Part shown: one piece after another, positions 1-64,000 of the stretch | Layout: each line of letters starts with the position of its first letter | Position numbering within the stretch: position 1 is the stretch's first letter | From: an uncultured Alphaproteobacteria bacterium | GTDB lineage: Bacteria; Pseudomonadota; Alphaproteobacteria; Rhizobiales; Beijerinckiaceae | Direction: 5' to 3' | Assembly (NCBI GenBank): GCA_963770035.1 | Contig: CAVYON010000028.1 | Span: 2,458 to 66,457, forward strand | Length of the DNA stretch: 64,000 nucleotides | Translations under genes and position numbers: made by a program | Notes under the pieces: generated by a model | What the model was told of the DNA's origin: nothing | The model's input: the letters and a program-made list of their open reading frames with translations, nothing else | Database searches by the model: none

Positions 1-4
1 TGAG

Positions 5-444
5 GTGAGCCGGCGGGTGTCGATCTGGACCGACGGCGCCTGTTCGGGCAATCCGGGCCCCGGCGGCTGGGGCGCCGTGCTGCAATACGGCGAGCGGGAA
101 AACGAACTGAAGGGGGGAGAGCCGCTCACGACCAACAACCGGATGGAGTTGACCGCGGCGATCGCGGCGCTCGAAACGCTCACCCGCCCTTGCGCGGTGA
201 CTCTGCACACCAACTCTCAGTACGTGCGCGGCGGCGTGACCGGCTGGGTCGCAACCTGGAAGCGCAATGGCTGGCGGACCTCGGACAAGAAGCCGGTGAA
301 AAACGAGGACCTGTGGCGCCGCCTGGACGATGCCGCGTCGAGGCACGTCATCGACTGGCTGTGGGTTCGCGGGCACGCTGGCGACCCGCTCAACGAGCGG
401 CGGACGCGCTCGCGCGCGAAGGGATGGCGCCGTTCCGGAAATGA
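5..444 (+). CDS. rnhA: Ribonuclease HI (apparent 1-nt frameshift near 397)
   Basis: [27 protein letters not shown] and [12 protein letters not shown] motifs. The C-terminus [14 protein letters not shown] is in the frame of ORF 190..444. HTNSQ replaces the usual HTDSQ at a GANTC site (probable sequencing error). Confidence 0.92.
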
Positions 445-503
445 CCGCGGGCAATGTCGGCCGTTCTAATCGCGCTCTATGCGATCGCGCCGCTCCGTGA
501 CCC

Positions 504-1157
504 TCACCCGCCTTTCAACGCGCCGATCAGGGCCGTCGCGTCGGCCAAGTCCCACTTGAGCGCGCCGGCGACCGCGGCAACCTCGCAACCGTGGCGGTCG
601 ATGAGCAGCGACACCGGCAGGCCAAGCGCCTTCCCGTCCCGGCGCAGGGTCTCGAACGCGTCGCCGCTCGGATCGGCGTAGCGCGCCAGCGCCTTGACGC
701 CGATCCCGTCGAGAAAGGCGTCCCGCCGCTCGAGCCGCGCGGTGTCGACATTGACCGCGACGACCTCGAAATTCGGTCCGCCTTGCCCCGCCTCGAGCCG
801 GTCCAGGGCCGGCATCTCGGCCCGGCAAGGAACGCACCACGTCGCCCACAGGTTCAGCAGCACCGCCCGGCCGCGGAAGTCGGCGAGCGTCGTCTTTGAC
901 CCGTCGAGCCGCTCGAAGGCGAGCGGCATGGCCTTATGCGGATCGGAGGCGACAACCACCGGGGCCGCGTCTCCCCTGGCAAGCCCCCTGAGGGTCGCCG
1001 CCAGCGCCTGCGAGGCCGGGCAGCTCTCGGCGCCCGCCACCTTGTCCGCAGGCTTCAGCGTCGCGTATAGGAGCGCCAGCGCGGCGACGCCCAAGAGCAC
1101 GCCGATGGCCGCCGCCGCGAGGGTGCGCGGGCGCGGCGGAAACGCGGGCATCGTCAT
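504..1157 (-). CDS. tlpA: TlpA-family thiol:disulfide oxidoreductase (membrane-anchored thioredoxin)
   Basis: N-terminal hydrophobic anchor and [17 protein letters not shown] (WCxxC) motif; 3' part of ORF 504..2111. Divergent from argH, as is usual in alphaproteobacteria. Confidence 0.88.
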
Positions 1158-1184
1158 TCTCGAACCATCCAGGGCGTCTTTCTC

Positions 1185-2568
1185 ATGAGCAACGCGATGT
1201 GGGGCGGCCGATTCACCGTCGGGCCGGCCGAAATCATGGAGGAGATCAACGCCTCGATCGACTTCGACCGGAAGCTGGCCGCCCAGGACATCGCCGGCTC
1301 CCTTGCCCACGTCGCCATGCTCGCCCGACAGGGAGTTGTCGAGGCGGCCGACGCCGAGGCCATCGCCAGGGGTCTGAACGAAGTCAAGGGCGAAATCGAG
1401 GCGGGAACCTTCGCCTACTCGCGCGCGCTCGAGGACATCCATATGAATGTCGAGAGCCGCCTCGCCGAGATCGTCGGACCGGCCGCGGGGCGCCTGCACA
1501 CGGCGCGATCGCGCAACGACCAGGTCGCGGTCGACTTCCGCCTCTGGGTGCGCGACACGATCGATGCGCTCCTCCTTCAGATCGCCGACCTGCAGAAGGC
1601 GCTCACCCTCCGCGCGCTCGAGACCGCCGACATGGCGATGCCCGGGTTCACCCACCTCCAGTCGGCCCAGCCCGTCACCTTTGGCCATCACCTGCTCGCC
1701 TATGTCGAAATGCTCGGGCGCGACGCCGGCCGCTTCCGCGACGCCCGCAAGCGCCTCAACGAATGCCCGCTCGGCGCCGCCGCCCTCGCGGGCACCTCGT
1801 TTCCGATCGACCGCGAGGCGACCGCCAAGGCGCTCGGCTTCGACAGGCCGACCGCCAATTCGCTCGAATTCGGTCGCCGACCGCGATTTCGCCCTCGAGG
1901 CGATCAGCGCGGCGGCGATCGCGGCGACCCACCTGTCGCGGCTGGCCGAGGAGTTCGTGCTGTGGACGACGCCGCAGTTCGGCTTCATCCGGCTCTCGGA
2001 CGCCTTCTCGACCGGCTCCTCGATCATGCCGCAGAAGCGCAACCCGGACGCGGCCGAACTGGTGCGCGGCAAGACCGGCCGGGTCGTCGGCGCGCTGGTC
2101 GGCCTCTTCACCGTGATGAAGGGTCTGCCGCTCGCCTATTCCAAGGACATGCAGGAGGACAAGGAGGGCGCGTTCGACGCGCTCGAGACCCTGTCGCTCT
2201 GCCTCGCCGCGATGACCGGCATGGTCAAGGACCTGACGCCGGACGCCAAGCGGATGAAGGCGTCGGCGGGCGCGGGCTACGCCACCGCCACCGACCTCGC
2301 CGACTGGCTGGTCAAGACGCTGAAGACGCCGTTCCGCGAGGCTCACCACATCACCGGCCGGATCGTGGCGCTCGCCGCCGAGCGGGGCGTCGGGCTGGAA
2401 AAGCTCAAGCTTGCCGACCTCCAGGGCGTCGAGCCGCGCATCACCGAGGACGCGTTTGGCGTGCTTGGCGTCGAGCGCTCGGTGAGGAGCCGCACCTCCT
2501 ACGGCGGCACGGCCCCCGCCAACGTCAAGCGGCAGGCGAAGGCGTGGCTGAAGCGGCTCGGGGGATAG
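1185..2568 (+). CDS. argH: Argininosuccinate lyase (apparent +1 frameshift at about 1868)
   Basis: [16 protein letters not shown] and PGFTHLQ in ORF 1185; [12 protein letters not shown] signature in ORF 1447..2568. Removing one base from GAATTC (1866-1871) gives NSLDSVADRDF. Confidence 0.95.
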
Positions 2569-2890
2569 AGGGGGCCGAGGCCGGCCGGCGGCCGCCGCCG
2601 GCGGCGCTTTTTGCAAGCCGCCCCGCGATATCAAGGGTTTATCCGCACAATCCTGTTTGCCGCAGGGCTCGGAAGGCCTTTTCGCCGCAGTTTCGCCGCA
2701 ATCTTGCTTCGCGCAATAAGCGCGATCTGCTTGATGTTATTAATGTTTTAGCTGCAAACAACATAATATCTCGGTGATTATGCCTGCCCAAACGGTAACG
2801 ACGAGACCCGCATCGGCGCAGCTCACGCCTCCCGGAAAGACCCTCGAGCGACGCGGCGGCCAAGGCGACGGGCGCGCCCGAGTCCGCCGC

Positions 2891-3958
2891 CTATCGGCCC
2901 GGCTTCCTCCAGATGTCGCGCTCGACCATTGTGGCGATCTGCCGGTCGATCACCTCGCGCCGGAAGTCGGCATGATTATACGGAGCGCGGTCGAGATAGA
3001 GGTTCTTGGGATAGATCGGCTCCTCGTAGATCGTCTGATAGACCTCGGTGCGCAGGTCCTTCATCCAGTTGTCCCACTGCGCCCGCGTGCGGTGGTCGCG
3101 CAGCGCCTCGATGTCGATCGTGCCGGCGACGTAGGACGAGCCCGCGCCGTAGTCGTGCCGGCCGACGATCCGGCCCTTGTAGTCGACGATCATCGAGCGG
3201 CCGCCAAACGTGTCGATCGGCAGGTCCGCGTCGGCGTCGAGATAATAGGTGCCCATGTTCGGGGCGACGACGAAAAAATTGTTGTCGAGCGCGCGCGCCC
3301 GGTTCTGGATCTCGAAGAACTCGTTGCCGGTGTGCGGATGCGGGTACGAGGCGCGATAGACCACCTCGGCGCCGTTCATCGCCAGCCCTCGCGCATTCTC
3401 GGGATACGATCCCTCGTTCGCCATCAAGACGCCGAGCCGGCCGATCTCGGTGTCGGCGACCGGATAGAAGGCGTCGAGCGTCTTGCCGTAAAGCTCGATC
3501 CAGCGGTCCCACACGTCGTGCGGGGTCATCGAATGCTCGACCGGATAGAGGGTCGCGAGCTTGTAGTGCTTCAGCACCACCTCGCCGTTCGGATCGATGG
3601 CGAAGCCGACGTTGAAGAAGCGGTCCGGGAACGCCTCGTGGCGCGCCTTGGCCTGGCCCATGATGAACACGTTCCACTTGCGCGCGAGGTCGCCGAGGAA
3701 TCGCGTCTCGGGGCCGGGGATGTCGATCGCCGTCTCGCGGGCGTAGGTCACGTGATCGAGGTCGAACACCTCGTCGGTGAAGCCCTGCAGCGCGCCTTCC
3801 GGCACGGCGACGAGCCGCACCGGCAAATCGAGGCTCGAGAGCCAGGAGGCGGCGGCGATCATGTGGGCGATGTGGTCGAGATTGCGCTCGATCTCCGCCC
3901 GCTTGCGCACGCCGCGCACGGTCGGGATCAGGCCGACGGCCGTATAAGGCTGAACCAT
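2891..3958 (-). CDS. Nitrilase/carbon-nitrogen hydrolase superfamily protein with Ala at the catalytic Cys position
   Basis: VPEG (Glu), HYKL (Lys), IGRLGVLMANEGSYPE..ARGLAMNGAEVV, RARALDN and GGRSMIVD motifs. Confidence 0.85.
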   Translation of the reverse strand: MVQPYTAVGLIPTVRGVRKRAEIERNLDHIAHMIAAASWLSSLDLPVRLVAVPEGALQGFTDEVFDLDHVTYARETAIDIPGPETRFLGDLARKWNVFIMGQAKARHEAFPDRFFNVGFAIDPNGEVVLKHYKLATLYPVEHSMTPHDVWDRWIELYGKTLDAFYPVADTEIGRLGVLMANEGSYPENARGLAMNGAEVVYRASYPHPHTGNEFFEIQNRARALDNNFFVVAPNMGTYYLDADADLPIDTFGGRSMIVDYKGRIVGRHDYGAGSSYVAGTIDIEALRDHRTRAQWDNWMKDLRTEVYQTIYEEPIYPKNLYLDRAPYNHADFRREVIDRQIATMVERDIWRKPGR

Positions 3959-4058
3959 GCGTTCCCTCCGGCTTTGGACGAAATGATCGGACGAGGCGCG
4001 GGCAAGGCGCTTCGCCTTCGATGGATTTGGTGGCAAGCGGCCGGCGCAGCGTCAAGGG
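3779..4058. repeat. Direct repeat copy 1 (about 280 bp): upstream region and 5' end of the nitrilase gene
   Basis: Aligns by eye with 5055..5334; both end in ...ggcgcagcgtcaaggg. Confidence 0.9.
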
Positions 4059-4315
4059 TTTTTCACGCGCCATGTTCAACCGCAGGCGCGGCCAGGTGGG
4101 GTGGCGAAGCAGGCGCAAAAGGGCTTGGAGCAAGTGTCAGCGGTTTCCCGCGATATTCTGCTATGTGGATCATGGCGCCGCAAATCGAGAGGCGGGCCGC
4201 GCTGGCGGGCGGTTGGAGCCGTCGGACCGGCCTTCGCAGCCCATGGGCGGAAACATGGCGGCGACGCCGCTTGCCCGTCAACGCGCTCGCGCCGATTGCC
4301 GTCGCCCAGGTGATG

Positions 4316-4331
4316 TGATATCAATGATATC
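4316..4331 (+). promoter_or_regulatory. Probable antitoxin operator (tandem TGATATC(A) palindromes)
   Basis: tgatatca-a-tgatatc just upstream of the GAGGAGG RBS of the RHH antitoxin. Confidence 0.5.
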
Positions 4332-4351
4332 GTCCCGATAGAGGAGGCGCG

Positions 4352-4591
4352 GTGGTGGTTGACCTGCTCGTCCGCAACGTCGACAAATCGCTCGTCCGAG
4401 CGCTGAAGGAGCGCGCCGGCGCACACGGCCGCAGCGCGGAGGCGGAGCATCGCGCGATCCTCGCTGCGGCGCTGGCGCGCCCTCGCCGGCTGAGCTTCGC
4501 CGAGGCGCTTCAGTCGATGCCGGCGGTCGGCCTCAACTCCGATTTCGAGCGGGTCGAGAGCGTTGAAGAGCCCAGCGGTGTACTTGATTGA
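4352..4591 (+). CDS. FitA-like ribbon-helix-helix antitoxin
   Basis: LLVRNVDKSLVRALKERAGAHGRSAEAEHRAIL pattern; strong RBS; overlaps the PIN toxin gene. Confidence 0.85.
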   Translation: MVVDLLVRNVDKSLVRALKERAGAHGRSAEAEHRAILAAALARPRRLSFAEALQSMPAVGLNSDFERVESVEEPSGVLD

Positions 4592-4997
4592 CACGAACGT
4601 CATCAGCGAGGCGCGAAAAGGCGACCGAGCGAACAAGGGCGTGGTCGAATTCTTCGAGGAGGTCGCCTCGTCGGGCGCTCCGCTTTTTCTTTCCTCGGTG
4701 ACCCTCGGCGAGTTGCGCCGCGGCGTGGAGCTGATCCGGCGCCGCCGCGACGCTGATCAAGCCGAGCGGCTCGAGACGTGGCTGACGAGCCTCGTCGAGT
4801 CCTTTGGCGAGCGCATTCTCGCCTTCGACGCCGACGCCGCTCAGGTCTGGGGCCGGCTCAGAGTCCCCGATCCCAGCCACGCGCTCGACAAGCAAATCGC
4901 CGCAATCGCACTCGTCAACGACCTTACCCTGGTGACCCGTAACCTCGCGGATTTCCAAGGCTTGGGGCTCAGGCTCAAGGATCCGTTCGTTTCCTAA
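4578..4997 (+). CDS. vapC: FitB/VapC-family PIN-domain toxin
   Basis: YLIDTNVISE, TLGELRRG, DKQIAAIALVNDLTLVTRN..DF motifs. Confidence 0.9.
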   Translation: MYLIDTNVISEARKGDRANKGVVEFFEEVASSGAPLFLSSVTLGELRRGVELIRRRRDADQAERLETWLTSLVESFGERILAFDADAAQVWGRLRVPDPSHALDKQIAAIALVNDLTLVTRNLADFQGLGLRLKDPFVS

Positions 4998-5054
4998 GAA
5001 GCGCGGTGAATCCCCGTTTCCCAGGACAGAATACGGGATTCCGCTGACTCCTAC

Positions 5055-5334
5055 GAAGCCCCGGAGCGCGCTTTCCGGCCGGCGACGAGAGGCGCCGGCA
5101 AGTCGAGGCTCGAGAGCCAGGAGGCGGCGGCGATCAGGGGAGCGACGGGCTCGAGATTGCGCTCGATCTCCGCCCGCTTGCGCACGCCGCGAACGGTCGG
5201 GATCAGGCCAACGGCCGTATAAGGCTGAACCCTGCGTTCCCTCCCGCTTTGAACGAAATGATCGGACGAGGGCGCGGGCAAGGCGCTTCGCCTTCGATGG
5301 ATTTGGTGGCAAGCGGCCGGCGCAGCGTCAAGGG
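5055..5334 (-). pseudogene. Degenerate copy of the nitrilase promoter and first ~60 codons (direct repeat copy 2)
   Basis: QPYTAVGLIPTVRGVRKRAEIERNL..IAAASWLSSLDLP retained; start ATG changed to AGG; indels at the distal end. Confidence 0.88.
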
Positions 5335-6537
5335 CTAATTGGCGCGGGCCGACAAGCTTTCCGACTTTGTCAGCTTCGCTGTCTTGGGGTCGTAGACGAA
5401 ACCGGCGATCGTGCCGTCCTTGATCCTTTTGACGGCCTCATCGATCGCGAACAGCGGAACGAGAAACCACTCCTTTGGAATGACGGGCTGGCCGAACCGG
5501 TCCTTGATTTCGATCTCCAGTCGAGCCGGCGCGAAGATACGGTGAATGAGATTTCGAGCCGGGTGCGATTGATGTTGTAAAGCTCGTAGGTGGCGACGAT
5601 CTCGACGTCGGCCATGAGAAACGTCGGCTGCAAGCGCGCGCCCTGGACGCGCTGCTTCACGTGCATGTTCGTGACGCCGATCTTGTGAACGAGGTCCCGG
5701 TTGGCCGCGACCAGCGGGTGATCGGATTTGCTCCTCAGGACATAGATTGTCCCGCTGGCTTGGTCGTCTTCGGCAAGTTCCTCGGAGAAGAGCGGGCCTG
5801 CGACGGGATCGGTGATCCGTCGCGCCGTTTCATCCCCGTTGAGCGCCCGCTGAAGCGACCGCATCAGCATGTTGCTCTCGGTGCCGTTGTCGAAAATCAC
5901 CCGTAGCCGCGCGTCGGTTTTCCCGTGCGGGGTAGTGAAGGTGTCCCCGGCCTCGGCGACGTAGGCCTTCTGTCCCTCAAGGACAAACCATGCGCCCTTC
6001 CTAATTTCGGCCTTCAACTCAAAGGGGCGGGTCTGTCGCGTTCCTTCGTCGAGTTCCTTCTGAATCGTCAGGAACAGCGGCTTGAACGTGTCGAAGTCGG
6101 CGCACTTCTGGCGAGTGGCGACCTCTTCCGCCGCCCGCCTCTCGGCGCCGCTCGCGACGTGACGCAGATCGGTGATGTCGGGTTCGCCGTCGGCGCCCTG
6201 CAAGTCGGCGAGCAGTTCATCCTCATCAATCGGCTCCTCCGGCTCTCGCAACCGTCGCCTCCGCGCCTACCAGCAGGCCCTGATGATCGAGCGGGGCAAG
6301 CAGCGCCCGGCAATCGTCAAGCGCGCGCAGGCGATCGAGACGGACGGCATACAGCCGCTCGAAAATGTCTCGGTCTTCGCCATGCCGAGGCGTGCGGCCA
6401 TGAGTTTCTACAAATCGCTGGATTTCCTCGAAACCCGCGATAATCCGCTCCTCGCGCGGCGGCCGGCCCGACGATTTCTCCGGTGGCGCGAAGTCCTCGA
6501 GTTCGGCGCTCAGTTCGTCGAGGTCGACATCACTCAT
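5335..6537 (-). CDS. YeeC-like T5orf172/GIY-YIG-family nuclease (two apparent frameshifts, about 6245 and 5555)
   Basis: ORFs 6226..6537 and 5370..6251 join. GTIYVL..HKIGVT and terminal PKEWFLVPL motifs; the corrected frame stops at TAG 5335-5337. Confidence 0.8.
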
Positions 6538-8587
6538 AGCGCCCCTCTTTCTTGAAGCGCATGAAGGCGGCCGCGCCCTCGGCCATCTTATTCTCCCAGG
6601 CGTCGGCCGACGCGATCGACGGCAGCCGGCCCCTCTCCTTCTTGAACTTGGAGGCCCGGACCGCGAGGGTCTTTGCCTCTTCGGGCGTCAGGGTCGTACG
6701 CTTGGCGGCGATCGCCGCCTTGACCTGTATGAGCCGTTCCTCGGTCATGCTCTTGGCGAGAATCGCGTAGGCCTCGCCGAACGGATTGATCTGGTCGATC
6801 AGATCGATGTCGAGGCCGGTGACGTCCATCGCATATTTGCGCACGCCGTCGACAAAAGCGGTATTGCCGCTCTCTTCGCCTTCAGCGAAGCCGCCGCCGG
6901 CGGCCCCGCCGCTGTTGGCGATTTCCTTCGCCTTCTGGGTGAGGTTCAGCGCGGCGACGGCGTGCTGTCGCACCGCCTCCTGATCCGCCTCGTCCAGTTC
7001 GGGATATTTGTCCTTGACGATCTTGCCCATCCGGACCTGGGTCAACTCCTCCGGGACCAGTTCCTCGTCGAAAATACCGCGCTCGATCGTCGTCTTGTCC
7101 TGCACGAAGGCGGCGATGACCTCGTTCAGGTCCTCCTGACAGATGCGCGTCGCCTCCTCGCTGTTCGGAGTCGCAAGCCCCTTGATCTCGATCTGGAACT
7201 TGCCGCTTTGCTCATCGAAGCCAACGTTGCATTTGTCGGGGTCGTAGCCGCCCTCGCCGTAATCGAAGCCCGGCGTCGGACCATTGTTCGGATTCTTCGG
7301 CTTGAATTCGAAGCGCGGCGCCAGCACCTGCTCCATCAGCAGGCTCGCCGCGATCGCCTTCAGCGTATCATTCACCGCGCCGGTCACAGCGTCGTTGGCG
7401 GCGTCCGGCTCGGCGATCAGGTTCGAGAAGTGCGCGCGCGTCTTGCCCGGCGCGTCGCGGGTCGCGCGCCCGATAATCTGCACGATCTCGGTGAGACTGG
7501 CGCGGTAGCCGACCGTCAGCGCGTGTTCGCACCAGATCCAGTCGAAACCCTCCTTCGCCATGCCGAGCGCGATGATGATGTCGACGTAGTCGCGATTGTT
7601 CTTCTGCGTCGGGTCCTTGAGCGCGGCGGAGACCTTGTCCCGCTTGGCGGGATCATCGTCCACGAGGTCCGCGATCCGCAACAGGCGCCCCTCGGGCGTC
7701 TTGACGAGCTGGAAGCCGGTCGCGGGGTCGGAGCCTTCCCAGTTCCCCAGCGCCCCAAAGATGTGCTCGACCTCCTTGACCTTGTCCTTCGTGCTCTCGC
7801 GCGAGTTGACGTTCGGGATATGGACGATCGTCTTCTCGGAGGGGTCGAGCACCTTGAGGATGTCCTCGGCATAGGCGCCGGCGTAGAAGAAATAGCCGAT
7901 GTCGAGCTGCTTCAGATATTCGTAGCCGTTGAGCTGCTCGTAGTAGGTGTAGGTGACGGTGTCGAACTTCGCCTCGTCCTGCGGGGTCAGCACGGCGTCG
8001 GCGTCGCCTCGGAAATAGGAGCCGGTCATCGCGACGATATGCACCCGGTCGCGGGCGATGAACTGGGTCAGGTGCAGGCCGAGCTTGTTGTCCGGATTGG
8101 CCGAGACGTGGTGGAATTCGTCGACGGCGATCAGCCGGTCGTCGAACGCCTCGACGCCGAACTGAGCGACGGCGAAGCGGAAGGTGGCGTGGGTGCAGAC
8201 CAGCACCTTGTCGCCGCTCACCAGAAAGGCGCCGACCGCCTTGACCTTGCCGCCGTTGTCGGGGCCGGGGGCGTTGCAGAGGTTCCATTTCGGCTCGACG
8301 CGCCAGTCGGCCCAGAAGCCGAACTTCGACAGCGGCTCGTCCTGAAAGCTCGCGCCGATGGTCTTTTCGGGCACGACGACGATCGCCTGCCTCAGTCCCT
8401 GGTTCTGGAGCTTGTCGAGGGCGATGAACATGAGCGCGCGGCTCTTGCCGGACGCCGGGGGCGACTTGATCAGGAGATACTGTTCGCCCCGCTTCTCATA
8501 GGCGCGTTCCTGCATCGGCCGCATGCCCAACGCGTTGGCCTTGGTCGAACTGCCGTTGCGGGCATAGGAGACGGAGACGGAGGGCAC
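6530..8587 (-). CDS. YeeB-like superfamily 2 (DEAD/DEAH) helicase/ATPase
   Basis: Walker A SPPASGKS, Walker B DEFHH, motif III MTGS, motif VI QIIGRATRD; stop overlaps the start of the yeeC-like gene. Confidence 0.88.
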   Translation of the reverse strand: MPSVSVSYARNGSSTKANALGMRPMQERAYEKRGEQYLLIKSPPASGKSRALMFIALDKLQNQGLRQAIVVVPEKTIGASFQDEPLSKFGFWADWRVEPKWNLCNAPGPDNGGKVKAVGAFLVSGDKVLVCTHATFRFAVAQFGVEAFDDRLIAVDEFHHVSANPDNKLGLHLTQFIARDRVHIVAMTGSYFRGDADAVLTPQDEAKFDTVTYTYYEQLNGYEYLKQLDIGYFFYAGAYAEDILKVLDPSEKTIVHIPNVNSRESTKDKVKEVEHIFGALGNWEGSDPATGFQLVKTPEGRLLRIADLVDDDPAKRDKVSAALKDPTQKNNRDYVDIIIALGMAKEGFDWIWCEHALTVGYRASLTEIVQIIGRATRDAPGKTRAHFSNLIAEPDAANDAVTGAVNDTLKAIAASLLMEQVLAPRFEFKPKNPNNGPTPGFDYGEGGYDPDKCNVGFDEQSGKFQIEIKGLATPNSEEATRICQEDLNEVIAAFVQDKTTIERGIFDEELVPEELTQVRMGKIVKDKYPELDEADQEAVRQHAVAALNLTQKAKEIANSGGAAGGGFAEGEESGNTAFVDGVRKYAMDVTGLDIDLIDQINPFGEAYAILAKSMTEERLIQVKAAIAAKRTTLTPEEAKTLAVRASKFKKERGRLPSIASADAWENKMAEGAAAFMRFKKEGRYE

Positions 8588-8658
8588 GACGGCCGAACCC
8601 TTCCGACCTTGAGCAGCCCTTCGCGCCCCGCCGCGTTGCTGACGCCTTTGCGCGGCGC

Positions 8659-8781
8659 CCCTGGCAAAATTAATTTTGCGGTCTGAAAGAAGCCAGCCGG
8701 AACCTCCGCAATATCGGACGTGTCAACGTCCTCATCCGGGATCGCCTCGATCTCAGCGACGCGCTCTTTGGAGATAGGCAT
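8659..8781 (-). pseudogene. Truncated BrnA-type antitoxin (N-terminal ~40 aa only)
   Basis: MPISKERVAEIEAIPDEDVDTSDIAEVPAGFFQTAKLILP follows brnT with overlap. No C-terminal RHH-like segment in any frame before the yeeB start. Confidence 0.6.
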
Positions 8782-9041
8782 CGAATGCTTTCCTTTCGTT
8801 CCTTGTCGCCTTCCGCGCGCTGATGATCCGTGTCTTTCCATCTCTCTCCGTGGGCGCCACGCACACAACCGTCGTGCCGCCTATGAGCCCAAAACTGATC
8901 TCGCGCTCCTCGGAATGGTGCGTGGGATCCGGCCCGGAAACGACAGGTCCCTCCCAGATCGTCGCCGCCTCCTCGAAGCTGAATTCCGTGTTTCGTGAGA
9001 TTGGCGGCATTCTTTGCGGGGTCCCACTCGAACTGGTCCAT
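8753..9041 (-). CDS. brnT: BrnT-family ribonuclease toxin (apparent +1 frameshift at about 8983)
   Basis: FEWDPAKNAANLTKHGI joins SFEEAATIW..EEREISFG..RIISARKAT when one base of GAATTC (8981-8986) is removed. Confidence 0.82.
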
Positions 9042-9163
9042 AAGGATGCCCCATCCCTTAGGTGCGCTTCCGCCAGGCCGTTATCAAGCTTTGGTTGACT
9101 TGGCGGCAGTAGGCTCGTCTTGAAGCTCGCGCCGACACCGCAACGGAGGGTTCGTTGGGATCG

Positions 9164-9532
9164 TCATGGGTCGGAGTCCGGCGGGATCAGGGGACGGAGC
9201 GCGGCGATGAGGCCCGGAAGTCTTTCGGTCGTCACGCGCCAGACGATGTCGAGCCGCACATCGTCGTAGCCGTGGATAAGACGGTGGCGCAGGCCGGTCA
9301 TCTCGCGCCAGGGAATGTCCGGATGGGCGGATGAGAAGGCCTTCGACACCTTTCCCGCCGCCTCGCCGATCACTGCCAGTTTTCGGATGACGGCGCTCTG
9401 ATGCAGGGCGCTGGCGAGGAAGGCGCGCTCATCGAGGCCGGCGACGAAGGAGAGCGCGTCCTCGGCCGCGAGCCTCATGTCGAGCAAAAGCGCGGGATCG
9501 CGCGCGCCCTCGTCCGGACGATCAGGCGGCAT
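9164..9532 (-). CDS. HepT-like (DUF86) HEPN ribonuclease toxin
   Basis: AVIRKLAVIGEAA, IPWREMTGLRHRLIHGY (Rx4HxY motif). Confidence 0.88.
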   Translation of the reverse strand: MPPDRPDEGARDPALLLDMRLAAEDALSFVAGLDERAFLASALHQSAVIRKLAVIGEAAGKVSKAFSSAHPDIPWREMTGLRHRLIHGYDDVRLDIVWRVTTERLPGLIAALRPLIPPDSDP

Positions 9533-9836
9533 AGACAGGCTCGGCCCCGTTCAGGATCAGCCGACGGCGGATATAGTTGCGGCTCGTCTCGACATCCTTG
9601 CGATCGACGAGATCCACCGGCCGTTCGAGCAGCGCTTCGAGCGCGTCGCGGAAGTCGAGATAGCGCGTTAAGCCGTCATCCGGCGGTTCGAACTCAACAA
9701 GAAAATCGACGTCGCTGGTCTCGGCGTCGAAATCTGCGCCGCGCGCCGCCGAGCCGAAGACATCGAGCCGCGCCACGCCGAACCGCCGGCAGAGGGTTTG
9801 CAGTTCGACGCGCTTTTGTTCGACCGTCGCATGCAC
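9522..9836 (-). CDS. MntA-like minimal nucleotidyltransferase antitoxin
   Basis: VFGSAARG..SDVDFLVEF and RPVDLV motifs; overlaps the HEPN gene. Confidence 0.88.
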   Translation of the reverse strand: MHATVEQKRVELQTLCRRFGVARLDVFGSAARGADFDAETSDVDFLVEFEPPDDGLTRYLDFRDALEALLERPVDLVDRKDVETSRNYIRRRLILNGAEPVYAA

Positions 9837-9889
9837 CGAAGGAGTCCTTTCCTGCTCGCAATCTAGATTACGCAGATCATAGAGGCCCC

Positions 9890-9960
9890 GTCATCGCGAG
9901 CGAAGCGAAGCGATCCAGAGGAACGTAGAGCGCCCGGCGGCCCCTGGATTGCTCGTCGCC
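9890..9960. repeat. Partial REP/RIME-like palindromic repeat (gtcatcgcgagcgaagcgaagcgatcc...ggattgctcgtcgc)
   Basis: Internal inverted arms; same start motif as the element at 14913..14995. Confidence 0.55.
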
Positions 9961-10032
9961 TTGGGTCGCAGCCTGCGACATTGAAACATCTCTCCTGGCT
10001 GCTTGATTCCTTGCTTGGCGGTCGGCGCGCGG

Positions 10033-10164
10033 CTTCCTCCCCCTTGTGGGGGAGGATTGAGGAGGGGGGTCGCACTGAACTTCGAAAGTTTGGCGTCCTT
10101 CCCCTTGCAAATGAGAGATCAGCGCGACCCCCCATCCCTGCCTTCCCCCACAAGGGGGGAAGGA
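10033..10164. repeat. Long palindromic REP-like element, copy A
   Basis: Arms ctcccccttgtggggga..ggggggtcgc / gcgacccccc..ttcccccacaagggggga. Confidence 0.75.
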
Positions 10165-10202
10165 GAACGCCTTCAGTTTGACCGGCGCGCATCACCAGGC
10201 AG

Positions 10203-10449
10203 TTACTCCTCTCCTATCCCGGCTCCTCGAGCCTCGGCCCTTCGCGCGCTGCCCTTCGGCGGCTTCCCGCCTTCGCCATCCTTGGCGGCGGTCATCTTCG
10301 TATAAAGCTCGAACAGCTTTTCCAGCCGCTCCGTGTCATTTTTGAACCGGCGGCCAATGTAGATGCGCTCCAGCGCCTCGTCGTTGCGCTCGTGCGCCTC
10401 TCGCAAGTCGGCCGGCATGGCGTCGGGGTCGTAGAGGTCGGCGATCGTC
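10203..10449 (-). pseudogene. Orphan second copy of the methyltransferase C-terminus (ATIADLYDPDAMP...GIGEE*)
   Basis: ORF 10203..10499; codon usage differs from the in-gene copy. Confidence 0.85.
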
Positions 10450-10455
10450 GCGCGG

Positions 10456-10591
10456 CTTCCTCCCCCCTTGTGGGGGAGGATTGAGGAGGGGGGTCGCACT
10501 GAACTTCGAAAGTTTGGCTCGTCCTTCCCCTTGCAAATGAGAGGTCAGCGCGACCCCCCATCCCTGCCTTCCCCCACAAGGGGGGAAGGAG
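10456..10591. repeat. Long palindromic REP-like element, copy B
   Basis: Near-identical to 10033..10164. Confidence 0.75.
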
Positions 10592-10628
10592 AACGCCTTC
10601 AATTTGACCGGCGCGCATCACCAGGCAG

Positions 10629-13541
10629 TTACTCCTCTCCTATCCCGGCTCCTCGAGCCTCGGCCCTTCGCACGCTGCCCTTCGGCGGCTTCCCGCCTTC
10701 GCCATCCTTGGCGGCGGTCATTTTCGTGTAAAGCTCGAACAGCTTTTCCAGCCGCTCGGTGTCGTTCTTGAACCGGCGGCCGATGTAGATGCGCTCCAGC
10801 ACTTCGTAGTTCGCTCGGTGTCGTTCTTGAACCGGCGGCCGATGTAGATGCGCTCCAGCACCTCGTCGTTACGCTCGTGCGCCTCTCGCAGGTCGGCGGG
10901 CATGGCGTCGGGGTCGTAGAGATCGGCGATCGTCGCCGGGAAATGCGCCTCGCGGGCCAGCAGGATGTCCTCGGCGCAGCGGGTCAAGTCGGCCTTGTTC
11001 TTTTCGGTCAGCGTTGGGACCGGGAAAGTGTTCCAGCCGAGGTTGTTCGAATATCAGAATTCAGTTCGCAGTCTTACCGCAAATAGTAGATATCCATACT
11101 CAGATGAAGTTTGGATGTAATGAATAGAAAAGTCTACTAGAGCGAAGGCTTTGTAAATGGCAAAAGCTAGATGTTGTAATTACTATATTTCGAGTTCCAA
11201 CAGGCCGACTGGTAAATACTGCTCTCCTTTCCGAAGAAACCTGTGGGCACCAAAAATTGCGAGTCATCGACAAGTATCTCCTATTGAACGAAATCTGGTG
11301 CGGTCGCGCCGTAAGTGTGGCCGCAACTTCGCCGCCGTTTTTCCGGTACGCTAAGGACATTATCAATTCGCGCTGGACACCTCTGGCACTTTCTCGGATC
11401 AATCAGACTAAATCTGTTATCGTCATAGCCACAGGCAATAGCGAAGCCACCCATGATATGAACTCCGCTAGTTCCAGTAAGCTCGACGTATTATGAAGAC
11501 AAACTCCGGTTCGAGTCGAGCTAAGCCTTCGGGCTGAAGCTGCGTCAAGAAAAAGATTTCCCCCGTCATAAGGCGCATTGCCGAGTGATCATCGGAGACA
11601 GACCATTGCTGATTCTTAGATTTTCCGACAAACGATGACATCGTCGCCTTCAACAAGATATGCATTTATATTTATGCACTCTCCTTGGGACGATACTCGC
11701 CATAAATGTGTTTTTGCCGAATATGGCGTTTCGTTAGTCAGTCCAATGATGGTACAGGAAACACCGGCATTATGTTGTGCGATTGTTCGCCCATTTGAAA
11801 GAGTGCGATAGGCAAATTCAAGCCGGCATGCATAATTATAAACAAGTGGCCAAAGAACAGATACATGTATTCCTTGACAGATAGAATTAGTCGTAACAAA
11901 CGTGACGGCGTTTATCTCCAAATCTAAGAAACTGACTAAATCTTTATTATAAACCAGCCCGCACACGTAGTCTAAAGATTCGTTATGATTTCTCATCATG
12001 ACACAAATATTTGAGCCATATCATTTTTCTGATCGCTGGTCATGTTTCTTTCCCCCTATGTATGGAGGATTGCCGCATATATAAGTTTCTCCGCCTGCAT
12101 TCTCGAAATCGATTTGCGCTTGATCAAGCGGCGTGCTGAAACAGATCGTCGGCGTGCCAGCTTCACGCCCGTCCCTGTCGGCGGACAAACGCTCAACCAA
12201 TCCAGCCGCAGCGCATTTCCGCAAGTGATCCAGTTCTCCGCGTTCAGCGGCAGGAACTCGGCCAGCGCCTCCTTCTGGCCCGCGGTAGAGCACGTCGCAC
12301 TGGATACTCGGCGATGATGAGGGCAAGCCGCGCGATCTCGGCCGGAAAGTCGCGCAGCTCGATCCCGCGAAAATTCGTCAGCGGAATATCGCTCTTGCAG
12401 CCCGTCTTCCTTTCGTCGCCGGTTGATCTCCGCCTCGATCGCCCGCATCTCCTTGTAGGCGATGACGAGGAAATTGCCGGAGCCGCAGGCCGGGTCGAAC
12501 ACCCGGATCCGCGCCATGCGCCTGCGCAGGTTGAGCAGCATCCGGGAATTGTCGCCGGCCTCCTCCAAACGCGCCCGCAGGTCGTCGAGGAACAGCGGGT
12601 TCAGCACCTTCAAAATGTTCGGCACGCTGGTGTAGTGCATCCCAAGCGCGCCGCGCTCCTCGTCCTCCGCGACCGCCTGGATCATCGACCCGAAAATGTC
12701 CGGGTTGATCTTGGTCCAGTCGAGCCGGCCGACGTGAAGGAGATAGGCGCGCGCGGCCCGGCTGAAGCGCGGCGCGTCCAGGCTGCCCGAAAACAGCCCG
12801 CCGTTCACGTAAGGGAAGCGCGTCGGCCCAGCGCGGCAGCTTCGCCGCCGCGCGGTCCGCGCCCTTGGTGTTCATCGCCCGGAAGATCGCGCCGATCACC
12901 TCATGGGTGTTGGACGAGTCCCGTTCGCTCATCTGTTCGATGGCGCCACTGAAAAGCGAGTCGCCCAGAAAGATGTCGGTCCGTTGCGCGAAGAAGCAGA
13001 AGATCAGCCGCGCCATGAAATGGTTCATGTCGTGGCGGCGGGCGGCCGAGCCCCAATCGGGGTTTTCCTTCAGGAGCTCGACATAGAGCCGGTTCAGCCG
13101 GCTCGTCGCCCTGATGTCGAAGGCGTTCTCGCTGATCTGCTGGACGGTCGTAATGCCGGCGAGGGGCAGGAAGAAGCCGAAATGGTCCGGGAAGTCGGCG
13201 TAGCGGCAGGCGACGGTCCCGCCGCCGCCGACGTCCTCGGCTTCGAACCACTCGCCGTCCGTCGCCAGAACGAATTTCGCCTTCGCCTTGGCCGTCGCCG
13301 GGCTGGCCTTCAGCGCCGCCAGCGTTTTCGTGACCTCGCCGGAGGCGGCGACGGCGATATGGATGTTGTTGGTCTGAAGGACGCCGCCGAGGTCCGACCT
13401 GTTCGATTCGCCCTTGCGGAGGCGTTTGAGCGTCGTCTCTTTGTTGCCGAACGCTTCGAGGAAGGCGAACGGGAACTCCTGCGGATCAAACGGCCGCTCG
13501 GCCAGCCTGGTTACCGCCTCTTCGATCTCGACAGCGTTCAT
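10629..13541 (-). CDS. YeeA/MmeI-family N6-adenine DNA methyltransferase with target-recognition domain (multiple frameshifts as sequenced)
   Basis: RLIFCFFA, YVNGGLF, INPDIFGSMIQAV, GMHYTSVPNILKV, motif I VFDPACGSGNFL, motif IV CGNPPY, then FVTTNSICQG, VSSERR, GWNTFPVP and TIADLYDPDAMP C-terminal motifs spread over several frames. Confidence 0.85.
11050..12130 (-). other. AT-rich segment covering the methyltransferase target-recognition region
   Basis: Abrupt drop to roughly 40-45% GC (estimated by eye) inside a gene whose flanks are GC-rich; homologous motifs continue through it. Confidence 0.85.
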
Positions 13542-13714
13542 TTTCTAGAATCGCCCACCGGGCCGACAGTCCCCGCAACGCAGCATCGATAGCTCGTTTT
13601 TATGCGGCCACGCCAGGAAGATGTTTTGAACGCCGCTTTGCGCCACCGGCATGAGCGGCCCTCCCCCGCCTCCGCAAAAATCCCGCCCCGCTGAAACCTT
13701 TCGGCGTTTTGACC

Positions 13715-14003
13715 CCGTCACCGCAAACCCCGCATCTTGGAAAGAAAGCTGGCGAAAGTGTAATCTTCGCGCCACATTTTTGGCCCGGATCTCCCCGATG
13801 ACCGTCGCCGCTGAACAGGAAATTCCGCTCAGCCAGAACTGGACCTCGAGATCGGCAGACGCAGGATGTCGCGCAGAGCAGAAACGTTGATTCCACTGCC
13901 CGTCGCTTTGCTGGCCGTGAGCGTCGCCGCGCACGCCACGAGCCGCTCGCCCACCGCCGACCTGATGGATCCGTCGCCAACCCGTCCGTCAAGGAAATGG
14001 TGA
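13715..14003 (+). pseudogene. Degenerate copy of the cupredoxin promoter and signal-peptide region (repeat of 15039..15338)
   Basis: Shared blocks such as gaaagctggcgaaa.tgtaatcttcgcgcc, gaactggacctcgagatcgg and gacctgatggatccgtcg. ATG at 13866 gives MSRRAETLIPLPVALLAVSVAAHATSR.. then a deletion, a frameshift and a stop. Confidence 0.88.
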
Positions 14004-14080
14004 CGTCGTTCTGTCCGGGAAAGCTCGCCGCACGATCGTGTGGGACGATCCCTCCCTCCACCCCACCCTGGAGAGCGTGA

Positions 14081-14536
14081 ATGAGCGAAACACAGGTTGA
14101 TGATCTTTATGCCCTCCGCGCCGAGGTCGAGCAGTTGCGGAGGCAGAGCGACGAAACACGCCGCAGCACGCATATTCTCAGCGAGCAGGCGCATGACCAT
14201 GCCGCGCTGATCCTGGCTTATCAAGAGGCGGAAAGAGCCCTCCGCGACCGCGTCGCGGTGCTGGAGGAGGCGCTGCGGAAATCCGTGGAGACTTGTGCGC
14301 GAGAAGCCGCCTATTGGGCCATCAAAGGTGGCAGTCCTGAACTGATCGCTTCAAGAATCCGCGCCCTCACCCCAGCGCAGCCCTCACCCCCTCCCGACCC
14401 CACTCCGCAGTCCGTCATAGACGCCATGGGCTTCGACCCGTTCGCGTCAACACCGGATGGCCCTCCCGCGCCCGACCCGCGCGATGAGAGGATCAGGAGG
14501 CTGGAGGAGGCGTTGGGGAAGGCACGGGCCCTTTGA
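14081..14536 (+). CDS. Hypothetical coiled-coil protein with a Pro-rich linker
   Basis: GGAG RBS upstream, 151-aa ORF, heptad-like LRAEVEQLRR and ERIRRLEEAL; no recognisable family. Confidence 0.5.
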   Translation: MSETQVDDLYALRAEVEQLRRQSDETRRSTHILSEQAHDHAALILAYQEAERALRDRVAVLEEALRKSVETCAREAAYWAIKGGSPELIASRIRALTPAQPSPPPDPTPQSVIDAMGFDPFASTPDGPPAPDPRDERIRRLEEALGKARAL

Positions 14537-14544
14537 GGCCATGA

Positions 14545-14830
14545 ATGTCGAGCGAGGCTGCCCTGGTCGATCTCGAAGGTCTCCTCGCTGGAATGGCTGA
14601 GGAAGATAAGCGGCATGAGATCCGATCTCTCGGACGTTCTCTGCTGAGCAGATTTCGGTCTATCGGAATTCCAAAACGAATACGCCATCGCCCGCGACGC
14701 TCTGGAGGTCGAGGCGGGCGTCGACCGGCGTGTCACGCGCCAGGCGACCCTCGGACTCTTTTATTCAGGTTCGCTCGCTCCGCGCGATCAGGACAACGCC
14801 ATCAAGGGCCGTTTGCACGTCGCCTTCTGA
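14545..14830 (+). CDS. Hypothetical ~94-aa protein (restored by removing one base at GAATTC 14666-14671)
   Basis: MSSEAALVDLEGLL..FRSIG + FQNEYAIARDALEVEAG..RLHVAF*; closely follows the upstream ORF. Confidence 0.4.
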
Positions 14831-14910
14831 GCGGCCAATGGGCGGCGGAAGGATGAGGCGGCCTGTAAAGGTTCAACCTGATCTCCTGAATCAATTCAAG
14901 CATCCCGCAA

Positions 14911-14997
14911 CCGTCATTGCGAAGAGCGACCCCCGGGTCGAAGAGCCCGGGGGGACGAAGCAACCATGGAATCTTCGCCTTCGGCTCGCAATGACGG
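14911..14997. repeat. REP/RIME-like element with terminal inverted repeats ccgtcattgcga...tcgcaatgacgg
   Basis: 12-bp perfect terminal inverted repeat and an internal ccccggg/cccgggg hairpin. Confidence 0.75.
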
Positions 14998-15190
14998 CGG
15001 CGGAACTTGGCGCACTTATTTTGCTGTGTGTCCTAACACCGTCACCGCTAACCCCGCGTCGTCGGAGAGAAAGCTGGCGAAACTGTAATCTTCGCGCCGC
15101 ACTTTGGGCCCGCATCTCCCGGATGACCATCGCCGCTGAACAGGAAAGTCCGCTCAGCCGGAACTGGACCTCGAGATCGGGAGACAAGGG

Positions 15191-15646
15191 ATGTTACGCA
15201 GAGCAGCAACGTTAATTCCAATGACCGTCGCTTTGCTGGCCGTGGGCGCCGCAGCGCACGCCACGAGCCGGCCGTCCACAGTGGTGCACGTCGACCTGAT
15301 GGATCCGTCGACAAACCCGTCCGTCAAGGAAATGGTGATCAAATCGGACACGAAAGACGTGCCGGCGGGGCCCGTTGTCTTCCAAGTTTCCAACGACTCG
15401 AAGAACCTCGTTCACGAGATGATTGTCGTCTCGGTCGCGGAACCGCGCGCGGCGCTTCCTTATGACCGTAAAGACGGCCGCGTTGACGAAGCCAAAATCA
15501 AAGATCTCGGCGAAGCGCCCGATCTCAAGCCGGGAGAGAAGAAAACTTTGCAGCTCACGTTGAAGCCGGGCAATTATCTCCTGATCTGCAATCAGCCGGA
15601 TCACTACAAGAGCGGCATGGAAACCAGCCTTATCGTCACCCAATGA
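15191..15646 (+). CDS. Secreted cupredoxin (plastocyanin/azurin-family blue copper protein)
   Basis: Signal peptide, VHEM and CNQPDHYKSGM type-1 copper ligands. Confidence 0.88.
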   Translation: MLRRAATLIPMTVALLAVGAAAHATSRPSTVVHVDLMDPSTNPSVKEMVIKSDTKDVPAGPVVFQVSNDSKNLVHEMIVVSVAEPRAALPYDRKDGRVDEAKIKDLGEAPDLKPGEKKTLQLTLKPGNYLLICNQPDHYKSGMETSLIVTQ

Positions 15647-15824
15647 TTCCTGATCGGTCGGTCCGCACGAGGCCCGGCATAATTCATACGGGCTTCCCCG
15701 CGGCAGCGTATGGCGTCCGCAGCGCGCATCGCTCGAAAGCGGTGAAGCGCGCGTCGGAGCCGCAGGCAAAGCGTCAAGACCTACTTTACGCGCCGCCGGC
15801 GATCCGCACGGATGGCCGCCAACC

Positions 15825-18095
15825 TCATCGCCGCTCTATGGCGACGCGAACGCACGCAGTGGCGGCTGCCGTTCGCCGCGTTCGACCCCCGATGAAGCCG
15901 AGGCCCGCAAACCCGATCAGCGCCATGATCCAGGTCGCCGTCTCCGGCACGACGATGGTCGTCGCATTGAGGTTGGCGAAATATTCGGCGCGGAGCGGCG
16001 CGCCCGGCGACAGCGAATTGAAGATGAGGCGACTGGCGATGTCGCTGTCGAGCTCCGGGACATCGTAGCCGGACACCCAAAGCCCGAGGCCATGAATGTC
16101 GAGCGCCGATGTGCTGTCGATCGATAGCGTATCGGCGAACAGGACGTCGCCCGGGGTCGCGTGGTTCCGCGCGCCGTTCTCAATGGTCAGCCGGCTGTCG
16201 CTGGTCAGGTCGAGGGCCCCGATGGAAAACGGATCATCGAGCCCGAACACCGGGCCGAGCGGATTGTCGCCGGTCGCCTCGAACTGGGTTGTCGCGCCTT
16301 GGAGGGTGAAATTGATCAGCCGCGTGTCGAATGCGGGCGAGGCGACGTCGGTTGTCGTGTTGATGAAATTGGCGTCGCCGGTAAAGAGGAACGTGCCAGA
16401 GCCGTTGATCACGCCGCCCAACTGATTGTCGAGGTTGCCCTGGTCGATCTCGAAGGTCGCCGGGTCGAGCGTCAGCGTGGCGCCGGCCTGGTTGAGAACC
16501 GCCGGGTTGTTGACCGGTCCGCTCGCCCGCGCGACGCCTTTGACGACGAAGCGCCCGGCATTCGACACGCCGTTGACGAAAGTCGCCTGGCCGCCGGCGT
16601 TGAGGCGGAAGATCGCCGTCGCCGGGGCGGCGCCTTCCGCCGGGGCGTTGATGAACGAGAAGTTCTGTCCCAGGTTCTGGGCCGCCCCGCTCGCCATCAA
16701 CACGCCGTTGGCGTTCACGGTGATCGCGCCGTTGTTCAAGATGCCGCCGCTGAACGTCCCGGTCGCCTTGTTCGCCGCCGCGCCCGGTCCGATCGTCGTC
16801 GCAGCGCCGATCATGTTGGTATAAAGCCCCGCCACGTTGAACGACGCGCCGGCTTCCAGCGTCACCGAGCCGTTCATCCCATTGCCGCTGCTGTTGCTCA
16901 TCGGGCCCGAAATGGTGGTGTTGCCGGTGACGGTGAGCATGCCCGGATTGTCGAGCTTTTGCGCGGTGAAGGTGGCGGTCGCGGCGACGTTGAGCGTTCC
17001 GCCGTTGAGGACCCCGGTGGCGCCGCCTACGGTCAGCTTGTTGGCCGCCGCGACATTGAGCGTCGAGTTGATTCCGTTGAGCAACCCTTCGAGGTTCGCG
17101 GTGTTGGCGTTGACTGTAACGGTGCGCGCGGCGCCGGGATTGATGATCGCCACGTCAAAGTCCCGCGGCGCCTGGGCGACGCCCGGCGCGACGCCGCGCG
17201 ACCAGCTCGCGTTGGTGGCGAAGTTGCTGTCGGCGGCTGCGATGAACGTGTCGAAGGTGCTCTTCTGCGATCCTCCCACCGTGATGCCGCCGCCGTTGAG
17301 GAAGGTCGTGTAGGCGTTGACGCGCGTATCGATCGTCGCCAGGGGGTTGCCTGTTTCGAGCAGCGAATGGACGCCGACAATGCGGCGGGTGAAGAAAGGA
17401 AAGGTGTTCGTTAAAAAGATTCTGAAACTTGGACCGCCGGAATCTCCCGTCTGGACGACGTTCGGCCCGGCTGCGCTCTCAGGATAGCGGTATGTCGTCG
17501 CCGTGATGTCGCCGGCCGCCGCTCCGACCTGCGCCGTGCCGACCAAAGCGGAATTCCGCAACGGGCTCGCATTGCGACCGTATCCGACAATAGAGACTGT
17601 CGCGCCGGCCGCAAGGTTCTGCGCCGGCGTCGCGATCGAGTCCGGGACGATTCCGGCCGGCGAGGTCAACAAAAGCATGACGCCGATGTCGTTGGCGTTG
17701 GTCGCAGCGCTGTAGTTCGGCGCCTGCACCCCGAGGCCAAAAAGCGTGGTCGCTGGCGTCGGCGGATACGGTCCAAAGGACATCCGCTGAAAATGTGGCT
17801 GCAGCGTCGCCGCGCCTGTCACCGCGGAGGGCTGTTCGGTGTTCATGCAGTGCGCCGCGGTCAGAACGACGTTCGCGCCGATCAACGTTCCAGTGCAGCC
17901 GAAACCGCGCTCGTCGCCGACCTGCCCGATCGCGGTGTCAGTGTTGGTGGTCGTACCGGGTCCCTCGATTGCTGAAGCCTGCGATGCGCAAAGGCTAAAC
18001 AAAATCGCCGGCGCTATCGGCGCGACGCTGGCCCGACGTGTTCGGCGGAACTGTACAAATGCGCGGACTGCGCCCCATCGACCTACAAGATCCAT
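15825..18095 (-). CDS. Secreted trypsin-like (S1) serine protease with a Gly/Asn/Ala/Thr-rich passenger-like region and a PEP-CTERM-type sorting tail
   Basis: CTGTLI..VLTAAHC (His), NDIGVM (Asp), GDSGGP (Ser); C-terminal VPETATWIMALIGFAGLGFIGGRTRR. Confidence 0.85.
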   Translation of the reverse strand: MDLVGRWGAVRAFVQFRRTRRASVAPIAPAILFSLCASQASAIEGPGTTTNTDTAIGQVGDERGFGCTGTLIGANVVLTAAHCMNTEQPSAVTGAATLQPHFQRMSFGPYPPTPATTLFGLGVQAPNYSAATNANDIGVMLLLTSPAGIVPDSIATPAQNLAAGATVSIVGYGRNASPLRNSALVGTAQVGAAAGDITATTYRYPESAAGPNVVQTGDSGGPSFRIFLTNTFPFFTRRIVGVHSLLETGNPLATIDTRVNAYTTFLNGGGITVGGSQKSTFDTFIAAADSNFATNASWSRGVAPGVAQAPRDFDVAIINPGAARTVTVNANTANLEGLLNGINSTLNVAAANKLTVGGATGVLNGGTLNVAATATFTAQKLDNPGMLTVTGNTTISGPMSNSSGNGMNGSVTLEAGASFNVAGLYTNMIGAATTIGPGAAANKATGTFSGGILNNGAITVNANGVLMASGAAQNLGQNFSFINAPAEGAAPATAIFRLNAGGQATFVNGVSNAGRFVVKGVARASGPVNNPAVLNQAGATLTLDPATFEIDQGNLDNQLGGVINGSGTFLFTGDANFINTTTDVASPAFDTRLINFTLQGATTQFEATGDNPLGPVFGLDDPFSIGALDLTSDSRLTIENGARNHATPGDVLFADTLSIDSTSALDIHGLGLWVSGYDVPELDSDIASRLIFNSLSPGAPLRAEYFANLNATTIVVPETATWIMALIGFAGLGFIGGRTRRTAAATACVRVAIERR

Positions 18096-18827
18096 ATTCG
18101 CCTCCCAGATATACCGAAAAGACACTCGGGGAGTTCGAATTATCTACTGTGCAAGAACCCCCGATCCTCGATGCTTAACCGAGAAGCGCCGACCTGCAGC
18201 GCTAGACGAGAACAATGTGTATCATTTCGCTTCACTTGAAAAGGGAAGACATAAACAGCAACGGCAGATTCGTAGAAAAAAGATCTCGGTTTCTGGAAAC
18301 TGGTCTATTTGACTGCATCCTGTCTTGCGAGACCGTTTGAAATGTGGCGGAGTCAGAACAACGCCAACGCTATGGCCTAGCGGTTCGGTTGCAATGGACG
18401 AGCGGCGCCTGATAGGGGCGGCGGCGCTGGCGGCGATGAAAGCGGTGCGGGCGCGGCTGGTCGAACGGGCGCAAGGCCGGCGTAGATCGAGCGTGCGGGC
18501 GCATCTTTCGGGCCGTGACAACAAACTGGTCATCGTCGCTCCGTTCCTCCACTGCACAGCTGGACGCTTCCCCGATCCCGTCGAGAGACCGCGCCGTCGG
18601 CTGATGCGCTGTCGGTCCCTGCGGGGGCCGAGACCATCGGTCGGCTCGGCTCAGCCTTCCTCGGCCGGCTTTCGGATGCAGCACGACCGAGCGCATTTTT
18701 CGCGCTGGCCGGGTCTCTCGGCTGCTATCAGGCCGCAACGGTGGTAAGCCGACGTATGGGACGGGTTGCGCAACCGGCAAAGCGATAGCGGAAGCGACTT
18801 GATAACCCGCGCGGAGGAAACAAGCCG

Positions 18828-20096
18828 ATGACAAATATCAGATGGCGCATCGTCGCGCTTTTGCTGATCGCGATCATCATAAATTACACGGATCGCGTCA
18901 ATCTCTCCTACGCAGCGCCGACGTTCATGAAGCAGTTCAATATCGGCGCTGCCGAGATGGGCATTGTTCTATCGGCATTCCTTTGGACGTATTTTCTTGT
19001 CCAGATCCCGCTGGGGGTTGCGCTCGACCGGCTCGGCGTCCGCTGGCTCTATGGCCTGGCGGCCATTGTCTGGGGCGGCGCCACGATGCTGACCGCGACC
19101 GCCGGCAGTCTCGGCGCGCTGATCGGCTGGCGCGTCCTGCTGGGGATCGGCGAAGGGCCGGCGTTTCCGGCGACCACCAAGGTCATGGGGATCTGGGTCG
19201 CCGACCAGGAGCGCGGTCTCGCCGCGGCGATCGGCGGCGTCGCCGGCATTCCGCTCGGCGTGTTCATCAGTTCGCCCTTCGTCGGTTGGCTGCTCTGGGC
19301 GTTTGGCTGGCAAATGATCTTTCTCGTCACCGGCGCCATCGCGATCGTCTGGGCGATCACTTGGCTCCTCTACTATCGCAATCCCGAAGACCACCCCGGA
19401 GCGAACGAGGCGGAGCGCCTTTTCCTGGCGAAAAATATCGCCAAGATCAGCCGCACGGAAGCCGGCGCTCAGGCGAGCTGGAAACAACTGTTGTCCAACA
19501 GGAATGTCCTAGGTCTCTCGCTCGGCCATGCGGCGATGCTGTTCAACCTCTATTTTCTGATGAGTTGGTTGCCGACCTATCTGATCCAGCAGCATCACCT
19601 CACTGCGCTCAACACCGGCATCTACGGGTCGATCCCCTGGTTGTTCGGCCTTCTCGGCGTCATCGTCGGCGGACGCGGGTCCGATATCCTGATCAAGCGC
19701 GGCTGGCCCATCATCAAGGCGCGGAAAGTGTTCTTGGTCGTCGGCATGGTGCTCGCGATGACCTGTCTCCTGACGGTCTACGTCGACACGCTGGCGGCGG
19801 CGATCGCCTGCCTCTGCGTGGCGGTGTTCGGCATTTTTCTCACCAACAGCGTCGTGTGGGCGGCGAACGCGGAAATTTCCCCGCTCAACCAGGAAGGCGT
19901 CGTCGCGGCGATCGAGAACTGCTTCGGCAATATCGGGGGCCTGACGGCGCCGATCATTGTCGGCTTCCTCCTCCAGGCGACCGGTTCCTGGACCGCGCCC
20001 ATGGCCTCCGCCGCCGTCGTCGCGCTGGTCGGCGCCGGGCTCTACCTCTTCCTGCTCTCGGACGAGGCCCTGTTCGCAAAATCCGGGGCCGCGTAA
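18828..20096 (+). CDS. MFS transporter, anion:cation symporter (ACS) family
   Basis: RWRIVALL..INYTDRVNLS, GVALDRLGVR, RVLLGIGEGPAFP motifs; 12 hydrophobic segments expected. Confidence 0.9.
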   Translation: MTNIRWRIVALLLIAIIINYTDRVNLSYAAPTFMKQFNIGAAEMGIVLSAFLWTYFLVQIPLGVALDRLGVRWLYGLAAIVWGGATMLTATAGSLGALIGWRVLLGIGEGPAFPATTKVMGIWVADQERGLAAAIGGVAGIPLGVFISSPFVGWLLWAFGWQMIFLVTGAIAIVWAITWLLYYRNPEDHPGANEAERLFLAKNIAKISRTEAGAQASWKQLLSNRNVLGLSLGHAAMLFNLYFLMSWLPTYLIQQHHLTALNTGIYGSIPWLFGLLGVIVGGRGSDILIKRGWPIIKARKVFLVVGMVLAMTCLLTVYVDTLAAAIACLCVAVFGIFLTNSVVWAANAEISPLNQEGVVAAIENCFGNIGGLTAPIIVGFLLQATGSWTAPMASAAVVALVGAGLYLFLLSDEALFAKSGAA

Positions 20097-20582
20097 AGGG
20101 CAGGATCAGCCGCAAGGCGTTGGCGATCGCCGACGGCCGAGATCCACAGGCCGCGAGCCTGGGCGCGCTGCGGGTCGGAAACCGTTAGTCTGCCTAGGAA
20201 CTGGTCGCGACAAGGGCCGATGGCGAAGCCCCCAAGCCCCGAGTTAGCGCCGTCGGGAGGCAGCGGCCAAAAGCCGCGGCTCGTCGCGGCCGCCCCAGCC
20301 CGAACCGGGATTATAAGACGCGCATGAATCGGCGTTCCCGTCCCCATGACGTGCGCTCAGCGTCGTCCCGGCGGTCGGACTCCCAGCACGGATGCGTCCT
20401 CTCGCCAGTTGCGCCGGGCTATAGCCTTTGCGCCAGCTCCCCCGACAGGAATGCAGACGTCACGTCTTTGAGGGTCGGGGGAGACGCCCTCCGCGAGGTC
20501 GTGCCCCTACCGGCAAGGTTCATAAAAGCTGCGGCGCGCCGCCTAGGGCGCACTTCGAGGGCGCGGGCGGCGCCGAAAAGGT

Positions 20583-21647
20583 ATGAGGCCCATGGGAACC
20601 ACCAGCACCTATCATCTTAGGGCGGACGCGTTGCGCGCGCTGTTCGCCCGCCTCGCGGAGCGGTACGCCGTCTACGCTCCGGTGCGCGTTCCGTCTGGCG
20701 GACGCTACGCTCAGACCGATTCGATCGTCTACAAGCCCGTGCGCCGCTATGAGGAGATCGAAACACACGAACGGTCGACTTATCCGATGAAGGAGGTTCT
20801 GACCCCGATCACGGAGACCCTTTTCTATTTCACCGAGGACGACTTCCGGGAAAGCAAGCCGCCCGCCCGGGACCTGCTGATCTTCGCGCGCGCCTGCGAC
20901 ATCAATTCCATCAAAATCCAGGACCAGATGTTTTTGAAGAACGGCGGCGTCGCCGACCCGTTCTACCAGCGCATGCGCGAACGGGCGAAGTTCGTCCTGA
21001 TGGAATGCAAGGAGGAGTTCGACGGCTGCTTCTGCTGCAGCGTCGGCGCCAACGAGACCGACATGCACGCCATGGCCTTTTCGTTCGGCGATGCGGAGGC
21101 CTGGATCGAGGTTCGCGACGAGGCGTTCCGCGACGATTTCCACGACGCCGAACCGTCGGACCATGTCATCGGCTTTCCGCAAGAGAACGCGCTCAAGGTG
21201 GATTATCCCGTCATCGACAGCCTGGAGATGGTCACGCGCCTCAAGGCCCACCCGATGTGGAAGGAATTCGACGAGCGCTGCATCGGCTGCGGCGCCTGCA
21301 CCGTCGCCTGCAGCACCTGCACCTGCTTCGAGACCACCGACATCGTCTACGCCGAGAACGGTCAGGCCGGCGAGCGGCGACGCACCTGCTCCTCGTGCAT
21401 GATCGACGGTTTCGACGCGATGGCCGGCGGCCAGTCCTTCCGCAAGAAGACCTCTGAGAAATACCGCTACAAGATCCTGCACAAGGTCTATGGCCACGAC
21501 GCCAGGTTCCACACCGGGCTCATGTGCGTCGGCTGCGGGTGCTGCACCGCCCGCTGCCCCGAGTTGATCAGCTATCCGGCGACGTTGAACAAGCTTTCCC
21601 AGGCGATCGAGGACATCCGGCGGGAGATGGAGGCGGCCCATGGCTGA
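20583..21647 (+). CDS. asrA: Anaerobic sulfite reductase subunit A (4Fe-4S)
   Basis: PITETLFYF, IFARACDINS, CIGCGACTVACSTCTC, MAGGQSFR, CVGCGCCTARCP. Confidence 0.9.
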   Translation: MRPMGTTSTYHLRADALRALFARLAERYAVYAPVRVPSGGRYAQTDSIVYKPVRRYEEIETHERSTYPMKEVLTPITETLFYFTEDDFRESKPPARDLLIFARACDINSIKIQDQMFLKNGGVADPFYQRMRERAKFVLMECKEEFDGCFCCSVGANETDMHAMAFSFGDAEAWIEVRDEAFRDDFHDAEPSDHVIGFPQENALKVDYPVIDSLEMVTRLKAHPMWKEFDERCIGCGACTVACSTCTCFETTDIVYAENGQAGERRRTCSSCMIDGFDAMAGGQSFRKKTSEKYRYKILHKVYGHDARFHTGLMCVGCGCCTARCPELISYPATLNKLSQAIEDIRREMEAAHG

Positions 21648-22440
21648 CAATCTGCTTGCGCCGCGGCCCTGCAAAATCCTCGACATTGTGCCCGAGACCG
21701 ACACGGAATGGACGTTCCGGATCGAGAACGATTTCCCCATCCGCCACGGGCAGTTCATGCAGCTGTCGCTGCCGCGGTTCGGCGAGGCGCCGATCTCGGT
21801 CAGCGGATTCGGCGAGGGCTACGCAGACTTCACCATCCGCAAGGTGGGCAAGGTCACCGACGGCCTGTTCCGCCTGCACAAGGGCGATTCGATTTTCCTG
21901 CGCGGCGCCTACGGCAACGGCTGGCCGCTCGAGCGGCTTGCCGGCAAGCATGTCGTGGTCGTCGCCGGAGGCACCGGCGTGGCCTCGGTCAAGAGCCTGA
22001 TCGACATGCTGCACGCCGACCCGGGCTTCGCCAAGGACGTCCACCTGATCCTGGGCTTCAAGAACGGGCGCAGCATTCTGTTCGCCGACGACCTCGCCAA
22101 GTGGCGCGCTTCGCCCGGTTTCCACACGATCTACGCCCTCGATGCCGAGGCCCTAGAAGGCTGGCGCAAGGGCCTGGTCACCGCCTTCCTCGAGGACATC
22201 CCGTTCGCCGCGTTCGGGAATGCCTGCGAATGCGTCGTCATCGGCCCGCCGGTGATGATGAAATTCGTCGGCCAGGGCCTGCTCGCGCGCGGCGTGCCGA
22301 AAGAGCGCATCTGGATGTCTTTCGAGCGCAAGATGTCCTGCGCCGTCGGCAAATGCGGCCATTGCCGGATCGATGAGACCTACGTCTGTCTGGACGGTCC
22401 GGTCTTCAACTACACCACAGCCAAGCAGCTGATCGACTAG
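21640..22440 (+). CDS. asrB: Anaerobic sulfite reductase subunit B (FAD/NAD-binding, 2Fe-2S)
   Basis: HGQFMQLSLPRFGEAPISVS, RGAYGNG, VAGGTG, ERKMSCAVGKCGHC..YVCLDGPVF. Confidence 0.92.
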   Translation: MADNLLAPRPCKILDIVPETDTEWTFRIENDFPIRHGQFMQLSLPRFGEAPISVSGFGEGYADFTIRKVGKVTDGLFRLHKGDSIFLRGAYGNGWPLERLAGKHVVVVAGGTGVASVKSLIDMLHADPGFAKDVHLILGFKNGRSILFADDLAKWRASPGFHTIYALDAEALEGWRKGLVTAFLEDIPFAAFGNACECVVIGPPVMMKFVGQGLLARGVPKERIWMSFERKMSCAVGKCGHCRIDETYVCLDGPVFNYTTAKQLID

Positions 22441-22444
22441 GGAA

Positions 22445-23476
22445 ATGGTCATGGTCGAAGATTGCAACGTCAAGAAGCTGCGCAACAACTGCTTCCGCCA
22501 GTCCAAGGTCCCCGGCGAGTTCATGCTGCAATTGCGCGTGCCGGGCGCCGTCGTCGACGCCAAGTGGCTAACGATGATCCAGCACGTCTGCCAGACCTGG
22601 GGCAACGGCGAGTTCCACCTCGGGTCGCGCCAGACCCTCAACGCCCCCGGCGTGAAGGCGCGGGACATTCCGGCCGTCAACGCCTACATCCAGCCCTACC
22701 TCGAGGCGGTCGAGCACGACGCGTGCGGCATCGAGATGGAGACCCGCAACGGCTATCCCTACATCGCGCCGCGCAACATCATGGCCTGCATCGGCAGCGC
22801 CCATTGCATCAAGGCCAACATCAACACGCAGGAGATCGCCCGCAAGCTGGAAAAGGTCATCTATCCCAACCCCTACCACGTCAAGATCTCGATTTCCGGC
22901 TGCCCGAACGACTGCGGCAAGGCGCATTTCCAGGATTTCGGCGTCATCGGCTGCACCCGGCCCGAATACGACGCCGACCGCTGCATCGGCTGCGCGGCCT
23001 GCGTGCAGAAATGCGAGAAGACCGCCACCCGCGTTCTGGCGCTCAACGACAGCCGCAAGATCGAAAAGGACATGTGCTGCTGCGTCGGCTGCGGCGAATG
23101 CGTGGCCGCCTGCCCGACCGGAGCGTGGACGCGCCCCGACACGACGTTCTACCGGCTGATGGTCGGCGGGCGGACGGGCAAGCAATATCCCCGCATGGGC
23201 AAGATGTTCGCCAATTGGCTGAGCGAAGCAAGCCTGATCGCGATCATGAAGAACTGGCCGGCGTTTTCCGACTGGGTGCTCGGCGGCAAGCCCGTCTACA
23301 TCCACGGCGGCCATTTGATCGACCGTGCCGGCTACCAAAAATTCAAGGACTTCATGCTCAAGGGGATCGATCTCAATCCGGAGGCGATGATCGCCGAAAA
23401 CATGAACTGGGTCGAAACCGAATATCGCAGCAACATCCACGTCCGGCCGCTCGAGCGGCATGAGGCGGTGGCGTAG
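22445..23476 (+). CDS. asrC: Anaerobic sulfite reductase subunit C (siroheme)
   Basis: KKLRNNCFRQSKV, ACIGSAHC, SGCPNDCGKA, two ferredoxin CxxCxxC clusters, GGHLIDRAGY. Confidence 0.92.
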   Translation: MVMVEDCNVKKLRNNCFRQSKVPGEFMLQLRVPGAVVDAKWLTMIQHVCQTWGNGEFHLGSRQTLNAPGVKARDIPAVNAYIQPYLEAVEHDACGIEMETRNGYPYIAPRNIMACIGSAHCIKANINTQEIARKLEKVIYPNPYHVKISISGCPNDCGKAHFQDFGVIGCTRPEYDADRCIGCAACVQKCEKTATRVLALNDSRKIEKDMCCCVGCGECVAACPTGAWTRPDTTFYRLMVGGRTGKQYPRMGKMFANWLSEASLIAIMKNWPAFSDWVLGGKPVYIHGGHLIDRAGYQKFKDFMLKGIDLNPEAMIAENMNWVETEYRSNIHVRPLERHEAVA

Positions 23477-23478
23477 GC

Positions 23479-23535
23479 GAGACGAAATTAGGTTCGATCC
23501 GCTCCGGCGACAGGGGTCGAACCTGCATTCGTCTC
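23479..23535. terminator. Long imperfect hairpin immediately after asrC
   Basis: gagacgaa..aggttcga / tcgaacct..ttcgtctc inverted arms; no clear U-tract. Confidence 0.4.
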
Positions 23536-23822
23536 AACATTTCGCGTGATGACTTGTTATCGAATCGCCCCAGAGATTGCGACAACGGCCGCGCAATGTG
23601 CACGATATCAATAGGACGCGCATTGCGAGTGTGCGCGAAGGCAAAGCGCGGTGGGCGCTCCGGCCCCTCCACAAAAACGCCGCCGCGCGACCCCACAAAA
23701 CCCAACTCTTCGCCCCATCATCCTCTCCATGCGGCGCGCCTTCAACCGAGCATCCGCGGCCCAAAAGGTCGCCGCGCCTCGGCCGGGTGGAAGTTTCGCA
23801 AAGAACCATGCGGAGGACGGCC

Positions 23823-24740
23823 ATGGCGGACACTTTCCATGTCTATTTCGGCCCCAAGGCGTTCGAGGCGCCCATTGAACTCCGCAGGCTCAGGGCGAGC
23901 GACTGCTTCGCCGCGCTGAAGGAAGGGTTTGCGGATTTTTTGGCGATGCCGACGCATGCCGCGTTCGTCGGCATCTTCTATGGGCTTGCAGGCATCGTGC
24001 TGGCGGCCTTGTCGTCGTTCGCCAGCGCGCTGCACCTCGTCTTCCCGATGGCCGCGGGCTTTGCCCTGCTCGGGCCGTTCTTCGCCGTCGGCCTCTATGA
24101 ACTCAGCCGGCGGCGCGAAGCGGGATTGGCGGCGTCGTGGCGCGACGCCTTCGCCGTGTTTCGCTCCCCGGCCCTCCCCTCGGTGATCATGCTCGGCCTC
24201 TTCCTTCTGGCGCTGTTCGCGCTCTGGATCGGCACCGCGCAATACCTGTACACGGCGCTCTATGGACCGAAGCCGCCCGCCGCGGCCGGGCCGTTTCTGC
24301 AGGACGTGCTCACCACGAGCCGCGGCTGGACGCTGATCGTCGTCGGCTGCGCCGTCGGGTTCTGTTTTGCGGCGCTGTCGCTGATGATCAGCGTCGTGTC
24401 GTTTCCGCTGATGCTCGATCGCGACGTCGGCCTAGCCCCGGCCATCGTCGCCTCGACCCGTCTGACGCGCGACAATCCGGGTCCGGTCGCGCTGTGGGGC
24501 GCGATCGTCGCGGCGGCGCTCGTCCTCGGCTCGCTGCCGCTGTTCATCGGCCTCGCCGTCGTCATGCCGGTGCTCGGCCACGCTACCTGGCGCCTTTACC
24601 GCCGCGCGGTCGCCCGCGACCCGGCGCACGAGGTCCCGATCGAGGACGCGACCGCCAGGGGCCTCGTCGAGACGCCGGGCTTACGGGAGGTGGGGACCTT
24701 CCTCGACGTGCTCGACCTCTTCCGCAGGGGACGGGTCTAG
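23823..24740 (+). CDS. DUF2189-family integral membrane protein
   Basis: GFALLGPFFAVGLYELSRRRE and PVLGHATWRLYRR motifs. Confidence 0.85.
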   Translation: MADTFHVYFGPKAFEAPIELRRLRASDCFAALKEGFADFLAMPTHAAFVGIFYGLAGIVLAALSSFASALHLVFPMAAGFALLGPFFAVGLYELSRRREAGLAASWRDAFAVFRSPALPSVIMLGLFLLALFALWIGTAQYLYTALYGPKPPAAAGPFLQDVLTTSRGWTLIVVGCAVGFCFAALSLMISVVSFPLMLDRDVGLAPAIVASTRLTRDNPGPVALWGAIVAAALVLGSLPLFIGLAVVMPVLGHATWRLYRRAVARDPAHEVPIEDATARGLVETPGLREVGTFLDVLDLFRRGRV

Positions 24741-24852
24741 CGCGGGGCGGCCGCCTCACGAGGACGGCGCCCTTCCAGGGCGCAGTCGATGACCGCGCCG
24801 GCCGGGTCTTCCGCCCAGCCCTACAGCGCCGCGAGCGCCGGCGAATGGCCGC

Positions 24853-25981
24853 CTAGTCCACGTCCTCGACGGCCACCGTCCGGCCGGACAGGCGCTGGGC
24901 GAGCGAGGCTTCCATGAACGGGTCGAGGTCGCCGTCGAGCACGTCGGCGGGGGTGCCGGAGACGTGGCCGGTCCTGAGGTCCTTGACCATCTGGTAGGGC
25001 TGCAGCACGTAGGAGCGGATCTGGTGGCCCCAGCCGATGTCGGTCTTCGAGGCCGAGTCGGCGGTGACCTTGGCCTCGCGCGCCTCGAGCTCGCGCTCGT
25101 AGAGCCGGGCGCGCAACATGTTCCAGGCGGTCGCCCGGTTCTTGTGCTGCGAGCGCTCCGACTGGCAGGCGACGACAATGCCGGTGGGCAAGTGGGTGAT
25201 GCGCACCGCCGATTCGGTCTTGTTGACGTGCTGCCCGCCCGCGCCTGAGGCCCGGTAGGTGTCGATCCGGCAGTCGCCCTCGTTGACGTCGATCTCGATG
25301 CGGTCGTCGACCACCGGGTAGACCCAAACGCTGGCAAAGCTGGTGTGCCGGCGGGCGTTCGCATCGAACGGCGAGATGCGCACCAGCCGATGCACGCCTG
25401 ATTCGGTCTTGAGCCAGCCGTGGGCGTGGGGGCCTTTGATCATGACGGTCGCCGACTTGATGCCCGCCTCGTCGCCGGCCGTCTCCTCGACGATCTCGAC
25501 CTCGAACTTCCGCCGCTCCGCCCAGCGCACATACATGCGCAACAGCATGCGCGCCCAGTCGGCGCTCTCGGTGCCGCCGGCGCCCGAATGGACTTCGACA
25601 TAGCTGTCGTTGCCGTCCGCCTCGCCCGACAGCAACGCCTCGAGCTGGCGCCGGTCGCCCTCGACCTTAAGCGCCCTCAGGGCGGCCAGGCCCTCGGCCT
25701 CGGTCGCTTCGTCGCCCTCGGCCTCGCCGAGTTCGACCAGGGTGGTCGCGTCCTCGAGGTCGCGCTCGATCTTGGCGAGCGAACCCAGCCGCTCCTCGAG
25801 CAGCGTGCGCTCGCGCATCAGCTTCTGCGCGGCGTCGGCGTCGTTCCACAGGTTCGGGTCTTCGGATTTGGCGTTGAGCTCGGCTAGCCGCCGCGTCGCT
25901 GTCTCGACGTCAAAGATGCCTCCTCAGCAGTCCTACGGACTGCTTGATGTCTTCGACCAACTGTTCCGCTTCCGCGCGCAT
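24853..25981 (-). CDS. prfB: Peptide chain release factor 2 (programmed +1 frameshift after codon 23)
   Basis: MRAEAEQLVEDIKQSVGLLRRHL, then CTT TGA C; SPF and GGQ motifs. Confidence 0.97.
25909..25924 (-). promoter_or_regulatory. prfB +1 ribosomal frameshift site
   Basis: AGGAGG-cat-CTT-TGA-C on the minus strand, the canonical RF2 autoregulatory slippage signal. Confidence 0.95.
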
Positions 25982-26085
25982 CATCCAAATCCGTGGGGGC
26001 CCATAGGGCGCCAGCCTTGCGCGAACCGCCGCGCAGGGCCCCGTCGTCTAGCCTCTCCGGCCTGGCGAGGCAATCCGCCAGAGCC

Positions 26086-28495
26086 TCAGTAGAGCCCGCC
26101 TGTGCCCGAGCCGACGGACTGGCCGCCTCCATCGTCGACCGCGGCCTGGGCGGCTGCTCCGCCGCCGCCCGCGGCGTAGCTGTCGGGCGGGCCGGTGCCG
26201 GGCTTGAACGCCTCCATGATCGTGCCCGGGCCGGTCGCGCGCATGCCGGAATGGACATCGACCGAGATGAGCTTGATCCCGGGCGGAATGCGGAACGGCG
26301 TGTCGGGCGTGTCCTTCAGCGCCATCTTCATGAAGTCGCGGAAGATCGGCGCGGTGTAGAGCGCCGCCTGCGCGCTGTCGCCGAGCGAGCGCGGCTTGTC
26401 GTAGCCCATGAACACGCCGAAGGCGAGGTTCGGCGAAAAGCCGACGAACCAGAGATCCTTGGCGTCGTTGGTGGTGCCGGTCTTGCCGGCAAGCGTCTTG
26501 CCGACCTCCTTGATCGCGATACCGGTGCCGCGCTGGATCACGCCCTCCATGATCGAGGTGATCTGGTAGGCGCTCAACGGGTCGATCACCTGCTCGCGCT
26601 TGTCGACCAGGGTCGGCTCTGGCTGATTGTCCCACTTGGCCGCGTCGCAGCCCTCGCAGATGCGCTCGTCATGCCTGTAGATCGTGTTGCCCCAGCGATC
26701 CTGGATGCGGTCGATCAGGGTCGGCTTGATTCGCTTGCCGCCGTTGTCGAACATCGAATAGGCGGTGACCATGCGCAGCACCGTGGTCTCGCCGGCCCCG
26801 ATCGACATCGACAGGAACGGCGGCAGGTTGTCGTAGACTCCGAAGCGCTTGGCGTATTCGACGATGACCGGCATGCCGAGGTCGCGCGCCAGGCGGACGG
26901 TCATCAGGTTGATCGAGTGCTCGACGCCGAACCGCAACGTGTGCGTGCCGCCGGACTCCCCTTCGAAGTTCGACGGCGACCACACCTGTCCGCTGCCGTC
27001 TTCGATCTGCACCGGCGCGTCGAGAATTTGCGAGGAGGGCGTGTAGCCCTTGTCGAGCGCGGTGGCATAGACGATCGGCTTGAACGACGAGCCGGGCTGC
27101 CGCTGCGCCTGCGTGGCGCGGTTGAACTCGGATTCGTCGAACGAGAAGCCGCCGACCATCGCCAGAACGCGGCCGGTGAACGGATCCATGGCGACGCAGG
27201 CGCCGCTGACCTCCGGGATCTGACGCAGGCGGTACTCGCCGACGCGGCCCGCCATCGGTTCGACGTAGAAGACGTCGCCGGGCTTCGCCAGCGACCTGGG
27301 GGACCGGCCCGTCCAGCGATAACCGTCGGGCGGGACCGAGCCGGTCTGCCGGTCCTGGACGACGGCGCCGGACTTGTCGTGCTCGGGCTGGAGTCCGATG
27401 CGGATCGCCGGGCCGCTGACGTCGAGGGCGACCGCGAGCTGCCACGGCTTGATGTCGGCGTAGGCTGGAATGTCGGCCAGCGGCACGCCCCAGTCCTGGC
27501 CGAGATCGATGCTCTTGAGCGCTCCGTGCCAGCCATGGGCTTCGTCGTAGCGCACGAGCCCGTCCACCAGGGCCTTGCGCGCCATCAGCTGAAATCTTGG
27601 GATCGAGCGTGGTTCGGACCGAAAGGCCGCCCTCGTACAGCTTCTGCTCGCCGTACCGCTCGCTGAGTTCGCGCCGCACCTCCTCGGCGAAGAAGCCGGC
27701 GGCGATGGTGTCGGGCGTCAGCACGCGCGGATTGACCACCAGCGGTTCGGCGCGCGCCTGGCGCGCCTGGTCGGCCGTGATGTAGCCGTCCTCGGCCATG
27801 CGCCCGATGACATAGTTGCGGCGCTCGACCGCCCGGTCGTGGTTGCGGAACGGATTGAGGGCGCTCGGCTCCTTAGGGAGCGCCGCCAGATAGGCGACCT
27901 CCGCGATCGAAAGCTCGTGCACCGACTTGTTGAAATAGTTCAATGCGGCCGCGGCGACCCCGTAGTTCGACAGACCGAGGTAGATTTCGTTGAGGTAGAG
28001 CTCGAGGATCTTTTCCTTCGAATAGGCGGACTCGATGCGCACGCTGAGCAGGATTTCGCGAATCTTGCGGTCAAACGTGCGATCCGAACTCAGAAGGAAG
28101 TTCTTCGCCACCTGTTGGGTGATGGTCGAGGCGCCCTGGACGTGCCGTGAGCCCTGCAGGAAAACGATGCCTGCGCGCACGATGCCTTCGGGGTCGAACC
28201 CGCCGTGCGAATAGAAATTCTTGTCTTCGGCGGAGATGAAAGCTTCCTTGACCAGATCCGGAATGGCTGAGGACGGGAGGTAGAGCCGGCGCTCGCGCGA
28301 ATATTCCGCCAAGAGGCTGCCGTCGGCGGCGTGAACGCGCGTCATCACCGGCGGCTCGTAGTTCTTGAGCTGACTGAAGTCGGGCAGATCCTGCTCGTAC
28401 TTCCAGACGACGGCGCCGAGCACCGCCGCCGCGACCACGAAGACGATCGCGCCAGTGGCGAATATGAAGCCGAGGAGGCGAAGTATCGCGCGCAT
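26086..28495 (-). CDS. mrcA: Penicillin-binding protein 1A (apparent +1 frameshift at about 27593)
   Basis: AEDKNFYSH, GASTITQQVAKN and RKIRE (transglycosylase); RQPGSSFKP, SIN and KTGT (transpeptidase). Confidence 0.95.
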
Positions 28496-28765
28496 CGTAC
28501 TGACAAAACCTTCGCTTGCGCCCATCGCCGAGTGCGCCTGCCCCCGGACGAACGGACATTTGCCGGTCCGCCCGCGACGCCCCGCCGACGGGAACGCCTT
28601 TCGCCCTTGCGGCCGAACGCCTCATGTCCCCGAATTCAAGCCGGCCCCCAATCCGTTGCGAGTTGGGCGAATCTATGATGGCGCCCGCCGACGCGAGGCG
28701 CAAACGGCCCGTGAGCCAGGGAAACGGCGGGCAGGCCAGAGACATGCGAAAGCGGCGGCGCGGCG

Positions 28766-30031
28766 CTAGCGCGTGGGCGCGACGCCCCCGTCCGCGTCCA
28801 GCGCCACCCCCGGTCCGGCGGAGGCGCCCTCCCCGGTCGCGCCTGGATTGGCGAAAAAGGCGTCCACCGCCTTGGCCATTGCTGCGACGGTCCGGACGCG
28901 CCAGTCCGCCGACTGCAGCGACGCGACGTCCTGGGGGTTCGACAGATACCCGAGTTCGACCAGCACCGATGGAAACTCCGGCGCTTTCAGGACGACAAAT
29001 CCTGCCGACCGCTCGGGATTGTGATTGAGCCGAGTCGCGCCGCCCAGGTCGTCGACCAGCGTGCGGGAAAAGAGATGGGAATAGACAAGAGTTTCCCGGC
29101 GCTTGAGGTCGAATAAGATGTCGGAGACCCCGGGATCGGCGTCGGCCGTCCGCGCCTTGCCCGGCGTCCGGCTGGCTGCGTTCTCGCGCGCTGCGATCCT
29201 GGCGGCCTCGGCGTCGGAGGCGCGATCCGCCACAGTGTAGACAGTCGAGCCGCTAACGTCGCCGACATCGGTCAGCGTGTCGGCGTAAATCGAAAGGAAC
29301 AGCGAAGCGTTGGCGTCGCGCGCGAAAGCCACGCGGCTGTCGAGATCGACGTACTGGTCGCCTTGGCGGGTCATCAGCACGGTGTACCGCCGGGTCGCCT
29401 CGAGCTGGCGCTTCAGTTCGAGGCAGAAGGCCAGGACGACGGTCTTTTCCACCACGCCGCCGACGCCGTGCGCGCCACCGTCGATCCCGCCATGACCCGG
29501 ATCGAGCACAATGACCGGCAGGCCGGCCGTGGGCGTCGGACCGGAGGGCGTCGGCGCGGCGGGGTCCGGCGGCGCGGCCGCCGCGGCAAAAGCGAGGTCG
29601 TCGCAGGGTTTGATCGCGATCCCTAGGCGCGATGGCTCGGCGCCCTCGGCAATCGGCTTCACAGCAATGCCGGCCGGACAGGCCCGGCGAACGAGGTCGA
29701 TGACGATTCGTGAACGGCCCGGCGCAAGCAGCCCGAACCGGAAAGCCTTGACAAGCGGGCCGTCCACCGCATCCGCCTGACCGGTCCCAGGGTCCACGTC
29801 GAAGACTGTTTCGGGAAGATCGACGACGATGCGGTCCGGCGAGGCGAGCGTATGGGCGCGCGCCTCGACCGGGCGTGACAGGTCGAAGGTCAACTCTGCA
29901 CGGTTCGCGTTCTGGACGAGCTTGACCCCGACCGCTACCGGCCGCGAAACCTCGTCCGCCGCGCGCGCCGCGGTCGACGCGGCGGCCAGCGCCGCCAGAA
30001 TCGCTGCGGCGAAGAGTCTTGCCGGCCCCAT
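28766..30031 (-). CDS. amiC: N-acetylmuramoyl-L-alanine amidase (AMIN + Amidase_3)
   Basis: RIVVDLP, LDPGHGGIDGGA, VEK, FVVLKAPEFPSVLVELGYLSN. SIYAD instead of SIHAD falls at a GANTC site. Confidence 0.9.
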   Translation of the reverse strand: MGPARLFAAAILAALAAASTAARAADEVSRPVAVGVKLVQNANRAELTFDLSRPVEARAHTLASPDRIVVDLPETVFDVDPGTGQADAVDGPLVKAFRFGLLAPGRSRIVIDLVRRACPAGIAVKPIAEGAEPSRLGIAIKPCDDLAFAAAAAPPDPAAPTPSGPTPTAGLPVIVLDPGHGGIDGGAHGVGGVVEKTVVLAFCLELKRQLEATRRYTVLMTRQGDQYVDLDSRVAFARDANASLFLSIYADTLTDVGDVSGSTVYTVADRASDAEAARIAARENAASRTPGKARTADADPGVSDILFDLKRRETLVYSHLFSRTLVDDLGGATRLNHNPERSAGFVVLKAPEFPSVLVELGYLSNPQDVASLQSADWRVRTVAAMAKAVDAFFANPGATGEGASAGPGVALDADGGVAPTR

Positions 30032-30755
30032 GCGCTCTCCTGCCCGGACCTCGTGGGGTCCATAGCGCCATTCCCGCGCGAGACGCAAACCGTCTCCGAT
30101 GGCGCCCGTCGCGGATTAAGCGCGAAGAAAGGTTTCCGATGGGTGAACCTGCCCTGCTTTGCCGCCGTTTGCGTCCCCCGCGCGCTTTTGTCGACCCAGA
30201 GGGAAAGAACTTGCCAAGCGACCCTGTGCCCCCTATTTAGAAGGCGTTACGAATCCGGACCGAATCCGCGAGGCCGCCCGCTTGAGGTTGACGTGGGCGC
30301 ATGCAAGACCGCCGTATGACGGATTGCGGCCCTCGTTGAGATGACGCCGTGGCGAATGCTTGGTTTGCCGTCACTTTTTGGCGCGCCTTGGCGAGGATGT
30401 CTTGCCGGCGATAGGAGTGTCGACGGAAACCAATTCGCCGTTGGCCGGAAGTCTACCGGCGGCAGGGCCTGTTTCGTGACATCGGCGCGCCGAGCGCGTC
30501 GTTCCTTGGGCGGAACAGTCGGATAAGGCCTTGGTTTACCGCTGACGATGTCACAACCGCAGATCCACGACGACCTCATGACGGCGACGCGGGCCTGCGA
30601 ACTCGTCGTCCGGCGCCTCCGGCGACGCGCCGCGATGGCCGTATCAAATTTCCGATCCCAATTCCATCCAATCTCCAACTCCAACGCTGCGCCAGACGGC
30701 GCCCAGCGGCCGCGATCCTCCGCGGCCCGCGGCGCCGTGCGCAAGAGAGCATTCC

Positions 30756-33700
30756 ATGGCAAACAAAATGATTATCGACGCCTCGCACCCGGAAGAAACC
30801 CGGGTGGTGGTTCTAAGGGGTAACCGCGTCGAGGAGTTCGACTTCGAATCCGCGAGCAAGCGGCCGCTGCGCGGCAACATCTACCTTGCAAAGGTCACGC
30901 GCGTGGAGCCGTCGCTCCAGGCGGCTTTTGTCGACTACGGCGGCAATCGGCATGGCTTCCTCGCCTTTTCGGAAATCCATACGGATTACTACCAAATCCC
31001 CGTCGCCGACCGGCAAGCGCTGCTTGAGGAAGAGGCGCAGATCTCTCAAGACGAGGATGACGAGCCGCGCGGAGAGCGCCGCAGCCGCCGCCATCGCCGA
31101 CCGCGTGCGAACGAGGCGGGCGCGCGCGCAAGCGATGCCGAGGACGAGACCGTTTCCGAGGTCGCCCTGGTCGCGGAGGATGCGGTCGAGGCGGGCGACG
31201 AGGACGAGGGAGCTGCTGGCGTAGCGTCCTTTGCTGGCGGCATCGAGGACGTCGACGGCGCGATGGCCGGCGAGCCAGCCGGGGAGAAGCGGCCGACCGA
31301 GCCGTCGGCCAAGGCGGACCTTGCAGGGGAGGCGCCTGGCGGAGAGAGGGCCGCGGCCGACTCCGAAGCCCTGGTCGGGGATGAATCCGCCCCTGATGGC
31401 CCCGGCGGCGTAGCCCCGCCGATCGCGCAGGAGGCCTCCCCGGGCGAACTGGCGCCGGAGAGCGCTTCGTCGGAGCCTGTGGCGGAGGCGGGCGAAGCCG
31501 AAGGGTCCGCCCGTGGGCCGACTGACGCCGACGACAAGGGCGACGACGACCACGAACACGAAGTGACAACGCTCGAGGCCGGGTCGGAGGAGCGCGTCCG
31601 CACGAGCCGAAAGGAGCGATCTGAGGACGACGGCGAGCCCGTGGAACAGATCGGCGGCGACGCCTGGGAGGAGCTGCCGCGGCGGCCGCAGCGGCTGCGC
31701 CGGCAGTACAAGATTCAGGAAGTGATCAAGCGCCGGCAGGTCTTGCTGGTCCAGGTCGTCAAGGAGGAGCGCGGCAACAAGGGCGCGGCGTTGACCACCT
31801 ATCTGTCGCTCGCCGGTCGCTATTGCGTGCTGATGCCGAACACCGCACGCGGCGGCGGCATTTCGCGCAAGATCACCAACGCCCAGGACCGCAGCCGCCT
31901 CAAAGGCATCGCCGAGGAGTTGGACGTGCCGGAGGGCATGGGGGTGATCTTGCGGACCGCAGGCGCCTCGCGCACCAAGGCCGAGGTCAAACGCGACTTC
32001 GAATACCTGCTCAGGATGTGGGAGACGGTGCGCGAGACGACCCTCGCCTCGAGCGCGCCCACGCTCGTCTACGAGGAAGGGTCGCTGATCAAGCGCGCTA
32101 TTCGCGACCTCTACAGCAAGGAAGTCGACGAGATCATGGTGGCGGGAGAGCTGGGCTACCGCGAGGCGCGGCAGTTCATGCGGCTCCTGATGCCGAGCCA
32201 CGTCAACGCCGTGCAGCTCTACCGCGACACGCAGCCAGTGTTCGCCAAGGCCGGCGTGGAGCAGCAACTCGACGCCATGTTTTCCAATCAGGTGACGCTC
32301 AAGTCGGGCGGCTACATCGTCATCAACCAGACCGAGGCGCTGGTCGCCATCGACGTCAACTCAGGCCGTTCCACCCGGGAGCACAATATCGAGGACACGG
32401 CGCTCCGGACCAACCTCGAGGCCGCGGATGAGATCGCCCGGCAGCTCAGGCTGCGCGACCTCGCCGGACTGATTGTCGTCGACTTCATCGACATGGAAGA
32501 GCAGCGCAACAACCGGGCCGTCGAGCGCCGGATCAAGGACGCGTTGAAGAACGACCGGGCTCGCATCCAGGTTGGCCGCATCTCCCACTTCGGACTTCTG
32601 GAGATGTCGCGCCAGCGCATCCGCACCGGCGTGCTGGAGGGCTCGACGGTCGTCTGCGCCCATTGCCAGGGTTCCGGCGTTGTCCGCTCGACCTCGTCTA
32701 TCGCGCTGCACGTGCTGCGCGTGCTTGAAGACGCGCTGCTCAAGAGCGCCACCCACGACATCGTGGTGCGCACGCGAACGGCCGTCGCTCTTTATATCCT
32801 CAACCAGAAGCGGGCGAACCTGCGCGATCTCGAACGGCAATTCGGCGTCGCGGTGGCGATCGAGGCGGACGACACGCTAACGGGCGCCAACTACCACGCG
32901 ATTGATCGCGGCGAGCCGGCGACCGGTCCGCGCCGCGACATCGAGCCCGAGGCGCTGGCGCAGGACGATTTCACCACGATCGTCGACGAGCCGGCGCCGA
33001 TCGAGGAGCCGATTGAGGAAGAGACCGAGGCGTCGGTCGAGAACGAAGGCGAAGAGGCCGAAGACTCGGCGGTCACGCGCGAAGGCTCCGAAAGCGGCCC
33101 GGCGGACGAGAGCGAAGGCGGCCGACGTCGGCGGCGACGGCGGCGTCGGCGCGGCGGCGATCGGCCTTTGGGTGAGAGCATCGCCCCGGACGCGCCCCAG
33201 CCGGCCGACGACGGCCTCGCCGTCGTCGCAGAAATCGGCGGCGATCTCGCGTCGCCGGTCGAGGAAACCGGATCCTTCGAGGGTCGCGGCCCCGCTGGTG
33301 AAGGGGAGCGCGGCGGTCGTCGCTCGCGCCGCTCGCGCGGCGGTCGCAACCGCTTCCCTCCACGGGTGGGCGAACGGCATTATGGCGAGGGCGCAGCCGC
33401 GTACGCCGATCCTGGAGAGGCTCCGACCTCCGCTGAGGCGAACCCGCTCGCGCAGCCGGAGGAGTTTGAGGCCGCGCTCGCCGATGCCCCGCCACCCGAG
33501 CAAGTCTGGACGAACGAGCCCGCGCCGCTTCCGGAGCCGTCGGCGCCGCCGACCCAGCCGAATGTGGAGGACGCGCTGACTCCAACGGCCGTGGCGGCCG
33601 GAGAGGACTTCTCTGCGGCGAGTCCGACGATCGCCGGAATCGAAGCCGCATCGGCCGGGCATGCGCCTCCGCCGACCGCAGACGCTCCGGCAATCGTTCC

Positions 33701-33830
33701 CACTGGGGAAACTGGAGCCCAAAGCGGCGATGTCGGAGAACGGGAGCCGGCCGAGCCCTTCGACGAGACGCCCCGCCCCCGCCGCACGGGCTGGTGGCAG
33801 AGGGCCCGGGCGAGCATCGTCGGGAACTGA
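30756..33830 (+). CDS. rne: Ribonuclease E/G with a long insertion in the S1 domain and a disordered C-terminus
   Basis: RGNIYLAKVTRVEPSLQAAFVDYG, QVVKEERGNKGAALTTY, VAIDVNSG, VVDFIDM, CAHCQGSG. Confidence 0.95.
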   Translation: MANKMIIDASHPEETRVVVLRGNRVEEFDFESASKRPLRGNIYLAKVTRVEPSLQAAFVDYGGNRHGFLAFSEIHTDYYQIPVADRQALLEEEAQISQDEDDEPRGERRSRRHRRPRANEAGARASDAEDETVSEVALVAEDAVEAGDEDEGAAGVASFAGGIEDVDGAMAGEPAGEKRPTEPSAKADLAGEAPGGERAAADSEALVGDESAPDGPGGVAPPIAQEASPGELAPESASSEPVAEAGEAEGSARGPTDADDKGDDDHEHEVTTLEAGSEERVRTSRKERSEDDGEPVEQIGGDAWEELPRRPQRLRRQYKIQEVIKRRQVLLVQVVKEERGNKGAALTTYLSLAGRYCVLMPNTARGGGISRKITNAQDRSRLKGIAEELDVPEGMGVILRTAGASRTKAEVKRDFEYLLRMWETVRETTLASSAPTLVYEEGSLIKRAIRDLYSKEVDEIMVAGELGYREARQFMRLLMPSHVNAVQLYRDTQPVFAKAGVEQQLDAMFSNQVTLKSGGYIVINQTEALVAIDVNSGRSTREHNIEDTALRTNLEAADEIARQLRLRDLAGLIVVDFIDMEEQRNNRAVERRIKDALKNDRARIQVGRISHFGLLEMSRQRIRTGVLEGSTVVCAHCQGSGVVRSTSSIALHVLRVLEDALLKSATHDIVVRTRTAVALYILNQKRANLRDLERQFGVAVAIEADDTLTGANYHAIDRGEPATGPRRDIEPEALAQDDFTTIVDEPAPIEEPIEEETEASVENEGEEAEDSAVTREGSESGPADESEGGRRRRRRRRRRGGDRPLGESIAPDAPQPADDGLAVVAEIGGDLASPVEETGSFEGRGPAGEGERGGRRSRRSRGGRNRFPPRVGERHYGEGAAAYADPGEAPTSAEANPLAQPEEFEAALADAPPPEQVWTNEPAPLPEPSAPPTQPNVEDALTPTAVAAGEDFSAASPTIAGIEAASAGHAPPPTADAPAIVPTGETGAQSGDVGEREPAEPFDETPRPRRTGWWQRARASIVGN

Positions 33831-33944
33831 GGACGTCGTCCAGAGCGATTTGCCTTCGGACGGTTCGCCTCGCCGCCGTACACGACGGCCGCACAAGGCC
33901 GTGCCTTTGGCGCCTGATATCGACGCGCGGCGGAGAGGAAAGCG

Positions 33945-34478
33945 TTACGCCGCCGCCGCGCCCGGGACTCGGCGGCGCATCTCTGCCGCGACGGTTTCCA
34001 TGTCGATTGGGCCGAAGCCATGGCTGTCAACCCCGACGTCGAGGCTCAAGCCGAGCGGCTTTGCGTCGAACTTGCCGTGGACGTGACCATAAAGGTGCCA
34101 TGCGCCGCGCCAGGCATTCGGCCACTCCCGCAAAGGGTAGTGACAAAGGAAGATGCGCTGACCGCCAACCGCAATCTCCCGCATCTCGGCGATGGACACG
34201 AAGCGGCCGGTCGCTTCCATGAGAGCGCAGGGATCGTTATTGCCGCGGATGAGGTGAATTTGCCCATTGAGCCTGCAAAGCGTCTCGCCGAGCCGGTCGT
34301 GGTGGTCGTGACCAACATCGCCGAGGTGGTAGACCTCGTCGTCCGGCTTCACCCGTTCGTTCCAGCGCGAGACCAGAAGATCGTCCATTTCGCCGAGCGA
34401 CGAGAACGGCCGCATGCGCTGGGTGAGGGCGAGGATGTGTCCAAAATGCGTATCCGCCGTAAAGTGAATTTTTTTCAT
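33945..34478 (-). CDS. Calcineurin-like metallophosphoesterase
   Basis: ADTHFGH, YHLGDV, RGNND, LCHYP, LYGHVH and DVGVD motifs. Confidence 0.85.
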   Translation of the reverse strand: MKKIHFTADTHFGHILALTQRMRPFSSLGEMDDLLVSRWNERVKPDDEVYHLGDVGHDHHDRLGETLCRLNGQIHLIRGNNDPCALMEATGRFVSIAEMREIAVGGQRIFLCHYPLREWPNAWRGAWHLYGHVHGKFDAKPLGLSLDVGVDSHGFGPIDMETVAAEMRRRVPGAAAA

Positions 34479-34762
34479 CCCGTGCCGCCTCGCGAGCTTC
34501 TGTTGACCGACGTTCCCCCGAACGGGGCGCGGAGCAACAGCGCGCCCTCCCTTCAGCGCCTTTCTCCGCTTGCCGGAGCCAGCAGGACAAAGGGCGCACC
34601 ACATCCTTAGCAAGCATTATACCACGACGCTATCGCGATCGGCCCCCGCCCACCCGCCCCCCGCCCGGGCGAAGCGCCGAGACGCGAAGAGCCAAAAAGG
34701 CGACTTGGCCAGTCAGCTCGACGATGCTGTTCTCGTTCCTGCGCGCCCTTTGAGGCCTGTCG

Positions 34763-34960
34763 GCGGGAGATGGTCGAGATCCTCAACAAGATCGAACCGC
34801 GGTTCGGATCGGACCTGATCGCCTACGCCTGCTACGCCTGGTACCGTTTCGAGCCCCTGCCCGGCTTTTCCGGCAGACCGCGATGCAACTCGTCCGCGCC
34901 GGGCGCGCGGCCGACGTCCTCGAGTATATCGACGCGGTCGACGCCGGTGTCTTTGCTTGA
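34763..34960 (+). pseudogene. Remnant of an Xre/MbcA/ParS-type antitoxin C-terminal (DUF2384-like) domain
   Basis: EMVEILNKIEPRFGSDLIAYA..WYRFEPLPGFSGR + TAMQLVRAGRAADVLEYIDAVDAGVFA* after a 1-nt correction; no N-terminus and no RES toxin nearby. Confidence 0.65.
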
Positions 34961-35130
34961 CGCGATGCCCGCGACCCCCTGTCCGGCTGCGGAGCTGAAA
35001 GGTACGGAGGCCGTTCCTAAGTCGCCCCCCTTCCAAGCCATTCTTTTTGAGAGGCGAAGGACGGTACGCCGTGAATGGACCCCGGTTTGAGTTCCCGGCG
35101 ACGCGGCGCCGAGCGATTTCGCATCGCGCG

Positions 35131-36291
35131 TCACGGATAGTCGATCCACACTCCCCCGGCGTCCGCGGAGCGCACGCAGGCCTCCACCCAGCGCACGCCC
35201 TCGACTCCGGCTTCGATATCGGGATAGCGAAGCGGGGCTCCGCCCGTGTCCATCGCCTCCATGGCGGCGGCGAAACGGTAGTAGAGATTGGACCAGGCCT
35301 CGAACAGCCCTTCCGGATGGCCCGCGCCGATGCGATCATCGACCAGCGCCTCGGCCGCGAGATACGGCATTCCCCGCTCGAGCACACGCGCCGGCTCGCC
35401 CTGGACCTCGTGGCTAAGCTGGTTCGGCCGCTCATCCCACCATTCGATCGACGCCTTCGAGCCGACAATGCGCACCTTCTGGCCATGCATCGAACCGGCG
35501 TTGACCGCCGAGCACCACACCGTGCCGAAGGCGCCGTTGTCGTATTCCATCAGGGTCATCGCGTTGTCTTCGAGCGGCGCGCGGCTCTTGACGAAGCTCT
35601 GGCGCGCGCAAAGCAGACGCTTGATCTTCAGGTGCGGCAGGATGGTCTCGGCGATGTAAAGCGGATGCGTGCCGAGGTCGCCAAGGACGTAACTCGGTCC
35701 GGCAAATTTCGGATCGACGCGCCACTTCGTGGCCGGGTTCGACGTCTCGACCGCGGCGCTGTGGAAACCGTGCGCGAATTGCAGGTTGATGAGGCGGATG
35801 TCGCCGAGTTCGCCTGCCGCGACCATGGTGCGCGCCTGCTCGATCATCTGATGGCCGGCGTATCCGTAGGTGACCCCGACGACCTTGTTTTGCGCGGCCG
35901 AGAGCCGGCGCAGGTCCTCGGCCTCGGCGACCGTAAAGCACAGCGGCTTCTCGCAGACGACGTGAAGGCCGCGCTCCAGCGCCGCTTTCGCGATCTCATG
36001 GTGGGTGGCGTTGGGCGTTGCGACGGTTACGGCTTCGATCCCATCGCGGCGTCGCGCCTCGGCCTCGAACATCGCGCGATAATCGGGGTAGCAGCGCTCG
36101 GCTGCAACGCCGAGTTCGAGGCCGAAGCCGCGGCCGCGTTCCGGGTCGATGTCGAGCGCGCAGGCGACAAGTTCGAAGCTGCGGTCGCGCAACGCCGCGG
36201 ACCGGTGGATGTAGCCGATCTGGCTGCCGCGTCCGCCGCCGACCATCGCCCAGCGGATCGGCCGTTTCATTTGTCCGGCGCCGGTGATCAT
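35131..36291 (-). CDS. Gfo/Idh/MocA-family oxidoreductase
   Basis: WAMVGGGRGSQIG, VATPN..H, HVVCEKP, GDLGTH. Confidence 0.9.
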   Translation of the reverse strand: MITGAGQMKRPIRWAMVGGGRGSQIGYIHRSAALRDRSFELVACALDIDPERGRGFGLELGVAAERCYPDYRAMFEAEARRRDGIEAVTVATPNATHHEIAKAALERGLHVVCEKPLCFTVAEAEDLRRLSAAQNKVVGVTYGYAGHQMIEQARTMVAAGELGDIRLINLQFAHGFHSAAVETSNPATKWRVDPKFAGPSYVLGDLGTHPLYIAETILPHLKIKRLLCARQSFVKSRAPLEDNAMTLMEYDNGAFGTVWCSAVNAGSMHGQKVRIVGSKASIEWWDERPNQLSHEVQGEPARVLERGMPYLAAEALVDDRIGAGHPEGLFEAWSNLYYRFAAAMEAMDTGGAPLRYPDIEAGVEGVRWVEACVRSADAGGVWIDYP

Positions 36292-36312
36292 CGTTGTTCC
36301 TCCAGATGGGTG

Positions 36313-37236
36313 TCAGAAGCCGACGCGAGCGAGATAGTCGCGGCTCGCCTTCACGTCAGCGATGCTGCCGCCGGCGTTGCGCGGATCGCGTTCCTGCTCG
36401 ACGGTAATGACGCCGGCGTAGCCGATGCGGGCGAGCAAGGCGCGGATCGCGGGATAGTCGATGCAGCCGCGCCCGATCGGGCACATGACGCCCTCCCCGC
36501 ACGCCTCAAAGAAATGGATACGGCGGCCCATGATTTCGTAGAACTTCGCCCGATCGATGTCCTTGAAGTGGATGTAGTCGAGTCGGTCGGCGTATGCCTC
36601 GAGCGCATCCATCGGATCCATGCCGGCGTAGAAAAGGTGGCCGGTATCGAGGCAGAAGCCGGCTGTCTCCTGCGGAATGTCAACGGAGACGCGCTCGATC
36701 TCGTCGGCGAATTCGATATAGCCGCCGGCGTGCGGATGGATGACCGCGCGCACGCCGTAGCGCGAACGCGCGAGATCGGCGATCGCCTTGATATTGGAAA
36801 CCAAGCCGGCCCAGTCCGCGCCGGTGAGCCGCGGGGCGCGGTCCGGATGGCCGGCAGCGTAATCGCGCTCGTCGTGGCCCCAGTCCATTACGGTGAGATA
36901 GGGCGTCGGGAAACGCTGCCCTGCATTCGGCGCGACCTTGGGCAGGCGACTCACGAGGGTGCAGATGTCGTCCGTCTGCCGCAGCAGGTTCCCGCGATTG
37001 GCGGGCGAGACGAGATCAGCGAAAATCGTGCCGGCGACGATCGAAAGGCCGCGCGAACTCAGGGCCGCGCTCACGCGGCCGAGGTCGAGCGGGACGTAGC
37101 CGTAAGGCCCGAGTTCGAGGCCCGCGTATCCGGCCGCGGCAACCTCATCGAACACCCGCTCCCATTGCGGGAGGTTGGGGTTGCAAACGTCATCGACGCC
37201 CCAGCAGCAGGGCGCCGTGGCGATCGAGATGCCCAT
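36313..37236 (-). CDS. Xylose-isomerase-like TIM-barrel protein (IolE/MocC-like)
   Basis: APCCWGVD, GLELGP, IHPHAGGYIE, LDTGH, YIHFKD, VEQE. Confidence 0.85.
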   Translation of the reverse strand: MGISIATAPCCWGVDDVCNPNLPQWERVFDEVAAAGYAGLELGPYGYVPLDLGRVSAALSSRGLSIVAGTIFADLVSPANRGNLLRQTDDICTLVSRLPKVAPNAGQRFPTPYLTVMDWGHDERDYAAGHPDRAPRLTGADWAGLVSNIKAIADLARSRYGVRAVIHPHAGGYIEFADEIERVSVDIPQETAGFCLDTGHLFYAGMDPMDALEAYADRLDYIHFKDIDRAKFYEIMGRRIHFFEACGEGVMCPIGRGCIDYPAIRALLARIGYAGVITVEQERDPRNAGGSIADVKASRDYLARVGF

Positions 37237-37365
37237 GGCGTCGTCTCCTCGCGTCCGACCCGTGCCGCGGGACGGCTTCGCTGCCGAAGAACTACCGCCG
37301 ACCGGGACGTCTGGACAGCGGCGTCCTGATGGCTTTCAATCAAGAGCTCGAGGGGCGGGAGAGAA

Positions 37366-38379
37366 ATGTCGCGAAAGCCGAACATTGCCGACGTCGCGCA
37401 ACTCGCCGGAGTTTCGACCGCGACAGTCGACCGGGTGCTCAACGACCGCGGCGGGGTCAATTCGGAAAAGGCGGCGCGCGTGCTGTCGGCGGCGCGACGG
37501 CTGAAGCTCGACCGCGCGCTGACACGCCGCTACAGTCGGGTGTTGCGCATCGCCGTGCTGATCCAGTCTTCGGCCAATCCGTTTCACGCAGCGCTTCGCC
37601 AGGCCTTCGCTTCCGTCGGCGGCGCCTACGCCGACCTCAATCTGCAATTTCTGATCCAGCATATTGCGCCGGGAGATCCGACCGGCATCGCGGCGGCCGT
37701 GCGCGACGCCGGCGCCCGGCATGACGGACTAATCATCACCAGCCCGGATCATGCGCGGATTTCCGCGGCGATTCGCCAGGCGGTGAAGAGCCTTCCGGTG
37801 ATCGCGCTTGCGACGGATCTGCCCGACAGCGGACGCTCGGCTTACGTCGGTCCCGATGACTGCGCGGGCGGAAGGGTCGCGGGCGACCTGATGGGACGCT
37901 TTCTCGGCGCTGAGGGCGGCGACATCGTCATGATCGCCGGGCTTCTCAGCGTCCTCGGCCACAGGGCGCGCGAGATGGGTTTTCGCGAGGTCCTGGGGGA
38001 ATACTATCCGGCCAGTCGCCTGACGCAGGTTTTGGAGAGCGGCGAGAACGCCGAGCGTGCGGGCCTGCTGGCGATACAGGCGTTGCGCGACAATCCGGCG
38101 ATTCGCGGCGTCTACCACGCGACGTCGGGAGCAAGCGAAGTCGTCGCGGCGATCGCCCGTGTCCGCGAGGGTAAGGCCGTGGCGCTGATCTCGCACGAAC
38201 TGACGGCGGAGCGGCGCTCTCTTCTCAAAGCGCGCGCGATCGACGCGGTCATCGACCAGAATCCGGAATTCGAAGTGCGCGCGGCCACGGAACTGATGGC
38301 TCGCCTCCTCGGACGCCTGGACGGCGCTGGCGGCAACATCGTCACGCCTGTGCAAATTTATACACCGGAAAGCGTGTAA
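37366..38379 (+). CDS. LacI-family transcriptional regulator
   Basis: IADVAQLAGVSTATVDRVLN HTH; divergent from the epimerase/oxidoreductase pair. Confidence 0.92.
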   Translation: MSRKPNIADVAQLAGVSTATVDRVLNDRGGVNSEKAARVLSAARRLKLDRALTRRYSRVLRIAVLIQSSANPFHAALRQAFASVGGAYADLNLQFLIQHIAPGDPTGIAAAVRDAGARHDGLIITSPDHARISAAIRQAVKSLPVIALATDLPDSGRSAYVGPDDCAGGRVAGDLMGRFLGAEGGDIVMIAGLLSVLGHRAREMGFREVLGEYYPASRLTQVLESGENAERAGLLAIQALRDNPAIRGVYHATSGASEVVAAIARVREGKAVALISHELTAERRSLLKARAIDAVIDQNPEFEVRAATELMARLLGRLDGAGGNIVTPVQIYTPESV

Positions 38380-38650
38380 CTTCGCGATTGGCCCCTGTGG
38401 CGCGAACGTTCGCGGTTGGCGCTGCGACCGGAGTCGCAGCGATCGTGACGACGGGACCGGGGGCCGCGCAAGGAACGGAACCAAGCGGGTCCCAAATCAT
38501 GACTTTGCCCCGGGATCGCGCGCAGGTCCCAGTTCCAGCAAATTTGTCTGGACAGATTGATCTGTTTATGCCACGAAATGGAATATTCGTAGCACGAGAT
38601 CACGCCGAGTTTGACGCCTCACAGGGCGCGAAAAGCGAGGAGACGCTGAA

Positions 38651-39733
38651 ATGACCGTTTCGACCCCAAATCCATCGCCGCTGTACCGGACGGTTCATGG
38701 CGCGCCGACCGACGTCTGGAACAACTCCTGCTCGCCACGGGAACTCGAATATGCGATCGGCAACGGCGCCGTCGGCGCGACCACCAACCCTTCCATCGTT
38801 CTGGCTGTCCTCAAGAAGGAGTTTGACGCCTGGAAGGGTAAGCTCCGGCGCCTTATCGATGAGAATCCGACGGCCACCGAAGACGCGATCGCCTGGAAGC
38901 TGATCGAGGAAATGGGACTGCGCGGCGCCGAAATGCTGCTGCCGGTGTTCGAGCGGGAGCGCCATCTCAAAGGGCGTCTGTCGATGCAGACGAACCCGGT
39001 CAATTATTTGGATTCTTCCAGTCTGGTGGAACAGGCGGTTCATTTCAACGGACTCGCGCCGAACATCCAGGTCAAGATCCCCGCGACCGCGGCAGGCATT
39101 GTCGCGATCGAAGAGGCGACCCGTCTCGGCATAAACATCAACGCCACGGTCAGCTTTACACTACCCCAGGCGATCGCTGTCGCGGAGGCGGTGGAACGAG
39201 GTCTCAATCGGCGCGCCAAAGAAGGCCATGACGTCGCCGGCATGAGGCCGGTCTGCACGCTCATGATTGGGCGATTGGACGACTGGCTGAAGGTGATCGC
39301 ACAGCGCGAGGGCGTGATCATGACCCCCGGCCATCTCGATTGGGCCGGAGTTGCCACCTTCAAGAAGGCTTACGGACTCTTCAAAGCGCGTGGCTACCGC
39401 GCGCGTCTGCTGGCGGCGGCGTACCGCCACCATCTCCACTGGTCGCAACTGATCGGCGGCGACATCATCCTCACGATCCCGTACGAGTGGCAGGTGCAAT
39501 TCAACAACTCGGATGTCGAGGTGAAGCCGCGCATCGACGATCCGGTCGACCCGGCGATCATCGACGACCTCTACCGGAAATTTGCCGACTTCCGCCGCGC
39601 CTATGACGAAGACGGTATGACGGTTCCGGAATTCGACCGTTACGGCGCAACCGTCAGAACGCTGCGGTCGTTCATCGAGGCCTATCGGGACCTGACGGCG
39701 CTCGTGCGCAATTCCATGCTGCCGGCGCCTTAA
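38651..39733 (+). CDS. Transaldolase-family protein
   Basis: GATTNPSI, NIQVKIPAT..G..AIEE, ININATVSF, LMIGRLDD. WNNS instead of WNDS falls at a GANTC site. Confidence 0.88.
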   Translation: MTVSTPNPSPLYRTVHGAPTDVWNNSCSPRELEYAIGNGAVGATTNPSIVLAVLKKEFDAWKGKLRRLIDENPTATEDAIAWKLIEEMGLRGAEMLLPVFERERHLKGRLSMQTNPVNYLDSSSLVEQAVHFNGLAPNIQVKIPATAAGIVAIEEATRLGININATVSFTLPQAIAVAEAVERGLNRRAKEGHDVAGMRPVCTLMIGRLDDWLKVIAQREGVIMTPGHLDWAGVATFKKAYGLFKARGYRARLLAAAYRHHLHWSQLIGGDIILTIPYEWQVQFNNSDVEVKPRIDDPVDPAIIDDLYRKFADFRRAYDEDGMTVPEFDRYGATVRTLRSFIEAYRDLTALVRNSMLPAP

Positions 39734-39827
39734 GCAGATCCCTCTCACGTCCATGTCGCTTGGCGGCTGAAAGGCCGCCCGGCGCATCTGCGCCGACGCC
39801 CGCTGTCCGCCTCGACTCGTCAGTTAA

Positions 39828-41840
39828 CCCGACTTTCTCAACCGAGGTAGCGCGCGAGCGGAAAGGCGCGTGGAATTAAGGGTAGGCTGCCGAAGGTCTC
39901 CACTACATGGGGCGCAACGGGAGCTGCGCCGCCGGACCGGGAACGGCGATTTGCGGCGGCGGCTGCGGCGGCAGGGCGAGGCCGAGTTGTTGCAGGAGAA
40001 GCTTCTGGTCGACATTCGGCTCGGTGTGTCGGCACATGATCAGCGTTCGGCCGTCGGTGGTGGGGAAGTGGACGTCGAGCATTTGTATGCCGGCGAGCTT
40101 GTCGAGCACGGCGCGCGGGGTGAGGCCGGCGGCCATCGGCCGGAGCCGGGCGCGCAGCGTGACGTGCAGGCAATAGGCGAGGAAGGCCACGAAGATGTGC
40201 GCCTCGACGCGGCTCTCGAGCTGGTGGTAGATCGGCCGGAGTTGCAGATCGTCCTTGAGGTTCTTGAAGGCCGCCTCGACTTCGACGAGTTGAATGTAGA
40301 ACCGCCACAGGTCGGCGGGATCGCGCCCAGACATGTTGGTGCGCAAAAGGTAGCGGCCTTCGCGCCGGCGCGCCTGGCGCAGCTTCTTGCGGTTGAGCGC
40401 GTAAGTGAAGGCGGCGGTGTGGGGATCGACCTTGATGTCGAGGAGGCGCCACGCCGCGGGCGCCTTGGCTTTGGCGGCGCCGAGCTTCATCAGTAGGCTC
40501 TCGCGGGTGAGGTCCATCAGCGCCAGCTTCGCCAGGCGCGCCCACAGCCATTTCAACCGCCGCTTCCGCATGGCGCGCTCCTTGTCGATGCGCGCCCGGC
40601 TCTGGGCGAACACGTAAAGCTCGTCGTCCTCGGCCAAGAGCTTCACTTCGACGCCCGGCCGCACCTCATGCCACGGCAGGCCGACGAGAGACTTCTCCAG
40701 CTTGCCGAGGCGTCCCTTCGGGGTCCCCACCAGATAGGCGACCGGCGGATCGGATTGCCGCATTTCGGCGAGCACGTCCTCGGTGGGGATGCCGCGGTCC
40801 ATCACCCAGATGCGCTCCGCCTTGCCGTACTGCGCCTCGATCTTCGAAAGGAAGGCGCGCAGCGTCGTCTTGTCGGAAGTATTGCCGGGGAGAACCTCGT
40901 AGGCGAGCGGAAAGCCGTCGGGTGTCACCACGAGCGCAATGACCACCTGCACGCAGTCCGGACGCTTGTCGCGGCTGTAGCCGTAGCGGCGTTTGTCGCT
41001 GTCGTCGTCCGGCGGGTCGGATTCGAAGTACGTGCTGGTCAGATCATAGAGAAGGACGTCGAAGCGGGCGCCGAACAGATCCTGCCACCGCCGGCGCAGG
41101 TGCGTGAACAGCGCCGGCTTGTGCTCGACGAGCTTGTCGAGGCAACGATAGAGCGCGTTCTTCTCGACCAGCGCGAAATCTTCGCCGAGCAGATCGCCCA
41201 TGGCGCTTTGCTCGAACCACAGCCGGTGTAAACGCCATTCGCTGCCCGGATCGATGAGCCGGTAACACGCCAGCGTCTGGAGAATGTGCCGCCAGCAGGT
41301 TCCTTCGCGGGAATTGGGCAGACGGGCCGCCCAGAAGCGGTCGAGTTCCAGTTGCTCGTAGAGCTGGCAGGCGAGCCAGCACGCGCCCCATTGCCGCGGC
41401 CGGTGTAGTTGCATGGCCCCGAGCCGGATCTGCACGCCGTGGTCCTCGGCGTGTTCGGGCAGCGGCCGATCGGCGGGGAACAGGGCCAATTGGGTCGGCT
41501 GTCGCGCCTCCTCGTCGAAAGCTTCGATCACCCGGCACCACGCCTCCTCCTGGCTGTCGTTGATCTCGCCAAGATAAAGCACCTGGCGCTGCACCACCTT
41601 GCCGCCGGCGCAGCGCTTGCTCTCGACAATGCTCCAGTAGCAGTGCTCCTTGCCGTCCTTGAGACGGCGATTCGGTCGCAAATACATGGCGACCCCAGTC
41701 TACGCCAAACGCGCAATCTGAAAAGATACTAGGTCTCCACTACACGGCTATTTCAAAACCCGGCCATTGATCCGACTCGTCTTTTGCTCCTTCCCAGCCC
41801 CAAAATTCGTTCCCAGCCTGCTCCGGTTGAGAAAGTCGGG
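39828..41840 (-). mobile_element. IS1634-family insertion sequence, complete (~2.0 kb)
   Basis: 17-bp terminal inverted repeats cccgactttctcaaccg / cggttgagaaagtcggg, each flanked by TTAA. Confidence 0.9.
39903..41687 (-). CDS. IS1634-family DDE transposase
   Basis: LLYDLTSTYFE, GYSRDKRPDC.QV, VMDRG, VEAAFKNLK, RPIYH..RVEAHIFVAFLAY. Confidence 0.92.
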   Translation of the reverse strand: MYLRPNRRLKDGKEHCYWSIVESKRCAGGKVVQRQVLYLGEINDSQEEAWCRVIEAFDEEARQPTQLALFPADRPLPEHAEDHGVQIRLGAMQLHRPRQWGACWLACQLYEQLELDRFWAARLPNSREGTCWRHILQTLACYRLIDPGSEWRLHRLWFEQSAMGDLLGEDFALVEKNALYRCLDKLVEHKPALFTHLRRRWQDLFGARFDVLLYDLTSTYFESDPPDDDSDKRRYGYSRDKRPDCVQVVIALVVTPDGFPLAYEVLPGNTSDKTTLRAFLSKIEAQYGKAERIWVMDRGIPTEDVLAEMRQSDPPVAYLVGTPKGRLGKLEKSLVGLPWHEVRPGVEVKLLAEDDELYVFAQSRARIDKERAMRKRRLKWLWARLAKLALMDLTRESLLMKLGAAKAKAPAAWRLLDIKVDPHTAAFTYALNRKKLRQARRREGRYLLRTNMSGRDPADLWRFYIQLVEVEAAFKNLKDDLQLRPIYHQLESRVEAHIFVAFLAYCLHVTLRARLRPMAAGLTPRAVLDKLAGIQMLDVHFPTTDGRTLIMCRHTEPNVDQKLLLQQLGLALPPQPPPQIAVPGPAAQLPLRPM

Positions 41841-42168
41841 TTAAGTTTGAGCGCTTGGCGCGGGCGAGCCGTGCGCTTCCCGGGCGTCCTCGAGGCTGAT
41901 GGCGCCGGAGCGTCATAAGCGGCCGGCATCGACGAAGGCGTGCGCCCTCACGAAGGCAGGCCTCGCCGGATCGGTTGAAGAAATCGGCCTGCCCAGTGAC
42001 CGATTGGGCGCCGCCCAATTCTGTGACGGCGTCCAAGCCGACCGAGGCCGACGATGCCCGTCGGCAACCGCGTCAGACATTGGGGAGCTGTTCTCGCAAA
42101 ATTGTAAGCCCTCGCCCTGAGGAGCCCGCGAAGCGGGAATCTCATGACGAGGTCGCGGAAGAGGAGCC

Positions 42169-42991
42169 TCAGCTCGCCTTTGCCGGCGCGCCGACCCCGG
42201 TGAACAGCCACTCGTGCTGTGGTTCGTTGTGGAACTTCCAGATCCGCTTCGGCCCAGCCATCACGTTCAGATAGTAGCTGTCGTAGCCGTGCAGGGTGGC
42301 GACCGGATGATAGCCCTTCGGCACCATCACCACGTCGCCGTCTTCGATCAGCACCGACTTCGTCGAGCGTACGGTCGTCGGTATAGACGCGCTGGAAACC
42401 AAAGCCCTGCGGCGGGTTGAAGCGGTGGTAGTAGGTCTCCTCGAGATAGCTTTCGTCCGGCAGGGCGTCCCGGTCGTGCTTGTGCGGCGGATAGGACGAG
42501 GTGTTGCCTCCCGGCGTGATCACCTCGACCACCAGCAACGCGTCGGCCGAACCGTCGTCCTCCGGCATAATGTTGGTGACGTGGCGGGTGTTGGAGCCCT
42601 TTCCGCGCACGATCTGCGGATGCGCGCCCGGCGGGATCAGCTTGGCCGGATGCGCGCCCTTGCCCGGAGCCGAGCAGACGGCGAGTTCGAGCGGCGTCAC
42701 CGCGGTTACCGTGTACCGGCCGCCAGCCGGGATGTAGGCCGCCCACGGCGGCCCCTCGAACGGGCTCATGCGCTCGCCGATTTCCCCGAAATCCTTGCCG
42801 TCGATCGCAAGCCTCGCCCTGCCCGAGACCCACACCAGGCAGACCTCGCGCTTGTCCGTCTCCGCCGCGAGGCTCTGACCCGGCTCCAGCCGGTGCAGGG
42901 CGAACCCCACGTAACCCCAGCCGGCGCTTGCCGGGGTCACCTCGGTGACGAGGCCGCGGTCTTGCCTCGGCTTTACGCGCAGTTCCGACAT
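42169..42991 (-). CDS. iolB: 5-deoxy-glucuronate isomerase (apparent +1 frameshift at about 42358)
   Basis: VTPASAGWGYVGF, SSYPPHKHD, LEETYYH; GDVVMVPKGYHPV..YYLNVMAGPKR.W in the second frame. Confidence 0.92.
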
Positions 42992-43013
42992 CGCCGTCTC
43001 CTCCGACTTCGGT

Positions 43014-44876
43014 TCAGTTGAACACCCGCTGATCACGACGGGCGACTTCGTATTTCTCGCGAGCGGCCCCAACCTCGGCGCGGGCTGAGACTTGCGGGAC
43101 GGCCACATCCCACCAGTGCCCGCCAGCCTCGGTGACGACCAGCGGATGGGTCTCGATCACGACGACGGTCGTCTTGTCGTTGGCCCTGGCCGCTTCCAGC
43201 GCGGACTTGAGTTCGCCGATCGCCGAGACTTTTGTGGCGATCGCGCCCATGCTCTCGGCGTGCCTGGCGAAGTCGATGTCCGGCTGCGCCACCATGGCGC
43301 AGTCCTTCCAGAGATTGTTGAAGTTGGCCCCCCCGGTTTCCATCTGCAGGCGGTTGATGCAGCCAAAGCCATGGTTGTCGAGCACGACGATGACGAGCTT
43401 CAACCCAAGACTGACCGAGGTCGCGATCTCCGAGTTCATCATCATGTAGGATCCGTCGCCGACCATGACGACGACCTCCTGGTCGGGCCGGGCCATCTTG
43501 ACCCCCATGCCGCCGGCGATCTCGTAGCCCATGCAGGAGAAGCCGTACTCCATGTGATAGGCGCCCGGCGCGGTCGGAACCCAAAGCTTGTGCAATTCGC
43601 CCGGCAGCCCGCCGGCGGCGTTGACCAGGATGGTGTTGTCGACGCCGAGCGCGCGGGCGACCGCGCCTATCACCTGCGCGTCCGAAGGCAGTTCGGCGTT
43701 GGTCGAGGCGAGCGCCCGGCCTGCCGCTTCGAGCCAGGTCGCCTTTTCCTTGGCGGCGCGCTCGGCCATCCCTTTATCGGCTTTCCAGCCGCGTAGCGCC
43801 TCGGAAAGCTCCGTCAGTCCGGCTTTGGCGTCCGAAATGAGCGGCAGCGCTTGATGCTTGGCAGTGTCGTAGGGGGCGACGTTGAGTGCGAGGATCTTGA
43901 GGTCGGCCGATTTGAACAGCGCCCAAGAACCGGTGGTGAAGTCCTGCAGGCGCGTCCCGACCGCGATCAGGAGATCGGCGTCGGCGGCGAGCGCGTTGGC
44001 GGCCGAGGTTCCAGTCACGCCGACGGCGCCGAGGGCCAGCGGGTGGGTCTCGTCGATCGCCGACTTGCCGGCCTGGCTGACCGCGACCGGAACTTTGTGC
44101 GTCTCGGCAAAGGCCGTCAGCTCTGCGGAAGCTTCTGAGTAGAGCACGCCGCCGCCCGCGATGATCATCGGCCGCTTGGCCGCCTTGATCGCGGCGACGG
44201 CCGCCGCCAGCTCGTTTACGTCCGGACGAATTCGGCGCGGCGTCCACACTCTTTCGGCGAACAGGCTTTCCGGCCAGTCGTAAGCCTCGGTCTGCACGTC
44301 CTGGCACATCGCCAGCGTCACCGGGCCGCACTCGGCTGGATCGGTGAGCACGCTCATCGCGCGCTGCAGAGCCGGGATCAACTGCTCCGGCCGCTGGATC
44401 CGATCGAAGTAACGCGACAAGGGGCGGAAGCAGTCATTGGCCGAGACGGTCCCGTCGCCAAAATTCTCGATCTGCTGCAGCACCGGATCGGGCAGGCGGT
44501 TGGCGAACACGTCCCCGGGCAGCAGCAGAAGCGGCAGGCGGTCGACATGCGCCACCGCCGCAGCGGTCACCATGTTGAGGGCGCCGGGGCCGATCGAGGT
44601 GGTGCAGGCCATGAAGCGGCGGCGGAACATCGCCTTGGCGTAAGCGGTCGCCGCCAGCGCCATGCCTTGCTCGTTGTGGGCGCGGTAAGTCGGAAAGCCG
44701 TCGCGCGCCTGATAGAGCGCCTCGCCGATACCCGCCACGTTGCCGTGGCCGAAGATCGCCCAGCATCCCGCGACGATCGGCAGCGTCTCGCCGTCGATCA
44801 CCGTCATCTGCTTCGTCAGAAACCGCACCAGTGCTTGCGCGACCGTGAGGCGAACCGTTTTGCCAATCATCGTCAT
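43014..44876 (-). CDS. iolD: 3D-(3,5/4)-trihydroxycyclohexane-1,2-dione acylhydrolase
   Basis: IFGHGNVAG.GEAL, TSIGPGA.NMVTAA, YHMEYGFSCMGYEIAGG, GDGSYMM ThDP motif. Confidence 0.95.
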   Translation of the reverse strand: MTMIGKTVRLTVAQALVRFLTKQMTVIDGETLPIVAGCWAIFGHGNVAGIGEALYQARDGFPTYRAHNEQGMALAATAYAKAMFRRRFMACTTSIGPGALNMVTAAAVAHVDRLPLLLLPGDVFANRLPDPVLQQIENFGDGTVSANDCFRPLSRYFDRIQRPEQLIPALQRAMSVLTDPAECGPVTLAMCQDVQTEAYDWPESLFAERVWTPRRIRPDVNELAAAVAAIKAAKRPMIIAGGGVLYSEASAELTAFAETHKVPVAVSQAGKSAIDETHPLALGAVGVTGTSAANALAADADLLIAVGTRLQDFTTGSWALFKSADLKILALNVAPYDTAKHQALPLISDAKAGLTELSEALRGWKADKGMAERAAKEKATWLEAAGRALASTNAELPSDAQVIGAVARALGVDNTILVNAAGGLPGELHKLWVPTAPGAYHMEYGFSCMGYEIAGGMGVKMARPDQEVVVMVGDGSYMMMNSEIATSVSLGLKLVIVVLDNHGFGCINRLQMETGGANFNNLWKDCAMVAQPDIDFARHAESMGAIATKVSAIGELKSALEAARANDKTTVVVIETHPLVVTEAGGHWWDVAVPQVSARAEVGAAREKYEVARRDQRVFN

Positions 44877-44926
44877 TCCCTCCCGACGCCCTTTATGTTT
44901 CGGCCGTCGAATGTGTTCCCCGTGGC

Positions 44927-46840
44927 CTATTGACCAGGCCGGCCGCTGCTTTTCGACAGCCAGAGGTCAACCAGTGCCGCGAACTTTGCCGCCATCTCGT
45001 CGACCGCCTGGTCGTCGCCGATCCTGCCGTTGAGCCAGCGCCCGGCCGTCTCGGCGAATATCGTTCTCCCAACCGCGAAGCCGCGGACCGATCTGGAAGT
45101 CCGCGCGACGGCGAAGCTCTGGGTCAGCGCCTCGATGGGCGCCTCGAGGCCGAGCAGCACGACGCCGCGGCAGTACGGATCGCGCGCGCCGATGACATTG
45201 TCGATCGCCCGCCAGGCCGCAGCCGAAGCTTGCGGTTCCAGTTTCCACCAATCGGGTCTCAGGCCCGCGTCATAAAGTTCGGCGAGCGCCCGCGCGATCG
45301 TGTCGTCGTCGAGCGGGCCGGACTTCGAGGCTATGATCTCGATCAGGATCTCGCGGCCGACCCCGCGCGCGGCGTCGAAAGCGGAGACAAGCTTCGCCGT
45401 CTGCTCGCGCTTGAGCGCCAGGTCATCGTCCGGATGGTAGAAGCACAGAACCTTGATGCAATGATCCACCGGCCACTCGGCCAGCCGGCTGCCGAGATCC
45501 TGGCTGAACTCGAACTGCAGAGGACGGGAACTGGGCAGTTCGATCGGCTTCGCCACCCAGAGGTCCTGTCCGGCGCCCGCGGCGAACAGCGCGTCGCGGC
45601 CATACTTGTCGTCGATCAGCATGCCGAAGCCGGGACGCCCGTCGGCGACGCGCCGCGCGGCGCGGACGGCCAGGACCTTGAAGGCGGGAATGCGCGCGAC
45701 CGCCGCCTCGTCCGAGGCAAGCTCCTCGAGCTGACTGCGATGATCGATGGCGAAAGCCATGAGGCGCGGATAGTCGCGACGCCGCGTCGTCGCCCAATGG
45801 ATGTGGTTGAGTTCGGCGTCCTTGCGCAGCGCGCGCTCGCGGCTGCCGTGATCGAGGAAGTGCTTGAGCTCCGGCCAGGTCGGATATTCCGTCGAGCAGA
45901 GCAGACGCGACACCGCGAACGCTCCGCAGGCGTTGGCCCAGGTCGCGCAGGTCGCGTGGTCCTCGCCCTTGAGCCAGCCACGCAGGAAGCCGGACATGAA
46001 GGCGTCGCCGGCCCCGAGCACGTTGAACACTTCGATCCGGAATCCCTGGCCGACGATTCCAGCTTCGAGATCGTCTGAGATGGGCCCGTCATAGACGATG
46101 CAGCCCTGCGCGCCGCGCTTGAGCACGACCGTCGCGCCGGAAATCGCCCGAATGCTCTTCAGCGCTTCGAGCACGCTGTCGGCGCCGCCGGCAACCATGA
46201 TCTCCTCTTCGGTGCCGACAATGAGGTCGCAATCTGGCAGGACGGTTTTCAGCCGCGCGGACACCGCCTCCGACTTCACATAGCGCGAGAACCCCGCATC
46301 GTGGCCGGCAAGTCCCCAGAGGTTCGGCCGATAGTCGACGTCGAAGACCACGCGCCCGCCGTGCGTCTTAGCGAGCGCGATCGCTTTCGCCTGCGCAGCG
46401 GCGGCTGCCGGCTTCGAGAAGTGGGTTCCCGTGACGACGATTGCGCGGGTGCGGGCGACGAAGGCCTCGTCGATGTCGCTTTCGTCAAGCGCCATGTCGG
46501 CGCAGTCGGAGCGATAGAAGGTGGTCGGTGAGACGCCCTCGCTCTGCACGGCGAGCAGCACCAGCGCCGACAAGCGATCCTTGTCGACGTGAACGCCGTC
46601 GGCGGCGACACCCTCGCGAACGAGTTGCTCGTGGATGAAGTTCCCCATCTGCTCGGCGCCCACCCGCGTGATCAGCGCGGACTTGAGCCCCAACCGCGCT
46701 GTGCCAATGGCGATGTTGGCCGGACAGCCGCCGACCGACTTGGCGAAGCTCCCGATGTCTTCGAGACGGCTGCCTATCTGCTGGCCGTAGAGGTCGACCG
46801 AAGAGCGGCCGATCGAGATTAGGTCTAGCGTCTTTTCCAT
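44927..46840 (-). CDS. iolC: 5-dehydro-2-deoxygluconokinase with a C-terminal aldolase-like (DUF2090) domain
   Basis: GRSSVDLYGQQIG, GGCPANIA, DYRPNLW, GAGDAFMSG, FAIDHR, PDWWKLEP, GFAVGRTIF. Confidence 0.95.
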   Translation of the reverse strand: MEKTLDLISIGRSSVDLYGQQIGSRLEDIGSFAKSVGGCPANIAIGTARLGLKSALITRVGAEQMGNFIHEQLVREGVAADGVHVDKDRLSALVLLAVQSEGVSPTTFYRSDCADMALDESDIDEAFVARTRAIVVTGTHFSKPAAAAAQAKAIALAKTHGGRVVFDVDYRPNLWGLAGHDAGFSRYVKSEAVSARLKTVLPDCDLIVGTEEEIMVAGGADSVLEALKSIRAISGATVVLKRGAQGCIVYDGPISDDLEAGIVGQGFRIEVFNVLGAGDAFMSGFLRGWLKGEDHATCATWANACGAFAVSRLLCSTEYPTWPELKHFLDHGSRERALRKDAELNHIHWATTRRRDYPRLMAFAIDHRSQLEELASDEAAVARIPAFKVLAVRAARRVADGRPGFGMLIDDKYGRDALFAAGAGQDLWVAKPIELPSSRPLQFEFSQDLGSRLAEWPVDHCIKVLCFYHPDDDLALKREQTAKLVSAFDAARGVGREILIEIIASKSGPLDDDTIARALAELYDAGLRPDWWKLEPQASAAAWRAIDNVIGARDPYCRGVVLLGLEAPIEALTQSFAVARTSRSVRGFAVGRTIFAETAGRWLNGRIGDDQAVDEMAAKFAALVDLWLSKSSGRPGQ

Positions 46841-46964
46841 GGTCTCGCGGCCGTCTCCTCTCACTTGCCGAACTCGCCGACGGCCGGACGGCGTCCTCCG
46901 TCCGGCTGCTCTCAAAAAGTGAGGACTGAACGGTGAAAGGCCCGCCGCCTGCTATCTCCGCCAG

Positions 46965-47960
46965 TCAATAGACGATCTCGACCTGCCGGCCTTCCTTCAG
47001 CGACTTCAAAGCGGCGTCCGCCATGATCAGCGCCTTGAGGCCGTCCTCGCCCGACGGGCTCATCGGACGATCAGCTTGGACAGCCGCAATGAACGCCGCG
47101 ATCTCGTTAGCGTAGGCCTGCGTATAGCGCGTCATGAAGAAGTTCAGGAGCGGGTCGCGGCGATAGCCGCTGGCGTCCGCCACCTCCACGGTGGTCTCGC
47201 GGACGTTCTCCGCCGACACCAGGCCCTTCGAACCGTGAACCTCGATACGCTGGTCGTAGCCATAGGTCGCCCGGCGCGAATTGGAAATCTGGGCGATCTT
47301 TCCGGACCTTGTGGTCAGCACGAGCGAGGCGCTGTCGACGTCGCCCGCGGCGCCGATCGCCCGATCGACGAGGTTCGAGGCGGCTGCGAACACGGTCACG
47401 GGATCCTCGCCCAAAAGGAACGCCGCCATGTCGAAATCATGGATCGTCATGTCGCGAAACAGGCCGCCCGAGCGCGCTATGTAGGTCACAGGCGGGGGGG
47501 CAGGATCGCGTGACGTGATCGACACCATCTCGACCTCGCCGATCGTCCCGCTGGCGATGCGGGCTTGTGCTTCGCGGAAGTTTGGATCGAAGCGGCGGTT
47601 GAAGCCGATCATCAGCGGCGCCTTTTCCGCCTGCACGACCTCAAGACAGCGGCGGACGCGTTCGACCGACAAATCAATCGGCTTTTCGCAGAAGATCGCC
47701 TTTCCCGCGCGGGCCGCCTGCTCGATCAAGTCGGCGTGCAGGTCCGTCGGCGTGGTGATCAGCACCGCGTCGACGTCCTTTGCCTTCATGATCGCATCGA
47801 CGTCACGGACATCGGCGCCGTAGCTCTTGGCGACTGCCGCGGCGGCGGCGGGAATGGCGTCGGCGACCGCCACAAGCTTTGCGCCGGACGAGGCGGCGAC
47901 AGCGCCGGCGTGAACCTTGCCGATGCGGCCAGCGCCCAGGAGCCCAAAATTCAGCGTCAT
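46965..47960 (-). CDS. iolG: Inositol 2-dehydrogenase (alphaproteobacterial IdhA type)
   Basis: GAGRIGKVH, IFCEKP, GFNRRFD, SGGLFRDMTIHDFD, YGYDQRIEVHGSKG. Confidence 0.92.
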   Translation of the reverse strand: MTLNFGLLGAGRIGKVHAGAVAASSGAKLVAVADAIPAAAAAVAKSYGADVRDVDAIMKAKDVDAVLITTPTDLHADLIEQAARAGKAIFCEKPIDLSVERVRRCLEVVQAEKAPLMIGFNRRFDPNFREAQARIASGTIGEVEMVSITSRDPAPPPVTYIARSGGLFRDMTIHDFDMAAFLLGEDPVTVFAAASNLVDRAIGAAGDVDSASLVLTTRSGKIAQISNSRRATYGYDQRIEVHGSKGLVSAENVRETTVEVADASGYRRDPLLNFFMTRYTQAYANEIAAFIAAVQADRPMSPSGEDGLKALIMADAALKSLKEGRQVEIVY

Positions 47961-48099
47961 CGTGTCAGTCTCCACCCTCCCCGTCGGCGCGCGGGCCCTT
48001 TAATCGAGCGAGCCGCCTCGGACGCTTCCGATCTACATACCTTCTCGACTTTTTGCGCTGGGCCCCGCGGGTTACCCGATGCCCAGCGATCTTTTCGTT

Positions 48100-48113
48100 G
48101 GAACTTATATTCC
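48100..48113. promoter_or_regulatory. Probable IolR operator
   Basis: GGAA-CTTATA-TTCC between divergent iolG and iolR, matching the GGAA-N6-TTCC consensus described for rhizobial IolR. Confidence 0.7.
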
Positions 48114-48217
48114 ATTTCTCGCGCTCGTCAACAGTTTCGTTTTGCAATCGGGAGGATATCAGCTAGGCTATTGTCCCACCCGCCTCTGCCTGAAGCCGGG
48201 ACTCAAAGAGAACGCCG

Positions 48218-49057
48218 ATGACGGAAGCGCCGACCGACATCCCACCACGAGCATTCAACGAACTGCGCGATCTGATCGTCGAAAAGCGCAACAAGCTACC
48301 GAAGAGGCTTGCGCAGGTCGCAGCCTACACGATCGAGTTTCCGGACGATATTGCGTTCGGAACCGTCGGCAGCATATCCGAGCGAGCCGCCGTACAACCG
48401 TCGACCCTGGTGCGTTTCGCAAAGGCGCTCGGCTACAGCGGCTTCAGCGAACTGCAGGCGGTGTTCCAGCAGCGCCTGCGCGACCGTCCGAACAACTATG
48501 AGGCGCGCCTCCAGGCGCTCGACGCGCATACCTCCGGCCGATCGCCGGCGATGGCGGTGATCGACGGGTTCAGTCTGGCGGCGATCCGTTCGGTCGAAAG
48601 GCTTAAGCAGCGGGTCAACCCCGCAGACTTGAACGAGGCGGCGCGGATTCTGGCCGCGGCCGACATCATTTATCTGATCGGCGTCCGGCGATCTTACCCA
48701 GTCACCGCCTATTTGAGCTATGCGTTTGGAACGCTTGGCGTCAGGACCGTACTCTCCGGATCGCCGGGTGGGGTCGACCGCGAGATTCTGTCCTTTGCCG
48801 GTCCCCACGACGCCGCGCTCTCGGTCAGTTTTACGCCCTATGCCCCGGCGACGGTCGAATACACGCGCCAGGTCGTCAGCCAAAACACCCCGCTCGTCGC
48901 AATTACCGACAGCCCTTTCAGTCCGCTGGCGTTGAACACCCGTGTCTGGTTCGAAATCGTCGAGAGCGACTTCGAGGGGTTCCGCACGCTCGCCGCCACG
49001 ATGACCCTGGCCGCGGCGCTCGCCGTCGCCGTCGCGGAGCAACGGCGACTCAGCTAG
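48218..49057 (+). CDS. iolR: RpiR/MurR-family regulator of inositol genes
   Basis: VQPSTLVRFAKALGYSGFSELQ HTH; SIS domain (RRSYPV, SFTPYA, AITDSPFSPL). Confidence 0.88.
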   Translation: MTEAPTDIPPRAFNELRDLIVEKRNKLPKRLAQVAAYTIEFPDDIAFGTVGSISERAAVQPSTLVRFAKALGYSGFSELQAVFQQRLRDRPNNYEARLQALDAHTSGRSPAMAVIDGFSLAAIRSVERLKQRVNPADLNEAARILAAADIIYLIGVRRSYPVTAYLSYAFGTLGVRTVLSGSPGGVDREILSFAGPHDAALSVSFTPYAPATVEYTRQVVSQNTPLVAITDSPFSPLALNTRVWFEIVESDFEGFRTLAATMTLAAALAVAVAEQRRLS

Positions 49058-49166
49058 AGACGGAACGCAAATTCCGATTAAGACCTGATATGGATCGAAT
49101 CTGCCGGCGAAACGCCTGTCGCCGTTCGATTCCTCGGAAAGGACGAAATTATCGGGTCGCGATGAC

Positions 49167-49991
49167 TCATGCCAGCGCTTCGCGCACATAGGCCATGCTG
49201 TTTCGAACTGCAGCGATCGGGTCGGGCAGGCCATGGACCTCTTTGGCAAAAGGCTCGAACGAGACAACGCCGTCGTAGCCATCAGCGTAGAGCCGGCGAA
49301 GCTGCTCCACGTTGCCGAGCCGGTCTTTCGGCCCGACGAGTACGCGATGTCCGTCAAGCATCTCGGTGAAGGTGATCGCGGGATCTTCGAGTCCGGAAAT
49401 GTGAACAAGACCGGTGCGCGAAGCGAACACGGGCTCCTCTCCCGCGCCGCGGTGATGGAACGTGTCGTGGACGAGCGAGAAGACCTCGGCCCCGCCGATG
49501 GCGTCGATGGCGGCGAGCGCCTGGCGCTTCATGCGCAGCGAAGAGACCGGGAACCCGAGCGGCTCGACGTAACCCTTGAGGCCATGAGAAACCAGGATCG
49601 GCCGGATTCCCGTCAACGCTGCGCGTAAAGACGCCGCCTTCTCCGACGTGTCCTCGAGCATCTTGCCTTCGTTGAGCGGGCACATCACCAGAGCCTTTGC
49701 GCCGGCGGCGGCGGCGAGCTTGGCGAGCGCCTCGGTCTGACGGGTTCTTTCGTCGTTCCAGACGTTGAACGGATAGAGCGCGTTCACGCTCGCGACTTCG
49801 AGCCCGGCCTCCTTCGCTTTCGCGCCGACCCGGCGGGCGGTTGCTTCATCCTTCAGACTGTTTTCGCCGACGTCGTTGCGCAACTCGATCGCGACCGCGC
49901 CGAGCTTGACGGCGGCGTCCGCCAGCTCGTCGGGCGTCAGCGCCGGATAAATCATGTGGTTGAAGCCGAACTTGATGTTGCGCGTGGTCAT
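49167..49991 (-). CDS. TIM-barrel sugar isomerase (IolI-like inosose isomerase candidate)
   Basis: AIELRND, NALYPFN, LVMCPLN, VEPLGF..SSLR, VHDTFHH, VHISG, SFEPF. Confidence 0.8.
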   Translation of the reverse strand: MTTRNIKFGFNHMIYPALTPDELADAAVKLGAVAIELRNDVGENSLKDEATARRVGAKAKEAGLEVASVNALYPFNVWNDERTRQTEALAKLAAAAGAKALVMCPLNEGKMLEDTSEKAASLRAALTGIRPILVSHGLKGYVEPLGFPVSSLRMKRQALAAIDAIGGAEVFSLVHDTFHHRGAGEEPVFASRTGLVHISGLEDPAITFTEMLDGHRVLVGPKDRLGNVEQLRRLYADGYDGVVSFEPFAKEVHGLPDPIAAVRNSMAYVREALA

Positions 49992-50064
49992 GGTCATGTC
50001 CTTGAATTGTGGAGCCGGTTCCGAGCCTCCAGGACTCGCAACCCCCAGCGCCTCGGAAAAGACT

Positions 50065-51072
50065 TCAGGCGTAGAAACCCGGCCGCGACTTGGCGACGAT
50101 CGGCGCGACCTCACCAGTGTGCATGGCCTTGAGGCACGCGTCGGCGGTGACGGCGGCGAAGTATCCGTCCCACGCGTTCGGGCCGTTGACCTTGCCGGCG
50201 GTAGCCGCCTCGATCCAGTCCTGCAACTCGATGTCATAGGAATTGATGAAGCGCAGCTTCCAGTCCTGCATGATCGTGGTCGAGAGCTTCGCGTCCTTGC
50301 GCAGAAGCACGCTCTCGGGCTCGGGCAGACTGGCGACTCCCTCCTCGCCGACCACCTGGCACTGGATGTCGTAGCCGTAGCGGCAGTTGACGAACACCTC
50401 GCCATCGATGCGCACGCCGCTCTTGGTCGCAAGCAGGACGATGATCGGATCGTTGAGCTTCGCGTGCGTGTGCCTGGTGTTGCGAGGAACGAGCACCTGC
50501 GCTGAGACGTAGTCGTCGTCGATCAGCCAGCGGAGCGCGTCGATCTCGTGAATGAAGGTGTCGACGATCGCCATGTCGCTGACGTAGGCCTTCGGAACTG
50601 TGGGGTTGCGATGGGCGCAATGGATCATCAGCGGCGCGCCGATCACGCCGTCATCGATTGCCTTCTTCAAGGCGCGATAACCTTTGTCGTACCGGCGCTG
50701 GAAGCCGACCTGAACGAGATGACGGCCGGACGCGATTTCCGCTTCGACAATGCGCAGGCAGGCCTCGGCGGTGGTGGCGAGCGGCTTCTCACAAAAGACC
50801 GGCTTGCCGGCCTTGATCGCCGCAAGCACGTAGGCGTCGTGGGTCGGCCCCCAGGAGGTCACGACGACCGCTTGCACTTCGGGCGCTCCAATCAAGGCCT
50901 CGCCCGTCGGGTAGACCTTTGCGCCGGGGAGGTCGGCTGCGGCCGTCTCGGCCTGCTTCGCGTTGACGTCGGCAAGCGCGACGACTTTCGCCCCAACGAG
51001 TTTGTTCGCCAGCCGATGGATGTGCTCCTGGCCGATCATTCCGACGCCGATGACGCCGACATTCAGGGTCAT
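50065..51072 (-). CDS. Second inositol dehydrogenase (Bacillus/Enterobacterial IolG type, Gfo/Idh/MocA)
   Basis: [41 protein letters not shown]. Confidence 0.88.
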
Positions 51073-51125
51073 TTTCGCTGTCCTTGATGTGAAAGGGTCC
51101 GGCGCGGCCCGCGCCGGGGATGACT

Positions 51126-52040
51126 TCAGGCTTTCGGCTTCGTCCAGTACTTGTCGACGTAGCTCTGCATCGTCTCGCGCATGAAGCGACCCGAGTTGTC
51201 GGCGCGCTCCTCCCAGGCGAAAACACAGGACGTCATGGTCCCGTCGAAGCCGACAACGGCGAGCGACGAGAAGAACTCATCCCAGTTCACCTCCCCCTGG
51301 CCGATGTCCATGTGCTGGTGGATGGTCACCTTCGCGCCGGGCGGATTGCAGATGTAGCGGAGGCCCGACGAGGCCTTATGATTGTAGGTGTCGGCGACGT
51401 GGACATGCGCGATCAGCGACCCTGCGTCGCGGATCATCTTGGGGATGTCGTCGCCGAAATAGAACGTATGCGGCGCGCAATAGAGGAACTTGACCGCCTT
51501 GGAGTTGAGCGTGCGGATCATGTCCACCGCCGGATGCAGCGTCTCGCACCAGTCCTCCGGATGCGGCTCGACGTTGAGCTGGACCCCCTCCTTCTCGAAT
51601 ACGGGGACCAGCTCCTCCATCGAACGCCACCAGGCCGCCTCGCTCGAACTCGTGCTGAACTGGCCGCCGCAGCAGTTGGCCGAGTGCCCGCGGTCGGGAG
51701 AAGGTCCGCGGCCGAACTTGGAGTTCATCGTGTCGACGCCCATCTCGACCGCGATCTCGATCGCTTTCTTCCAGTAGCTGACCGCGGTCTGGCGTTCGTC
51801 CTCGTGCGGACTCGCCCAGCGGTACATCGGCAGGAGCGAAGCGATCTTCACGCCGTGGTCCTTCAGTGCTCTCTTGAAGCTCGTGATGCGTTCCGGGTAG
51901 GCGCGAGGATGGACCCACCAGGCGAGAAAGTCGTCGCGCGGCGAGAGCTCGATCCATTCGTAGCCGAGTTCGGCGACCTTGCGCGGCAGCTCCTCAAGCG
52001 ACAGATGCCTGTGCATGTAGGGGTCGAGCGCGATTCTCAT
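51126..52040 (-). CDS. iolH: IolH-like sugar phosphate isomerase/epimerase
   Basis: [48 protein letters not shown]. Confidence 0.8.
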
Positions 52041-52231
52041 TGCCGTCTCCTCCGTGACCGTTTTGATGTGTTGTAGGCCAAGGCGTTTCGTCGAGCACGC
52101 GGCTTCTTGATGGTTTATCGTCAACGATGGATAACCGTGCGGAGCGAATATTTATCCGACAGCGGCCGTCGGTTTAGTGGATGCGACCCTACGGAAGGGT
52201 CGTCAGGTTCTGCGTTGGCGACCGACGATCG

Positions 52232-53318
52232 TTATCGTCTAGCTCGATCGGGAGGGCGATCATCTCCAGCCAGATATTGCCCCTCTTTCACGTTTTCTGT
52301 GAAATAGACTCTGAAACTCGCAGCCGAAGGCAGATGAAGTCTTCGTCGGATTCGGATTCGTGGACTCGACAAGGTGACGCAGGGCCATAAAGGCCTGCAT
52401 GTCCGGATCCTGATCGATAACCATAGCGAGCGCGCCAGACTGGAGGTACTGCCGGTGGTCGTCGGAAAGCTCGTGCGTGATCCAGGTGACGCTGCGTTCC
52501 GGGTCAAACTGCTCCAATGCGCTCTTTATTCCTGCCGAACCGGCGCCGCTGTTGTAGATACCGGCGAGTTCTCCCGAGCGCATCGCCTCCGTCACCGCGA
52601 CAAAGCAGCGGTATTCGTCATCAAGGGTCTCGAACGACGACGTGTCGCAATGAAGACTTGCGAAGGAACCGGTTAGCGCTTCCCGGCAGCCCGCGGTTCT
52701 CTGCTGGTGTCCGGCCCAGTCGTTTCTTCCGCTCAAAAACATGATCCGCCCCGGACGACGGGCAAAGCGCCCCATGACGAGCCCCGCGGTTCGGCCGGCG
52801 CGGTAGTTGTCGATCCCAAAGTACGCAATCCCCTCAACCCCGGCGACACTCGAGACGACGGTCGCGACCGATTCTCTTCGATCGAGGACTTCCCTCAAGG
52901 CTTGGCGCACGGCCTGCGTGTCAGGAGCGGCCAAGATCAAACCGTGACGGCGATATGGGGGCCTAATGATCGCACTGACGAGCGAGGCCTCGTCAGCCTC
53001 GCGAACGATGCGGCGGTGGACAACGATCCGCTTGTCGAGGATCGCACATGACCTCGTGAGCGCGCCTCGCAGCCGCAGGAAAAATGGCGTCGTATTGTCC
53101 GGAAGCAGAACGTCGATATGGACGAGCTCGTGAGCGGCGCTGGGAAGTATTCGAGGCACCCCCAGCTTCTGCGCGGCGGCGATCACCTTTTGCCGCGCCT
53201 TCTTCGAGGCGCTTCCACGTTCGTTGAGGACGCGGTCGACGGTCGAGGGGCTGACCCCGGCCTCATCAGCGATCTCGATGAATTTAGGAGACCGCTTGCG
53301 ACGCCTTCCCGTAACCAC
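52232..53318 (-). CDS. LacI-family transcriptional regulator (apparent frameshift at about 52314)
   Basis: IADEAGVSPSTVDRVLNE HTH; C-terminal FRVYFTEN continues in the adjacent frame to the stop at 52232. Confidence 0.88.
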
Positions 53319-53515
53319 AAGCTCCTCCCGCTTCCCGGCTCTTCCCGAAGTTTCCGCTCTATCGTATCAATTGATGGTAAAACGTCAAAAAGCCGCGTGC
53401 GCGGCGCGACGTTCTCGCCTAAACCGAGGTTGGGGCTTTCTCCGATCGGTCTCTTGCGATCGGAGGTCCAGAAGGCCGTCTGGCGCCGAACGCGCCGCTA
53501 AGGGAGGAATTGACC

Positions 53516-54445
53516 GTGAAACGCAGACTTATTGCGCTTGCTGCAGCCACCGTTCTGGCGAGCCCCGCCTTCGCCGCCAAGATCGGCGTGTCGATGGACA
53601 AGTTCGACGACAATTTCCTGACCGTGCTGCGCAACAGCATATCGGATTACGCCAAGACGCAGCCGGGTGTGACGCTGCAGATCGAGGACGCCAAGGACGA
53701 CGTGTCGAAGCAGATTAGCCAGGTGCAGAACTTCATCGCCAACGGTGTAGACGCGATCATCGTCAATCCTGTCGATACGTCCGCCACCCCGGCCATCACC
53801 AAAGCCGCCGCTGCGGCCGGCGTGCCGCTCGTCTATGTCAACCGCTTGCCGGCCGACCTCGAAACGCTGGGTCCCAAGGCAGCGGTCGTCGCTTCTGACG
53901 AGAAGGAATCCGGGACCTACGAGACGCAGCAAATCTGCAAGCTGCTCGGAGGTAAGGGCGATATCCTCGTCATCGAGGGTCAGCTCTCCAATCAGGCCGC
54001 GGTGCAACGCACGGCCGACATCCATGATGTCATCGCTACGCCGGGCTGCAGCGGCATCAAGATCATCGCCGAGCAGACCGGGGAATGGGACCGCACCAAG
54101 GGCCAAAACCTGATGACCAACTGGCTGTCGAAGGGCATGAAGTTCGATGCTGTGATCTCCAATAACGACGAGATGGCGATCGGAGCGCTCCAGGCGATGA
54201 AGGCGGCCGGCCTTGACACCAAGAAAGCTGTGGTCGGTGGCGTCGATGCAACGCAGGACGCGCTCGCCTCGATGAAGGCGGGCGACCTCAAGGTCACGGT
54301 GTTCCAGAACGCGGCCGGCCAGGGCAAGGGGGCGGTCGACGCTGCACTCGCGCTCGCCGCCGGCAAGCCCGTCGAGAAGTGGGTCAAGGTCCCCTTCGAA
54401 CTCGTCACTCCGGCCAACCTTGACCAGTACATGAAGAAGAACTGA
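53516..54445 (+). CDS. Sugar (inositol) ABC transporter substrate-binding protein
   Basis: Signal peptide, DDNFLTVLR, VYVNR, NNDEMAIGA, VFQNAAGQG. Confidence 0.92.
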   Translation: MKRRLIALAAATVLASPAFAAKIGVSMDKFDDNFLTVLRNSISDYAKTQPGVTLQIEDAKDDVSKQISQVQNFIANGVDAIIVNPVDTSATPAITKAAAAAGVPLVYVNRLPADLETLGPKAAVVASDEKESGTYETQQICKLLGGKGDILVIEGQLSNQAAVQRTADIHDVIATPGCSGIKIIAEQTGEWDRTKGQNLMTNWLSKGMKFDAVISNNDEMAIGALQAMKAAGLDTKKAVVGGVDATQDALASMKAGDLKVTVFQNAAGQGKGAVDAALALAAGKPVEKWVKVPFELVTPANLDQYMKKN

Positions 54446-54605
54446 CCGACCGTCCTTCTCGCTGGCCTCCTGGCGAGTTGGGAATCACCGGGGGCGCGCG
54501 TTCCTCCCAGCGCGCCTCCGGGCCCTCTCATAGGATGAAACGTGATAGAGTTGGCGCCGGCCCCCGGAACAAGGGCGGCGCCGGAAACAAGCGGGACGGA
54601 GCGCC

Positions 54606-56151
54606 ATGGCCACAATCAGTCCATCGACCGCGGAAGTCGTCAGGCAAAGCGGGGTCATTCCCGGCGCTGAATACCTTCTCGAAGTCGAGGGCGTGCGCAA
54701 AGCGTTCCCCGGCGTGTTGGCGCTCGACGACGTTTCGTTCCGCCTGAAGCGCGGCCATGTTCATGCGTTGATGGGTGAGAACGGCGCCGGTAAGTCGACG
54801 CTGATGAAGATCATCGCCGGCGTCTACACGCCCGACGCGGGCTCCTTCAAGCTGAAGGGGCAGGAGATCAAGCTGACCTCGCCGCTGGACGCGCTCCAGT
54901 ACGGTATCGCCATGATCCATCAGGAACTCAACCTGATGAACTTCATGACGGTGGCCGAAAACATCTGGATTTGGCGTGAGCCTCTGAATGCCTTCGGTCT
55001 CGTCAGGCATGACGAGATGCGCCGCCGCACCCAGGCGCTGTTCAAGCAACTCGACATACCGCTCGATCCAGAGTTCGGAAATCCGCGATCTTTCCGTCGC
55101 CAATCGCCAGATGGTCGAGATCGCCAAGGCGGTGTCCTACGATTTCGACATTCTCATCATGGACGAGCCGACCTCTGCGATTACAGAGCGGGAGGTCGAG
55201 CATCTCTTTCGGATCATTCGCACTCTGAAGGCCCAGGGGAAGGGCATCATCTACATCACGCACAAGATGAACGAGCTGTTCGAGATCGCCGACGAGGTGT
55301 CGGTGTTCCGCGACGGCAAGTTCGTTGGCGAGCACGCGGCCGCCGACGTCACCCGCGACGACATCATCCGGTTGATGGTGGGACGCGAAATCACTCAGAT
55401 GTTCCCAAAGGAAACGGTGCCGATCGGCGACGTCGTTCTGTCGGTGCGCGACCTCGGCCTCGAGGGCAAGTTTCACGGCGTCTCGTTCGATCTGCGCAAA
55501 GGCGAGATTCTCGGGTTCGCCGGTCTTGTCGGTTCGGGACGCAGCAACGTCGCGGAGACCCTTTTCGGCGTAACCCCGGCGACCTCAGGCTCGATCCTGA
55601 TCAACGGCGAGGTAATCGCAATCCGTCACCCCGGCACGGCGATGGACTCAGGCATGGGCTTCCTCACCGAGGACCGCAAGGAGAGCGGCTGCTTCCTCCT
55701 GCTCGATATCATGGCCAACATGCAGGTCGCGCTGCTGCGCCACGGCCATGCGACGGCGGGTTTTGTCAAGGAGCGAGAGATCGAGGCGCTTTGCCTGCAA
55801 CAGAAACAGCGGCTTAGGGTGCGCACGCCCGATCTTGAAGAGCCGATCATCAATCTCTCGGGCGGCAATCAGCAGAAAGTGCTGATCGCCCGCTGGCTGA
55901 TGATTAAGCCCAGAATCCTCATTCTCGACGAGCCGACTCGGGGCATCGACGTTGGCGCGAAGGCCGAGATCCACAAGCTGATCTCCGAACTCGCTGGGCA
56001 GGGGGTCGCTGTCTTGATGATCTCGTCCGAGCTTCCGGAAGTGCTCGGAATGAGCGACCGCATTCTTGTGATGCACGAGGGCCGGATGACGGGAATCGTC
56101 GACCGCAAGGATGCCAATCAGGTTAGGATCATGGAGCTCGCGTCGCAGTAG
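54606..56151 (+). CDS. Sugar ABC transporter ATP-binding protein, CUT2 type (apparent +1 frameshift at about 55073)
   Basis: [10 protein letters not shown] in ORF 54606; [13 protein letters not shown] and [13 protein letters not shown] in ORF 54988..56151. Confidence 0.92.
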
Positions 56152-56183
56152 CGGCGCGAGCCGCAGGCTTAGGAACAAACACC

Positions 56184-57218
56184 ATGGCCACCGAAATTTC
56201 CTCCGCCTCGCCGCCCACGACCGCCGACGCGCCCGTCGCCGGAAAGCGTCGCCTTCCGCCGGAACTCAGCATCCTCGGCGTGATGATCGGTATGATGCTG
56301 CTCTTCGAAGTCCTCGGCTGGATCTTCGTCGGTCAGAGCTTCATCGCCAATCCCCTGCGCCTCAAGATCATGATCCTGCAGGAAGCGGAGATCGGCATCA
56401 TCGCCGTCGGCGTCACGCAGACCATCATCATGGCAGGCATCGACCTCTCGTCTGGCTCGGTCGTCGGCATGACGGCAATGATCGCGGCGAGCCTCGCCCA
56501 GGTTTCCGGCTACAGCCACGCCGTCTATCCGAGCCTCACAGGTCTCAACCCGATCATCCCGGTGGCGGCGGGACTGCTCTGCGGCCTCGGTGTCGGCTAC
56601 ATCAACGGCTGGCTGATCGCCTACACGAAAATCCCCCCCTTTATCGCGACGCTCGGCATGATGGTGTCGGCGCGCGGCGTCGCCGACTGGTACACCAACG
56701 GCCAACCCATCGGCAATCTAACCGACTCCTTCGCCGCTATCGGCGCAGGCTGGTGGCCCGTGATCATCTTCCTCGGCGTCGCCTTCATCTTCCACATCGC
56801 GCTGCGCTACACGCGCTACGGCAAGTTCACCTACGCCATCGGCGCGAACCCGCTGGCGGCGCGCGTCTCCGGCATCAACGTCGAACGCCACACCGTGCTC
56901 GTGTACATGTTCGCCGGGCTGCTTTCGGGCCTTTCCGGAATCGTCCATACCGCCCGGGCGATCAGCGGACAGGCGGGCGTCGGCGTCGGCTTCGAGCTCG
57001 ACGCGATCGCCGCCGCGGTCATCGGCGGCACGTCGCTCTCGGGGGGCGTCGGACGAATGACGGGCACCGTGATCGGCGCGGTCATTCTCGGCATCCTCAC
57101 CTCGGGCTTCACCTTCCTTAACGTCGACGCGCACTACCAGGAAATCATCAAGGGCGGCGTCATCATCGCGGCGGTGGTCGCCGATCAATATCGGCAGCGG
57201 CGGCGGAAGTCGGTTTGA
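56184..57218 (+). CDS. Sugar ABC transporter permease
   Basis: GIDLSSGS, IPPFIATLG, YAIGAN..AARVSGI, ELDAIAAAVIGGTSLSGG. Confidence 0.93.
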   Translation: MATEISSASPPTTADAPVAGKRRLPPELSILGVMIGMMLLFEVLGWIFVGQSFIANPLRLKIMILQEAEIGIIAVGVTQTIIMAGIDLSSGSVVGMTAMIAASLAQVSGYSHAVYPSLTGLNPIIPVAAGLLCGLGVGYINGWLIAYTKIPPFIATLGMMVSARGVADWYTNGQPIGNLTDSFAAIGAGWWPVIIFLGVAFIFHIALRYTRYGKFTYAIGANPLAARVSGINVERHTVLVYMFAGLLSGLSGIVHTARAISGQAGVGVGFELDAIAAAVIGGTSLSGGVGRMTGTVIGAVILGILTSGFTFLNVDAHYQEIIKGGVIIAAVVADQYRQRRRKSV

Positions 57219-57294
57219 GGCGAAAGGGGCCGCGTTTCGCTCATGCGGCCATACGTTCGTCGCAACACCGGCGGGGTAGCATTGGAGACTGGAC

Positions 57295-58194
57295 ATGACC
57301 ATTCGCATCGGCGCCAACCCAATCGGTTGGACGAACGACGACCTGCAGGAGATCGGCGGCGACACGCCGCTTGAAACCTGCCTTGCCGAGGCAAGGGAAG
57401 CGGGCGTCGTCGGCATGGAGAAGGGCCACAAGATGCCATCCGGCGGGCTCGCGCTGAAGGACAAGCTGGCCGAATACGGAATGGTATTCGTCGGCGGTTG
57501 GTATTCGACCGAACTGCTCAAGCGTTCCGCGCGCGACGAATTCGAGGCTGCGCGGGCTCATATCGCCATGACGAAGGGTGCGGGCGCGGACGTCGTCGTC
57601 GTCGCCGAAACATCGAACTGCATCCACGGCGATCGTTCGCGTGCGTTGTCGGAGCGTCCACGGCTAGGCAAGGGCGAGTGGGCCGGCTTCGGAGCAAAGA
57701 TGACGGAATTCGCGCAACAACTCGCCGGAGAGGGGCTCCGGCTCTGCTACCATCACCACATGGGCACGGTCGTCCAGTCGGAGCGTGACATCGACGCCTT
57801 CATGGCCCACACCGAACCGCCGGTGCACTTGCTGCTCGACACCGGGCACGCCCGTTGGGGCGGCTCGGATCCAGCCGCTTTGGCGAGCGCCTATCGTGAG
57901 CGCATCGGCCATGTGCACTGCAAGGACGTGCGGGTGGCTCAGATGCGTCAGTCGAATGCGGACGACTGGAGCTTCCTCGACTCGATCCTCGGCATGGGCA
58001 AGGACCTCGGCGTCTACACTGTCCCAGGCGACGGCATGATCGATTACGTCGAGGTGTTCCGGGCGCTCAAGGGCTATTCCGGCTGGGTGGTGCTCGAGGC
58101 CGAACAGGATCCGAAAAAGGCGCCGGCCCTCCCCTATGCGAAAAAGGGCGTTGCCGAGATTCAGTCGGCGCTAAGGGTGGCGGGGCTGGCATAA
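57295..58194 (+). CDS. iolE: myo-inosose-2 dehydratase
   Basis: GANPIGWTNDDL, YHHHMGT, LLDTGH, HVHCKD, VPGDG, LEAEQDP. Confidence 0.95.
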   Translation: MTIRIGANPIGWTNDDLQEIGGDTPLETCLAEAREAGVVGMEKGHKMPSGGLALKDKLAEYGMVFVGGWYSTELLKRSARDEFEAARAHIAMTKGAGADVVVVAETSNCIHGDRSRALSERPRLGKGEWAGFGAKMTEFAQQLAGEGLRLCYHHHMGTVVQSERDIDAFMAHTEPPVHLLLDTGHARWGGSDPAALASAYRERIGHVHCKDVRVAQMRQSNADDWSFLDSILGMGKDLGVYTVPGDGMIDYVEVFRALKGYSGWVVLEAEQDPKKAPALPYAKKGVAEIQSALRVAGLA

Positions 58195-58678
58195 GGGCCG
58201 ATCCGCACAGGCTAAGGCGCCAACTTCCCGCCGGGTTTGTCAAGGCGGGGCAAGAGCTGTCGCTTGACCGGCGTGGCGGCGGCCCGGAAGGCACATTGAC
58301 CGACGCCCACGGCCCCGACGCCTCGCGCGCGATGCTGCGGTTGCTTCTGGAGGGGGCGGCCGAAGCCGTGGAGCTGCGATCGCTGATCCCCGGGTCGAGC
58401 CGGGAATGGTGGCCGCGGTCGTTGACTGTCAGCGACCGCGCCTGCAAAACACACGCGAAAATCCCCCGTTGCGCGGCCCGTTGTGCGTTTCGCCCGCCGC
58501 CGCTAAGGTCCTCGAAACAGGAAGGCGGCGGAGGCTGGTCGCTGTCCGGCTGCATGTCGAGGCGAACGAGAGCAATGGCGTGCCGCGGGACAGCGTGGTC
58601 ATCACAGCGGCGTCCTGCCTTAACGACGATCGGATGGACCCATCACGCGCGGCCTGTCCAAGGCGAGGGAGGACTTTT

Positions 58679-60478
58679 ATGCTCGACGTAACCGCGGCCG
58701 CCAGGGCGCAGGCGCTTCTCGACCGTTTCGGCGAGGCGCTGGCGAAACCCGACATCGACGCCGCCGTCGCGATGTTCGCCGAAGACTCCTACTGGCGCGA
58801 CCTCGTCTCGTTCACTTGGAACATCAAGACCATGGAGGGACGCGGCCAGATCCGCGACATGCTGACCGACTGTTTGCAAACCACGAAGCCGCGCGACTGG
58901 CGCGTCTATGAGAAGGAGCCGGTCACTGAGGCAGGCGGCGTCACAGAGGCGTGGTTCACCTTCGAGACCGAGGTCGCGCGCGGCTACGGGCTCGTGCGCC
59001 TGCGCGATGGGCTGATCTGGACGCTGCTCACCACGATGGTCGAGCTCAAGGGCTTTGAGGAGAAGGCCGGCTTCAGCCGCCCGCTCGGCGCCCGGCACGG
59101 GGTCCATATCGGCGGGAAAAGCTGGAGGGAAAGGCGCGAGGAGGAGCTTGCGACGCTCGGCTATGCGAAGCAGCCCTATGTCGTGATTATCGGCGGCGGT
59201 CAGGGCGGCATTGCGCTTGGCGCGCGGCTGCGCCAGCTCGAAGTGCCGACCATTATCCTCGAAAAGAACGAGCGGGCTGGCGACAGCTGGCGCAAGCGCT
59301 ACAAGTCCCTCTGCCTGCATGACCCGGTTTGGTACGACCACCTGCCCTACCTCGACTTTCCGAAGAACTGGCCGGTGTTCTCTCCAAAGGACAAGATCGG
59401 CGACTGGCTCGAGATGTACACCAAGGTGATGGAGCTGAACTACTGGACCAAGTCGGAAGCGAAATCCGCCCGATACGACGAGGCCAAGCAGGAATGGACG
59501 ATCGTCGTCGACCGCGACGGCCACGAGGTCGTCCTCCATCCGAAGCAGCTGGTCTTCGCAACCGGCATGTCCGCCAAGGCCAACGTCCCGCAATTCAAAG
59601 GCGCCGAAACCTTCGAGGGCGACCAGCATCATTCCTCGAAGCATCCCGGCCCCGACGCCTACAAGGGCAAGAAGGCGGTGGTGATCGGTTCGAACAACTC
59701 GGCCCACGACATCGCCGCGGCGCTCTACGAGAACGGCGCCGACGTCACGATGGTCCAGCGCTCGACCACCCATATCGTGCGCTCGAATTCGCTGATGGAG
59801 ATCGGCCTCGGCGATCTCTACTCGGAGCGCGCCGTGCAGGGCGGCATGACCACCGCGAAGGCGGATCTGATCTTCGCCTCGCTCCCCTACGCGATCCTGC
59901 ACACGTTCCAGAAGCCGCTGTACGACAAGATCCGCGAAGTCGACGCCGACTTCTACAAGGGGCTGGAGAAAGCCGGGTTCAAGCTCGACTACGGCGCCGA
60001 CGAGTCGGGTCTGTTCATGAAATACCTGCGCCGCGGTTCGGGATATTACATCGACGTTGGCGCGTCGCGGCTCGTCATCGACGGCAAGATCAAGCTGGCG
60101 CAAGGGCAGGTCGTCGAGATCGCACCGCGCGGCGTCAAGCTCGATACGGGCGAGGAGGTCCCGGCCGACGTCATCGTCTATGCGACCGGCTACGGCTCGA
60201 TGAACGGGTGGGTCGCCGACCTCTGCGGACAGGAGATGGCCGACAGGGTGGGAAAATGCTGGGGCCTCGGCTCGGACACACCGAAGGACCCGGGACCCTG
60301 GGAAGGCGAGCAGCGCAACATGTGGAAGCCGACGCAGCAGGAGGCGCTGTGGATGCACGGCGGCAACCTGCACCAATCGCGCCACTATTCGCAGTTCCTG
60401 TCGCTGCAGCTGAAAGCGCGCTACGAGGGCCTTCCCACCCCCGTGTATGGGGTGCAGCCGTCGTTTCATAAGAGCTGA
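58679..60478 (+). CDS. Flavin-containing monooxygenase (NAD(P)/FAD-dependent) with an N-terminal SnoaL-like domain
   Basis: WRDLVSFTW, IIGGGQGG, WRKRYKSLCLHDPVWYDHLPY, QHHSSKH, VVIGSNNSAHD, ATGY. Confidence 0.88.
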   Translation: MLDVTAAARAQALLDRFGEALAKPDIDAAVAMFAEDSYWRDLVSFTWNIKTMEGRGQIRDMLTDCLQTTKPRDWRVYEKEPVTEAGGVTEAWFTFETEVARGYGLVRLRDGLIWTLLTTMVELKGFEEKAGFSRPLGARHGVHIGGKSWRERREEELATLGYAKQPYVVIIGGGQGGIALGARLRQLEVPTIILEKNERAGDSWRKRYKSLCLHDPVWYDHLPYLDFPKNWPVFSPKDKIGDWLEMYTKVMELNYWTKSEAKSARYDEAKQEWTIVVDRDGHEVVLHPKQLVFATGMSAKANVPQFKGAETFEGDQHHSSKHPGPDAYKGKKAVVIGSNNSAHDIAAALYENGADVTMVQRSTTHIVRSNSLMEIGLGDLYSERAVQGGMTTAKADLIFASLPYAILHTFQKPLYDKIREVDADFYKGLEKAGFKLDYGADESGLFMKYLRRGSGYYIDVGASRLVIDGKIKLAQGQVVEIAPRGVKLDTGEEVPADVIVYATGYGSMNGWVADLCGQEMADRVGKCWGLGSDTPKDPGPWEGEQRNMWKPTQQEALWMHGGNLHQSRHYSQFLSLQLKARYEGLPTPVYGVQPSFHKS

Positions 60479-60645
60479 CCTCAAAGGGGCCGCGGGCGTC
60501 GAGCCGACAAGGGCGCCGTCGAGACGGACGCGCGCGGCGTTCTCCAGGCGGATGCCTCCGAGTTCGTTTATTAACCCGCGCCTGCTATCCGAATCCGGGT
60601 TCTACGCTCAACAGCGAGTTTTCCGCCGTGCATAGCTCTGATGTC

Positions 60646-61278
60646 ATGAGGAGCCGCCAGCTTCCCCCGGAGCGGGAAGCGGACGGCCTGCCCGTCGGCG
60701 CCCCCGACAGCCGCGTCCACTATTCCTTACGGGGGATGTTCATTTCGGCCGACCGCAACGGCGGCGCCTCCGACGACGAGGTGTTCGAGACCGAGGACTT
60801 CGACGCCTACGAGATTGGGGTTCGCTGCGCCTTCCGCCCGGCCGTCGGGGAGCATGTCGTCGTCTATGTCGATTGCCTGGGAATCGTGAACGGCGAGGTC
60901 GTCGGCCGTACGGACCGCGGGTTCCGCTTGTCCATCGACATGCGCGACGAGAAGCGTGCATCGCTTGGGGACTTGATCAAAATCATGCAGGCTCGGCTCT
61001 CCGCCGGCCAGCCGATCGGACGCCGGCACGAGCGGATCGTTCCCGCCTCCCGCAGGGTTGACGTCGTCGATTTCGCGGGGCTTACTCGACCCGCGGAGAT
61101 CGTCGACGTGTCCCGCTCCGGCGTCGCCCTGCGCGTCGAGGGGCTTCACATCGGCGATGTTATCCGTATCGGCGAGCGCACGCGCGGCGAGGTCGTCCGC
61201 CTGATCGACGGCGGCGTCGGCGTCCAGTTCCAGCGAATCATTCCGCTCGAGGCGTTCGACGAGCGCGTCCGGTTGTGA
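60646..61278 (+). CDS. Tandem PilZ-domain (c-di-GMP receptor) protein
   Basis: RRHER (RxxxR) followed by DVSRSG (DxSxxG). Confidence 0.8.
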   Translation: MRSRQLPPEREADGLPVGAPDSRVHYSLRGMFISADRNGGASDDEVFETEDFDAYEIGVRCAFRPAVGEHVVVYVDCLGIVNGEVVGRTDRGFRLSIDMRDEKRASLGDLIKIMQARLSAGQPIGRRHERIVPASRRVDVVDFAGLTRPAEIVDVSRSGVALRVEGLHIGDVIRIGERTRGEVVRLIDGGVGVQFQRIIPLEAFDERVRL

Positions 61279-61932
61279 TCCCGGCGTCGCGACCGGGGCC
61301 CAGCTATGCAGAAGCTGGGACAGGGGCCAGCGGGACTGTCGGGCGCGCGGCCGTCGCTGTCCGCTGTGGTTGTTATCCAACCTCAATGGCAGGAGCGTGC
61401 GAAGAGCGGACGTTACTTTCCAGATCGTTGCAGCGGGCGACTGTGACGGTTGGGAGAAGCGTGGCCTTCGATCCTGATCGTGGCCGCCGCGTCTCAACCA
61501 ATGTCGCCTCCCGTGTTGCCGACAAATTTCCACGAGAGCGGATCCGCGCGCGTCATTCTTAAACAGCGTGACGGCGACAACTCCTAGAGATCACATATAC
61601 AATCAATAGTTGTGTTTAGTTGTAAACCAATTAATATCGAGTAATTTTCAATATTCCGTTGCTTGTAAACGGCTTACATGTTGGTCTGCTATTGGCCTTT
61701 CGCAGGGCGCGTCATGTAGGAACTTCGCGCTCGTGTCACTCGCGCAGTGTATCTGGATCCCGATACCTTGTTACTGAACAACCGTGGAAGTGGACTATGG
61801 TTCCTCTGAGGTGAGAAATGGAAAAGGACGCTTTTCACCGGTCAACCCACGATATTGAGCGCGGCCCGGAAGTTCTCGATAAGTCGCTTCTCGTCGTCGA
61901 TGACGACCGCATATTCTGCGACCGGCTGGCGC

Positions 61933-63138
61933 GGCAGCTTCTTGCGTTGTCCCAGGTTCGCCTAAATGTGGTATCCAGTCCTGGTTGAGCCGCGCTTCGG
62001 GGCTCCGAAGGGACAGCCTGTGGCAAGGGGGCGATCACTCACCGAATTCCAGAAGGAGTTTCCCGACGAGGCGAGCTGTGCGGCTTTCTTGTTCAACCGT
62101 CGCTGGCCAAGCGGCTTCGTGTGTCCTTCCTGCGGCGGCAATCGCGCCGCCGCGCTGAAGAGCCGGGCATACACCTTCGAGTGCTATGGCTGCCGTCGTC
62201 AGACTTCGATCACGGCGGGCACAGCGATGCACCGCACGCGGCTGCCGCTGACGGCGTGGTTCTGGGCCGGCCATTTGATGGCGACACATTCCAACGGCAT
62301 GTCGGCGCGGCAGTTGGAGGATCAACTCGGCCTCACCTACAGAACAGCTTGGCTGCTGGCGCAGAAACTGCGGCGCTCGATGGTCGATCCGGATCGCGAA
62401 CTTCTCGAAGGCGTCGTCGAAGTCGATCAGGCCGAAATCCCTTTCCGTGAAGGCGATATGTTTTTCGAGCCCGGCGACGCGGGCAAAATCCTCATCATCG
62501 GCGCTGTCGAGGTGATCGAACGCGACACCCACCTGTCCAAACCGCGCCGCAAACACGCAAAATATCTCGATACCCGTTCAGGCCGCGTCCGCCTCGCGGT
62601 GATCGCCGACAACACGGCGGCCTCGATCGAGGCTTTCGTGCGAGCCAATGTAAAGCCCGGCGCGACGTTGCTGACGGACGGCCACGCCTCGTATCCAGGA
62701 TTGACCGACTACCGCCACGATCCGCGCATCGTCGGCAAGATGGCCGCGCACATCGTGCTGCCCTGGATTTATAGGGTCTTCGCCCTGGTGAAGCGGTGGG
62801 GATTGGGCACCTATCACGGACTGCGCCGCAAGCACGCCGATACTTATCTCAACGAGTTCGTGTTCCGCTACAACCGCCGCTTCTATCGTCACGCTTCGTT
62901 CGAAACCGTGCTCGGCCTCACGGCGCATCACGCGCCCGCGAGCTATTGGGACATCATCGGCCGCGCCAATCCGCGCAAGGGAACCGCGACGCCCCGCCGA
63001 GCGCCGAGACGCAGAAAGACCGCGACCGGAATGCGTCAGGACAGCATCGGCGGCGCGGAAAATGGCGGCCAAAATCAAGCGGCTACCGTGCCGACGACAC
63101 CAAATGTGGATAAACCTGGGACAACGCAATAAGCTGCC
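61933..63138 (+). mobile_element. IS1595-family insertion sequence (~1.2 kb)
   Basis: 26-bp inverted repeats ggcagctt(c/a)ttgcgttgtcccaggtt; flanking duplication TGGCGC (up to CTGGCGCGG, depending on where the ends are placed). Confidence 0.92.
62020..63132 (+). CDS. IS1595-family transposase
   Basis: RWPSGFVCPSC..ECYGCRRQTSITAGT zinc ribbon, GVVEVD, LLTDG, YHGLRRKH..YLNEFVFRYNRR. Confidence 0.93.
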   Translation: MARGRSLTEFQKEFPDEASCAAFLFNRRWPSGFVCPSCGGNRAAALKSRAYTFECYGCRRQTSITAGTAMHRTRLPLTAWFWAGHLMATHSNGMSARQLEDQLGLTYRTAWLLAQKLRRSMVDPDRELLEGVVEVDQAEIPFREGDMFFEPGDAGKILIIGAVEVIERDTHLSKPRRKHAKYLDTRSGRVRLAVIADNTAASIEAFVRANVKPGATLLTDGHASYPGLTDYRHDPRIVGKMAAHIVLPWIYRVFALVKRWGLGTYHGLRRKHADTYLNEFVFRYNRRFYRHASFETVLGLTAHHAPASYWDIIGRANPRKGTATPRRAPRRRKTATGMRQDSIGGAENGGQNQAATVPTTPNVDKPGTTQ

Positions 63139-63292
63139 TGGCGCGGGCCCTTTCCGCGCGCGGGTTTACGGCTCGGGCGGCAATGAGCCTTACCGACGCG
63201 CTGGAAGCAATCAAGACCGCTCCTCCCGCCTTCGCCGTGATCGACCTTAGGCTGGGCGACGGAAGCGGTCTTGATGTCATCCACGCGCTAAA

Positions 63293-64000
63293 CGGAGCTT
63301 CTTTCTTTCGCGAGGGTCAAGTCTCTGATTTTGCGCATCTTTGGGGCTGGCGAGGGGTGAAAGTGTAGCCATGTAAATCGGATATTGTTGTTGATTTTGC
63401 GAGTTTCTCAGCTATCCTGCGTCCATGTATATCGAAACCGTCCCCAACCGCGGCTCCCCACCGGCGATCCTGCTGCGCGAGAGCTATCGGGACGGCGGGA
63501 GGATACGGAAGCGCACGCTGCTCAACCTCTCCCATTGGCCGGCCGAGCACGTCGAAGGGCTGCGCGGCGTCCTCAAGGGCGGGGTCGTGCTGCCGCCGGG
63601 CGAGCAGCCCTTCGTCGTCGAGCGCTCGTTGCCGCATGGGGCCGTCGCCGCCGTGTTGGGCGCGACGCGCGCCATCGGCCTCGACACAATCATCGGACCC
63701 AAGCAAGCGCGCGGGTCCGATCCCGAGAATTGTCGGCCGGTCGACCTCGTCCTGGCCATGATCGTCAGCCGCATCATCGCCCCGGCGTCGAAACTCGCCA
63801 CCGCCAGGGCGCTCGATCCCGTCACCGCCGCATCCAGCCTCGGCGTCGAATTGGGCCTCGGCGACGTCCACGAGGACGAACTCTACGCCGCGCTCGACTG
63901 GCTCCTCGAGCGTCAGGGCGCGATCGAGACCGCGCTCGCGAAGCGCCATCTGAAGGGCGGGACGCTGGTGCTCTACGACGTCTCGTCGAGCTACGTCGAA
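63293..64000 (+). mobile_element. Second IS1634-family element, left part only (runs off the window)
   Basis: Transposase ORF from ATG 63425, open to the window end: MYIETVPNRGSPPAILLRESYR..KRTLLNLS..SLPHGAVAAV..SKLATAR..LVLYDVSSSYVE. Left end is approximate. Confidence 0.88.

Follow-up and report, generated by a model that had tools for sequence, protein, structure and literature searches.

The window analyzed here, a 64-kb stretch of DNA from a long-read metagenome assembly, includes the argH-prfB interval of a soil alphaproteobacterium, which is a variable island; the nearest relatives are Microflora Danica MAGs, some of them labelled Roseiarcus. The island is anchored by a nitrilase gene and a cupredoxin gene that are divergently transcribed, with their 5′ ends and upstream regions facing it (Table 1). 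Pfam matches bear out the gene identities given in a preliminary description of this DNA (CN_hydrolase, FitA RHH, FitB PIN, YeeC, YeeB, YeeA, and cupredoxin), and, as had been stated, no integrase or transposase is found among the ORFs annotated between argH and prfB. The comparison set comprised seven related metagenome contigs with ~92% nucleotide identity to the window, some of which are short and some possibly rearranged or chimeric.

Table 1. Features of the island and its anchors, in window coordinates
Feature	Coordinates	Strand	Evidence or details
Intact nitrilase-family (CN_hydrolase) gene, left anchor of the hotspot	2891..3958	-	Pfam PF00795, E 2.5e-30
Repeat A, intact: 5′ 180 nt of the nitrilase CDS and 100 nt upstream	3779..4058	-	Self-comparison
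Spacer j, repeat A to FitAB module	4059..4258		Common to L028, L030, and L034 (blastn maps)
FitA (4352-4591) and FitB/PIN (4563-4997) toxin-antitoxin pair	4352..4997	+	Pfam PF22513, PF01850
Ghost A′, dead truncated copy of repeat A	5054..5334	-	~280 nt; FitB-side and yeeC-side joints confirmed
yeeC (T5orf172/MUG113-like)	5335..6537	-	One uninterrupted frame when the T absent after 5551 is put back
yeeB helicase (DEAD/ResIII), intact	6530..8587	-	Pfam; 78-85% aa identity to at least 575 metagenome stretches
TA genes between yeeB and yeeA	8753..9836	-	BrnT-like toxin 8753-9041 (frameshifted), HepT 9164-9532, MntA 9522-9836; Pfam
Tandem duplication, yeeA 3′ end and REP-like palindromes	10017..10936		Period ~424-485 nt, 93-100% identity
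yeeA, MmeI-like type IIG methyltransferase/endonuclease gene	10718..13541	-	Pfam MmeI_N, MmeI_hel; PADLOC REase_MTase_IIG
Ghost B′, dead truncated copy: cupredoxin upstream 150 nt and first ~138 nt of CDS	13717..14003	+	287 nt
Right cargo	14004..14866		ORFan1 14081-14536, ORFan2 14545-14856
REP/MITE-like multicopy element, directly left of repeat B	14867..15040		Depth 80-340, many partial contigs in soil runs
Repeat B and intact cupredoxin gene, right anchor	15041..15646	+	Repeat B 15041-15337, CDS 15191-15646, Pfam PF13473

On both sides of the island, inserted DNA lies between direct repeats of the 5′ arm of the anchor gene, the inner copies being truncated (hence, ghosts). The left ghost had been placed ~1.28 kb upstream of the intact nitrilase gene, with FitAB in between and the yeeC stop codon abutting it. 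We confirmed a spacing of 1,275 to 1,276 nt, and with the missing T restored, the TAG at 5335 to 5337 touches the ghost edge. The two copies are 92.6% identical overall and 90.1% identical in the CDS part, and A′ is dead: its start codon is gone (ATG to AGG) and its frame is shifted. The right ghost, earlier put at ~1.32 kb upstream of the intact cupredoxin gene, likewise proved real (spacing, ~1,325 nt; identity, 85.6%, with a 9-nt and a 1-nt deletion) and is dead as well, carrying the 9-nt deletion and a frameshift. As to which copy of each pair lies closer to its orthologs, polarization with outgroups assigned 2 to 4 times more lineage-specific changes to the ghosts than to the intact copies (11 versus 3 on the left and 20 versus 9 on the right), and these changes occur at all codon positions. 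A third duplication noted previously, that of the yeeA 3′ end, was upheld as well and consists of two copies of the MmeI_C-encoding end with REP-like palindromes. Together with the two ghost pairs, it accounts for all direct repeats of at least 60 nt in the entire window, so that the ghost pairs are far beyond chance expectation.

The assembly carries Nanopore-type 1-nt indel errors (e.g., the T after 5551 is present in short-read contigs of the same strain), and single-base frameshifts in argH, yeeC, and yeeA are thus unreliable as evidence of decay. Such errors, and the co-occurrence of several related strains in soil samples, are what could be said for the repeats being an artifact of a long-read metagenome assembler that strung together strain variants of the locus. 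Against this, independent short-read contigs of other samples cross each of the four ghost joints (FitB-A′ by X1 and X4; A′-yeeC by X18; yeeA side-B′ by X1; and B′-cargo by X6, X13, and X14), and the FitB-A′ joint is additionally found in L033. An artifact is therefore extremely improbable and close to refuted.

The two ghosts directly flank the yeeABC cassette and thus enclose a cluster of phage defence. The homology of yeeC to 76 to 79 of 80 yee loci stops at 5369 to 5371, that of the cassette as a whole is confined to its own coding sequences, and none of the 80 loci has the flanks seen here; by this comparison, the cassette is a conserved, widely mobile unit. The slot between yeeB and yeeA lacks the BrnT-like, HepT, and MntA genes in the other yee loci. 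The yeeA frame is broken several times, and the region from 11000 to 12000 is low in GC (44%).

The right edge of repeat A (...GCGTCAAGGG) is a boundary common to all A-like copies in the relatives. In related and short-read contigs, it is joined to at least seven different right flanks, namely, j-FitAB, yeeC, HepT/MntA, a PEP-CTERM gene, trypsin and Schlafen genes, PDC-S59, and an unknown one in X6, X19, and X20. These joints show a recurrent junction upstream of the nitrilase gene, one that carries many different cargos, several of them defence-like. Matches of L028, L029, and L030 to the window begin at 2900, where the nitrilase CDS (orthologs of which are 80 to 93% identical) has its 3′ end, and the homology of L005 spans exactly 15041 to 15647, on repeat B and the cupredoxin gene. 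The L029 contig has the two anchor genes as divergent neighbors separated by HepT/MntA alone, and its match to the window ends exactly at 4058.

A sharp junction at a single sequence, recurring with many cargos, might suggest decayed site-specific integrative elements that targeted the 5′ ends of both genes, brought replacement 5′ ends and promoters, displaced the originals as ghosts, and were later stripped of their integrases and most of their genes. When elements of this kind decay, TA pairs typically survive. The prototype would be e14, which like phage 21 integrates in Escherichia coli icd and leaves the fragment pseudogene icdC, giving the same icd-e14-icdC layout of an insert between an intact gene and a short, slightly diverged, nonfunctional fragment of that gene, the two copies being able to recombine (Hill et al. 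1989; PMC13626634). However, e14 duplicates the 3′ end and is a prophage with an integrase and a defined att core that excises upon SOS induction, whereas here the 5′ end and upstream region are duplicated around a ~1-kb insert, on both sides of an island. No integrase occurs in this region of the window or beside any ghost in the related contigs, where IS transposases alone are nearby (in L028 and L029). To the right of the boundary, neither a conserved core nor inverted repeats can be seen, and the arms on either side of the yee island are unrelated to each other instead of being two att copies. We consider this origin quite unlikely. GInt islands also insert at gene 5′ ends, supply an outward promoter, and carry ginABCD, a recombination operon of four genes, together with imperfect att repeats; their description reports no duplication of the target gene (PMC5385486). 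The insertion beside a gene 5′ end, with expression of the gene preserved, is comparable, but there are no ginABCD genes or att repeats here and the target 5′ end is duplicated.

Ghosts of the nitrilase 5′ end are found in six of the seven related contigs, five adjoining FitAB and one (L029) elsewhere. The full A-j-FitAB-ghost layout recurs in L028 (which has no cupredoxin gene) and L030, and FitAB-ghost recurs in L031 to L033. In L033, the FitB-ghost joint is identical to that of the window and the cargo beyond the ghost is different. The start-codon loss and two further derived sites are common to the ghosts of the window and L029, GGCGCC to those of the window, L029, and L033, and CGCAGAGAAAAT to those of L030, L031, and L033. 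The CDS-side ends of the ghosts differ, their length ranging from ~200 to 280 nt. The identical joint and the shared derived states argue for one old event followed by erosion; these alignments show a left scar that formed once, long ago, was inherited across related strains, and erodes from the CDS side. They also show that the left ghost recombines with its intact copy. The upstream 100 nt of A and A′ are 97 to 98% identical, including a 64-nt identical block (3995 to 4058 and 5271 to 5334), whereas the copies of relatives are only 71 to 80% identical there. This excess over the relatives and over the CDS part (Fisher P = 0.02) indicates that A′ in this genome was overwritten in part by gene conversion, a process that blurs the ghost phylogeny, some ghost-specific changes being absent from the ghosts of L030 to L033.

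FitAB and the ghost do not behave as a single unit. A transferable FitAB module (~4258 to 5053) occurs in four different junction combinations in the relatives: it is found without a ghost in L034 and beside other genes in L029 and L033, and L033 (sir-FitAB-ghost) and L034 (A-j-FitAB-DUF2189) look like reciprocal recombinants through FitAB. In L029, it sits 3′ of an intact nitrilase gene, and in L030 the same spacer lies to the left of the nitrilase gene. These two contigs would be evidence for tandem duplication of whole genes (FitAB with nitrilase, and likewise cupredoxin) with later loss of the 3′ part of the inner copy, the L029 gene having the position and orientation of the ghost downstream of FitAB. 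The differing ghost lengths would fit successive deletions, as a scrap of a downstream peptidase gene in the right cargo might. Yet L029 carries, in addition, a separate ghost with derived changes in common with that of the window, so that the intact nitrilase gene of L029 is not the precursor of the ghost; tandem duplication by itself would produce A B A B, not the nested order observed; and no other remnants of deleted gene bodies were found. We regard it as rather improbable. The layout of L029 is complex and is explained by no simple scenario.

The nested order A, A′, B′, B around the island, with both ghosts directly flanking it and the pairs similarly diverged, might alternatively mean that a single allelic fragment (nitrilase 5′ end-island-cupredoxin 5′ end) from the locus of another strain was captured by end joining amid the resident intergenic cargo, creating both ghosts at once. 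But relatives without the yee island and the right ghost have the left ghost too, joined to FitB in the same way, and that ghost already carried the inactivating changes shared with L029, so that such an event, if real, was ancient and involved other cargo. Moreover, a direct joint between FitB and the right cargo occurs in none of the contigs. There is little probability in this alternative.

The right ghost is absent from all of the relatives compared, and the interpretation of that side therefore rests on this one genome. Two ORFans had been described between B′ and the cupredoxin gene; the ORFs are there, but they are probably not genes, as neither has a Pfam or PADLOC match and ORFan1 has zero homologs among 5.8 billion (5.8e9) proteins. 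A 50-nt patch (14535 to 14584) matches two separated pieces of the neighboring peptidase gene, and the element directly left of repeat B is also found upstream of the cupredoxin gene in L029. The right cargo may be leftover debris.

The reading that we favor, with about even confidence, is that duplicative recombination at an exchange hotspot left the ghosts as scars, one junction being homologous and the other illegitimate. Different cargos would be swapped in and out at conserved edges provided by the nitrilase and cupredoxin 5′ ends: DNA from an alternative version of the locus would enter by a homologous crossover in the 5′ arm and an illegitimate joint, as a linear fragment (homology-facilitated illegitimate recombination [HFIR]) or as a circle (single crossover), leaving an extra truncated arm inside. 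The widely mobile yeeABC cassette would have arrived later, beside the preexisting left ghost, and the right ghost would be the truncated end of that import or a similar one. Since none of the relatives preserves the exact state before either event (e.g., nitrilase-A followed directly by yeeC), we infer the order of events. One homologous crossover plus one illegitimate joint yields such a layout, Campbell-type integration of a circle being one route, and the sequence alone fits a circular and a linear intermediate alike. In laboratory mutagenesis, insertion-duplication integrates nonreplicating circles carrying an internal or 5′ gene fragment and produces exactly this arm-insert-arm layout with one gene copy truncated; circles and before/after pairs were not found here, and no natural route of accretion like this one that dispenses with an integrase is known to us from defence hotspots. 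In the laboratory, HFIR generally removes recipient DNA and is not known to duplicate its anchor as a rule, unlike the duplication seen here, where the illegitimate joints show no convincing microhomology. The intact arm, cargo, and abrupt joint of the window otherwise resemble HFIR during transformation or conjugation, in which ~1 kb of foreign DNA is added through one homologous anchor and one illegitimate joint with no integrase (PMC3240628).

The preliminary description had gone further, proposing that two independent ~1.3-kb circles, each carrying a gene 5′ end plus cargo, were captured by single homologous crossovers as a general, integrase-independent accretion mechanism. The geometry of direct repeats with a truncated inner copy does fit, the data are compatible with integrase independence, recombination between the repeats evidently does take place, and a heteroduplex or a crossover could have left the 64-nt identical tract. 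The specific claims fare worse: the left event is old, single, and inherited, FitAB is separable from the ghost, and the right cargo is no gene cassette. Since ghost length varies among relatives, the resemblance of the left and right sides in size and spacing is best read as coincidence; the two 1.3-kb spacings look coincidental, and under duplicative recombination, too, the mirror symmetry and similar sizes remain so. No further promoter-plus-5′ ghost was found within the 64 kb, and no excised circle or empty-site junction in the contigs aligned to the region; a single 3901-to-5187 joint in X4 is a divergent ortholog rather than an excision product. Nothing in the window or the relatives supports a new mechanism of small-circle capture, which we deem unlikely.

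Integrase-free hotspots of defence and horizontally transferred genes bounded by core genes are known, and exchange by homologous recombination in their flanks is the accepted explanation (PMC5635113, PMC10250203, and PMC10121019); the descriptions consulted make no mention of truncated 5′ duplicates of flanking genes inside the island. The present locus resembles those described there in that yeeABC, PDC-S59, Schlafen/trypsin, and TA pairs share one position in related strains, and differs in having such duplicates and in the mobility of the flanking nitrilase and cupredoxin genes themselves.

Comparison of the window with itself recovered only three direct repeats of at least 60 nt in its 64 kb, namely, two pairs (A/A' and B'/B) and a tandem duplication at the yeeA 3' end (10017 to 10936). 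Each member of the two pairs consists of the first ~150 to 180 nt of a coding sequence (CDS) together with 100 to 150 nt upstream of it, derived from a nitrilase-family gene on the left and from a cupredoxin gene on the right (see the table). The inner copies, A' and B', are dead ("ghosts"); A' lacks the start codon and carries a frameshift, and B' is frameshifted with 9 nt deleted. Thus, the arrangement recorded in a preliminary description, i.e., a ghost 5' end, intervening DNA ("cargo"), and an intact gene on both sides of a defense island, along with a third, terminal duplication involving yeeA, was recovered, and on both sides direct repeats flank an insert with a truncated inner gene copy, as in Campbell-type insertion-duplication. 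The left ghost indeed abuts the yeeC stop codon; once a T missing after 5551 is restored, yeeC forms a single frame whose TAG at 5335 to 5337 touches the ghost edge. The "promoter" label given to the repeats is an assumption, as a consensus scan for sigma-70-like promoters found no site in either repeat.

Features of the repeat pairs and their surroundings (window coordinates)
Feature	Position	Strand	Remarks
argH	1185-2568		
Nitrilase-family gene	2891-3958	minus	
Repeat A	3779-4058		Intact; direct repeat with A'
FitA/FitB	4352-4997	plus	RHH + PIN
Ghost A'	5054-5334		Truncated; 1,275 nt from A; 92.6% identity
yeeC, yeeB, broken MmeI-like yeeA	5335-13541	minus	
BrnT-like and HepT/MntA toxin-antitoxin genes	9154-9852 (HepT/MntA)		Inside the yee cassette, inserted between yeeB and yeeA
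Ghost B'	13717-14003		Truncated; direct repeat with B
Two ORFs	14081-14856		No family match
Repeat B	15041-15337		Intact; about 1,325 nt from B'; 85.6% identity
Cupredoxin upstream 150 nt	15041-15190		Counterparts in related contig L029 (13871-14025) and homologous contig L005 (9851-10000); no Rfam match
Cupredoxin gene	15191-15646	plus	
Trypsin-domain PEP-CTERM protein	15825-18125	minus	
prfB	24853		Core genes start again here

The window has a GC content of ~64%, and the genomes nearest to it are those of Alphaproteobacteria assembled from long-read metagenomes of the Microflora Danica (MFD) series, with one match labeled Roseiarcus. Plasmid searches yielded nothing close, an Rfam search of positions 1 to 22000 recovered no family, and an exact-protein look-up with the nitrilase and cupredoxin proteins gave no recorded entry. 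FitA (PF22513; E = 4.6e-15) and FitB (PF01850; E = 1.7e-09) are encoded by adjacent genes with a 29-nt overlap and form a type II toxin-antitoxin (TA) pair of an RHH antitoxin and a PIN toxin whose toxicity is predicted from these domains.

An assembly artifact could be rejected because every ghost joint is spanned by independent short-read contigs from other soil samples (sequencing runs are denoted by X): FitB|ghost A' by X1 (4905 to 5059) and X4 (4579 to 5178), ghost A'|yeeC by X18 (5206 to 5384), yeeA upstream|B' by X1 (13547 to 13900), and B'|cargo by X13 (13913 to 14123), X14 (13812 to 14066), and X6 (13967 to 14292). Same-strain short-read contigs carry the T after 5551 that the window lacks, and an extra base near 1872 breaks argH in the window; both single-base indels are most likely long-read assembly errors. 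Decay is therefore indicated only weakly by single-base frameshifts but reliably by substitutions, and pseudogene calls in the window need care.

We then polarized the substitutions in the repeats, using L001 and L002 as outgroups for the nitrilase and L005 and L029 for the cupredoxin. The nitrilase orthologs come from several phyla (the nitrilase [2891 to 4058] is 80 to 93% identical to proteins from Chloroflexota and Actinomycetota bins; P0001 to P0120, L001 to L004) and have neither synteny nor upstream homology, and they were thus used only as outgroups. Lineage-specific changes in the ghost versus the intact copy numbered 11 versus 3 on the left and 20 versus 9 on the right and were evenly distributed over codon positions. 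As the intact copies have changed as well, neither pair is recent. A 64-nt block identical between A and A' might be taken as the sign of a recent duplication, but the contrast between upstream and coding identities rejects this. In the upstream 100 nt, A and A' are identical at 98 of 100 positions, and both are only 71 to 80% identical to the copy of every relative; in contrast, the CDS part of A matches the intact copies of the relatives at 94 to 96% identity and A' at 90% (Fisher P = 0.02). The block is thus a conversion tract of a window-specific variant. Contigs from X6, X19, and X20 carry an A-type repeat copy with this variant block (exact over 5271 to 5334 in X20), followed by yet another flank, which is absent from the window and from every locus compared.

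Searches with FitB recovered seven related contigs (L028 to L034; about 92% nucleotide identity to the window). The layout is nitrilase-A-spacer-FitAB-ghost in L028 and L030 and FitAB-ghost in L031 and L032 (the spacer being that at 4059 to 4258 in the window). In L033, a sulfite-reductase-like operon is joined straight to FitAB, followed by a FitB|ghost joint identical to that of the window and then by a PDC-S59-like candidate defense gene. L034 has nitrilase-A-spacer-FitAB and then DUF2189, with no ghost; we infer that L033 and L034 show the junctions that a reciprocal recombination through FitAB would be expected to produce. In L029, the nitrilase and cupredoxin genes are divergent neighbors with only HepT/MntA between them, homology to the window runs up to precisely 4058, where repeat A has its edge, FitAB is located 3' of the nitrilase gene, and a ghost is 8 kb off, beside a PEP-CTERM gene. 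The ghosts differ in their CDS-side cuts (about 280 nt remain in L033 as in the window, 258 in L029, 220 in L028, and 200 in L030 to L032) and have derived states in common: the window and L029 share the lost start codon and two additional sites; GGCGCC is shared by these two and L033; and CGCAGAGAAAAT is shared by L030, L031, and L033. These derived states fit one ancient left ghost that was passed on by descent, shortened by erosion, and carried into new contexts. Along with the common FitB|ghost joint, they speak for a single old origin and not for the local capture originally proposed; the sequence data do not fit a recent capture in the window's genome.

Nor did an empty site emerge, as none of the seven contigs differs from the window by exactly one repeat-plus-insert unit: L029 has nitrilase-A followed by HepT/MntA, and L034 has A-spacer-FitAB without a ghost. 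The layouts of L029 and L030 hint at a tandem duplication followed by deletion, but this conflicts with the separate ghost of L029 and with the nested order of the copies. No relative has two full nitrilase genes, and the only remnant of a gene body is a 50-nt peptidase-like patch (see below). Insertion of a single allelic fragment explains the nested order, but only if the insertion was ancient and the fragment carried other cargo.

FitAB directly adjoins the end of the sulfite-reductase-like operon in L029 and L033 (291 to 1420) and DUF2189 in L034 (1 to 2259); the operon end and DUF2189 are adjacent in the window (23430 to 23666), with no FitAB between them. FitAB may thus have a second site, with recombination between FitAB copies causing rearrangements. 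The relatives' nitrilase genes have three different downstream neighbors, with homology beginning exactly at the stop codon; the "anchor" nitrilase gene is a mobile module itself.

All A-like copies end at one upstream boundary, ...GCGTCAAGGG plus ~12 loosely similar nt, at which at least seven different sequences join the nitrilase arm: the spacer with FitAB; yeeC; HepT/MntA; a PEP-CTERM gene; trypsin-like and Schlafen/AlbA_2 genes; a PDC-S59-like gene; and the X6/X19/X20 flank. Beyond the boundary we found no conserved motif, core, or inverted repeat, including when the boundary was considered as an att or dif-like site. The boundary coincides with a TTGACG hexamer on the sense strand of the nitrilase gene, which may be the -35 box; the consensus scan found no promoter. 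Thus, the sharpness of the boundary may reflect selection on gene expression rather than a recombinase site. The same evidence bears on a decayed site-specific element that leaves a replacement gene end, of the e14/icd type (PMC13626634). The layout is alike, but e14/icd has an integrase and an att core, and the ghost region has no integrase and no clear att core; in agreement with the preliminary description, the ORFs annotated between argH and prfB include no integrase gene, and none lies beside the ghosts in L028 to L034.

Between the ghosts lies a cassette of the YeeA/YeeB/YeeC type, here split by TA genes and with a broken yeeA frame. It has the yeeA-yeeB-yeeC order with MmeI-like methyltransferase, helicase, and T5orf172 domains, an order found in 64 to 80 of 80 loci, and its YeeB is 78 to 85% identical at the amino acid level to >575 metagenome stretches from many habitats. 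Homology between these loci and the window is limited to the cassette's own CDSs (from 5369-5371 to 13541-13547), skipping the inserted TA genes and a low-GC yeeA segment; nitrilase, cupredoxin, or ghost flanks were found in 0 of the 80 loci, and the cassette is in none of the seven related contigs. Together, these observations mark the cassette as a widely mobile unit, which most likely reached this lineage beside a preexisting left ghost.

Across the same loci (L035 to L114), yeeB is ~75% identical at the nucleotide level, unusually conserved among soil, freshwater, and marine metagenomes, and the yeeA-yeeB gap, ranging from ~60 nt to >4 kb, seems to be an insertion slot. HepT/MntA in the window and in L029 are the same pair (87% identity), which is extremely abundant in soil metagenomes (depth of up to 862). 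The yeeA segment from 11000 to 12000 has 44% GC in a 64% context, contains no long open frame, and lacks homology to the 80 other yee loci; located where target recognition would reside in MmeI-like enzymes, it looks like a swapped-in, decayed specificity region.

On the right, the cupredoxin gene occurs in only one of the seven related contigs (L029), with no ghost. Homology with L005 starts at 15041, which is the same point as the left edge of ghost B', and a contig scan recovered 23 cupredoxin loci with no synteny, defining a discrete module (15041 to 15647). L029 shares a further 174 nt with the window (14867 to 15040; core, 14886 to 15034), a palindromic REP/MITE-like element that ends precisely where repeat B begins. 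Similar elements lie at 10039 to 10158 and 10456 to 10591 (an example of the palindromes is CCGTCATTGCGA...TCGCAATGACGG); the pile-up of soil metagenome contigs with unrelated flanks on these elements, to a depth of 80 to 340x, indicates that they are multicopy across many genomes. The two ORFs between B' and B had been viewed as captured cargo. The first recovered no homolog among 5.8 billion proteins other than itself, and a 50-nt patch (14535 to 14584) matches two pieces of the trypsin/PEP-CTERM peptidase gene (16086 to 16122 and 16430 to 16461; ~310 nt apart and encoding TFEIDQG.L and ALDIHGL) and looks like a scrap of a deleted paralog. Sensitive blastn and tblastx searches for deleted gene bodies in both cargos found nothing beyond this patch. 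Given the lack of homologs and the peptidase scrap, the right cargo looks like debris and not a cassette.

Conservation between species is higher (~90 to 93%) in the 150 nt preceding the cupredoxin start codon than in the first third of the CDS; this upstream stretch may represent an unrecognized leader, regulatory RNA, or operator region.

These results bear on the proposal that two independent 1.3-kb circles, each with a gene's 5' end and cargo, were captured by single crossover as a general, integrase-independent route of accretion. Its direct-repeat geometry stands, but a new accretion mechanism is weakened by the old, inherited left ghost with many cargos at its boundary in relatives, by the debris on the right, and by the absence of other cases in the 64 kb. 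Contigs joining arm and cargo as in a circle were not found among the low-depth assembled contigs of ~20 runs over the region; an X4 joint (3901>5187), considered as an excision product, was rejected as a 237-nt contig of a diverged ortholog with 10 unmatched letters at the joint. A linear fragment could also integrate by homology-facilitated illegitimate recombination (HFIR; PMC3240628), in which one junction lies in homologous DNA and the other is abrupt and illegitimate, usually with 3 to 10 nt of microhomology. The abrupt joints in the window (5053|5054 and 14003|14004) display no clear microhomology against the intact gene sequence. Whichever model is taken, each side requires homology in the arm and a single illegitimate joint, and the sequence alone is compatible with either a circle with a single crossover or a linear HFIR fragment. 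We infer that B' might be the truncated end of an import that delivered the yee cassette from a donor genome in which the cassette would have adjoined a cupredoxin gene; homology would have anchored one end, and an illegitimate joint at 14003|14004 would have closed the other. The ghosts are best read as probable inherited scars of duplicative recombination at a hotspot of defense genes and horizontal transfer, with the 5' arms of the nitrilase and cupredoxin anchor genes as the likely recombining edges.

We accordingly file the finding as a variant of known phenomena, namely, one-sided recombination and truncated copies of flank genes at the borders of islands; as it stands, it reveals no new mechanism, and its moderate interest lies in documenting how a hotspot is remodeled in nature. 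Most defense islands lie in hotspots without integrases, at which cargo exchange is usually credited, without physical traces, to homologous recombination in flanking genes. Here, truncated starts of the flank genes persist within the island as such traces, and one of the two can be followed through several related strains. Their erosion, gene conversion, and the at least seven cargos at one boundary provide a concrete, datable record, and the ghosts offer a testable natural system for one-sided (homologous plus illegitimate) recombination.

A bolder reading, which we consider improbable, is that the truncated 5' arms serve as reusable homology arms, or landing pads, for integrase-free stacking and swapping of defense cargo, with each import leaving a nested ghost. 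The ghosts would then be partly functional, their upstream regions being kept by gene conversion and able to overwrite the promoter region of the live gene. They would also drive transcription into the cargo, reaching fitB in antisense on the left and, on the right, the junction region to which the sole RNA contig of the 20-kb region maps. This metatranscriptome contig (X12, from a bioreactor study; 13940 to 14101) covers the right ghost/cargo joint with no mismatch and gives a weak hint of transcription across it, as DNA carry-over could also account for it.

Follow-up and report, generated by a model that had tools for sequence, protein, structure and literature searches.

A further DnmA(YeeA)-YeeB-YeeC locus with a mosaic methyltransferase gene, toxin-antitoxin cargo and frame breaks of probable assembly origin

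What kind of system is encoded at positions 5335-13541 of the 64,000-nucleotide stretch of DNA analysed here (the window), and is it alive or decayed, given that two of its three core genes are broken as written? The first-pass annotation had described the locus as a YeeABC-like trio and as a possible split version of the single-chain Type ISP restriction systems. The locus is a member of the DnmA(YeeA)-YeeB-YeeC family, one more copy of a known trio, and it contributes no new kind of system. Assignment to the family of the Bacillus subtilis trio rests on the architecture, on source names (the JGI name 'YeeA') and on the literature. The trio published in 2009 has the same three-gene architecture and gene order, with a methyltransferase-TRD that is MmeI-like but has no PD-ExK, then a helicase of the DEAD/DExH type and a protein of the T5orf172/GIY-YIG type. 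In the literature, no newer named system with the YeeABC architecture was found. Our overall reading, to which we assign a probability of about 0.7, is that of a known-family trio whose frame breaks are assembly errors and whose mechanism would be Type I-like.

The trio, its named motifs and the overlap of yeeB with yeeC were confirmed where they had first been annotated, all on the minus strand and within 5335-13541 (Table 1). The locus runs from the yeeA ATG at 13541 to the yeeC stop at 5335-5337. The TGA of yeeB (6530-6532) and the ATG of yeeC (6535-6537) overlap in ATGAGTGA, and yeeC is translationally coupled to yeeB. The three genes are co-oriented, as described, with the helicase and T5orf172/GIY-YIG genes downstream of yeeA on the same strand. 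They are not directly adjacent, since yeeA is separated from yeeB by two toxin-antitoxin pairs and a repeat block, and as written the sole open frame of the three is that of yeeB (685 aa). In yeeA, DPACGSGNF and NPPY do not share a frame; the same is true of KIGVT and EWF in yeeC. A search of Rfam over 4000-15500 gave no match, and a search for tRNA genes found none.

Table 1 Features of the locus and its flank, in window coordinates
Feature	Position	Strand	Description
yeeA/dnmA-like gene	10629-13541	-	MmeI-family N6-adenine methyltransferase and TRD, without PD-ExK (Pfam and PADLOC on fragments, frameshift-aware alignments); DPACGSGNF 12470-12496, NPPY 12060-12071
yeeA conserved 5' arm	12061-13541	-	N-terminal domain, helical spacer, methyltransferase up to NPPY
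yeeA variable specificity cassette	11109-12060	-	C-terminal half of methyltransferase and TRD
Second copy of yeeA 3' end	10203-10451	-	MmeI_C, ATIADLYDP to stop, then REP-like element; within 426-bp tandem repeat
REP-like palindromic element	10017-10165		Second copy 10440-10591; inverted repeats of 43-50 nt
MNT-type nucleotidyltransferase antitoxin (cargo)	9522-9836	-	Pfam NTP_transf_2, E 1e-11
HepT-type RNase toxin (cargo)	9164-9532	-	Pfam HepT-like, E 2e-23
BrnT toxin gene (cargo)	8753-9041	-	Pfam BrnT_toxin; frameshift-aware alignment to BrnT of locus L070
Short ORF in antitoxin position, 3' of brnT	8470-8781	-	Homologous to BrnT partner ORFs in L030, L058, L066 and L070; overlaps yeeB start
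yeeB-like SF2 (DExH) helicase	6530-8587	-	Intact 685-aa frame; motifs I, II, III and VI present; SPPASGKS 8441-8464, DEFHH 8108-8122, QIIGR 7466-7480
yeeC-like gene	5335-6537	-	N-terminal helical region, SH3-like barrel, C-terminal T5orf172/MUG113 domain; IYVL 5736-5747, KIGVT 5670-5684, EWF 5464-5472
Left boundary	5071-5334		264-bp direct-repeat copy of 3796-4058 (5' end of nitrilase gene); ends exactly at yeeC stop
FitAB/VapBC pair	4352-4997		Bracketed by the 264-bp repeat copies (5071-5334, 3796-4058)

Fragments of yeeA already match the MmeI_N, MmeI_hel, MmeI_Mtase and MmeI_C models at E values of 1e-14 to 1e-36, far above chance, and the frame-corrected translation contains full-length MmeI_N, MmeI_hel, MmeI_Mtase (354 bits), MmeI_TRD (202 bits) and MmeI_C. 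The gene is a mosaic, in which two conserved, high-GC arms flank a foreign, low-GC specificity cassette. The 5' arm is 76-90% identical at the DNA level to 80 loci; similarity to these loci ends at 12061 and restarts at 11109, and the cassette in between has no DNA relative among them. Compared with its best protein matches the cassette is 42% identical uncorrected and 61-67% after frame correction. Its GC content is 44% in a window of 64%, and its GC3 is 0.35 versus 0.88-0.91 for the arms of this yeeA; the corresponding means in 62 intact homologues are 0.55 for the cassette and 0.73 and 0.70 for the arms. GC-to-AT hypermutation was rejected as the origin of the 44% GC stretch, since its codon-position GC (0.49/0.41/0.35) resembles that of low-GC coding DNA and the intact homologues dip too.

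Comparison with MmeI (Type IIL/IIG, PDB code 5HR4) bears on the nuclease question. Residues 105-908 of MmeI align with YeeA (E 3e-141) through the helical spacer, the gamma-class methyltransferase, the TRD and the C-domain, and the alignment begins only at YeeA residue 82-85. The PD-ExK triad of MmeI is D70, E80 and K82 (PMC2731913), and the YeeA positions matching it at an ungapped offset would be D50, I60 and I62. No conserved [DE]xK is present in residues 1-160 of 42 YeeA homologues, which bears out the earlier remark that this N-terminus shows no clear PD-(D/E)xK motif. As judged from sequence, the N-terminal domain of YeeA is thus without the triad, and the locus belongs to an MmeI-like family missing the nuclease motif. 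While MmeI cuts with its own PD-ExK, YeeA would need its partner genes.

YeeC is a T5orf172 (GIY-YIG clan) protein and a candidate nuclease. The corrected protein matches T5orf172 (48 bits) and MUG113 (55 bits) over the full length of both models, two Pfam families that we take to belong to the GIY-YIG clan. The domain has conserved Tyr, Arg and Glu positions, and seven residues (Y265, R268, K285, R296, E328, H332 and E356) do not vary among 62 sequences. The structural matches of the YeeC model (pLDDT 64) at E 7e-5 to 5e-3 are viral T5orf172 proteins and models labelled 'endonuclease'; against the PDB the model gave no match at E<=0.001 and no solved GIY-YIG nuclease, only a weak match to an SH3-like barrel.

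Database proteins match the product of yeeB at 89% identity. YeeB proteins of this clade are 78-90% identical across phyla, and a dN/dS of ~0.08-0.12 indicates strong purifying selection. The domain matches of YeeB are limited to DEAD/ResIII and include no nuclease domain. Its AlphaFold model (pLDDT 59) is confident only in RecA1, with PDB matches to generic SF2 proteins at TM ~0.2; in the fold search LlaBIII ranked only 41st. The attempt to place YeeB among the Type I, III and ISP motors from its structure was set aside, on account of the poor model and the generic matches. Searches of the PDB and NCBIfam with the YeeB and YeeC sequences returned nothing. BLASTP did not align the C-terminus of YeeB with the N-terminus of YeeC, and homology of these two regions was dismissed.

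Counting the co-occurrence of the three genes, as had been proposed, reveals complete linkage. Among the yeeB relatives in 80 genomes (80 species, many phyla), yeeA is upstream in 63 of 63 and yeeC downstream in 76 of 76, and the distance from yeeB to yeeC is -4 to +74 nt. Intact trios are found in Bradyrhizobium (such as locus L002 of Bradyrhizobium sp. 38), on an Agrobacterium plasmid (pW2_73_5 of Agrobacterium rubi) and on a sister contig; at three loci (L004, L044 and L061) yeeA is broken while yeeB and yeeC are intact. The family is very common: YeeB and YeeC each have at least 8000 matching protein clusters, and members are present in at least 578 species genomes; Klebsiella and Acinetobacter also carry it on conjugative plasmids.

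In 55% of loci (33/60, with gaps of 0.43-4.3 kb) the gap between yeeA and yeeB serves as a cargo slot, and its inserts across loci include BrnT, PIN, Zeta, RhuM, YhcG, AlbA_2 and GmrSD_N. The passengers here are toxin-antitoxin genes, which sets this copy apart from the trio published in 2009. The short ORF beside brnT has no Pfam match and is a putative BrnT partner by position and similarity. In the repeat block, the core motif of the REP-like element occurs four times, versus 0.02 expected. The two copies of the yeeA 3' end are 17 substitutions apart, mostly transitions, with only two amino-acid changes; this pattern argues that the second copy is a real second allele, and a noisy duplicate is ruled out by the mostly synonymous nature of the transitions.

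The frame breaks can now be considered. The yeeA gene has ~33 single-base frame errors, almost all of them fixed by removing an extra base: six extra bases are in the 5' arm (near 12819, 12405, 12304, 12281, 12159 and 12136, by an indel map against intact homologues) and ~25 in the cassette. As written, yeeC has a +1 event near 6247-6249 and a -1 event near 5551-5554, and brnT has one extra base near 8981. The tally for the locus is ~36 insertions versus 1-3 deletions, scattered and outside repeats, and nearly all events are +1 and outside homopolymers. The same method found zero events in four intact genes, and frameshift-aware alignment found zero in yeeB; at a background error of ~0.6 per kb, the absence of events in this 2-kb gene is unremarkable. 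Contigs of soil-metagenome run X3, otherwise identical to the window, are missing both yeeC frameshifts. The window also has four extra bases in ordinary chromosomal genes. The one at 55074 is missing from runs X1, X3 and X5, and those at 50064, 51648 and 52312 do not appear in these runs either. In three contigs with assembler-style 'contig_N' names the +1 events likewise cluster in the yeeA cassette. No soil-metagenome run covers the cassette span 11089-12056. At the six insertions in the arm, a signature of both alleles being kept was consistent with chance and was not used. We consider it likely that the ~36 breaks are insertion-biased consensus errors, piled up where co-existing strains differ in their yeeA allele. 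If so, yeeB-yeeC would be intact in the organism, and yeeA probably would be too.

A genuinely decaying relic, with yeeA, yeeC and brnT inactivated, perhaps after a cassette swap that led to self-restriction, and only yeeB and hepT/mnt surviving, seems to us an unlikely state of the locus. It would fit three genes that are broken as written next to an event-free yeeB, and it would fit the four stop codons at three places and the 59-bp tandem duplication (10753-10877) that yeeA retains after single-base correction. True loss does happen in the soil population, as runs X1 and X2 contain a close relative whose yeeA has a 1489-nt internal deletion. Non-synonymous change in the yeeA arm is also somewhat higher on the window branch than in L001 (26 vs 7), but this excess mostly vanishes when the intact sister L086 is included. 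Bacterial pseudogenes have a deletion-biased mutation spectrum, the opposite of the one seen here, and the corrected domains score full-length. The +1 bias, the otherwise identical contigs free of the yeeC lesions and the extra bases in ordinary genes of the window demoted pseudogene decay as the main reading. The notion that selection keeps yeeB intact while yeeA and yeeC decay was dropped as well, because L001, L084 and L085 had been retrieved through an intact YeeB, a selection bias. The methodological lesson is that assemblies can gather dozens of spurious +1 frameshifts in strain-variable specificity cassettes, which then mimic pseudogenes.

As to how the trio works, we give even odds to ATP-dependent restriction-modification in the manner of Type I. 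YeeA would read an asymmetric site and methylate one strand; on unmodified DNA its N-domain, nuclease-like but dead, would recruit YeeB, after which YeeB would translocate and YeeC would cut. Restriction would need YeeA. The three-subunit restriction or anti-phage model of the first-pass annotation coincides with a proposal made seventeen years ago. Morgan et al. (2009) assigned specificity and modification to the MmeI-like subunit, the motor to the separate helicase and cutting to the separate GIY-YIG protein, and likened the set to Type I (PMC2731913). Genetic support comes from Vibrio crassostreae, where yeeAB protects against one phage group (bioRxiv 10.1101/2021.05.05.442762). That locus, yeeAB(C) of Piel et al., is of the same gene family and provides its only published phage-defence phenotype; the host and the specificity are other than here, and the published test consists of gene inactivation only. 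The hemimethylation of GACGAG by DnmA and the viability of the dnmA deletion in B. subtilis (PMC7261158, PMC9973331), as well as the genomes with a broken yeeA next to intact yeeB and yeeC, also favor the mechanism. Negative tests come from B. subtilis, where dnmA-yeeB-yeeC restricted neither plasmids nor three phages, and phages do not avoid the DnmA motif (PMC7261158, PMC9973331). The YeeB and YeeC of B. subtilis are described as missing C-terminal stretches (PMC9973331), which would set them apart from the present copy. The view of these enzymes as orphan regulators, the missing match of YeeC to a solved nuclease and the failure to place YeeB among known motors also count against the mechanism.

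An alternative that we regard as improbable is a family that does not cleave DNA, with YeeA serving as a regulatory (orphan) methyltransferase and with YeeB and YeeC either relics or acting as BREX does, blocking phages without cutting. In its favor, work on B. subtilis and S. mutans regards YeeA-like enzymes as regulatory orphans, the S. mutans DnmA being described as regulatory, and deletion of dnmA alters gene expression in B. subtilis (PMC7261158, PMC9973331), in addition to the negative restriction and phage tests. Pfam calls T5orf172 a DNA-binding domain, and the YeeC model matched no solved nuclease. BREX PglX, used for self-marking, is likewise an MmeI-like methyltransferase, with weak matches to YeeA (PglX models at <=24 bits, cut-offs of 400-900), but no PglZ, BrxC/PglY or BrxL was found near yeeA among the ORFs of 1-20 kb. 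The 100% linkage and translational coupling over 80 species and many phyla, the strong purifying selection on YeeB and the invariance of the GIY-YIG-type residues of YeeC also argue against a non-cleaving family, as do a cassette turnover and a cargo typical of restriction loci and the Vibrio defence phenotype. A self-contained Type IIG/IIL enzyme in yeeA, with yeeB and yeeC as unrelated neighbours, is highly improbable and already contradicted: an intact YeeA does match PADLOC model PDLC03598 full-length (928 bits), but the PD-ExK triad is missing, yeeB and yeeC are invariably linked to yeeA, and YeeA and a second such protein, when expressed, had no endonuclease activity (PMC2731913).

The Type ISP enzymes (LlaGI, LlaBIII) combine the same activities as the trio, namely nuclease, SF2 motor, adenine methyltransferase and TRD, and act on an asymmetric site. 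They are single polypeptides with an Mrr-type nuclease, whereas the activities here are spread over three proteins and the candidate nuclease is of the GIY-YIG type. No Mrr/PD-ExK nuclease domain was found in YeeA, YeeB or YeeC, and YeeB is placed only as a generic SF2 protein; membership in Type ISP, as originally suggested, therefore fails. With the Type I systems (EcoR124I, EcoKI) the trio shares separate subunits, a motor subunit, swappable specificity modules and the same kinds of passenger genes inside the operon, together with the expectation that restriction depends on the specificity/modification subunit. It differs from them in having no HsdS, as the TRD is fused to the methyltransferase, in a nuclease that is not fused to the motor, and in an expected single-strand modification.

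Tentatively, and at slightly less than even odds, YeeABC may be a distinct, widespread class of ATP-dependent restriction-modification systems, consisting of an MmeI-type reader and methylase, a separate motor and a GIY-YIG nuclease. Such a class would have two exchange points, the specificity cassette between the yeeA arms and the yeeA-yeeB cargo slot that collects toxin-antitoxin and nuclease genes, and one soil population would hold several yeeA alleles, among them this cassette and the deletion allele, on a yeeB-yeeC background that does not otherwise differ. That linkage is complete, that cassettes turn over and that the gap collects cargo all speak for a functioning system of several subunits that merits biochemical study. 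Defence-annotation tools report only a 'Type IIG' enzyme and overlook YeeB and YeeC; the suggested PADLOC check recognized YeeA, filed it under REase_MTase_IIG, a stand-alone Type IIG enzyme, and missed its two partners. At the downstream edge of the locus, beyond the yeeC stop, a FitAB/VapBC pair is enclosed by direct repeats (Table 1).

The locus at 5335-13541 belongs to the YeeABC family, as the domains, motifs and gene order that define the family are present and the likeness to the B. subtilis proteins is one of architecture and literature. All motifs quoted in the first-pass annotation were located on the minus strand, in the order yeeA-like, passenger genes, yeeB-like and yeeC-like, and the overlap described for yeeB and yeeC is that of the yeeB stop with the yeeC start, in ATGAGTGA. 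The three genes are indeed co-oriented, but they are not adjacent, with passengers splitting yeeA from yeeB, and neither yeeA nor yeeC, as written, forms an open frame: the yeeA motifs DPACGSGNF and NPPY fall in separate frames, as do KIGVT and EWF in yeeC. Pfam recognizes MmeI_N, MmeI_hel, MmeI_Mtase and MmeI_C on pieces of yeeA, DEAD/ResIII in yeeB and T5orf172/MUG113 in yeeC. Assignment to a Type ISP-like class did not hold, as the locus lacks the defining features of Type ISP; it likewise lacks those of Type I restriction-modification, MmeI-type Type IIL and BREX. Its mode of action may still resemble that of Type I or Type ISP.

Features of the yeeABC locus in the window and in related loci from other genomes or metagenomes (L numbers)
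Feature	Sequence	Position	Strand	Remark
yeeA-like gene	window	ATG at 13541	minus	first in order
yeeB-like gene	window	8587-6530	minus	open frame, 685 aa
yeeC-like gene	window	ATG at 6537, stop 5337-5335	minus	last in order
MNT/HepT toxin-antitoxin pair	window	9164-9836		between yeeA and yeeB
BrnT toxin gene and short partner ORF	window	8470-9041		between yeeA and yeeB
Two REP-like palindromes	window			between yeeA and yeeB
Second copy of final 83 yeeA codons	window	10203-10451		between yeeA and yeeB
yeeA region with clustered +1 events	L001	7000-9800
yeeA region with clustered +1 events	L084	4238-6960
yeeA region with clustered +1 events	L085	244-3150
Example yeeA-yeeB gap insert	L015	8157-9845
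Example yeeA-yeeB gap insert	L023	8836-9900
Example yeeA-yeeB gap insert	L028	8238-9983
Example yeeA-yeeB gap insert	L039	8965-9972

A scan of one genome per species yielded at least 578 loci, and the best 80 were analysed; they include Alpha-, Beta-, Gamma- and Deltaproteobacteria, Acidobacteriota, Bacillota, Bacteroidota, Verrucomicrobiota and Gemmatimonadota. The co-occurrence count proposed at first pass, limited to those of the 80 with enough contig on the relevant side, linked yeeB to an upstream yeeA in 63/63 loci (intact in 60) and to a downstream yeeC in 76/76 (intact in 74), with a yeeB-yeeC spacing of -4 to +74 nt. Three natural genomes (L004, L044 and L061) have a broken yeeA with intact yeeB and yeeC. 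The YeeB family is compact: at E<=0.001 it matches only 2630 of 1.84 billion cluster representatives, few of them full-length, its dN/dS is ~0.08-0.12, and across the best 80 of at least 578 loci YeeB is 78-85% identical to that of the window. Such identity between Alphaproteobacteria, Bacillota (Tumebacillus, Cohnella), Bacteroidota and Acidobacteriota is unusual for a defence-linked gene; synonymous sites are saturated (dS about 1), and at 50% identity the family falls into few clusters. The trio also occurs on plasmids of Methylosinus, Agrobacterium, Sinorhizobium, Klebsiella and Acinetobacter, where RefSeq names the genes DNA methyltransferase, DEAD/DEAH box helicase and GIY-YIG nuclease family protein. 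In Bradyrhizobium sp. 38 (L002, 1-7000) an intact trio is carried by an integrative element. Next to it lie genes for an integrase, an Abi_C protein and a reverse transcriptase as well as a UDG-like gene, and RepB-primase and NikA-like genes follow downstream; this trio is part of a defence island.

YeeA aligns with MmeI (PDB code 5HR4) from YeeA residue 85 to the end (E 3e-141), with no alignment over the first 100 residues of MmeI, where the catalytic residues D70, E80 and K82 reside (PMC2731913). The failure of the first-pass annotation to see a clear PD-(D/E)xK motif in the methyltransferase N-terminus is borne out: among 42 homologues no conserved [DE]xK is found in YeeA residues 1-160, and the MmeI residues are without counterpart. 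If the two proteins are offset without gaps, the triad would correspond to the invariant D50, I60 and I62 of YeeA. Motifs I (GKS), II (DEFH), III (TGS) and VI (QxxGRxxR) of YeeB are intact and invariant in 44 sequences, and Y265, R268, K285, R296, E328, H332 and E356 are invariant in the T5orf172 domain of YeeC. The predicted structures are mediocre. The matches of the YeeC model (pLDDT 64), with E values of 7e-5 to 5e-3, are to viral T5orf172 and "endonuclease" models and none is to a solved nuclease; the YeeB model (pLDDT 59) gives generic SF2 helicase matches, among which EcoR124I HsdR ranks 23rd and LlaBIII 41st. PADLOC, suggested earlier as a check, places the pieces of yeeA under its Type IIG model PDLC03598, and neither PADLOC nor NCBIfam has a model for yeeB or yeeC. 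PDLC03598 ("Type IIG restriction enzyme-methyltransferase") also matches the PD-ExK-less YeeA of L002 (7230-10001) over its full length with 928 bits. Automated defence annotation therefore mislabels the trio as a single-gene system.

The idea of a three-subunit translocating restriction system with YeeB as motor and YeeC as nuclease is sound, and it had already been proposed by Morgan et al. 2009 (PMC2731913). YeeA would read and hemimethylate its site, and its nuclease-dead N-domain would dock YeeB and/or YeeC; at an unmodified site YeeB would translocate using ATP and YeeC would cut, such that restriction would be YeeA-dependent, as in Type I systems. We consider this model evenly poised. 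Our observations that bear on it are the invariant linkage, the translational coupling, the conserved ATPase and GIY-YIG-type residues, the cassette turnover and the three genomes in which yeeA is broken and yeeB and yeeC are intact. B. subtilis YeeA (DnmA) methylates adenine (m6A) at an asymmetric site, GACGAG, its deletion is harmless (PMC7261158), and YeeA alone does not cut DNA (PMC2731913). The yeeAB genes of Vibrio crassostreae confer protection from one phage clade (bioRxiv 10.1101/2021.05.05.442762). The main counter-evidence is the lack of a restriction phenotype, phage phenotype or motif avoidance in B. subtilis, which its authors ascribe to C-terminal losses in YeeB and YeeC (PMC9973331). 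What the present analysis adds is quantitative linkage, the anatomy of the cassette and cargo slot, and the filing of YeeA by PADLOC as a stand-alone Type IIG enzyme.

DNA similarity of the window yeeA to all 80 loci is confined to 13541-12061 and 11109-10812. The 950 nt in between code for the methyltransferase's C-terminal half plus the TRD, with a GC3 of 0.35 versus 0.88-0.91 in the arms; the same segment in 62 intact homologues has a mean GC3 of 0.55 versus 0.73 and 0.70. In L001, the closest relative, the cassette is a different one but equally long. Judged from alignment and composition, this pattern is the signature of specificity-cassette replacement via recombination in conserved arms, which would account for the low-GC stretch, and hypermutation need not be invoked. 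The duplicated 3' arm and REP differ from their partner at 17 positions, mostly by synonymous transitions, and look like the leftover of a cassette exchange or two alleles chained by the assembler.

Frame events were mapped by DNA alignment to intact homologues and by frameshift-aware protein-to-DNA alignment, a method that gave zero events on four intact yeeA genes against references with different specificity domains. As written, yeeA needs ~33 single-base corrections: six in the 5' arm (near 12819, 12405, 12304, 12281, 12159 and 12136), ~25 in the central cassette and three in the 3' arm; it also holds a 59-bp tandem duplication. yeeC needs two (+1 near 6249, -1 near 5554), brnT one and yeeB none. 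With a probability of about two in three, we attribute these breaks to consensus error of the assembly. The initially favoured reading, a decaying relic, was demoted by the +1 spectrum, the corrected domains, the soil contigs and the sister contigs. Natural bacterial pseudogenes have a deletion-biased spectrum; that of the window is the opposite, ~36 insertions versus 1-3 deletions, outside homopolymers. Once corrected, the sequence behaves as normal coding DNA: YeeA shows each of the five MmeI domains at full length (MmeI_Mtase 354 bits, MmeI_TRD 202 bits), YeeC likewise T5orf172 and MUG113, and the identity of the cassette to its best database relatives rises from 42% to 61-67%.

The window organism was found in soil-metagenome runs of one study, of which X1 holds 68% of sampled words of a chromosomal flank. 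Contigs of run X3, otherwise the same as the window, have a T added after 5551 and one base fewer at 6247, and hence lack both yeeC frameshifts. A sugar ABC-transporter ATPase gene of the window is broken by an extra base at 55074 that X1, X3 and X5 lack, and near-identical soil contigs expose further extra bases at 50064, 51648 and 52312. By the same comparison, the window lacks a base at 51654 and a C in the C-run at 10038. Single-base consensus errors of the assembly are therefore biased towards insertions, with ~0.6 per kb in ordinary genes versus ~30 per kb in the yeeA cassette. The same clustering of 15-20 mostly +1 events in the cassette recurs in L001, L084 and L085, closest-clade metagenome contigs with assembler-style "contig_N" names; L086, a JGI contig of this clade, has an intact trio.

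Allelic heterogeneity at yeeA is the likely cause of the errors. The X3 strain has yeeB and yeeC identical to those of the window and yeeA arms only ~90-96% identical, and an allele in X1 and X2 joins 12439 directly to 10949 (flanks 98-99% identical, 4 nt microhomology), with the loss of ~1.46-1.49 kb of yeeA that includes the entire specificity cassette. True decay of the locus, to which this genuine deletion allele nearby lends some weight, is unlikely given the insertion excess, the corrected domains and the soil and sister contigs, although single-base errors do not account for four stop codons at three places or for the 59-bp duplication, and no soil run covers the cassette. Spurious frameshifts in strain-variable cassettes are a warning added here: a specificity cassette scored as a pseudogene in an assembly of this kind may be a strain-heterogeneity artefact.

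A second exchange point is the gap between yeeA and yeeB, which spans <=66 bp in 27 and 0.43-4.3 kb in 33 of 60 loci (55%). Its inserts comprise BrnT with partner, PIN/VapC, Zeta toxin, RhuM, YhcG/DUF1016, SLFN-AlbA_2 with HATPase_c_4, GmrSD_N, a NucS-like protein, DUF6575 and several unknowns; several cargo proteins have no Pfam match (e.g., 277 aa in L006, 286 aa in L022, 448 aa in L024). This repertoire is that embedded in Type I restriction operons, and the MNT/HepT and BrnT modules of the window are ordinary occupants of the slot. In the closest clade, a conserved ORF of ~70 aa without Pfam match (L001 9792-10004, L085 3167-3379, L086 5950-6165) overlaps yeeA at its stop and yeeB at its start, by 4 nt in each case. 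Its N-terminus resembles the start of a 394-aa cargo protein in L054, and the ORF may encode a fourth component in that clade.

Around the locus, the yeeC stop is the exact end of the second copy of a 263-bp direct repeat (3796-4058 and 5071-5334, 91-100% identical) that represents the 5' end of a carbon-nitrogen hydrolase gene. The copies flank a FitA-like/PIN toxin-antitoxin pair (4352-4997), and this bracketing suggests insertion via single-crossover integration. Upstream of yeeA, a 216-bp direct repeat (13739-13954 and 15064-15279, 88% identical) brackets small ORFs of unknown function at 14081-15215. Two transposase genes, DDE_Tnp_1 and IS1595-type (39903-41699, 61966-63132), are present; the rest of the window is chromosomal, with RNase H, prfB, inositol catabolism and sugar ABC transporter genes.

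Follow-up and report, generated by a model that had tools for sequence, protein, structure and literature searches.

The middle of a DNA methyltransferase gene from an uncultured bacterium of the Beijerinckiaceae (Alphaproteobacteria) is AT-rich and carries many frameshifts and stop codons, whereas the two ends of the gene are GC-rich. The gene lies in a stretch of 64,000 nt, which is called the window here. Two questions arise from this locus: has the part of the enzyme that reads the DNA been exchanged, and is the gene truly as damaged as the assembly suggests? An earlier note on this DNA had proposed that the specificity was swapped by recombination with a homologue from a low-GC donor and had attributed the damage either to decay or to a poor consensus.

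Pfam searches with pieces of the gene gave the order MmeI_N, MmeI_hel, MmeI_Mtase, MmeI_TRD and MmeI_C, and a frameshift-aware alignment to intact homologs covered residues 1 to ~908. Motif I (FDPACGSGNFL) and motif IV (GNPPY) are both present in the translation. MmeI has the same five-domain architecture and the same gamma-class motifs I and IV (Callahan et al. 2016, PMC4833311). Unlike in MmeI, the N-terminal domain has no detectable match to the nuclease core, and the assembled gene lacks an open frame. The alignment of an intact relative to MmeI (5hr4) spans residues 85–915; residues 1–84 of this relative and residues 1–140 of the window protein gave no alignment to MmeI with phmmer. The family consensus displays no obvious (D/E)XK motif in a comparison with the MmeI nuclease residues D70, E80 and K82 that was made at the sequence level only.

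A MmeI-like methyltransferase, apparently without a recognisable REase motif, with an SF2 helicase and then a T5orf172 gene behind it in one orientation, is also the arrangement of the DnmA(YeeA)-YeeB-YeeC clusters of Bacillus subtilis and Vibrio crassostreae (PMC9973331); the likeness to the B. subtilis cluster is one of architecture, as judged against the description in that paper alone. The same order is found on one strand of the window (Table 1), and in relatives the three genes are contiguous. In contrast to the DnmA clusters, two toxin–antitoxin modules (HepT/MNT and BrnT/BrnA) and REP elements separate the methyltransferase from the helicase in the window. Neither PADLOC nor NCBIfam assigned a named system to the helicase or the T5orf172 gene. 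The 3′ end of the methyltransferase gene is rearranged. Two repeat families have offsets of 426 (D1) and 485 (D2), which differ by 59, the length of a tandem duplication near the end of the gene. Downstream of it, the 3′ end of the gene occurs once more and, together with two REP-like elements, forms a tandem duplication of ~424 nt. The REP-like element gave 116 BLAST hits distributed over many contigs of this genome.

Table 1. Features of the methyltransferase locus (positions in the window)
Feature	Position	Strand	Remarks
MmeI-family (DnmA/YeeA-type) N6-adenine DNA methyltransferase gene	10629..13541	-	no open frame as assembled
N-terminal MmeI_N-like domain	13068..13541	-	Pfam PF20464, E 1.4e-35, residues 1-158; frame intact
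GC-rich first half of the methyltransferase domain, with motif I FDPACGSGNFL	12127..12820	-	six single-base insertions
AT-rich specificity cassette	11042..12126	-	from change points; GC 0.433, GC3 0.39
NPPY codons (methyltransferase motif IV)	12060..12071	-	codon usage already AT-rich
GWNTFP codons	11022..11038	-	high GC and DNA identity to relatives return here
C-terminal arm: end of the TRD model and MmeI_C helical domain	10812..11041	-	GC-rich; MmeI_C E 1.2e-15; without frameshift
59-nt tandem duplication	10753..10870	-	puts the final ~45 codons out of frame; NDEVLERIYIGRRFKNDTER occurs twice in the translation
Duplicate of the 3′ end of the gene (10203-10451) and two REP-like palindromic elements (10033-10165, 10456-10591)	10033..10591	.	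repeats D1, D3, I1-I4
YeeB-like SF2 helicase	6530..8587	-	Pfam DEAD, ResIII; intact, no frameshift relative to the homolog in G039
YeeC-like T5orf172/MUG113 gene	5365..6519	-	two frameshifts: ~6239 (+1), ~5553 (-1)

The break in composition is sharp. Between ~11050 and 12100 the GC content falls from 0.62–0.66 to 0.38–0.52, and a two-change-point fit on GC placed the borders of the cassette, within which GC is 0.433 compared with 0.646 for the remainder of the gene. With a genome mean of 0.651 (sd 0.040), only 0.04% of all 1045-nt windows of the 7.6-Mb genome are equally low. After frame correction, the three codon positions of the block have GC values of 0.51/0.39/0.39, compared with 0.62/0.44/0.86 for the N-terminal arm. 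The drop near GNPPY and the recovery at GWNTFP described in the earlier note were reproduced, and the family motifs FVTTNSICQG and PQVSSERR do persist through the block, as had been stated there. The codon-position identities of the cassette to the Burkholderia glumae homolog are 0.65/0.79/0.33. This pattern is as expected under purifying selection and indicates that the cassette is real coding sequence.

More than the target recognition domain (TRD) is contained in the block, however, so the earlier statement that exactly this region was replaced has to be widened. The block begins ~18 codons upstream of NPPY and stops at LGWNTFP. Besides motif IV and the loop that follows NPPY, it contains the latter half of the methyltransferase domain and almost the entire TRD, corresponding to MmeI_Mtase ~155–259 and MmeI_TRD 1 to ~192; the Pfam positions actually matched inside it are 166–252 and 88–154, respectively. 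In MmeI numbering this is about aa 465–815. The TRD of MmeI comprises aa 621–825, and the MmeI residues K487, S488 and K489, directly after motif IV, contact the minor groove (PMC4833311).

Relatives matched query positions 1462–2943 and 213–504 at 77–85% identity and left the middle unmatched; in none of the relatives that matched both arms was there a DNA match to the AT-rich cassette. The C-terminal arm up to the cassette border is 81–87% identical to relatives at the DNA level. Three paralogs within one complete genome (G039) are 97–100% identical in their arms and 45–70% in the middle. Taking same-genus relatives and these paralogs together, arms of 77–100% DNA identity enclose unrelated cassettes. 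Over 2016 family pairs the identities of arm and cassette are uncorrelated (r=0.05), and 27 of these pairs have arms at least 88% identical and cassettes at most 55% identical. This incongruence supports a swap of the specificity cassette, as the earlier note had proposed. The same is seen when the block and its flanks are searched separately: the arms are 89% identical in amino acid sequence to a same-genus MAG, and the block is at most ~60% identical to homologs from Burkholderia, Methylosinus, Pseudomonas and the environment, so that arms and block differ in nearest relatives as well as in identity instead of hitting the same taxa uniformly. The nearest relatives of the cassette are 76–86% identical among themselves and only ~60% identical to the window cassette, a distance that counts against the reading preferred below. 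From these alignments we infer recombination as the mechanism of the swap.

That MmeI-type enzymes swap such cassettes is known already. Morgan and Luyten (2009, PMC2731914) described two Microcystis homologs, IPF4888 and IPF5080, which share 98.5% identity outside the TRD and 55% within it, and the situation here resembles this natural exchange in that near-identical proteins differ in the specificity region between conserved arms on both sides. It differs in that the exchanged unit is larger than the structural TRD and starts before motif IV. Recombination of specificity modules via conserved flanks is likewise known from domain movement in Type I, III and IIG systems of Helicobacter pylori (Furuta and Kobayashi; PMC3983042). 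Unlike there, no second copy of the cassette and no donor was found within this genome, and the exchange appears to connect different lineages, even phyla, rather than copies in one genome. A phase-variable shufflon with silent cassette copies or an inversion switch was rejected on the same finding and because no inverted repeats flank the block.

The low-GC donor did not hold up. Two cassette-only protein searches found no such donor, the frame correction of the query having been improved for the second; the best named matches all came from high-GC taxa (Proteobacteria) and reached at most 59% identity. No sister cassette of high identity was present among 5.8 billion proteins and 80 named loci, the best being ~60% identical in amino acid sequence, and around four top environmental matches the GC is 0.56–0.63, i.e. 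host-like. Moreover, in all 51 intact family members GC3 is lower in the cassette than in the arms, by 0.21 on average. This includes low-GC hosts, with GC3 of 0.50 in the arms and 0.32 in the cassette of L092 and of 0.53 and 0.30 in G048. Averaged over the family, GC3 forms a step function with its steps at NPPY and GWNTFP. Since the dip is common to the whole family, it is by itself no sign of a recent import from a low-GC genome.

Using four guide proteins, 20–27 frameshift events per ~1.05 kb were called in the cassette, the count varying with the guide, and more than 80% of them were +1. The 1.48-kb N-terminal arm contains six. The earlier impression that frameshifts are denser in the block than in its flanks was therefore correct. 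Most of the stops in the raw frames are mere out-of-frame consequences of the frameshifts; three to four in-frame stops persist after frame correction. All six shifts of the arm lie within the 680 nt adjoining the block (at ~12819, 12391–12405, 12303, 12281, 12158 and 12136). Each is one extra G, C or T that is present only in the window in a DNA alignment to three relatives (G010, G028 and G039), and all guide proteins called them as +1. The first ~720 nt of the gene and the first ~230–250 nt of the C-terminal arm are free of frameshifts. Over the ~1.8 kb of cassette and adjacent arm almost all events are +1, deletions and indels larger than 2 nt are absent, and the excess length of the damaged stretch is about the number of insertions. 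As assembled, the gene has at least 26 frameshifts and no uninterrupted open reading frame. That the calls merely arise when diverged proteins are aligned was rejected, as the same program called zero frameshifts on six intact control genes.

The same insertion signature is found elsewhere in this genome. Genome-wide, an HMM returned 530 +1-like and 162 −1-like candidates, versus 4 and 11 in 400 kb of a complete relative, a calibration by one imperfect control with a lower-GC genome, 17 training ORFs and a smaller share of the sequence called coding. The HMM missed the closely spaced shifts of the arm, so dense patches are undercounted. Compared with intact orthologs, a molybdopterin oxidoreductase gene (C37:286095-288562) has ~12 shifts, eight of them +1, and further dense patches were seen in a histidine kinase, a carboxyltransferase and ABC permeases. 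At one shift per 40–50 nt, the density in the cassette is 4–5 times that of the other measured noisy patches. Generally poor assembly of AT-rich DNA was ruled out by other AT-rich islands of the genome, which carry intact ORFs of 400–700 aa. That the block is the worst hit is explained neither by general noise nor by AT-richness. No multiple +1 shifts were present at the other MFD-named MAG loci of the MmeI-type family, and the noise thus belongs to this assembly (and that of G010) rather than to the whole series.

The gene could still be a true pseudogene, inactivated after or because of the acquisition of a new specificity cassette and with mutations densest in the imported part. The concentration of damage at the methyltransferase locus and the residual in-frame stops would agree with this, as would the 3′ end broken by the 59-nt and 424-nt duplications, the insertion of two toxin–antitoxin modules and REP elements ahead of the helicase, and the two frameshifts in the partner T5orf172 gene, which fit a decaying locus; elsewhere in the family, loci are cut short close to the same boundary or interrupted by an IS element. 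The decay of bacterial pseudogenes is, however, deletion-biased, and here ~1.8 kb accumulated almost only +1 insertions while 720 nt at the start of the gene and 230 nt on the C-terminal side stayed undamaged. In addition, the cassette has kept the codon-position pattern of purifying selection, and the same insertion signature occurs in housekeeping genes and throughout the genome. We regard a pseudogene as unlikely and consensus noise as the likely source of the frameshifts in the methyltransferase. Between the two origins of the damage offered in the earlier note, poor consensus is accordingly favoured over protective decay, and the lack of a continuous frame is probably in part an artefact.

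The consensus could also be chimeric, built from co-occurring strains or species that share the arms, in which case the block would not be linked to the arms in any one cell. The arms are 73–89% conserved over many taxa, so reads of several populations could pile up, the noisy stretch (12820–11050) reaches into the arm as mixed alleles would produce, and the cassette is equidistant (~60%) from all members of its own type like an interleaved consensus. Yet both junctions lie exactly where intact relatives switch cassettes, the REP element beside the 3′ arm is one of this genome's own, the arm within the noisy stretch is still 85–90% identical to a same-genus relative, and the cassette, being of one type, can be aligned over its whole length to a single guide protein; we find a chimera highly improbable. 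Finally, the cassette may be as old in this lineage as the arms, its low GC3 being part of a family-wide regime that could arise, for example, from GC-biased conversion or stronger homogenisation in the recombining arms and AT-biased drift in the fast-evolving cassette. The lower cassette GC3 in every intact member, low-GC hosts included, and the steps of the family average argue for such a regime. On the other hand, same-genus relatives with arms 72–85% identical carry other cassette types, arm and cassette identities are uncorrelated, and the GC3 difference of 0.47 in the window exceeds that of all 51 members (maximum 0.42), and a cassette without recent import seems quite improbable to us.

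We consider it reasonably probable, then, that the gene encodes an MmeI-family methyltransferase with a swapped exchangeable cassette and that its frameshifts are mostly consensus error. The enzyme would be of the DnmA/YeeA type, with a YeeB-like helicase and a YeeC-like T5orf172 protein as its usual operon partners, to judge from gene order. Its putative DNA-reading module extends from ~18 codons before NPPY to LGWNTFP and takes in the loop behind NPPY, what remains of the methyltransferase domain, and the TRD. Homologous recombination within the two conserved arms may have exchanged this module for a different allele, of a type that also occurs in homologs of Burkholderia, Pseudomonas, Mesorhizobium and Methylosinus. 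As all base-contacting parts would travel together, the methylation specificity, and any restriction depending on it, would be altered in one step. The low GC3 of the cassette is the extreme end of the family-wide dip and does not prove a low-GC donor. Most likely, the ~30 frameshifts are erroneous single-base insertions at a place where the consensus of a long-read-type assembly is poor, and the gene itself may be intact save for its rearranged 3′ end.

The mosaic is real: the AT-rich block is the exchangeable specificity cassette of the family, in which every DNA-contacting element moves jointly, and the GC drop says little about when or from where a cassette arrived. The apparent decay is probably assembly noise, which matters for the annotation of pseudogenes and for inferring protective inactivation in this draft genome and others like it. 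Tentatively, and with considerable doubt, the GC3 step at NPPY and GWNTFP might be a compositional rule of the MmeI-family cassette itself, reflecting either modules that are intrinsically AT-richer and circulate as a pool across phyla, or arms made GC-rich by frequent (GC-biased) conversion that the cassette escapes. If general, such a step could help to recognise exchangeable specificity modules in defence genes that are still uncharacterised.

A sliding window along the methyltransferase gene showed a drop in GC content from 0.62–0.66 to 0.38–0.52 between about 11050 and 12100. A two-change-point fit across the gene bounded the drop by positions 11042 and 12126 (GC content 0.433 inside, 0.646 outside); so low a value is found in 0.04% of the 1045-nt windows of the 7.6-Mb genome. 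The GC content at third codon positions (GC3) is 0.86 in the N-terminal arm and 0.39 in this block, the cassette. Codons ending in A or T begin already at ETYICGNPPY, and in the DNA alignment the identity of the relatives returns at LGWNTFP. The position and landmarks of the block proposed in the earlier note are thus correct.

Pfam matches on pieces of the gene follow the order MmeI_N, MmeI_hel, MmeI_Mtase, MmeI_TRD and MmeI_C, and the cassette spans MmeI_Mtase from ~155 to 259 and MmeI_TRD from 1 to ~192. In MmeI the methyltransferase domain comprises residues 301–620 with motif IV at 481–484, followed by the target-recognition domain (TRD, 621–825) and the C-terminal bundle (826–919); minor-groove base contacts are made by K487, S488 and K489 directly past motif IV (PMC4833311). 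By these limits the block exceeds the TRD, so that an exact replacement of the TRD, as claimed before, is not supported. The block takes in the latter half of the methyltransferase domain together with the TRD, i.e., all DNA-reading elements of the protein. No alignment of the family's N-terminal domain to the MmeI nuclease core was obtained, and therefore "methyltransferase" is a safer name than "restriction enzyme".

Features of the methyltransferase locus and frameshift events called along the gene
Feature	Position	Strand	Remark
T5orf172/MUG113 (YeeC-like) gene	5365–6519		two frameshifts: ~6239 (+1), ~5553 (-1)
Helicase	6530–8587		intact; between T5orf172 gene and methyltransferase
BrnT toxin	8753–9010		insert between methyltransferase and helicase
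HepT-like/MNT nucleotidyltransferase pair	9164–9836		insert between methyltransferase and helicase (insert region 8753–9836)
REP-like palindromic element, ~130 nt	10033–10165, 10456–10591		two copies
59-nt tandem duplication	10753–10870		within methyltransferase C-terminal domain; repeats NDEVLERIYIGRRFKNDTER
230 nt past cassette			0 frameshift events
GWNTFP codons	11038–11022	minus
Cassette	11042–12126		20–27 frameshift events with four guide proteins; >80% +1 (one extra base)
NPPY codons	12071–12060	minus
N-terminal arm, 680 nt adjoining cassette			6 frameshift events
First 720 nt of gene			0 frameshift events
Methyltransferase gene	start 13541	minus	Pfam MmeI domains

In the relatives the methyltransferase is directly followed by a helicase (weak DEAD/ResIII matches) and then a T5orf172/MUG113 protein. 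This gene order is that of DnmA(YeeA)-YeeB-YeeC, known from B. subtilis; in Vibrio crassostreae the arrangement reportedly confers protection from some phages (PMC9973331). Unlike these adjacent genes, methyltransferase and helicase of the window are separated by HepT/MNT and BrnT modules. The 3' end of the methyltransferase gene is tandemly duplicated along with the REP-like element, the two element copies flanking the duplicate 3' end; the element gave 116 BLAST matches on many contigs of the genome. The final ~45 codons are put out of frame by the 59-nt duplication, which may be genuine or may stem from the assembly. Upstream of the gene, 13545–13934 and 14891–15187 have similar translations (…AAEQE.PLS.NWTSRS.D.GC.AEQ.R), which points to a further repeated element.

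A DNA search of 60 relatives matched the arms in three same-genus genomes and a fourth from the same order (12061–13542 at 72–85%, 10812–11103 at 81–85%), whereas the ~960 nt between them were unmatched in all four. One complete genome, G039, contains three paralogs with arms 97–100% and middles 45–70% identical. Across an alignment of 64 family members (2016 pairs) the identity of arm and cassette is uncorrelated (r=0.05), that of arm and arm is not (r=0.47), and 27 pairs combine arms of at least 88% identity with cassettes of at most 55%. For the arms of the window the nearest relative is a same-genus MAG (89% aa, first 240 residues), whereas its cassette, after frame correction, is closest (~60% aa) to a homolog cluster of Burkholderia glumae, Methylosinus, Pseudomonas, a Thermoanaerobaculia MAG and environmental contigs. 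Block and flanks thus do not share the same taxa at uniform identity, and the specificity swap put forward earlier stands. The swap reading is supported, but events of this type are already known and recurrent across the MmeI-type family; natural exchange of the specificity region was described by Morgan and Luyten (PMC2731914).

Two cassettes from the three paralogous operons of G039 (loci L023, L024) share 150 nt at 100% identity, so breakpoints lie inside the cassette too. At five further family loci (L045, L051, L052, L088, L117) the alignment stops at residue 452–545, near the NPPY border, and in the relative G028 (L022) the gene is interrupted there, with a transposase-like ORF at 5532–6659. 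This suggests that rearrangements or highly divergent replacements are concentrated at the NPPY junction.

A low-GC donor, as the earlier note assumed, found no support: all named best cassette matches come from high-GC taxa, and these homologs are themselves GC-depressed in the cassette (GC3 0.42–0.64, arms 0.64–0.79). In all 51 intact members of the family taken from named genomes, low-GC hosts included, GC3 is lower in the cassette than in the N-terminal arm (mean difference 0.21, maximum 0.42). The family average is a step function, down at NPPY and up at GWNTFP, for which conservation within the arm fails to account. The difference in the window is the largest seen, yet lies on the same continuum. 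The GC3 dip is a trait of the cassette class and alone gives neither the date nor the source of the import. The first 240 residues are 73–89% identical in genomes of Alphaproteobacteria, Gammaproteobacteria, Nitrospira, Geobacter, Acidobacteriota, Verrucomicrobiota and Bacteroidota (L041–L120); horizontal transfer has therefore distributed the operon very widely.

Frameshifts were called with a purpose-written frameshift-aware protein-to-DNA alignment, which gave none in six intact control genes, including pairs with differing cassette types and an AT-rich cassette. The six arm events are clean single-base insertions unique to the window in the DNA alignment with relatives. Neither deletions nor larger indels were found in the damaged region, and the surplus length of the cassette approximates its insertion count. 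With the frame corrected, the three codon positions show identities of 0.65/0.79/0.33 to the B. glumae homolog, the pattern of a stretch evolved under purifying selection.

The earlier note had offered protective decay or a poor consensus as the cause. An insertion-only spectrum, kept length and a signature of selection are unlike bacterial pseudogene decay and favour consensus noise, which we consider the probable origin of the frameshifts. A codon-phase HMM that counted frame changes on the same strand with no stop close by gave 692 genome-wide, 530 +1-like and 162 -1-like. The same procedure on 400 kb from a complete relative yielded 4 and 11, respectively, so that what this assembly has in excess is specifically the insertion type. 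Ordinary genes (histidine kinase, carboxyltransferase, ABC permeases, molybdopterin oxidoreductase) contain shift clusters, the last with ~12 shifts, eight of them +1, in sequence otherwise well conserved with intact orthologs. Dense patches occur, e.g., at C37:286095-288562, C25:84791-88090, C45:232221-234110 and C43:22308-24797 (contigs of this genome, G000). In G010, a same-genus genome of four contigs, insertion-type shifts run all along the gene copy. Named relatives in the genus have contig names in long-read-assembler style, and we infer that G000 is a long-read assembly. Against noise alone speak the shift density of the cassette, 4–5 times that of other patches, and the clean assembly of other AT-rich islands of the genome. 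Some local factor must therefore add to the noise, such as a minor allele with low support or an allele mixture. Of the two causes offered in the earlier note, protective decay is less likely than a poor consensus, an assembly artefact. Caution is advisable with any pseudogene called in this genome.
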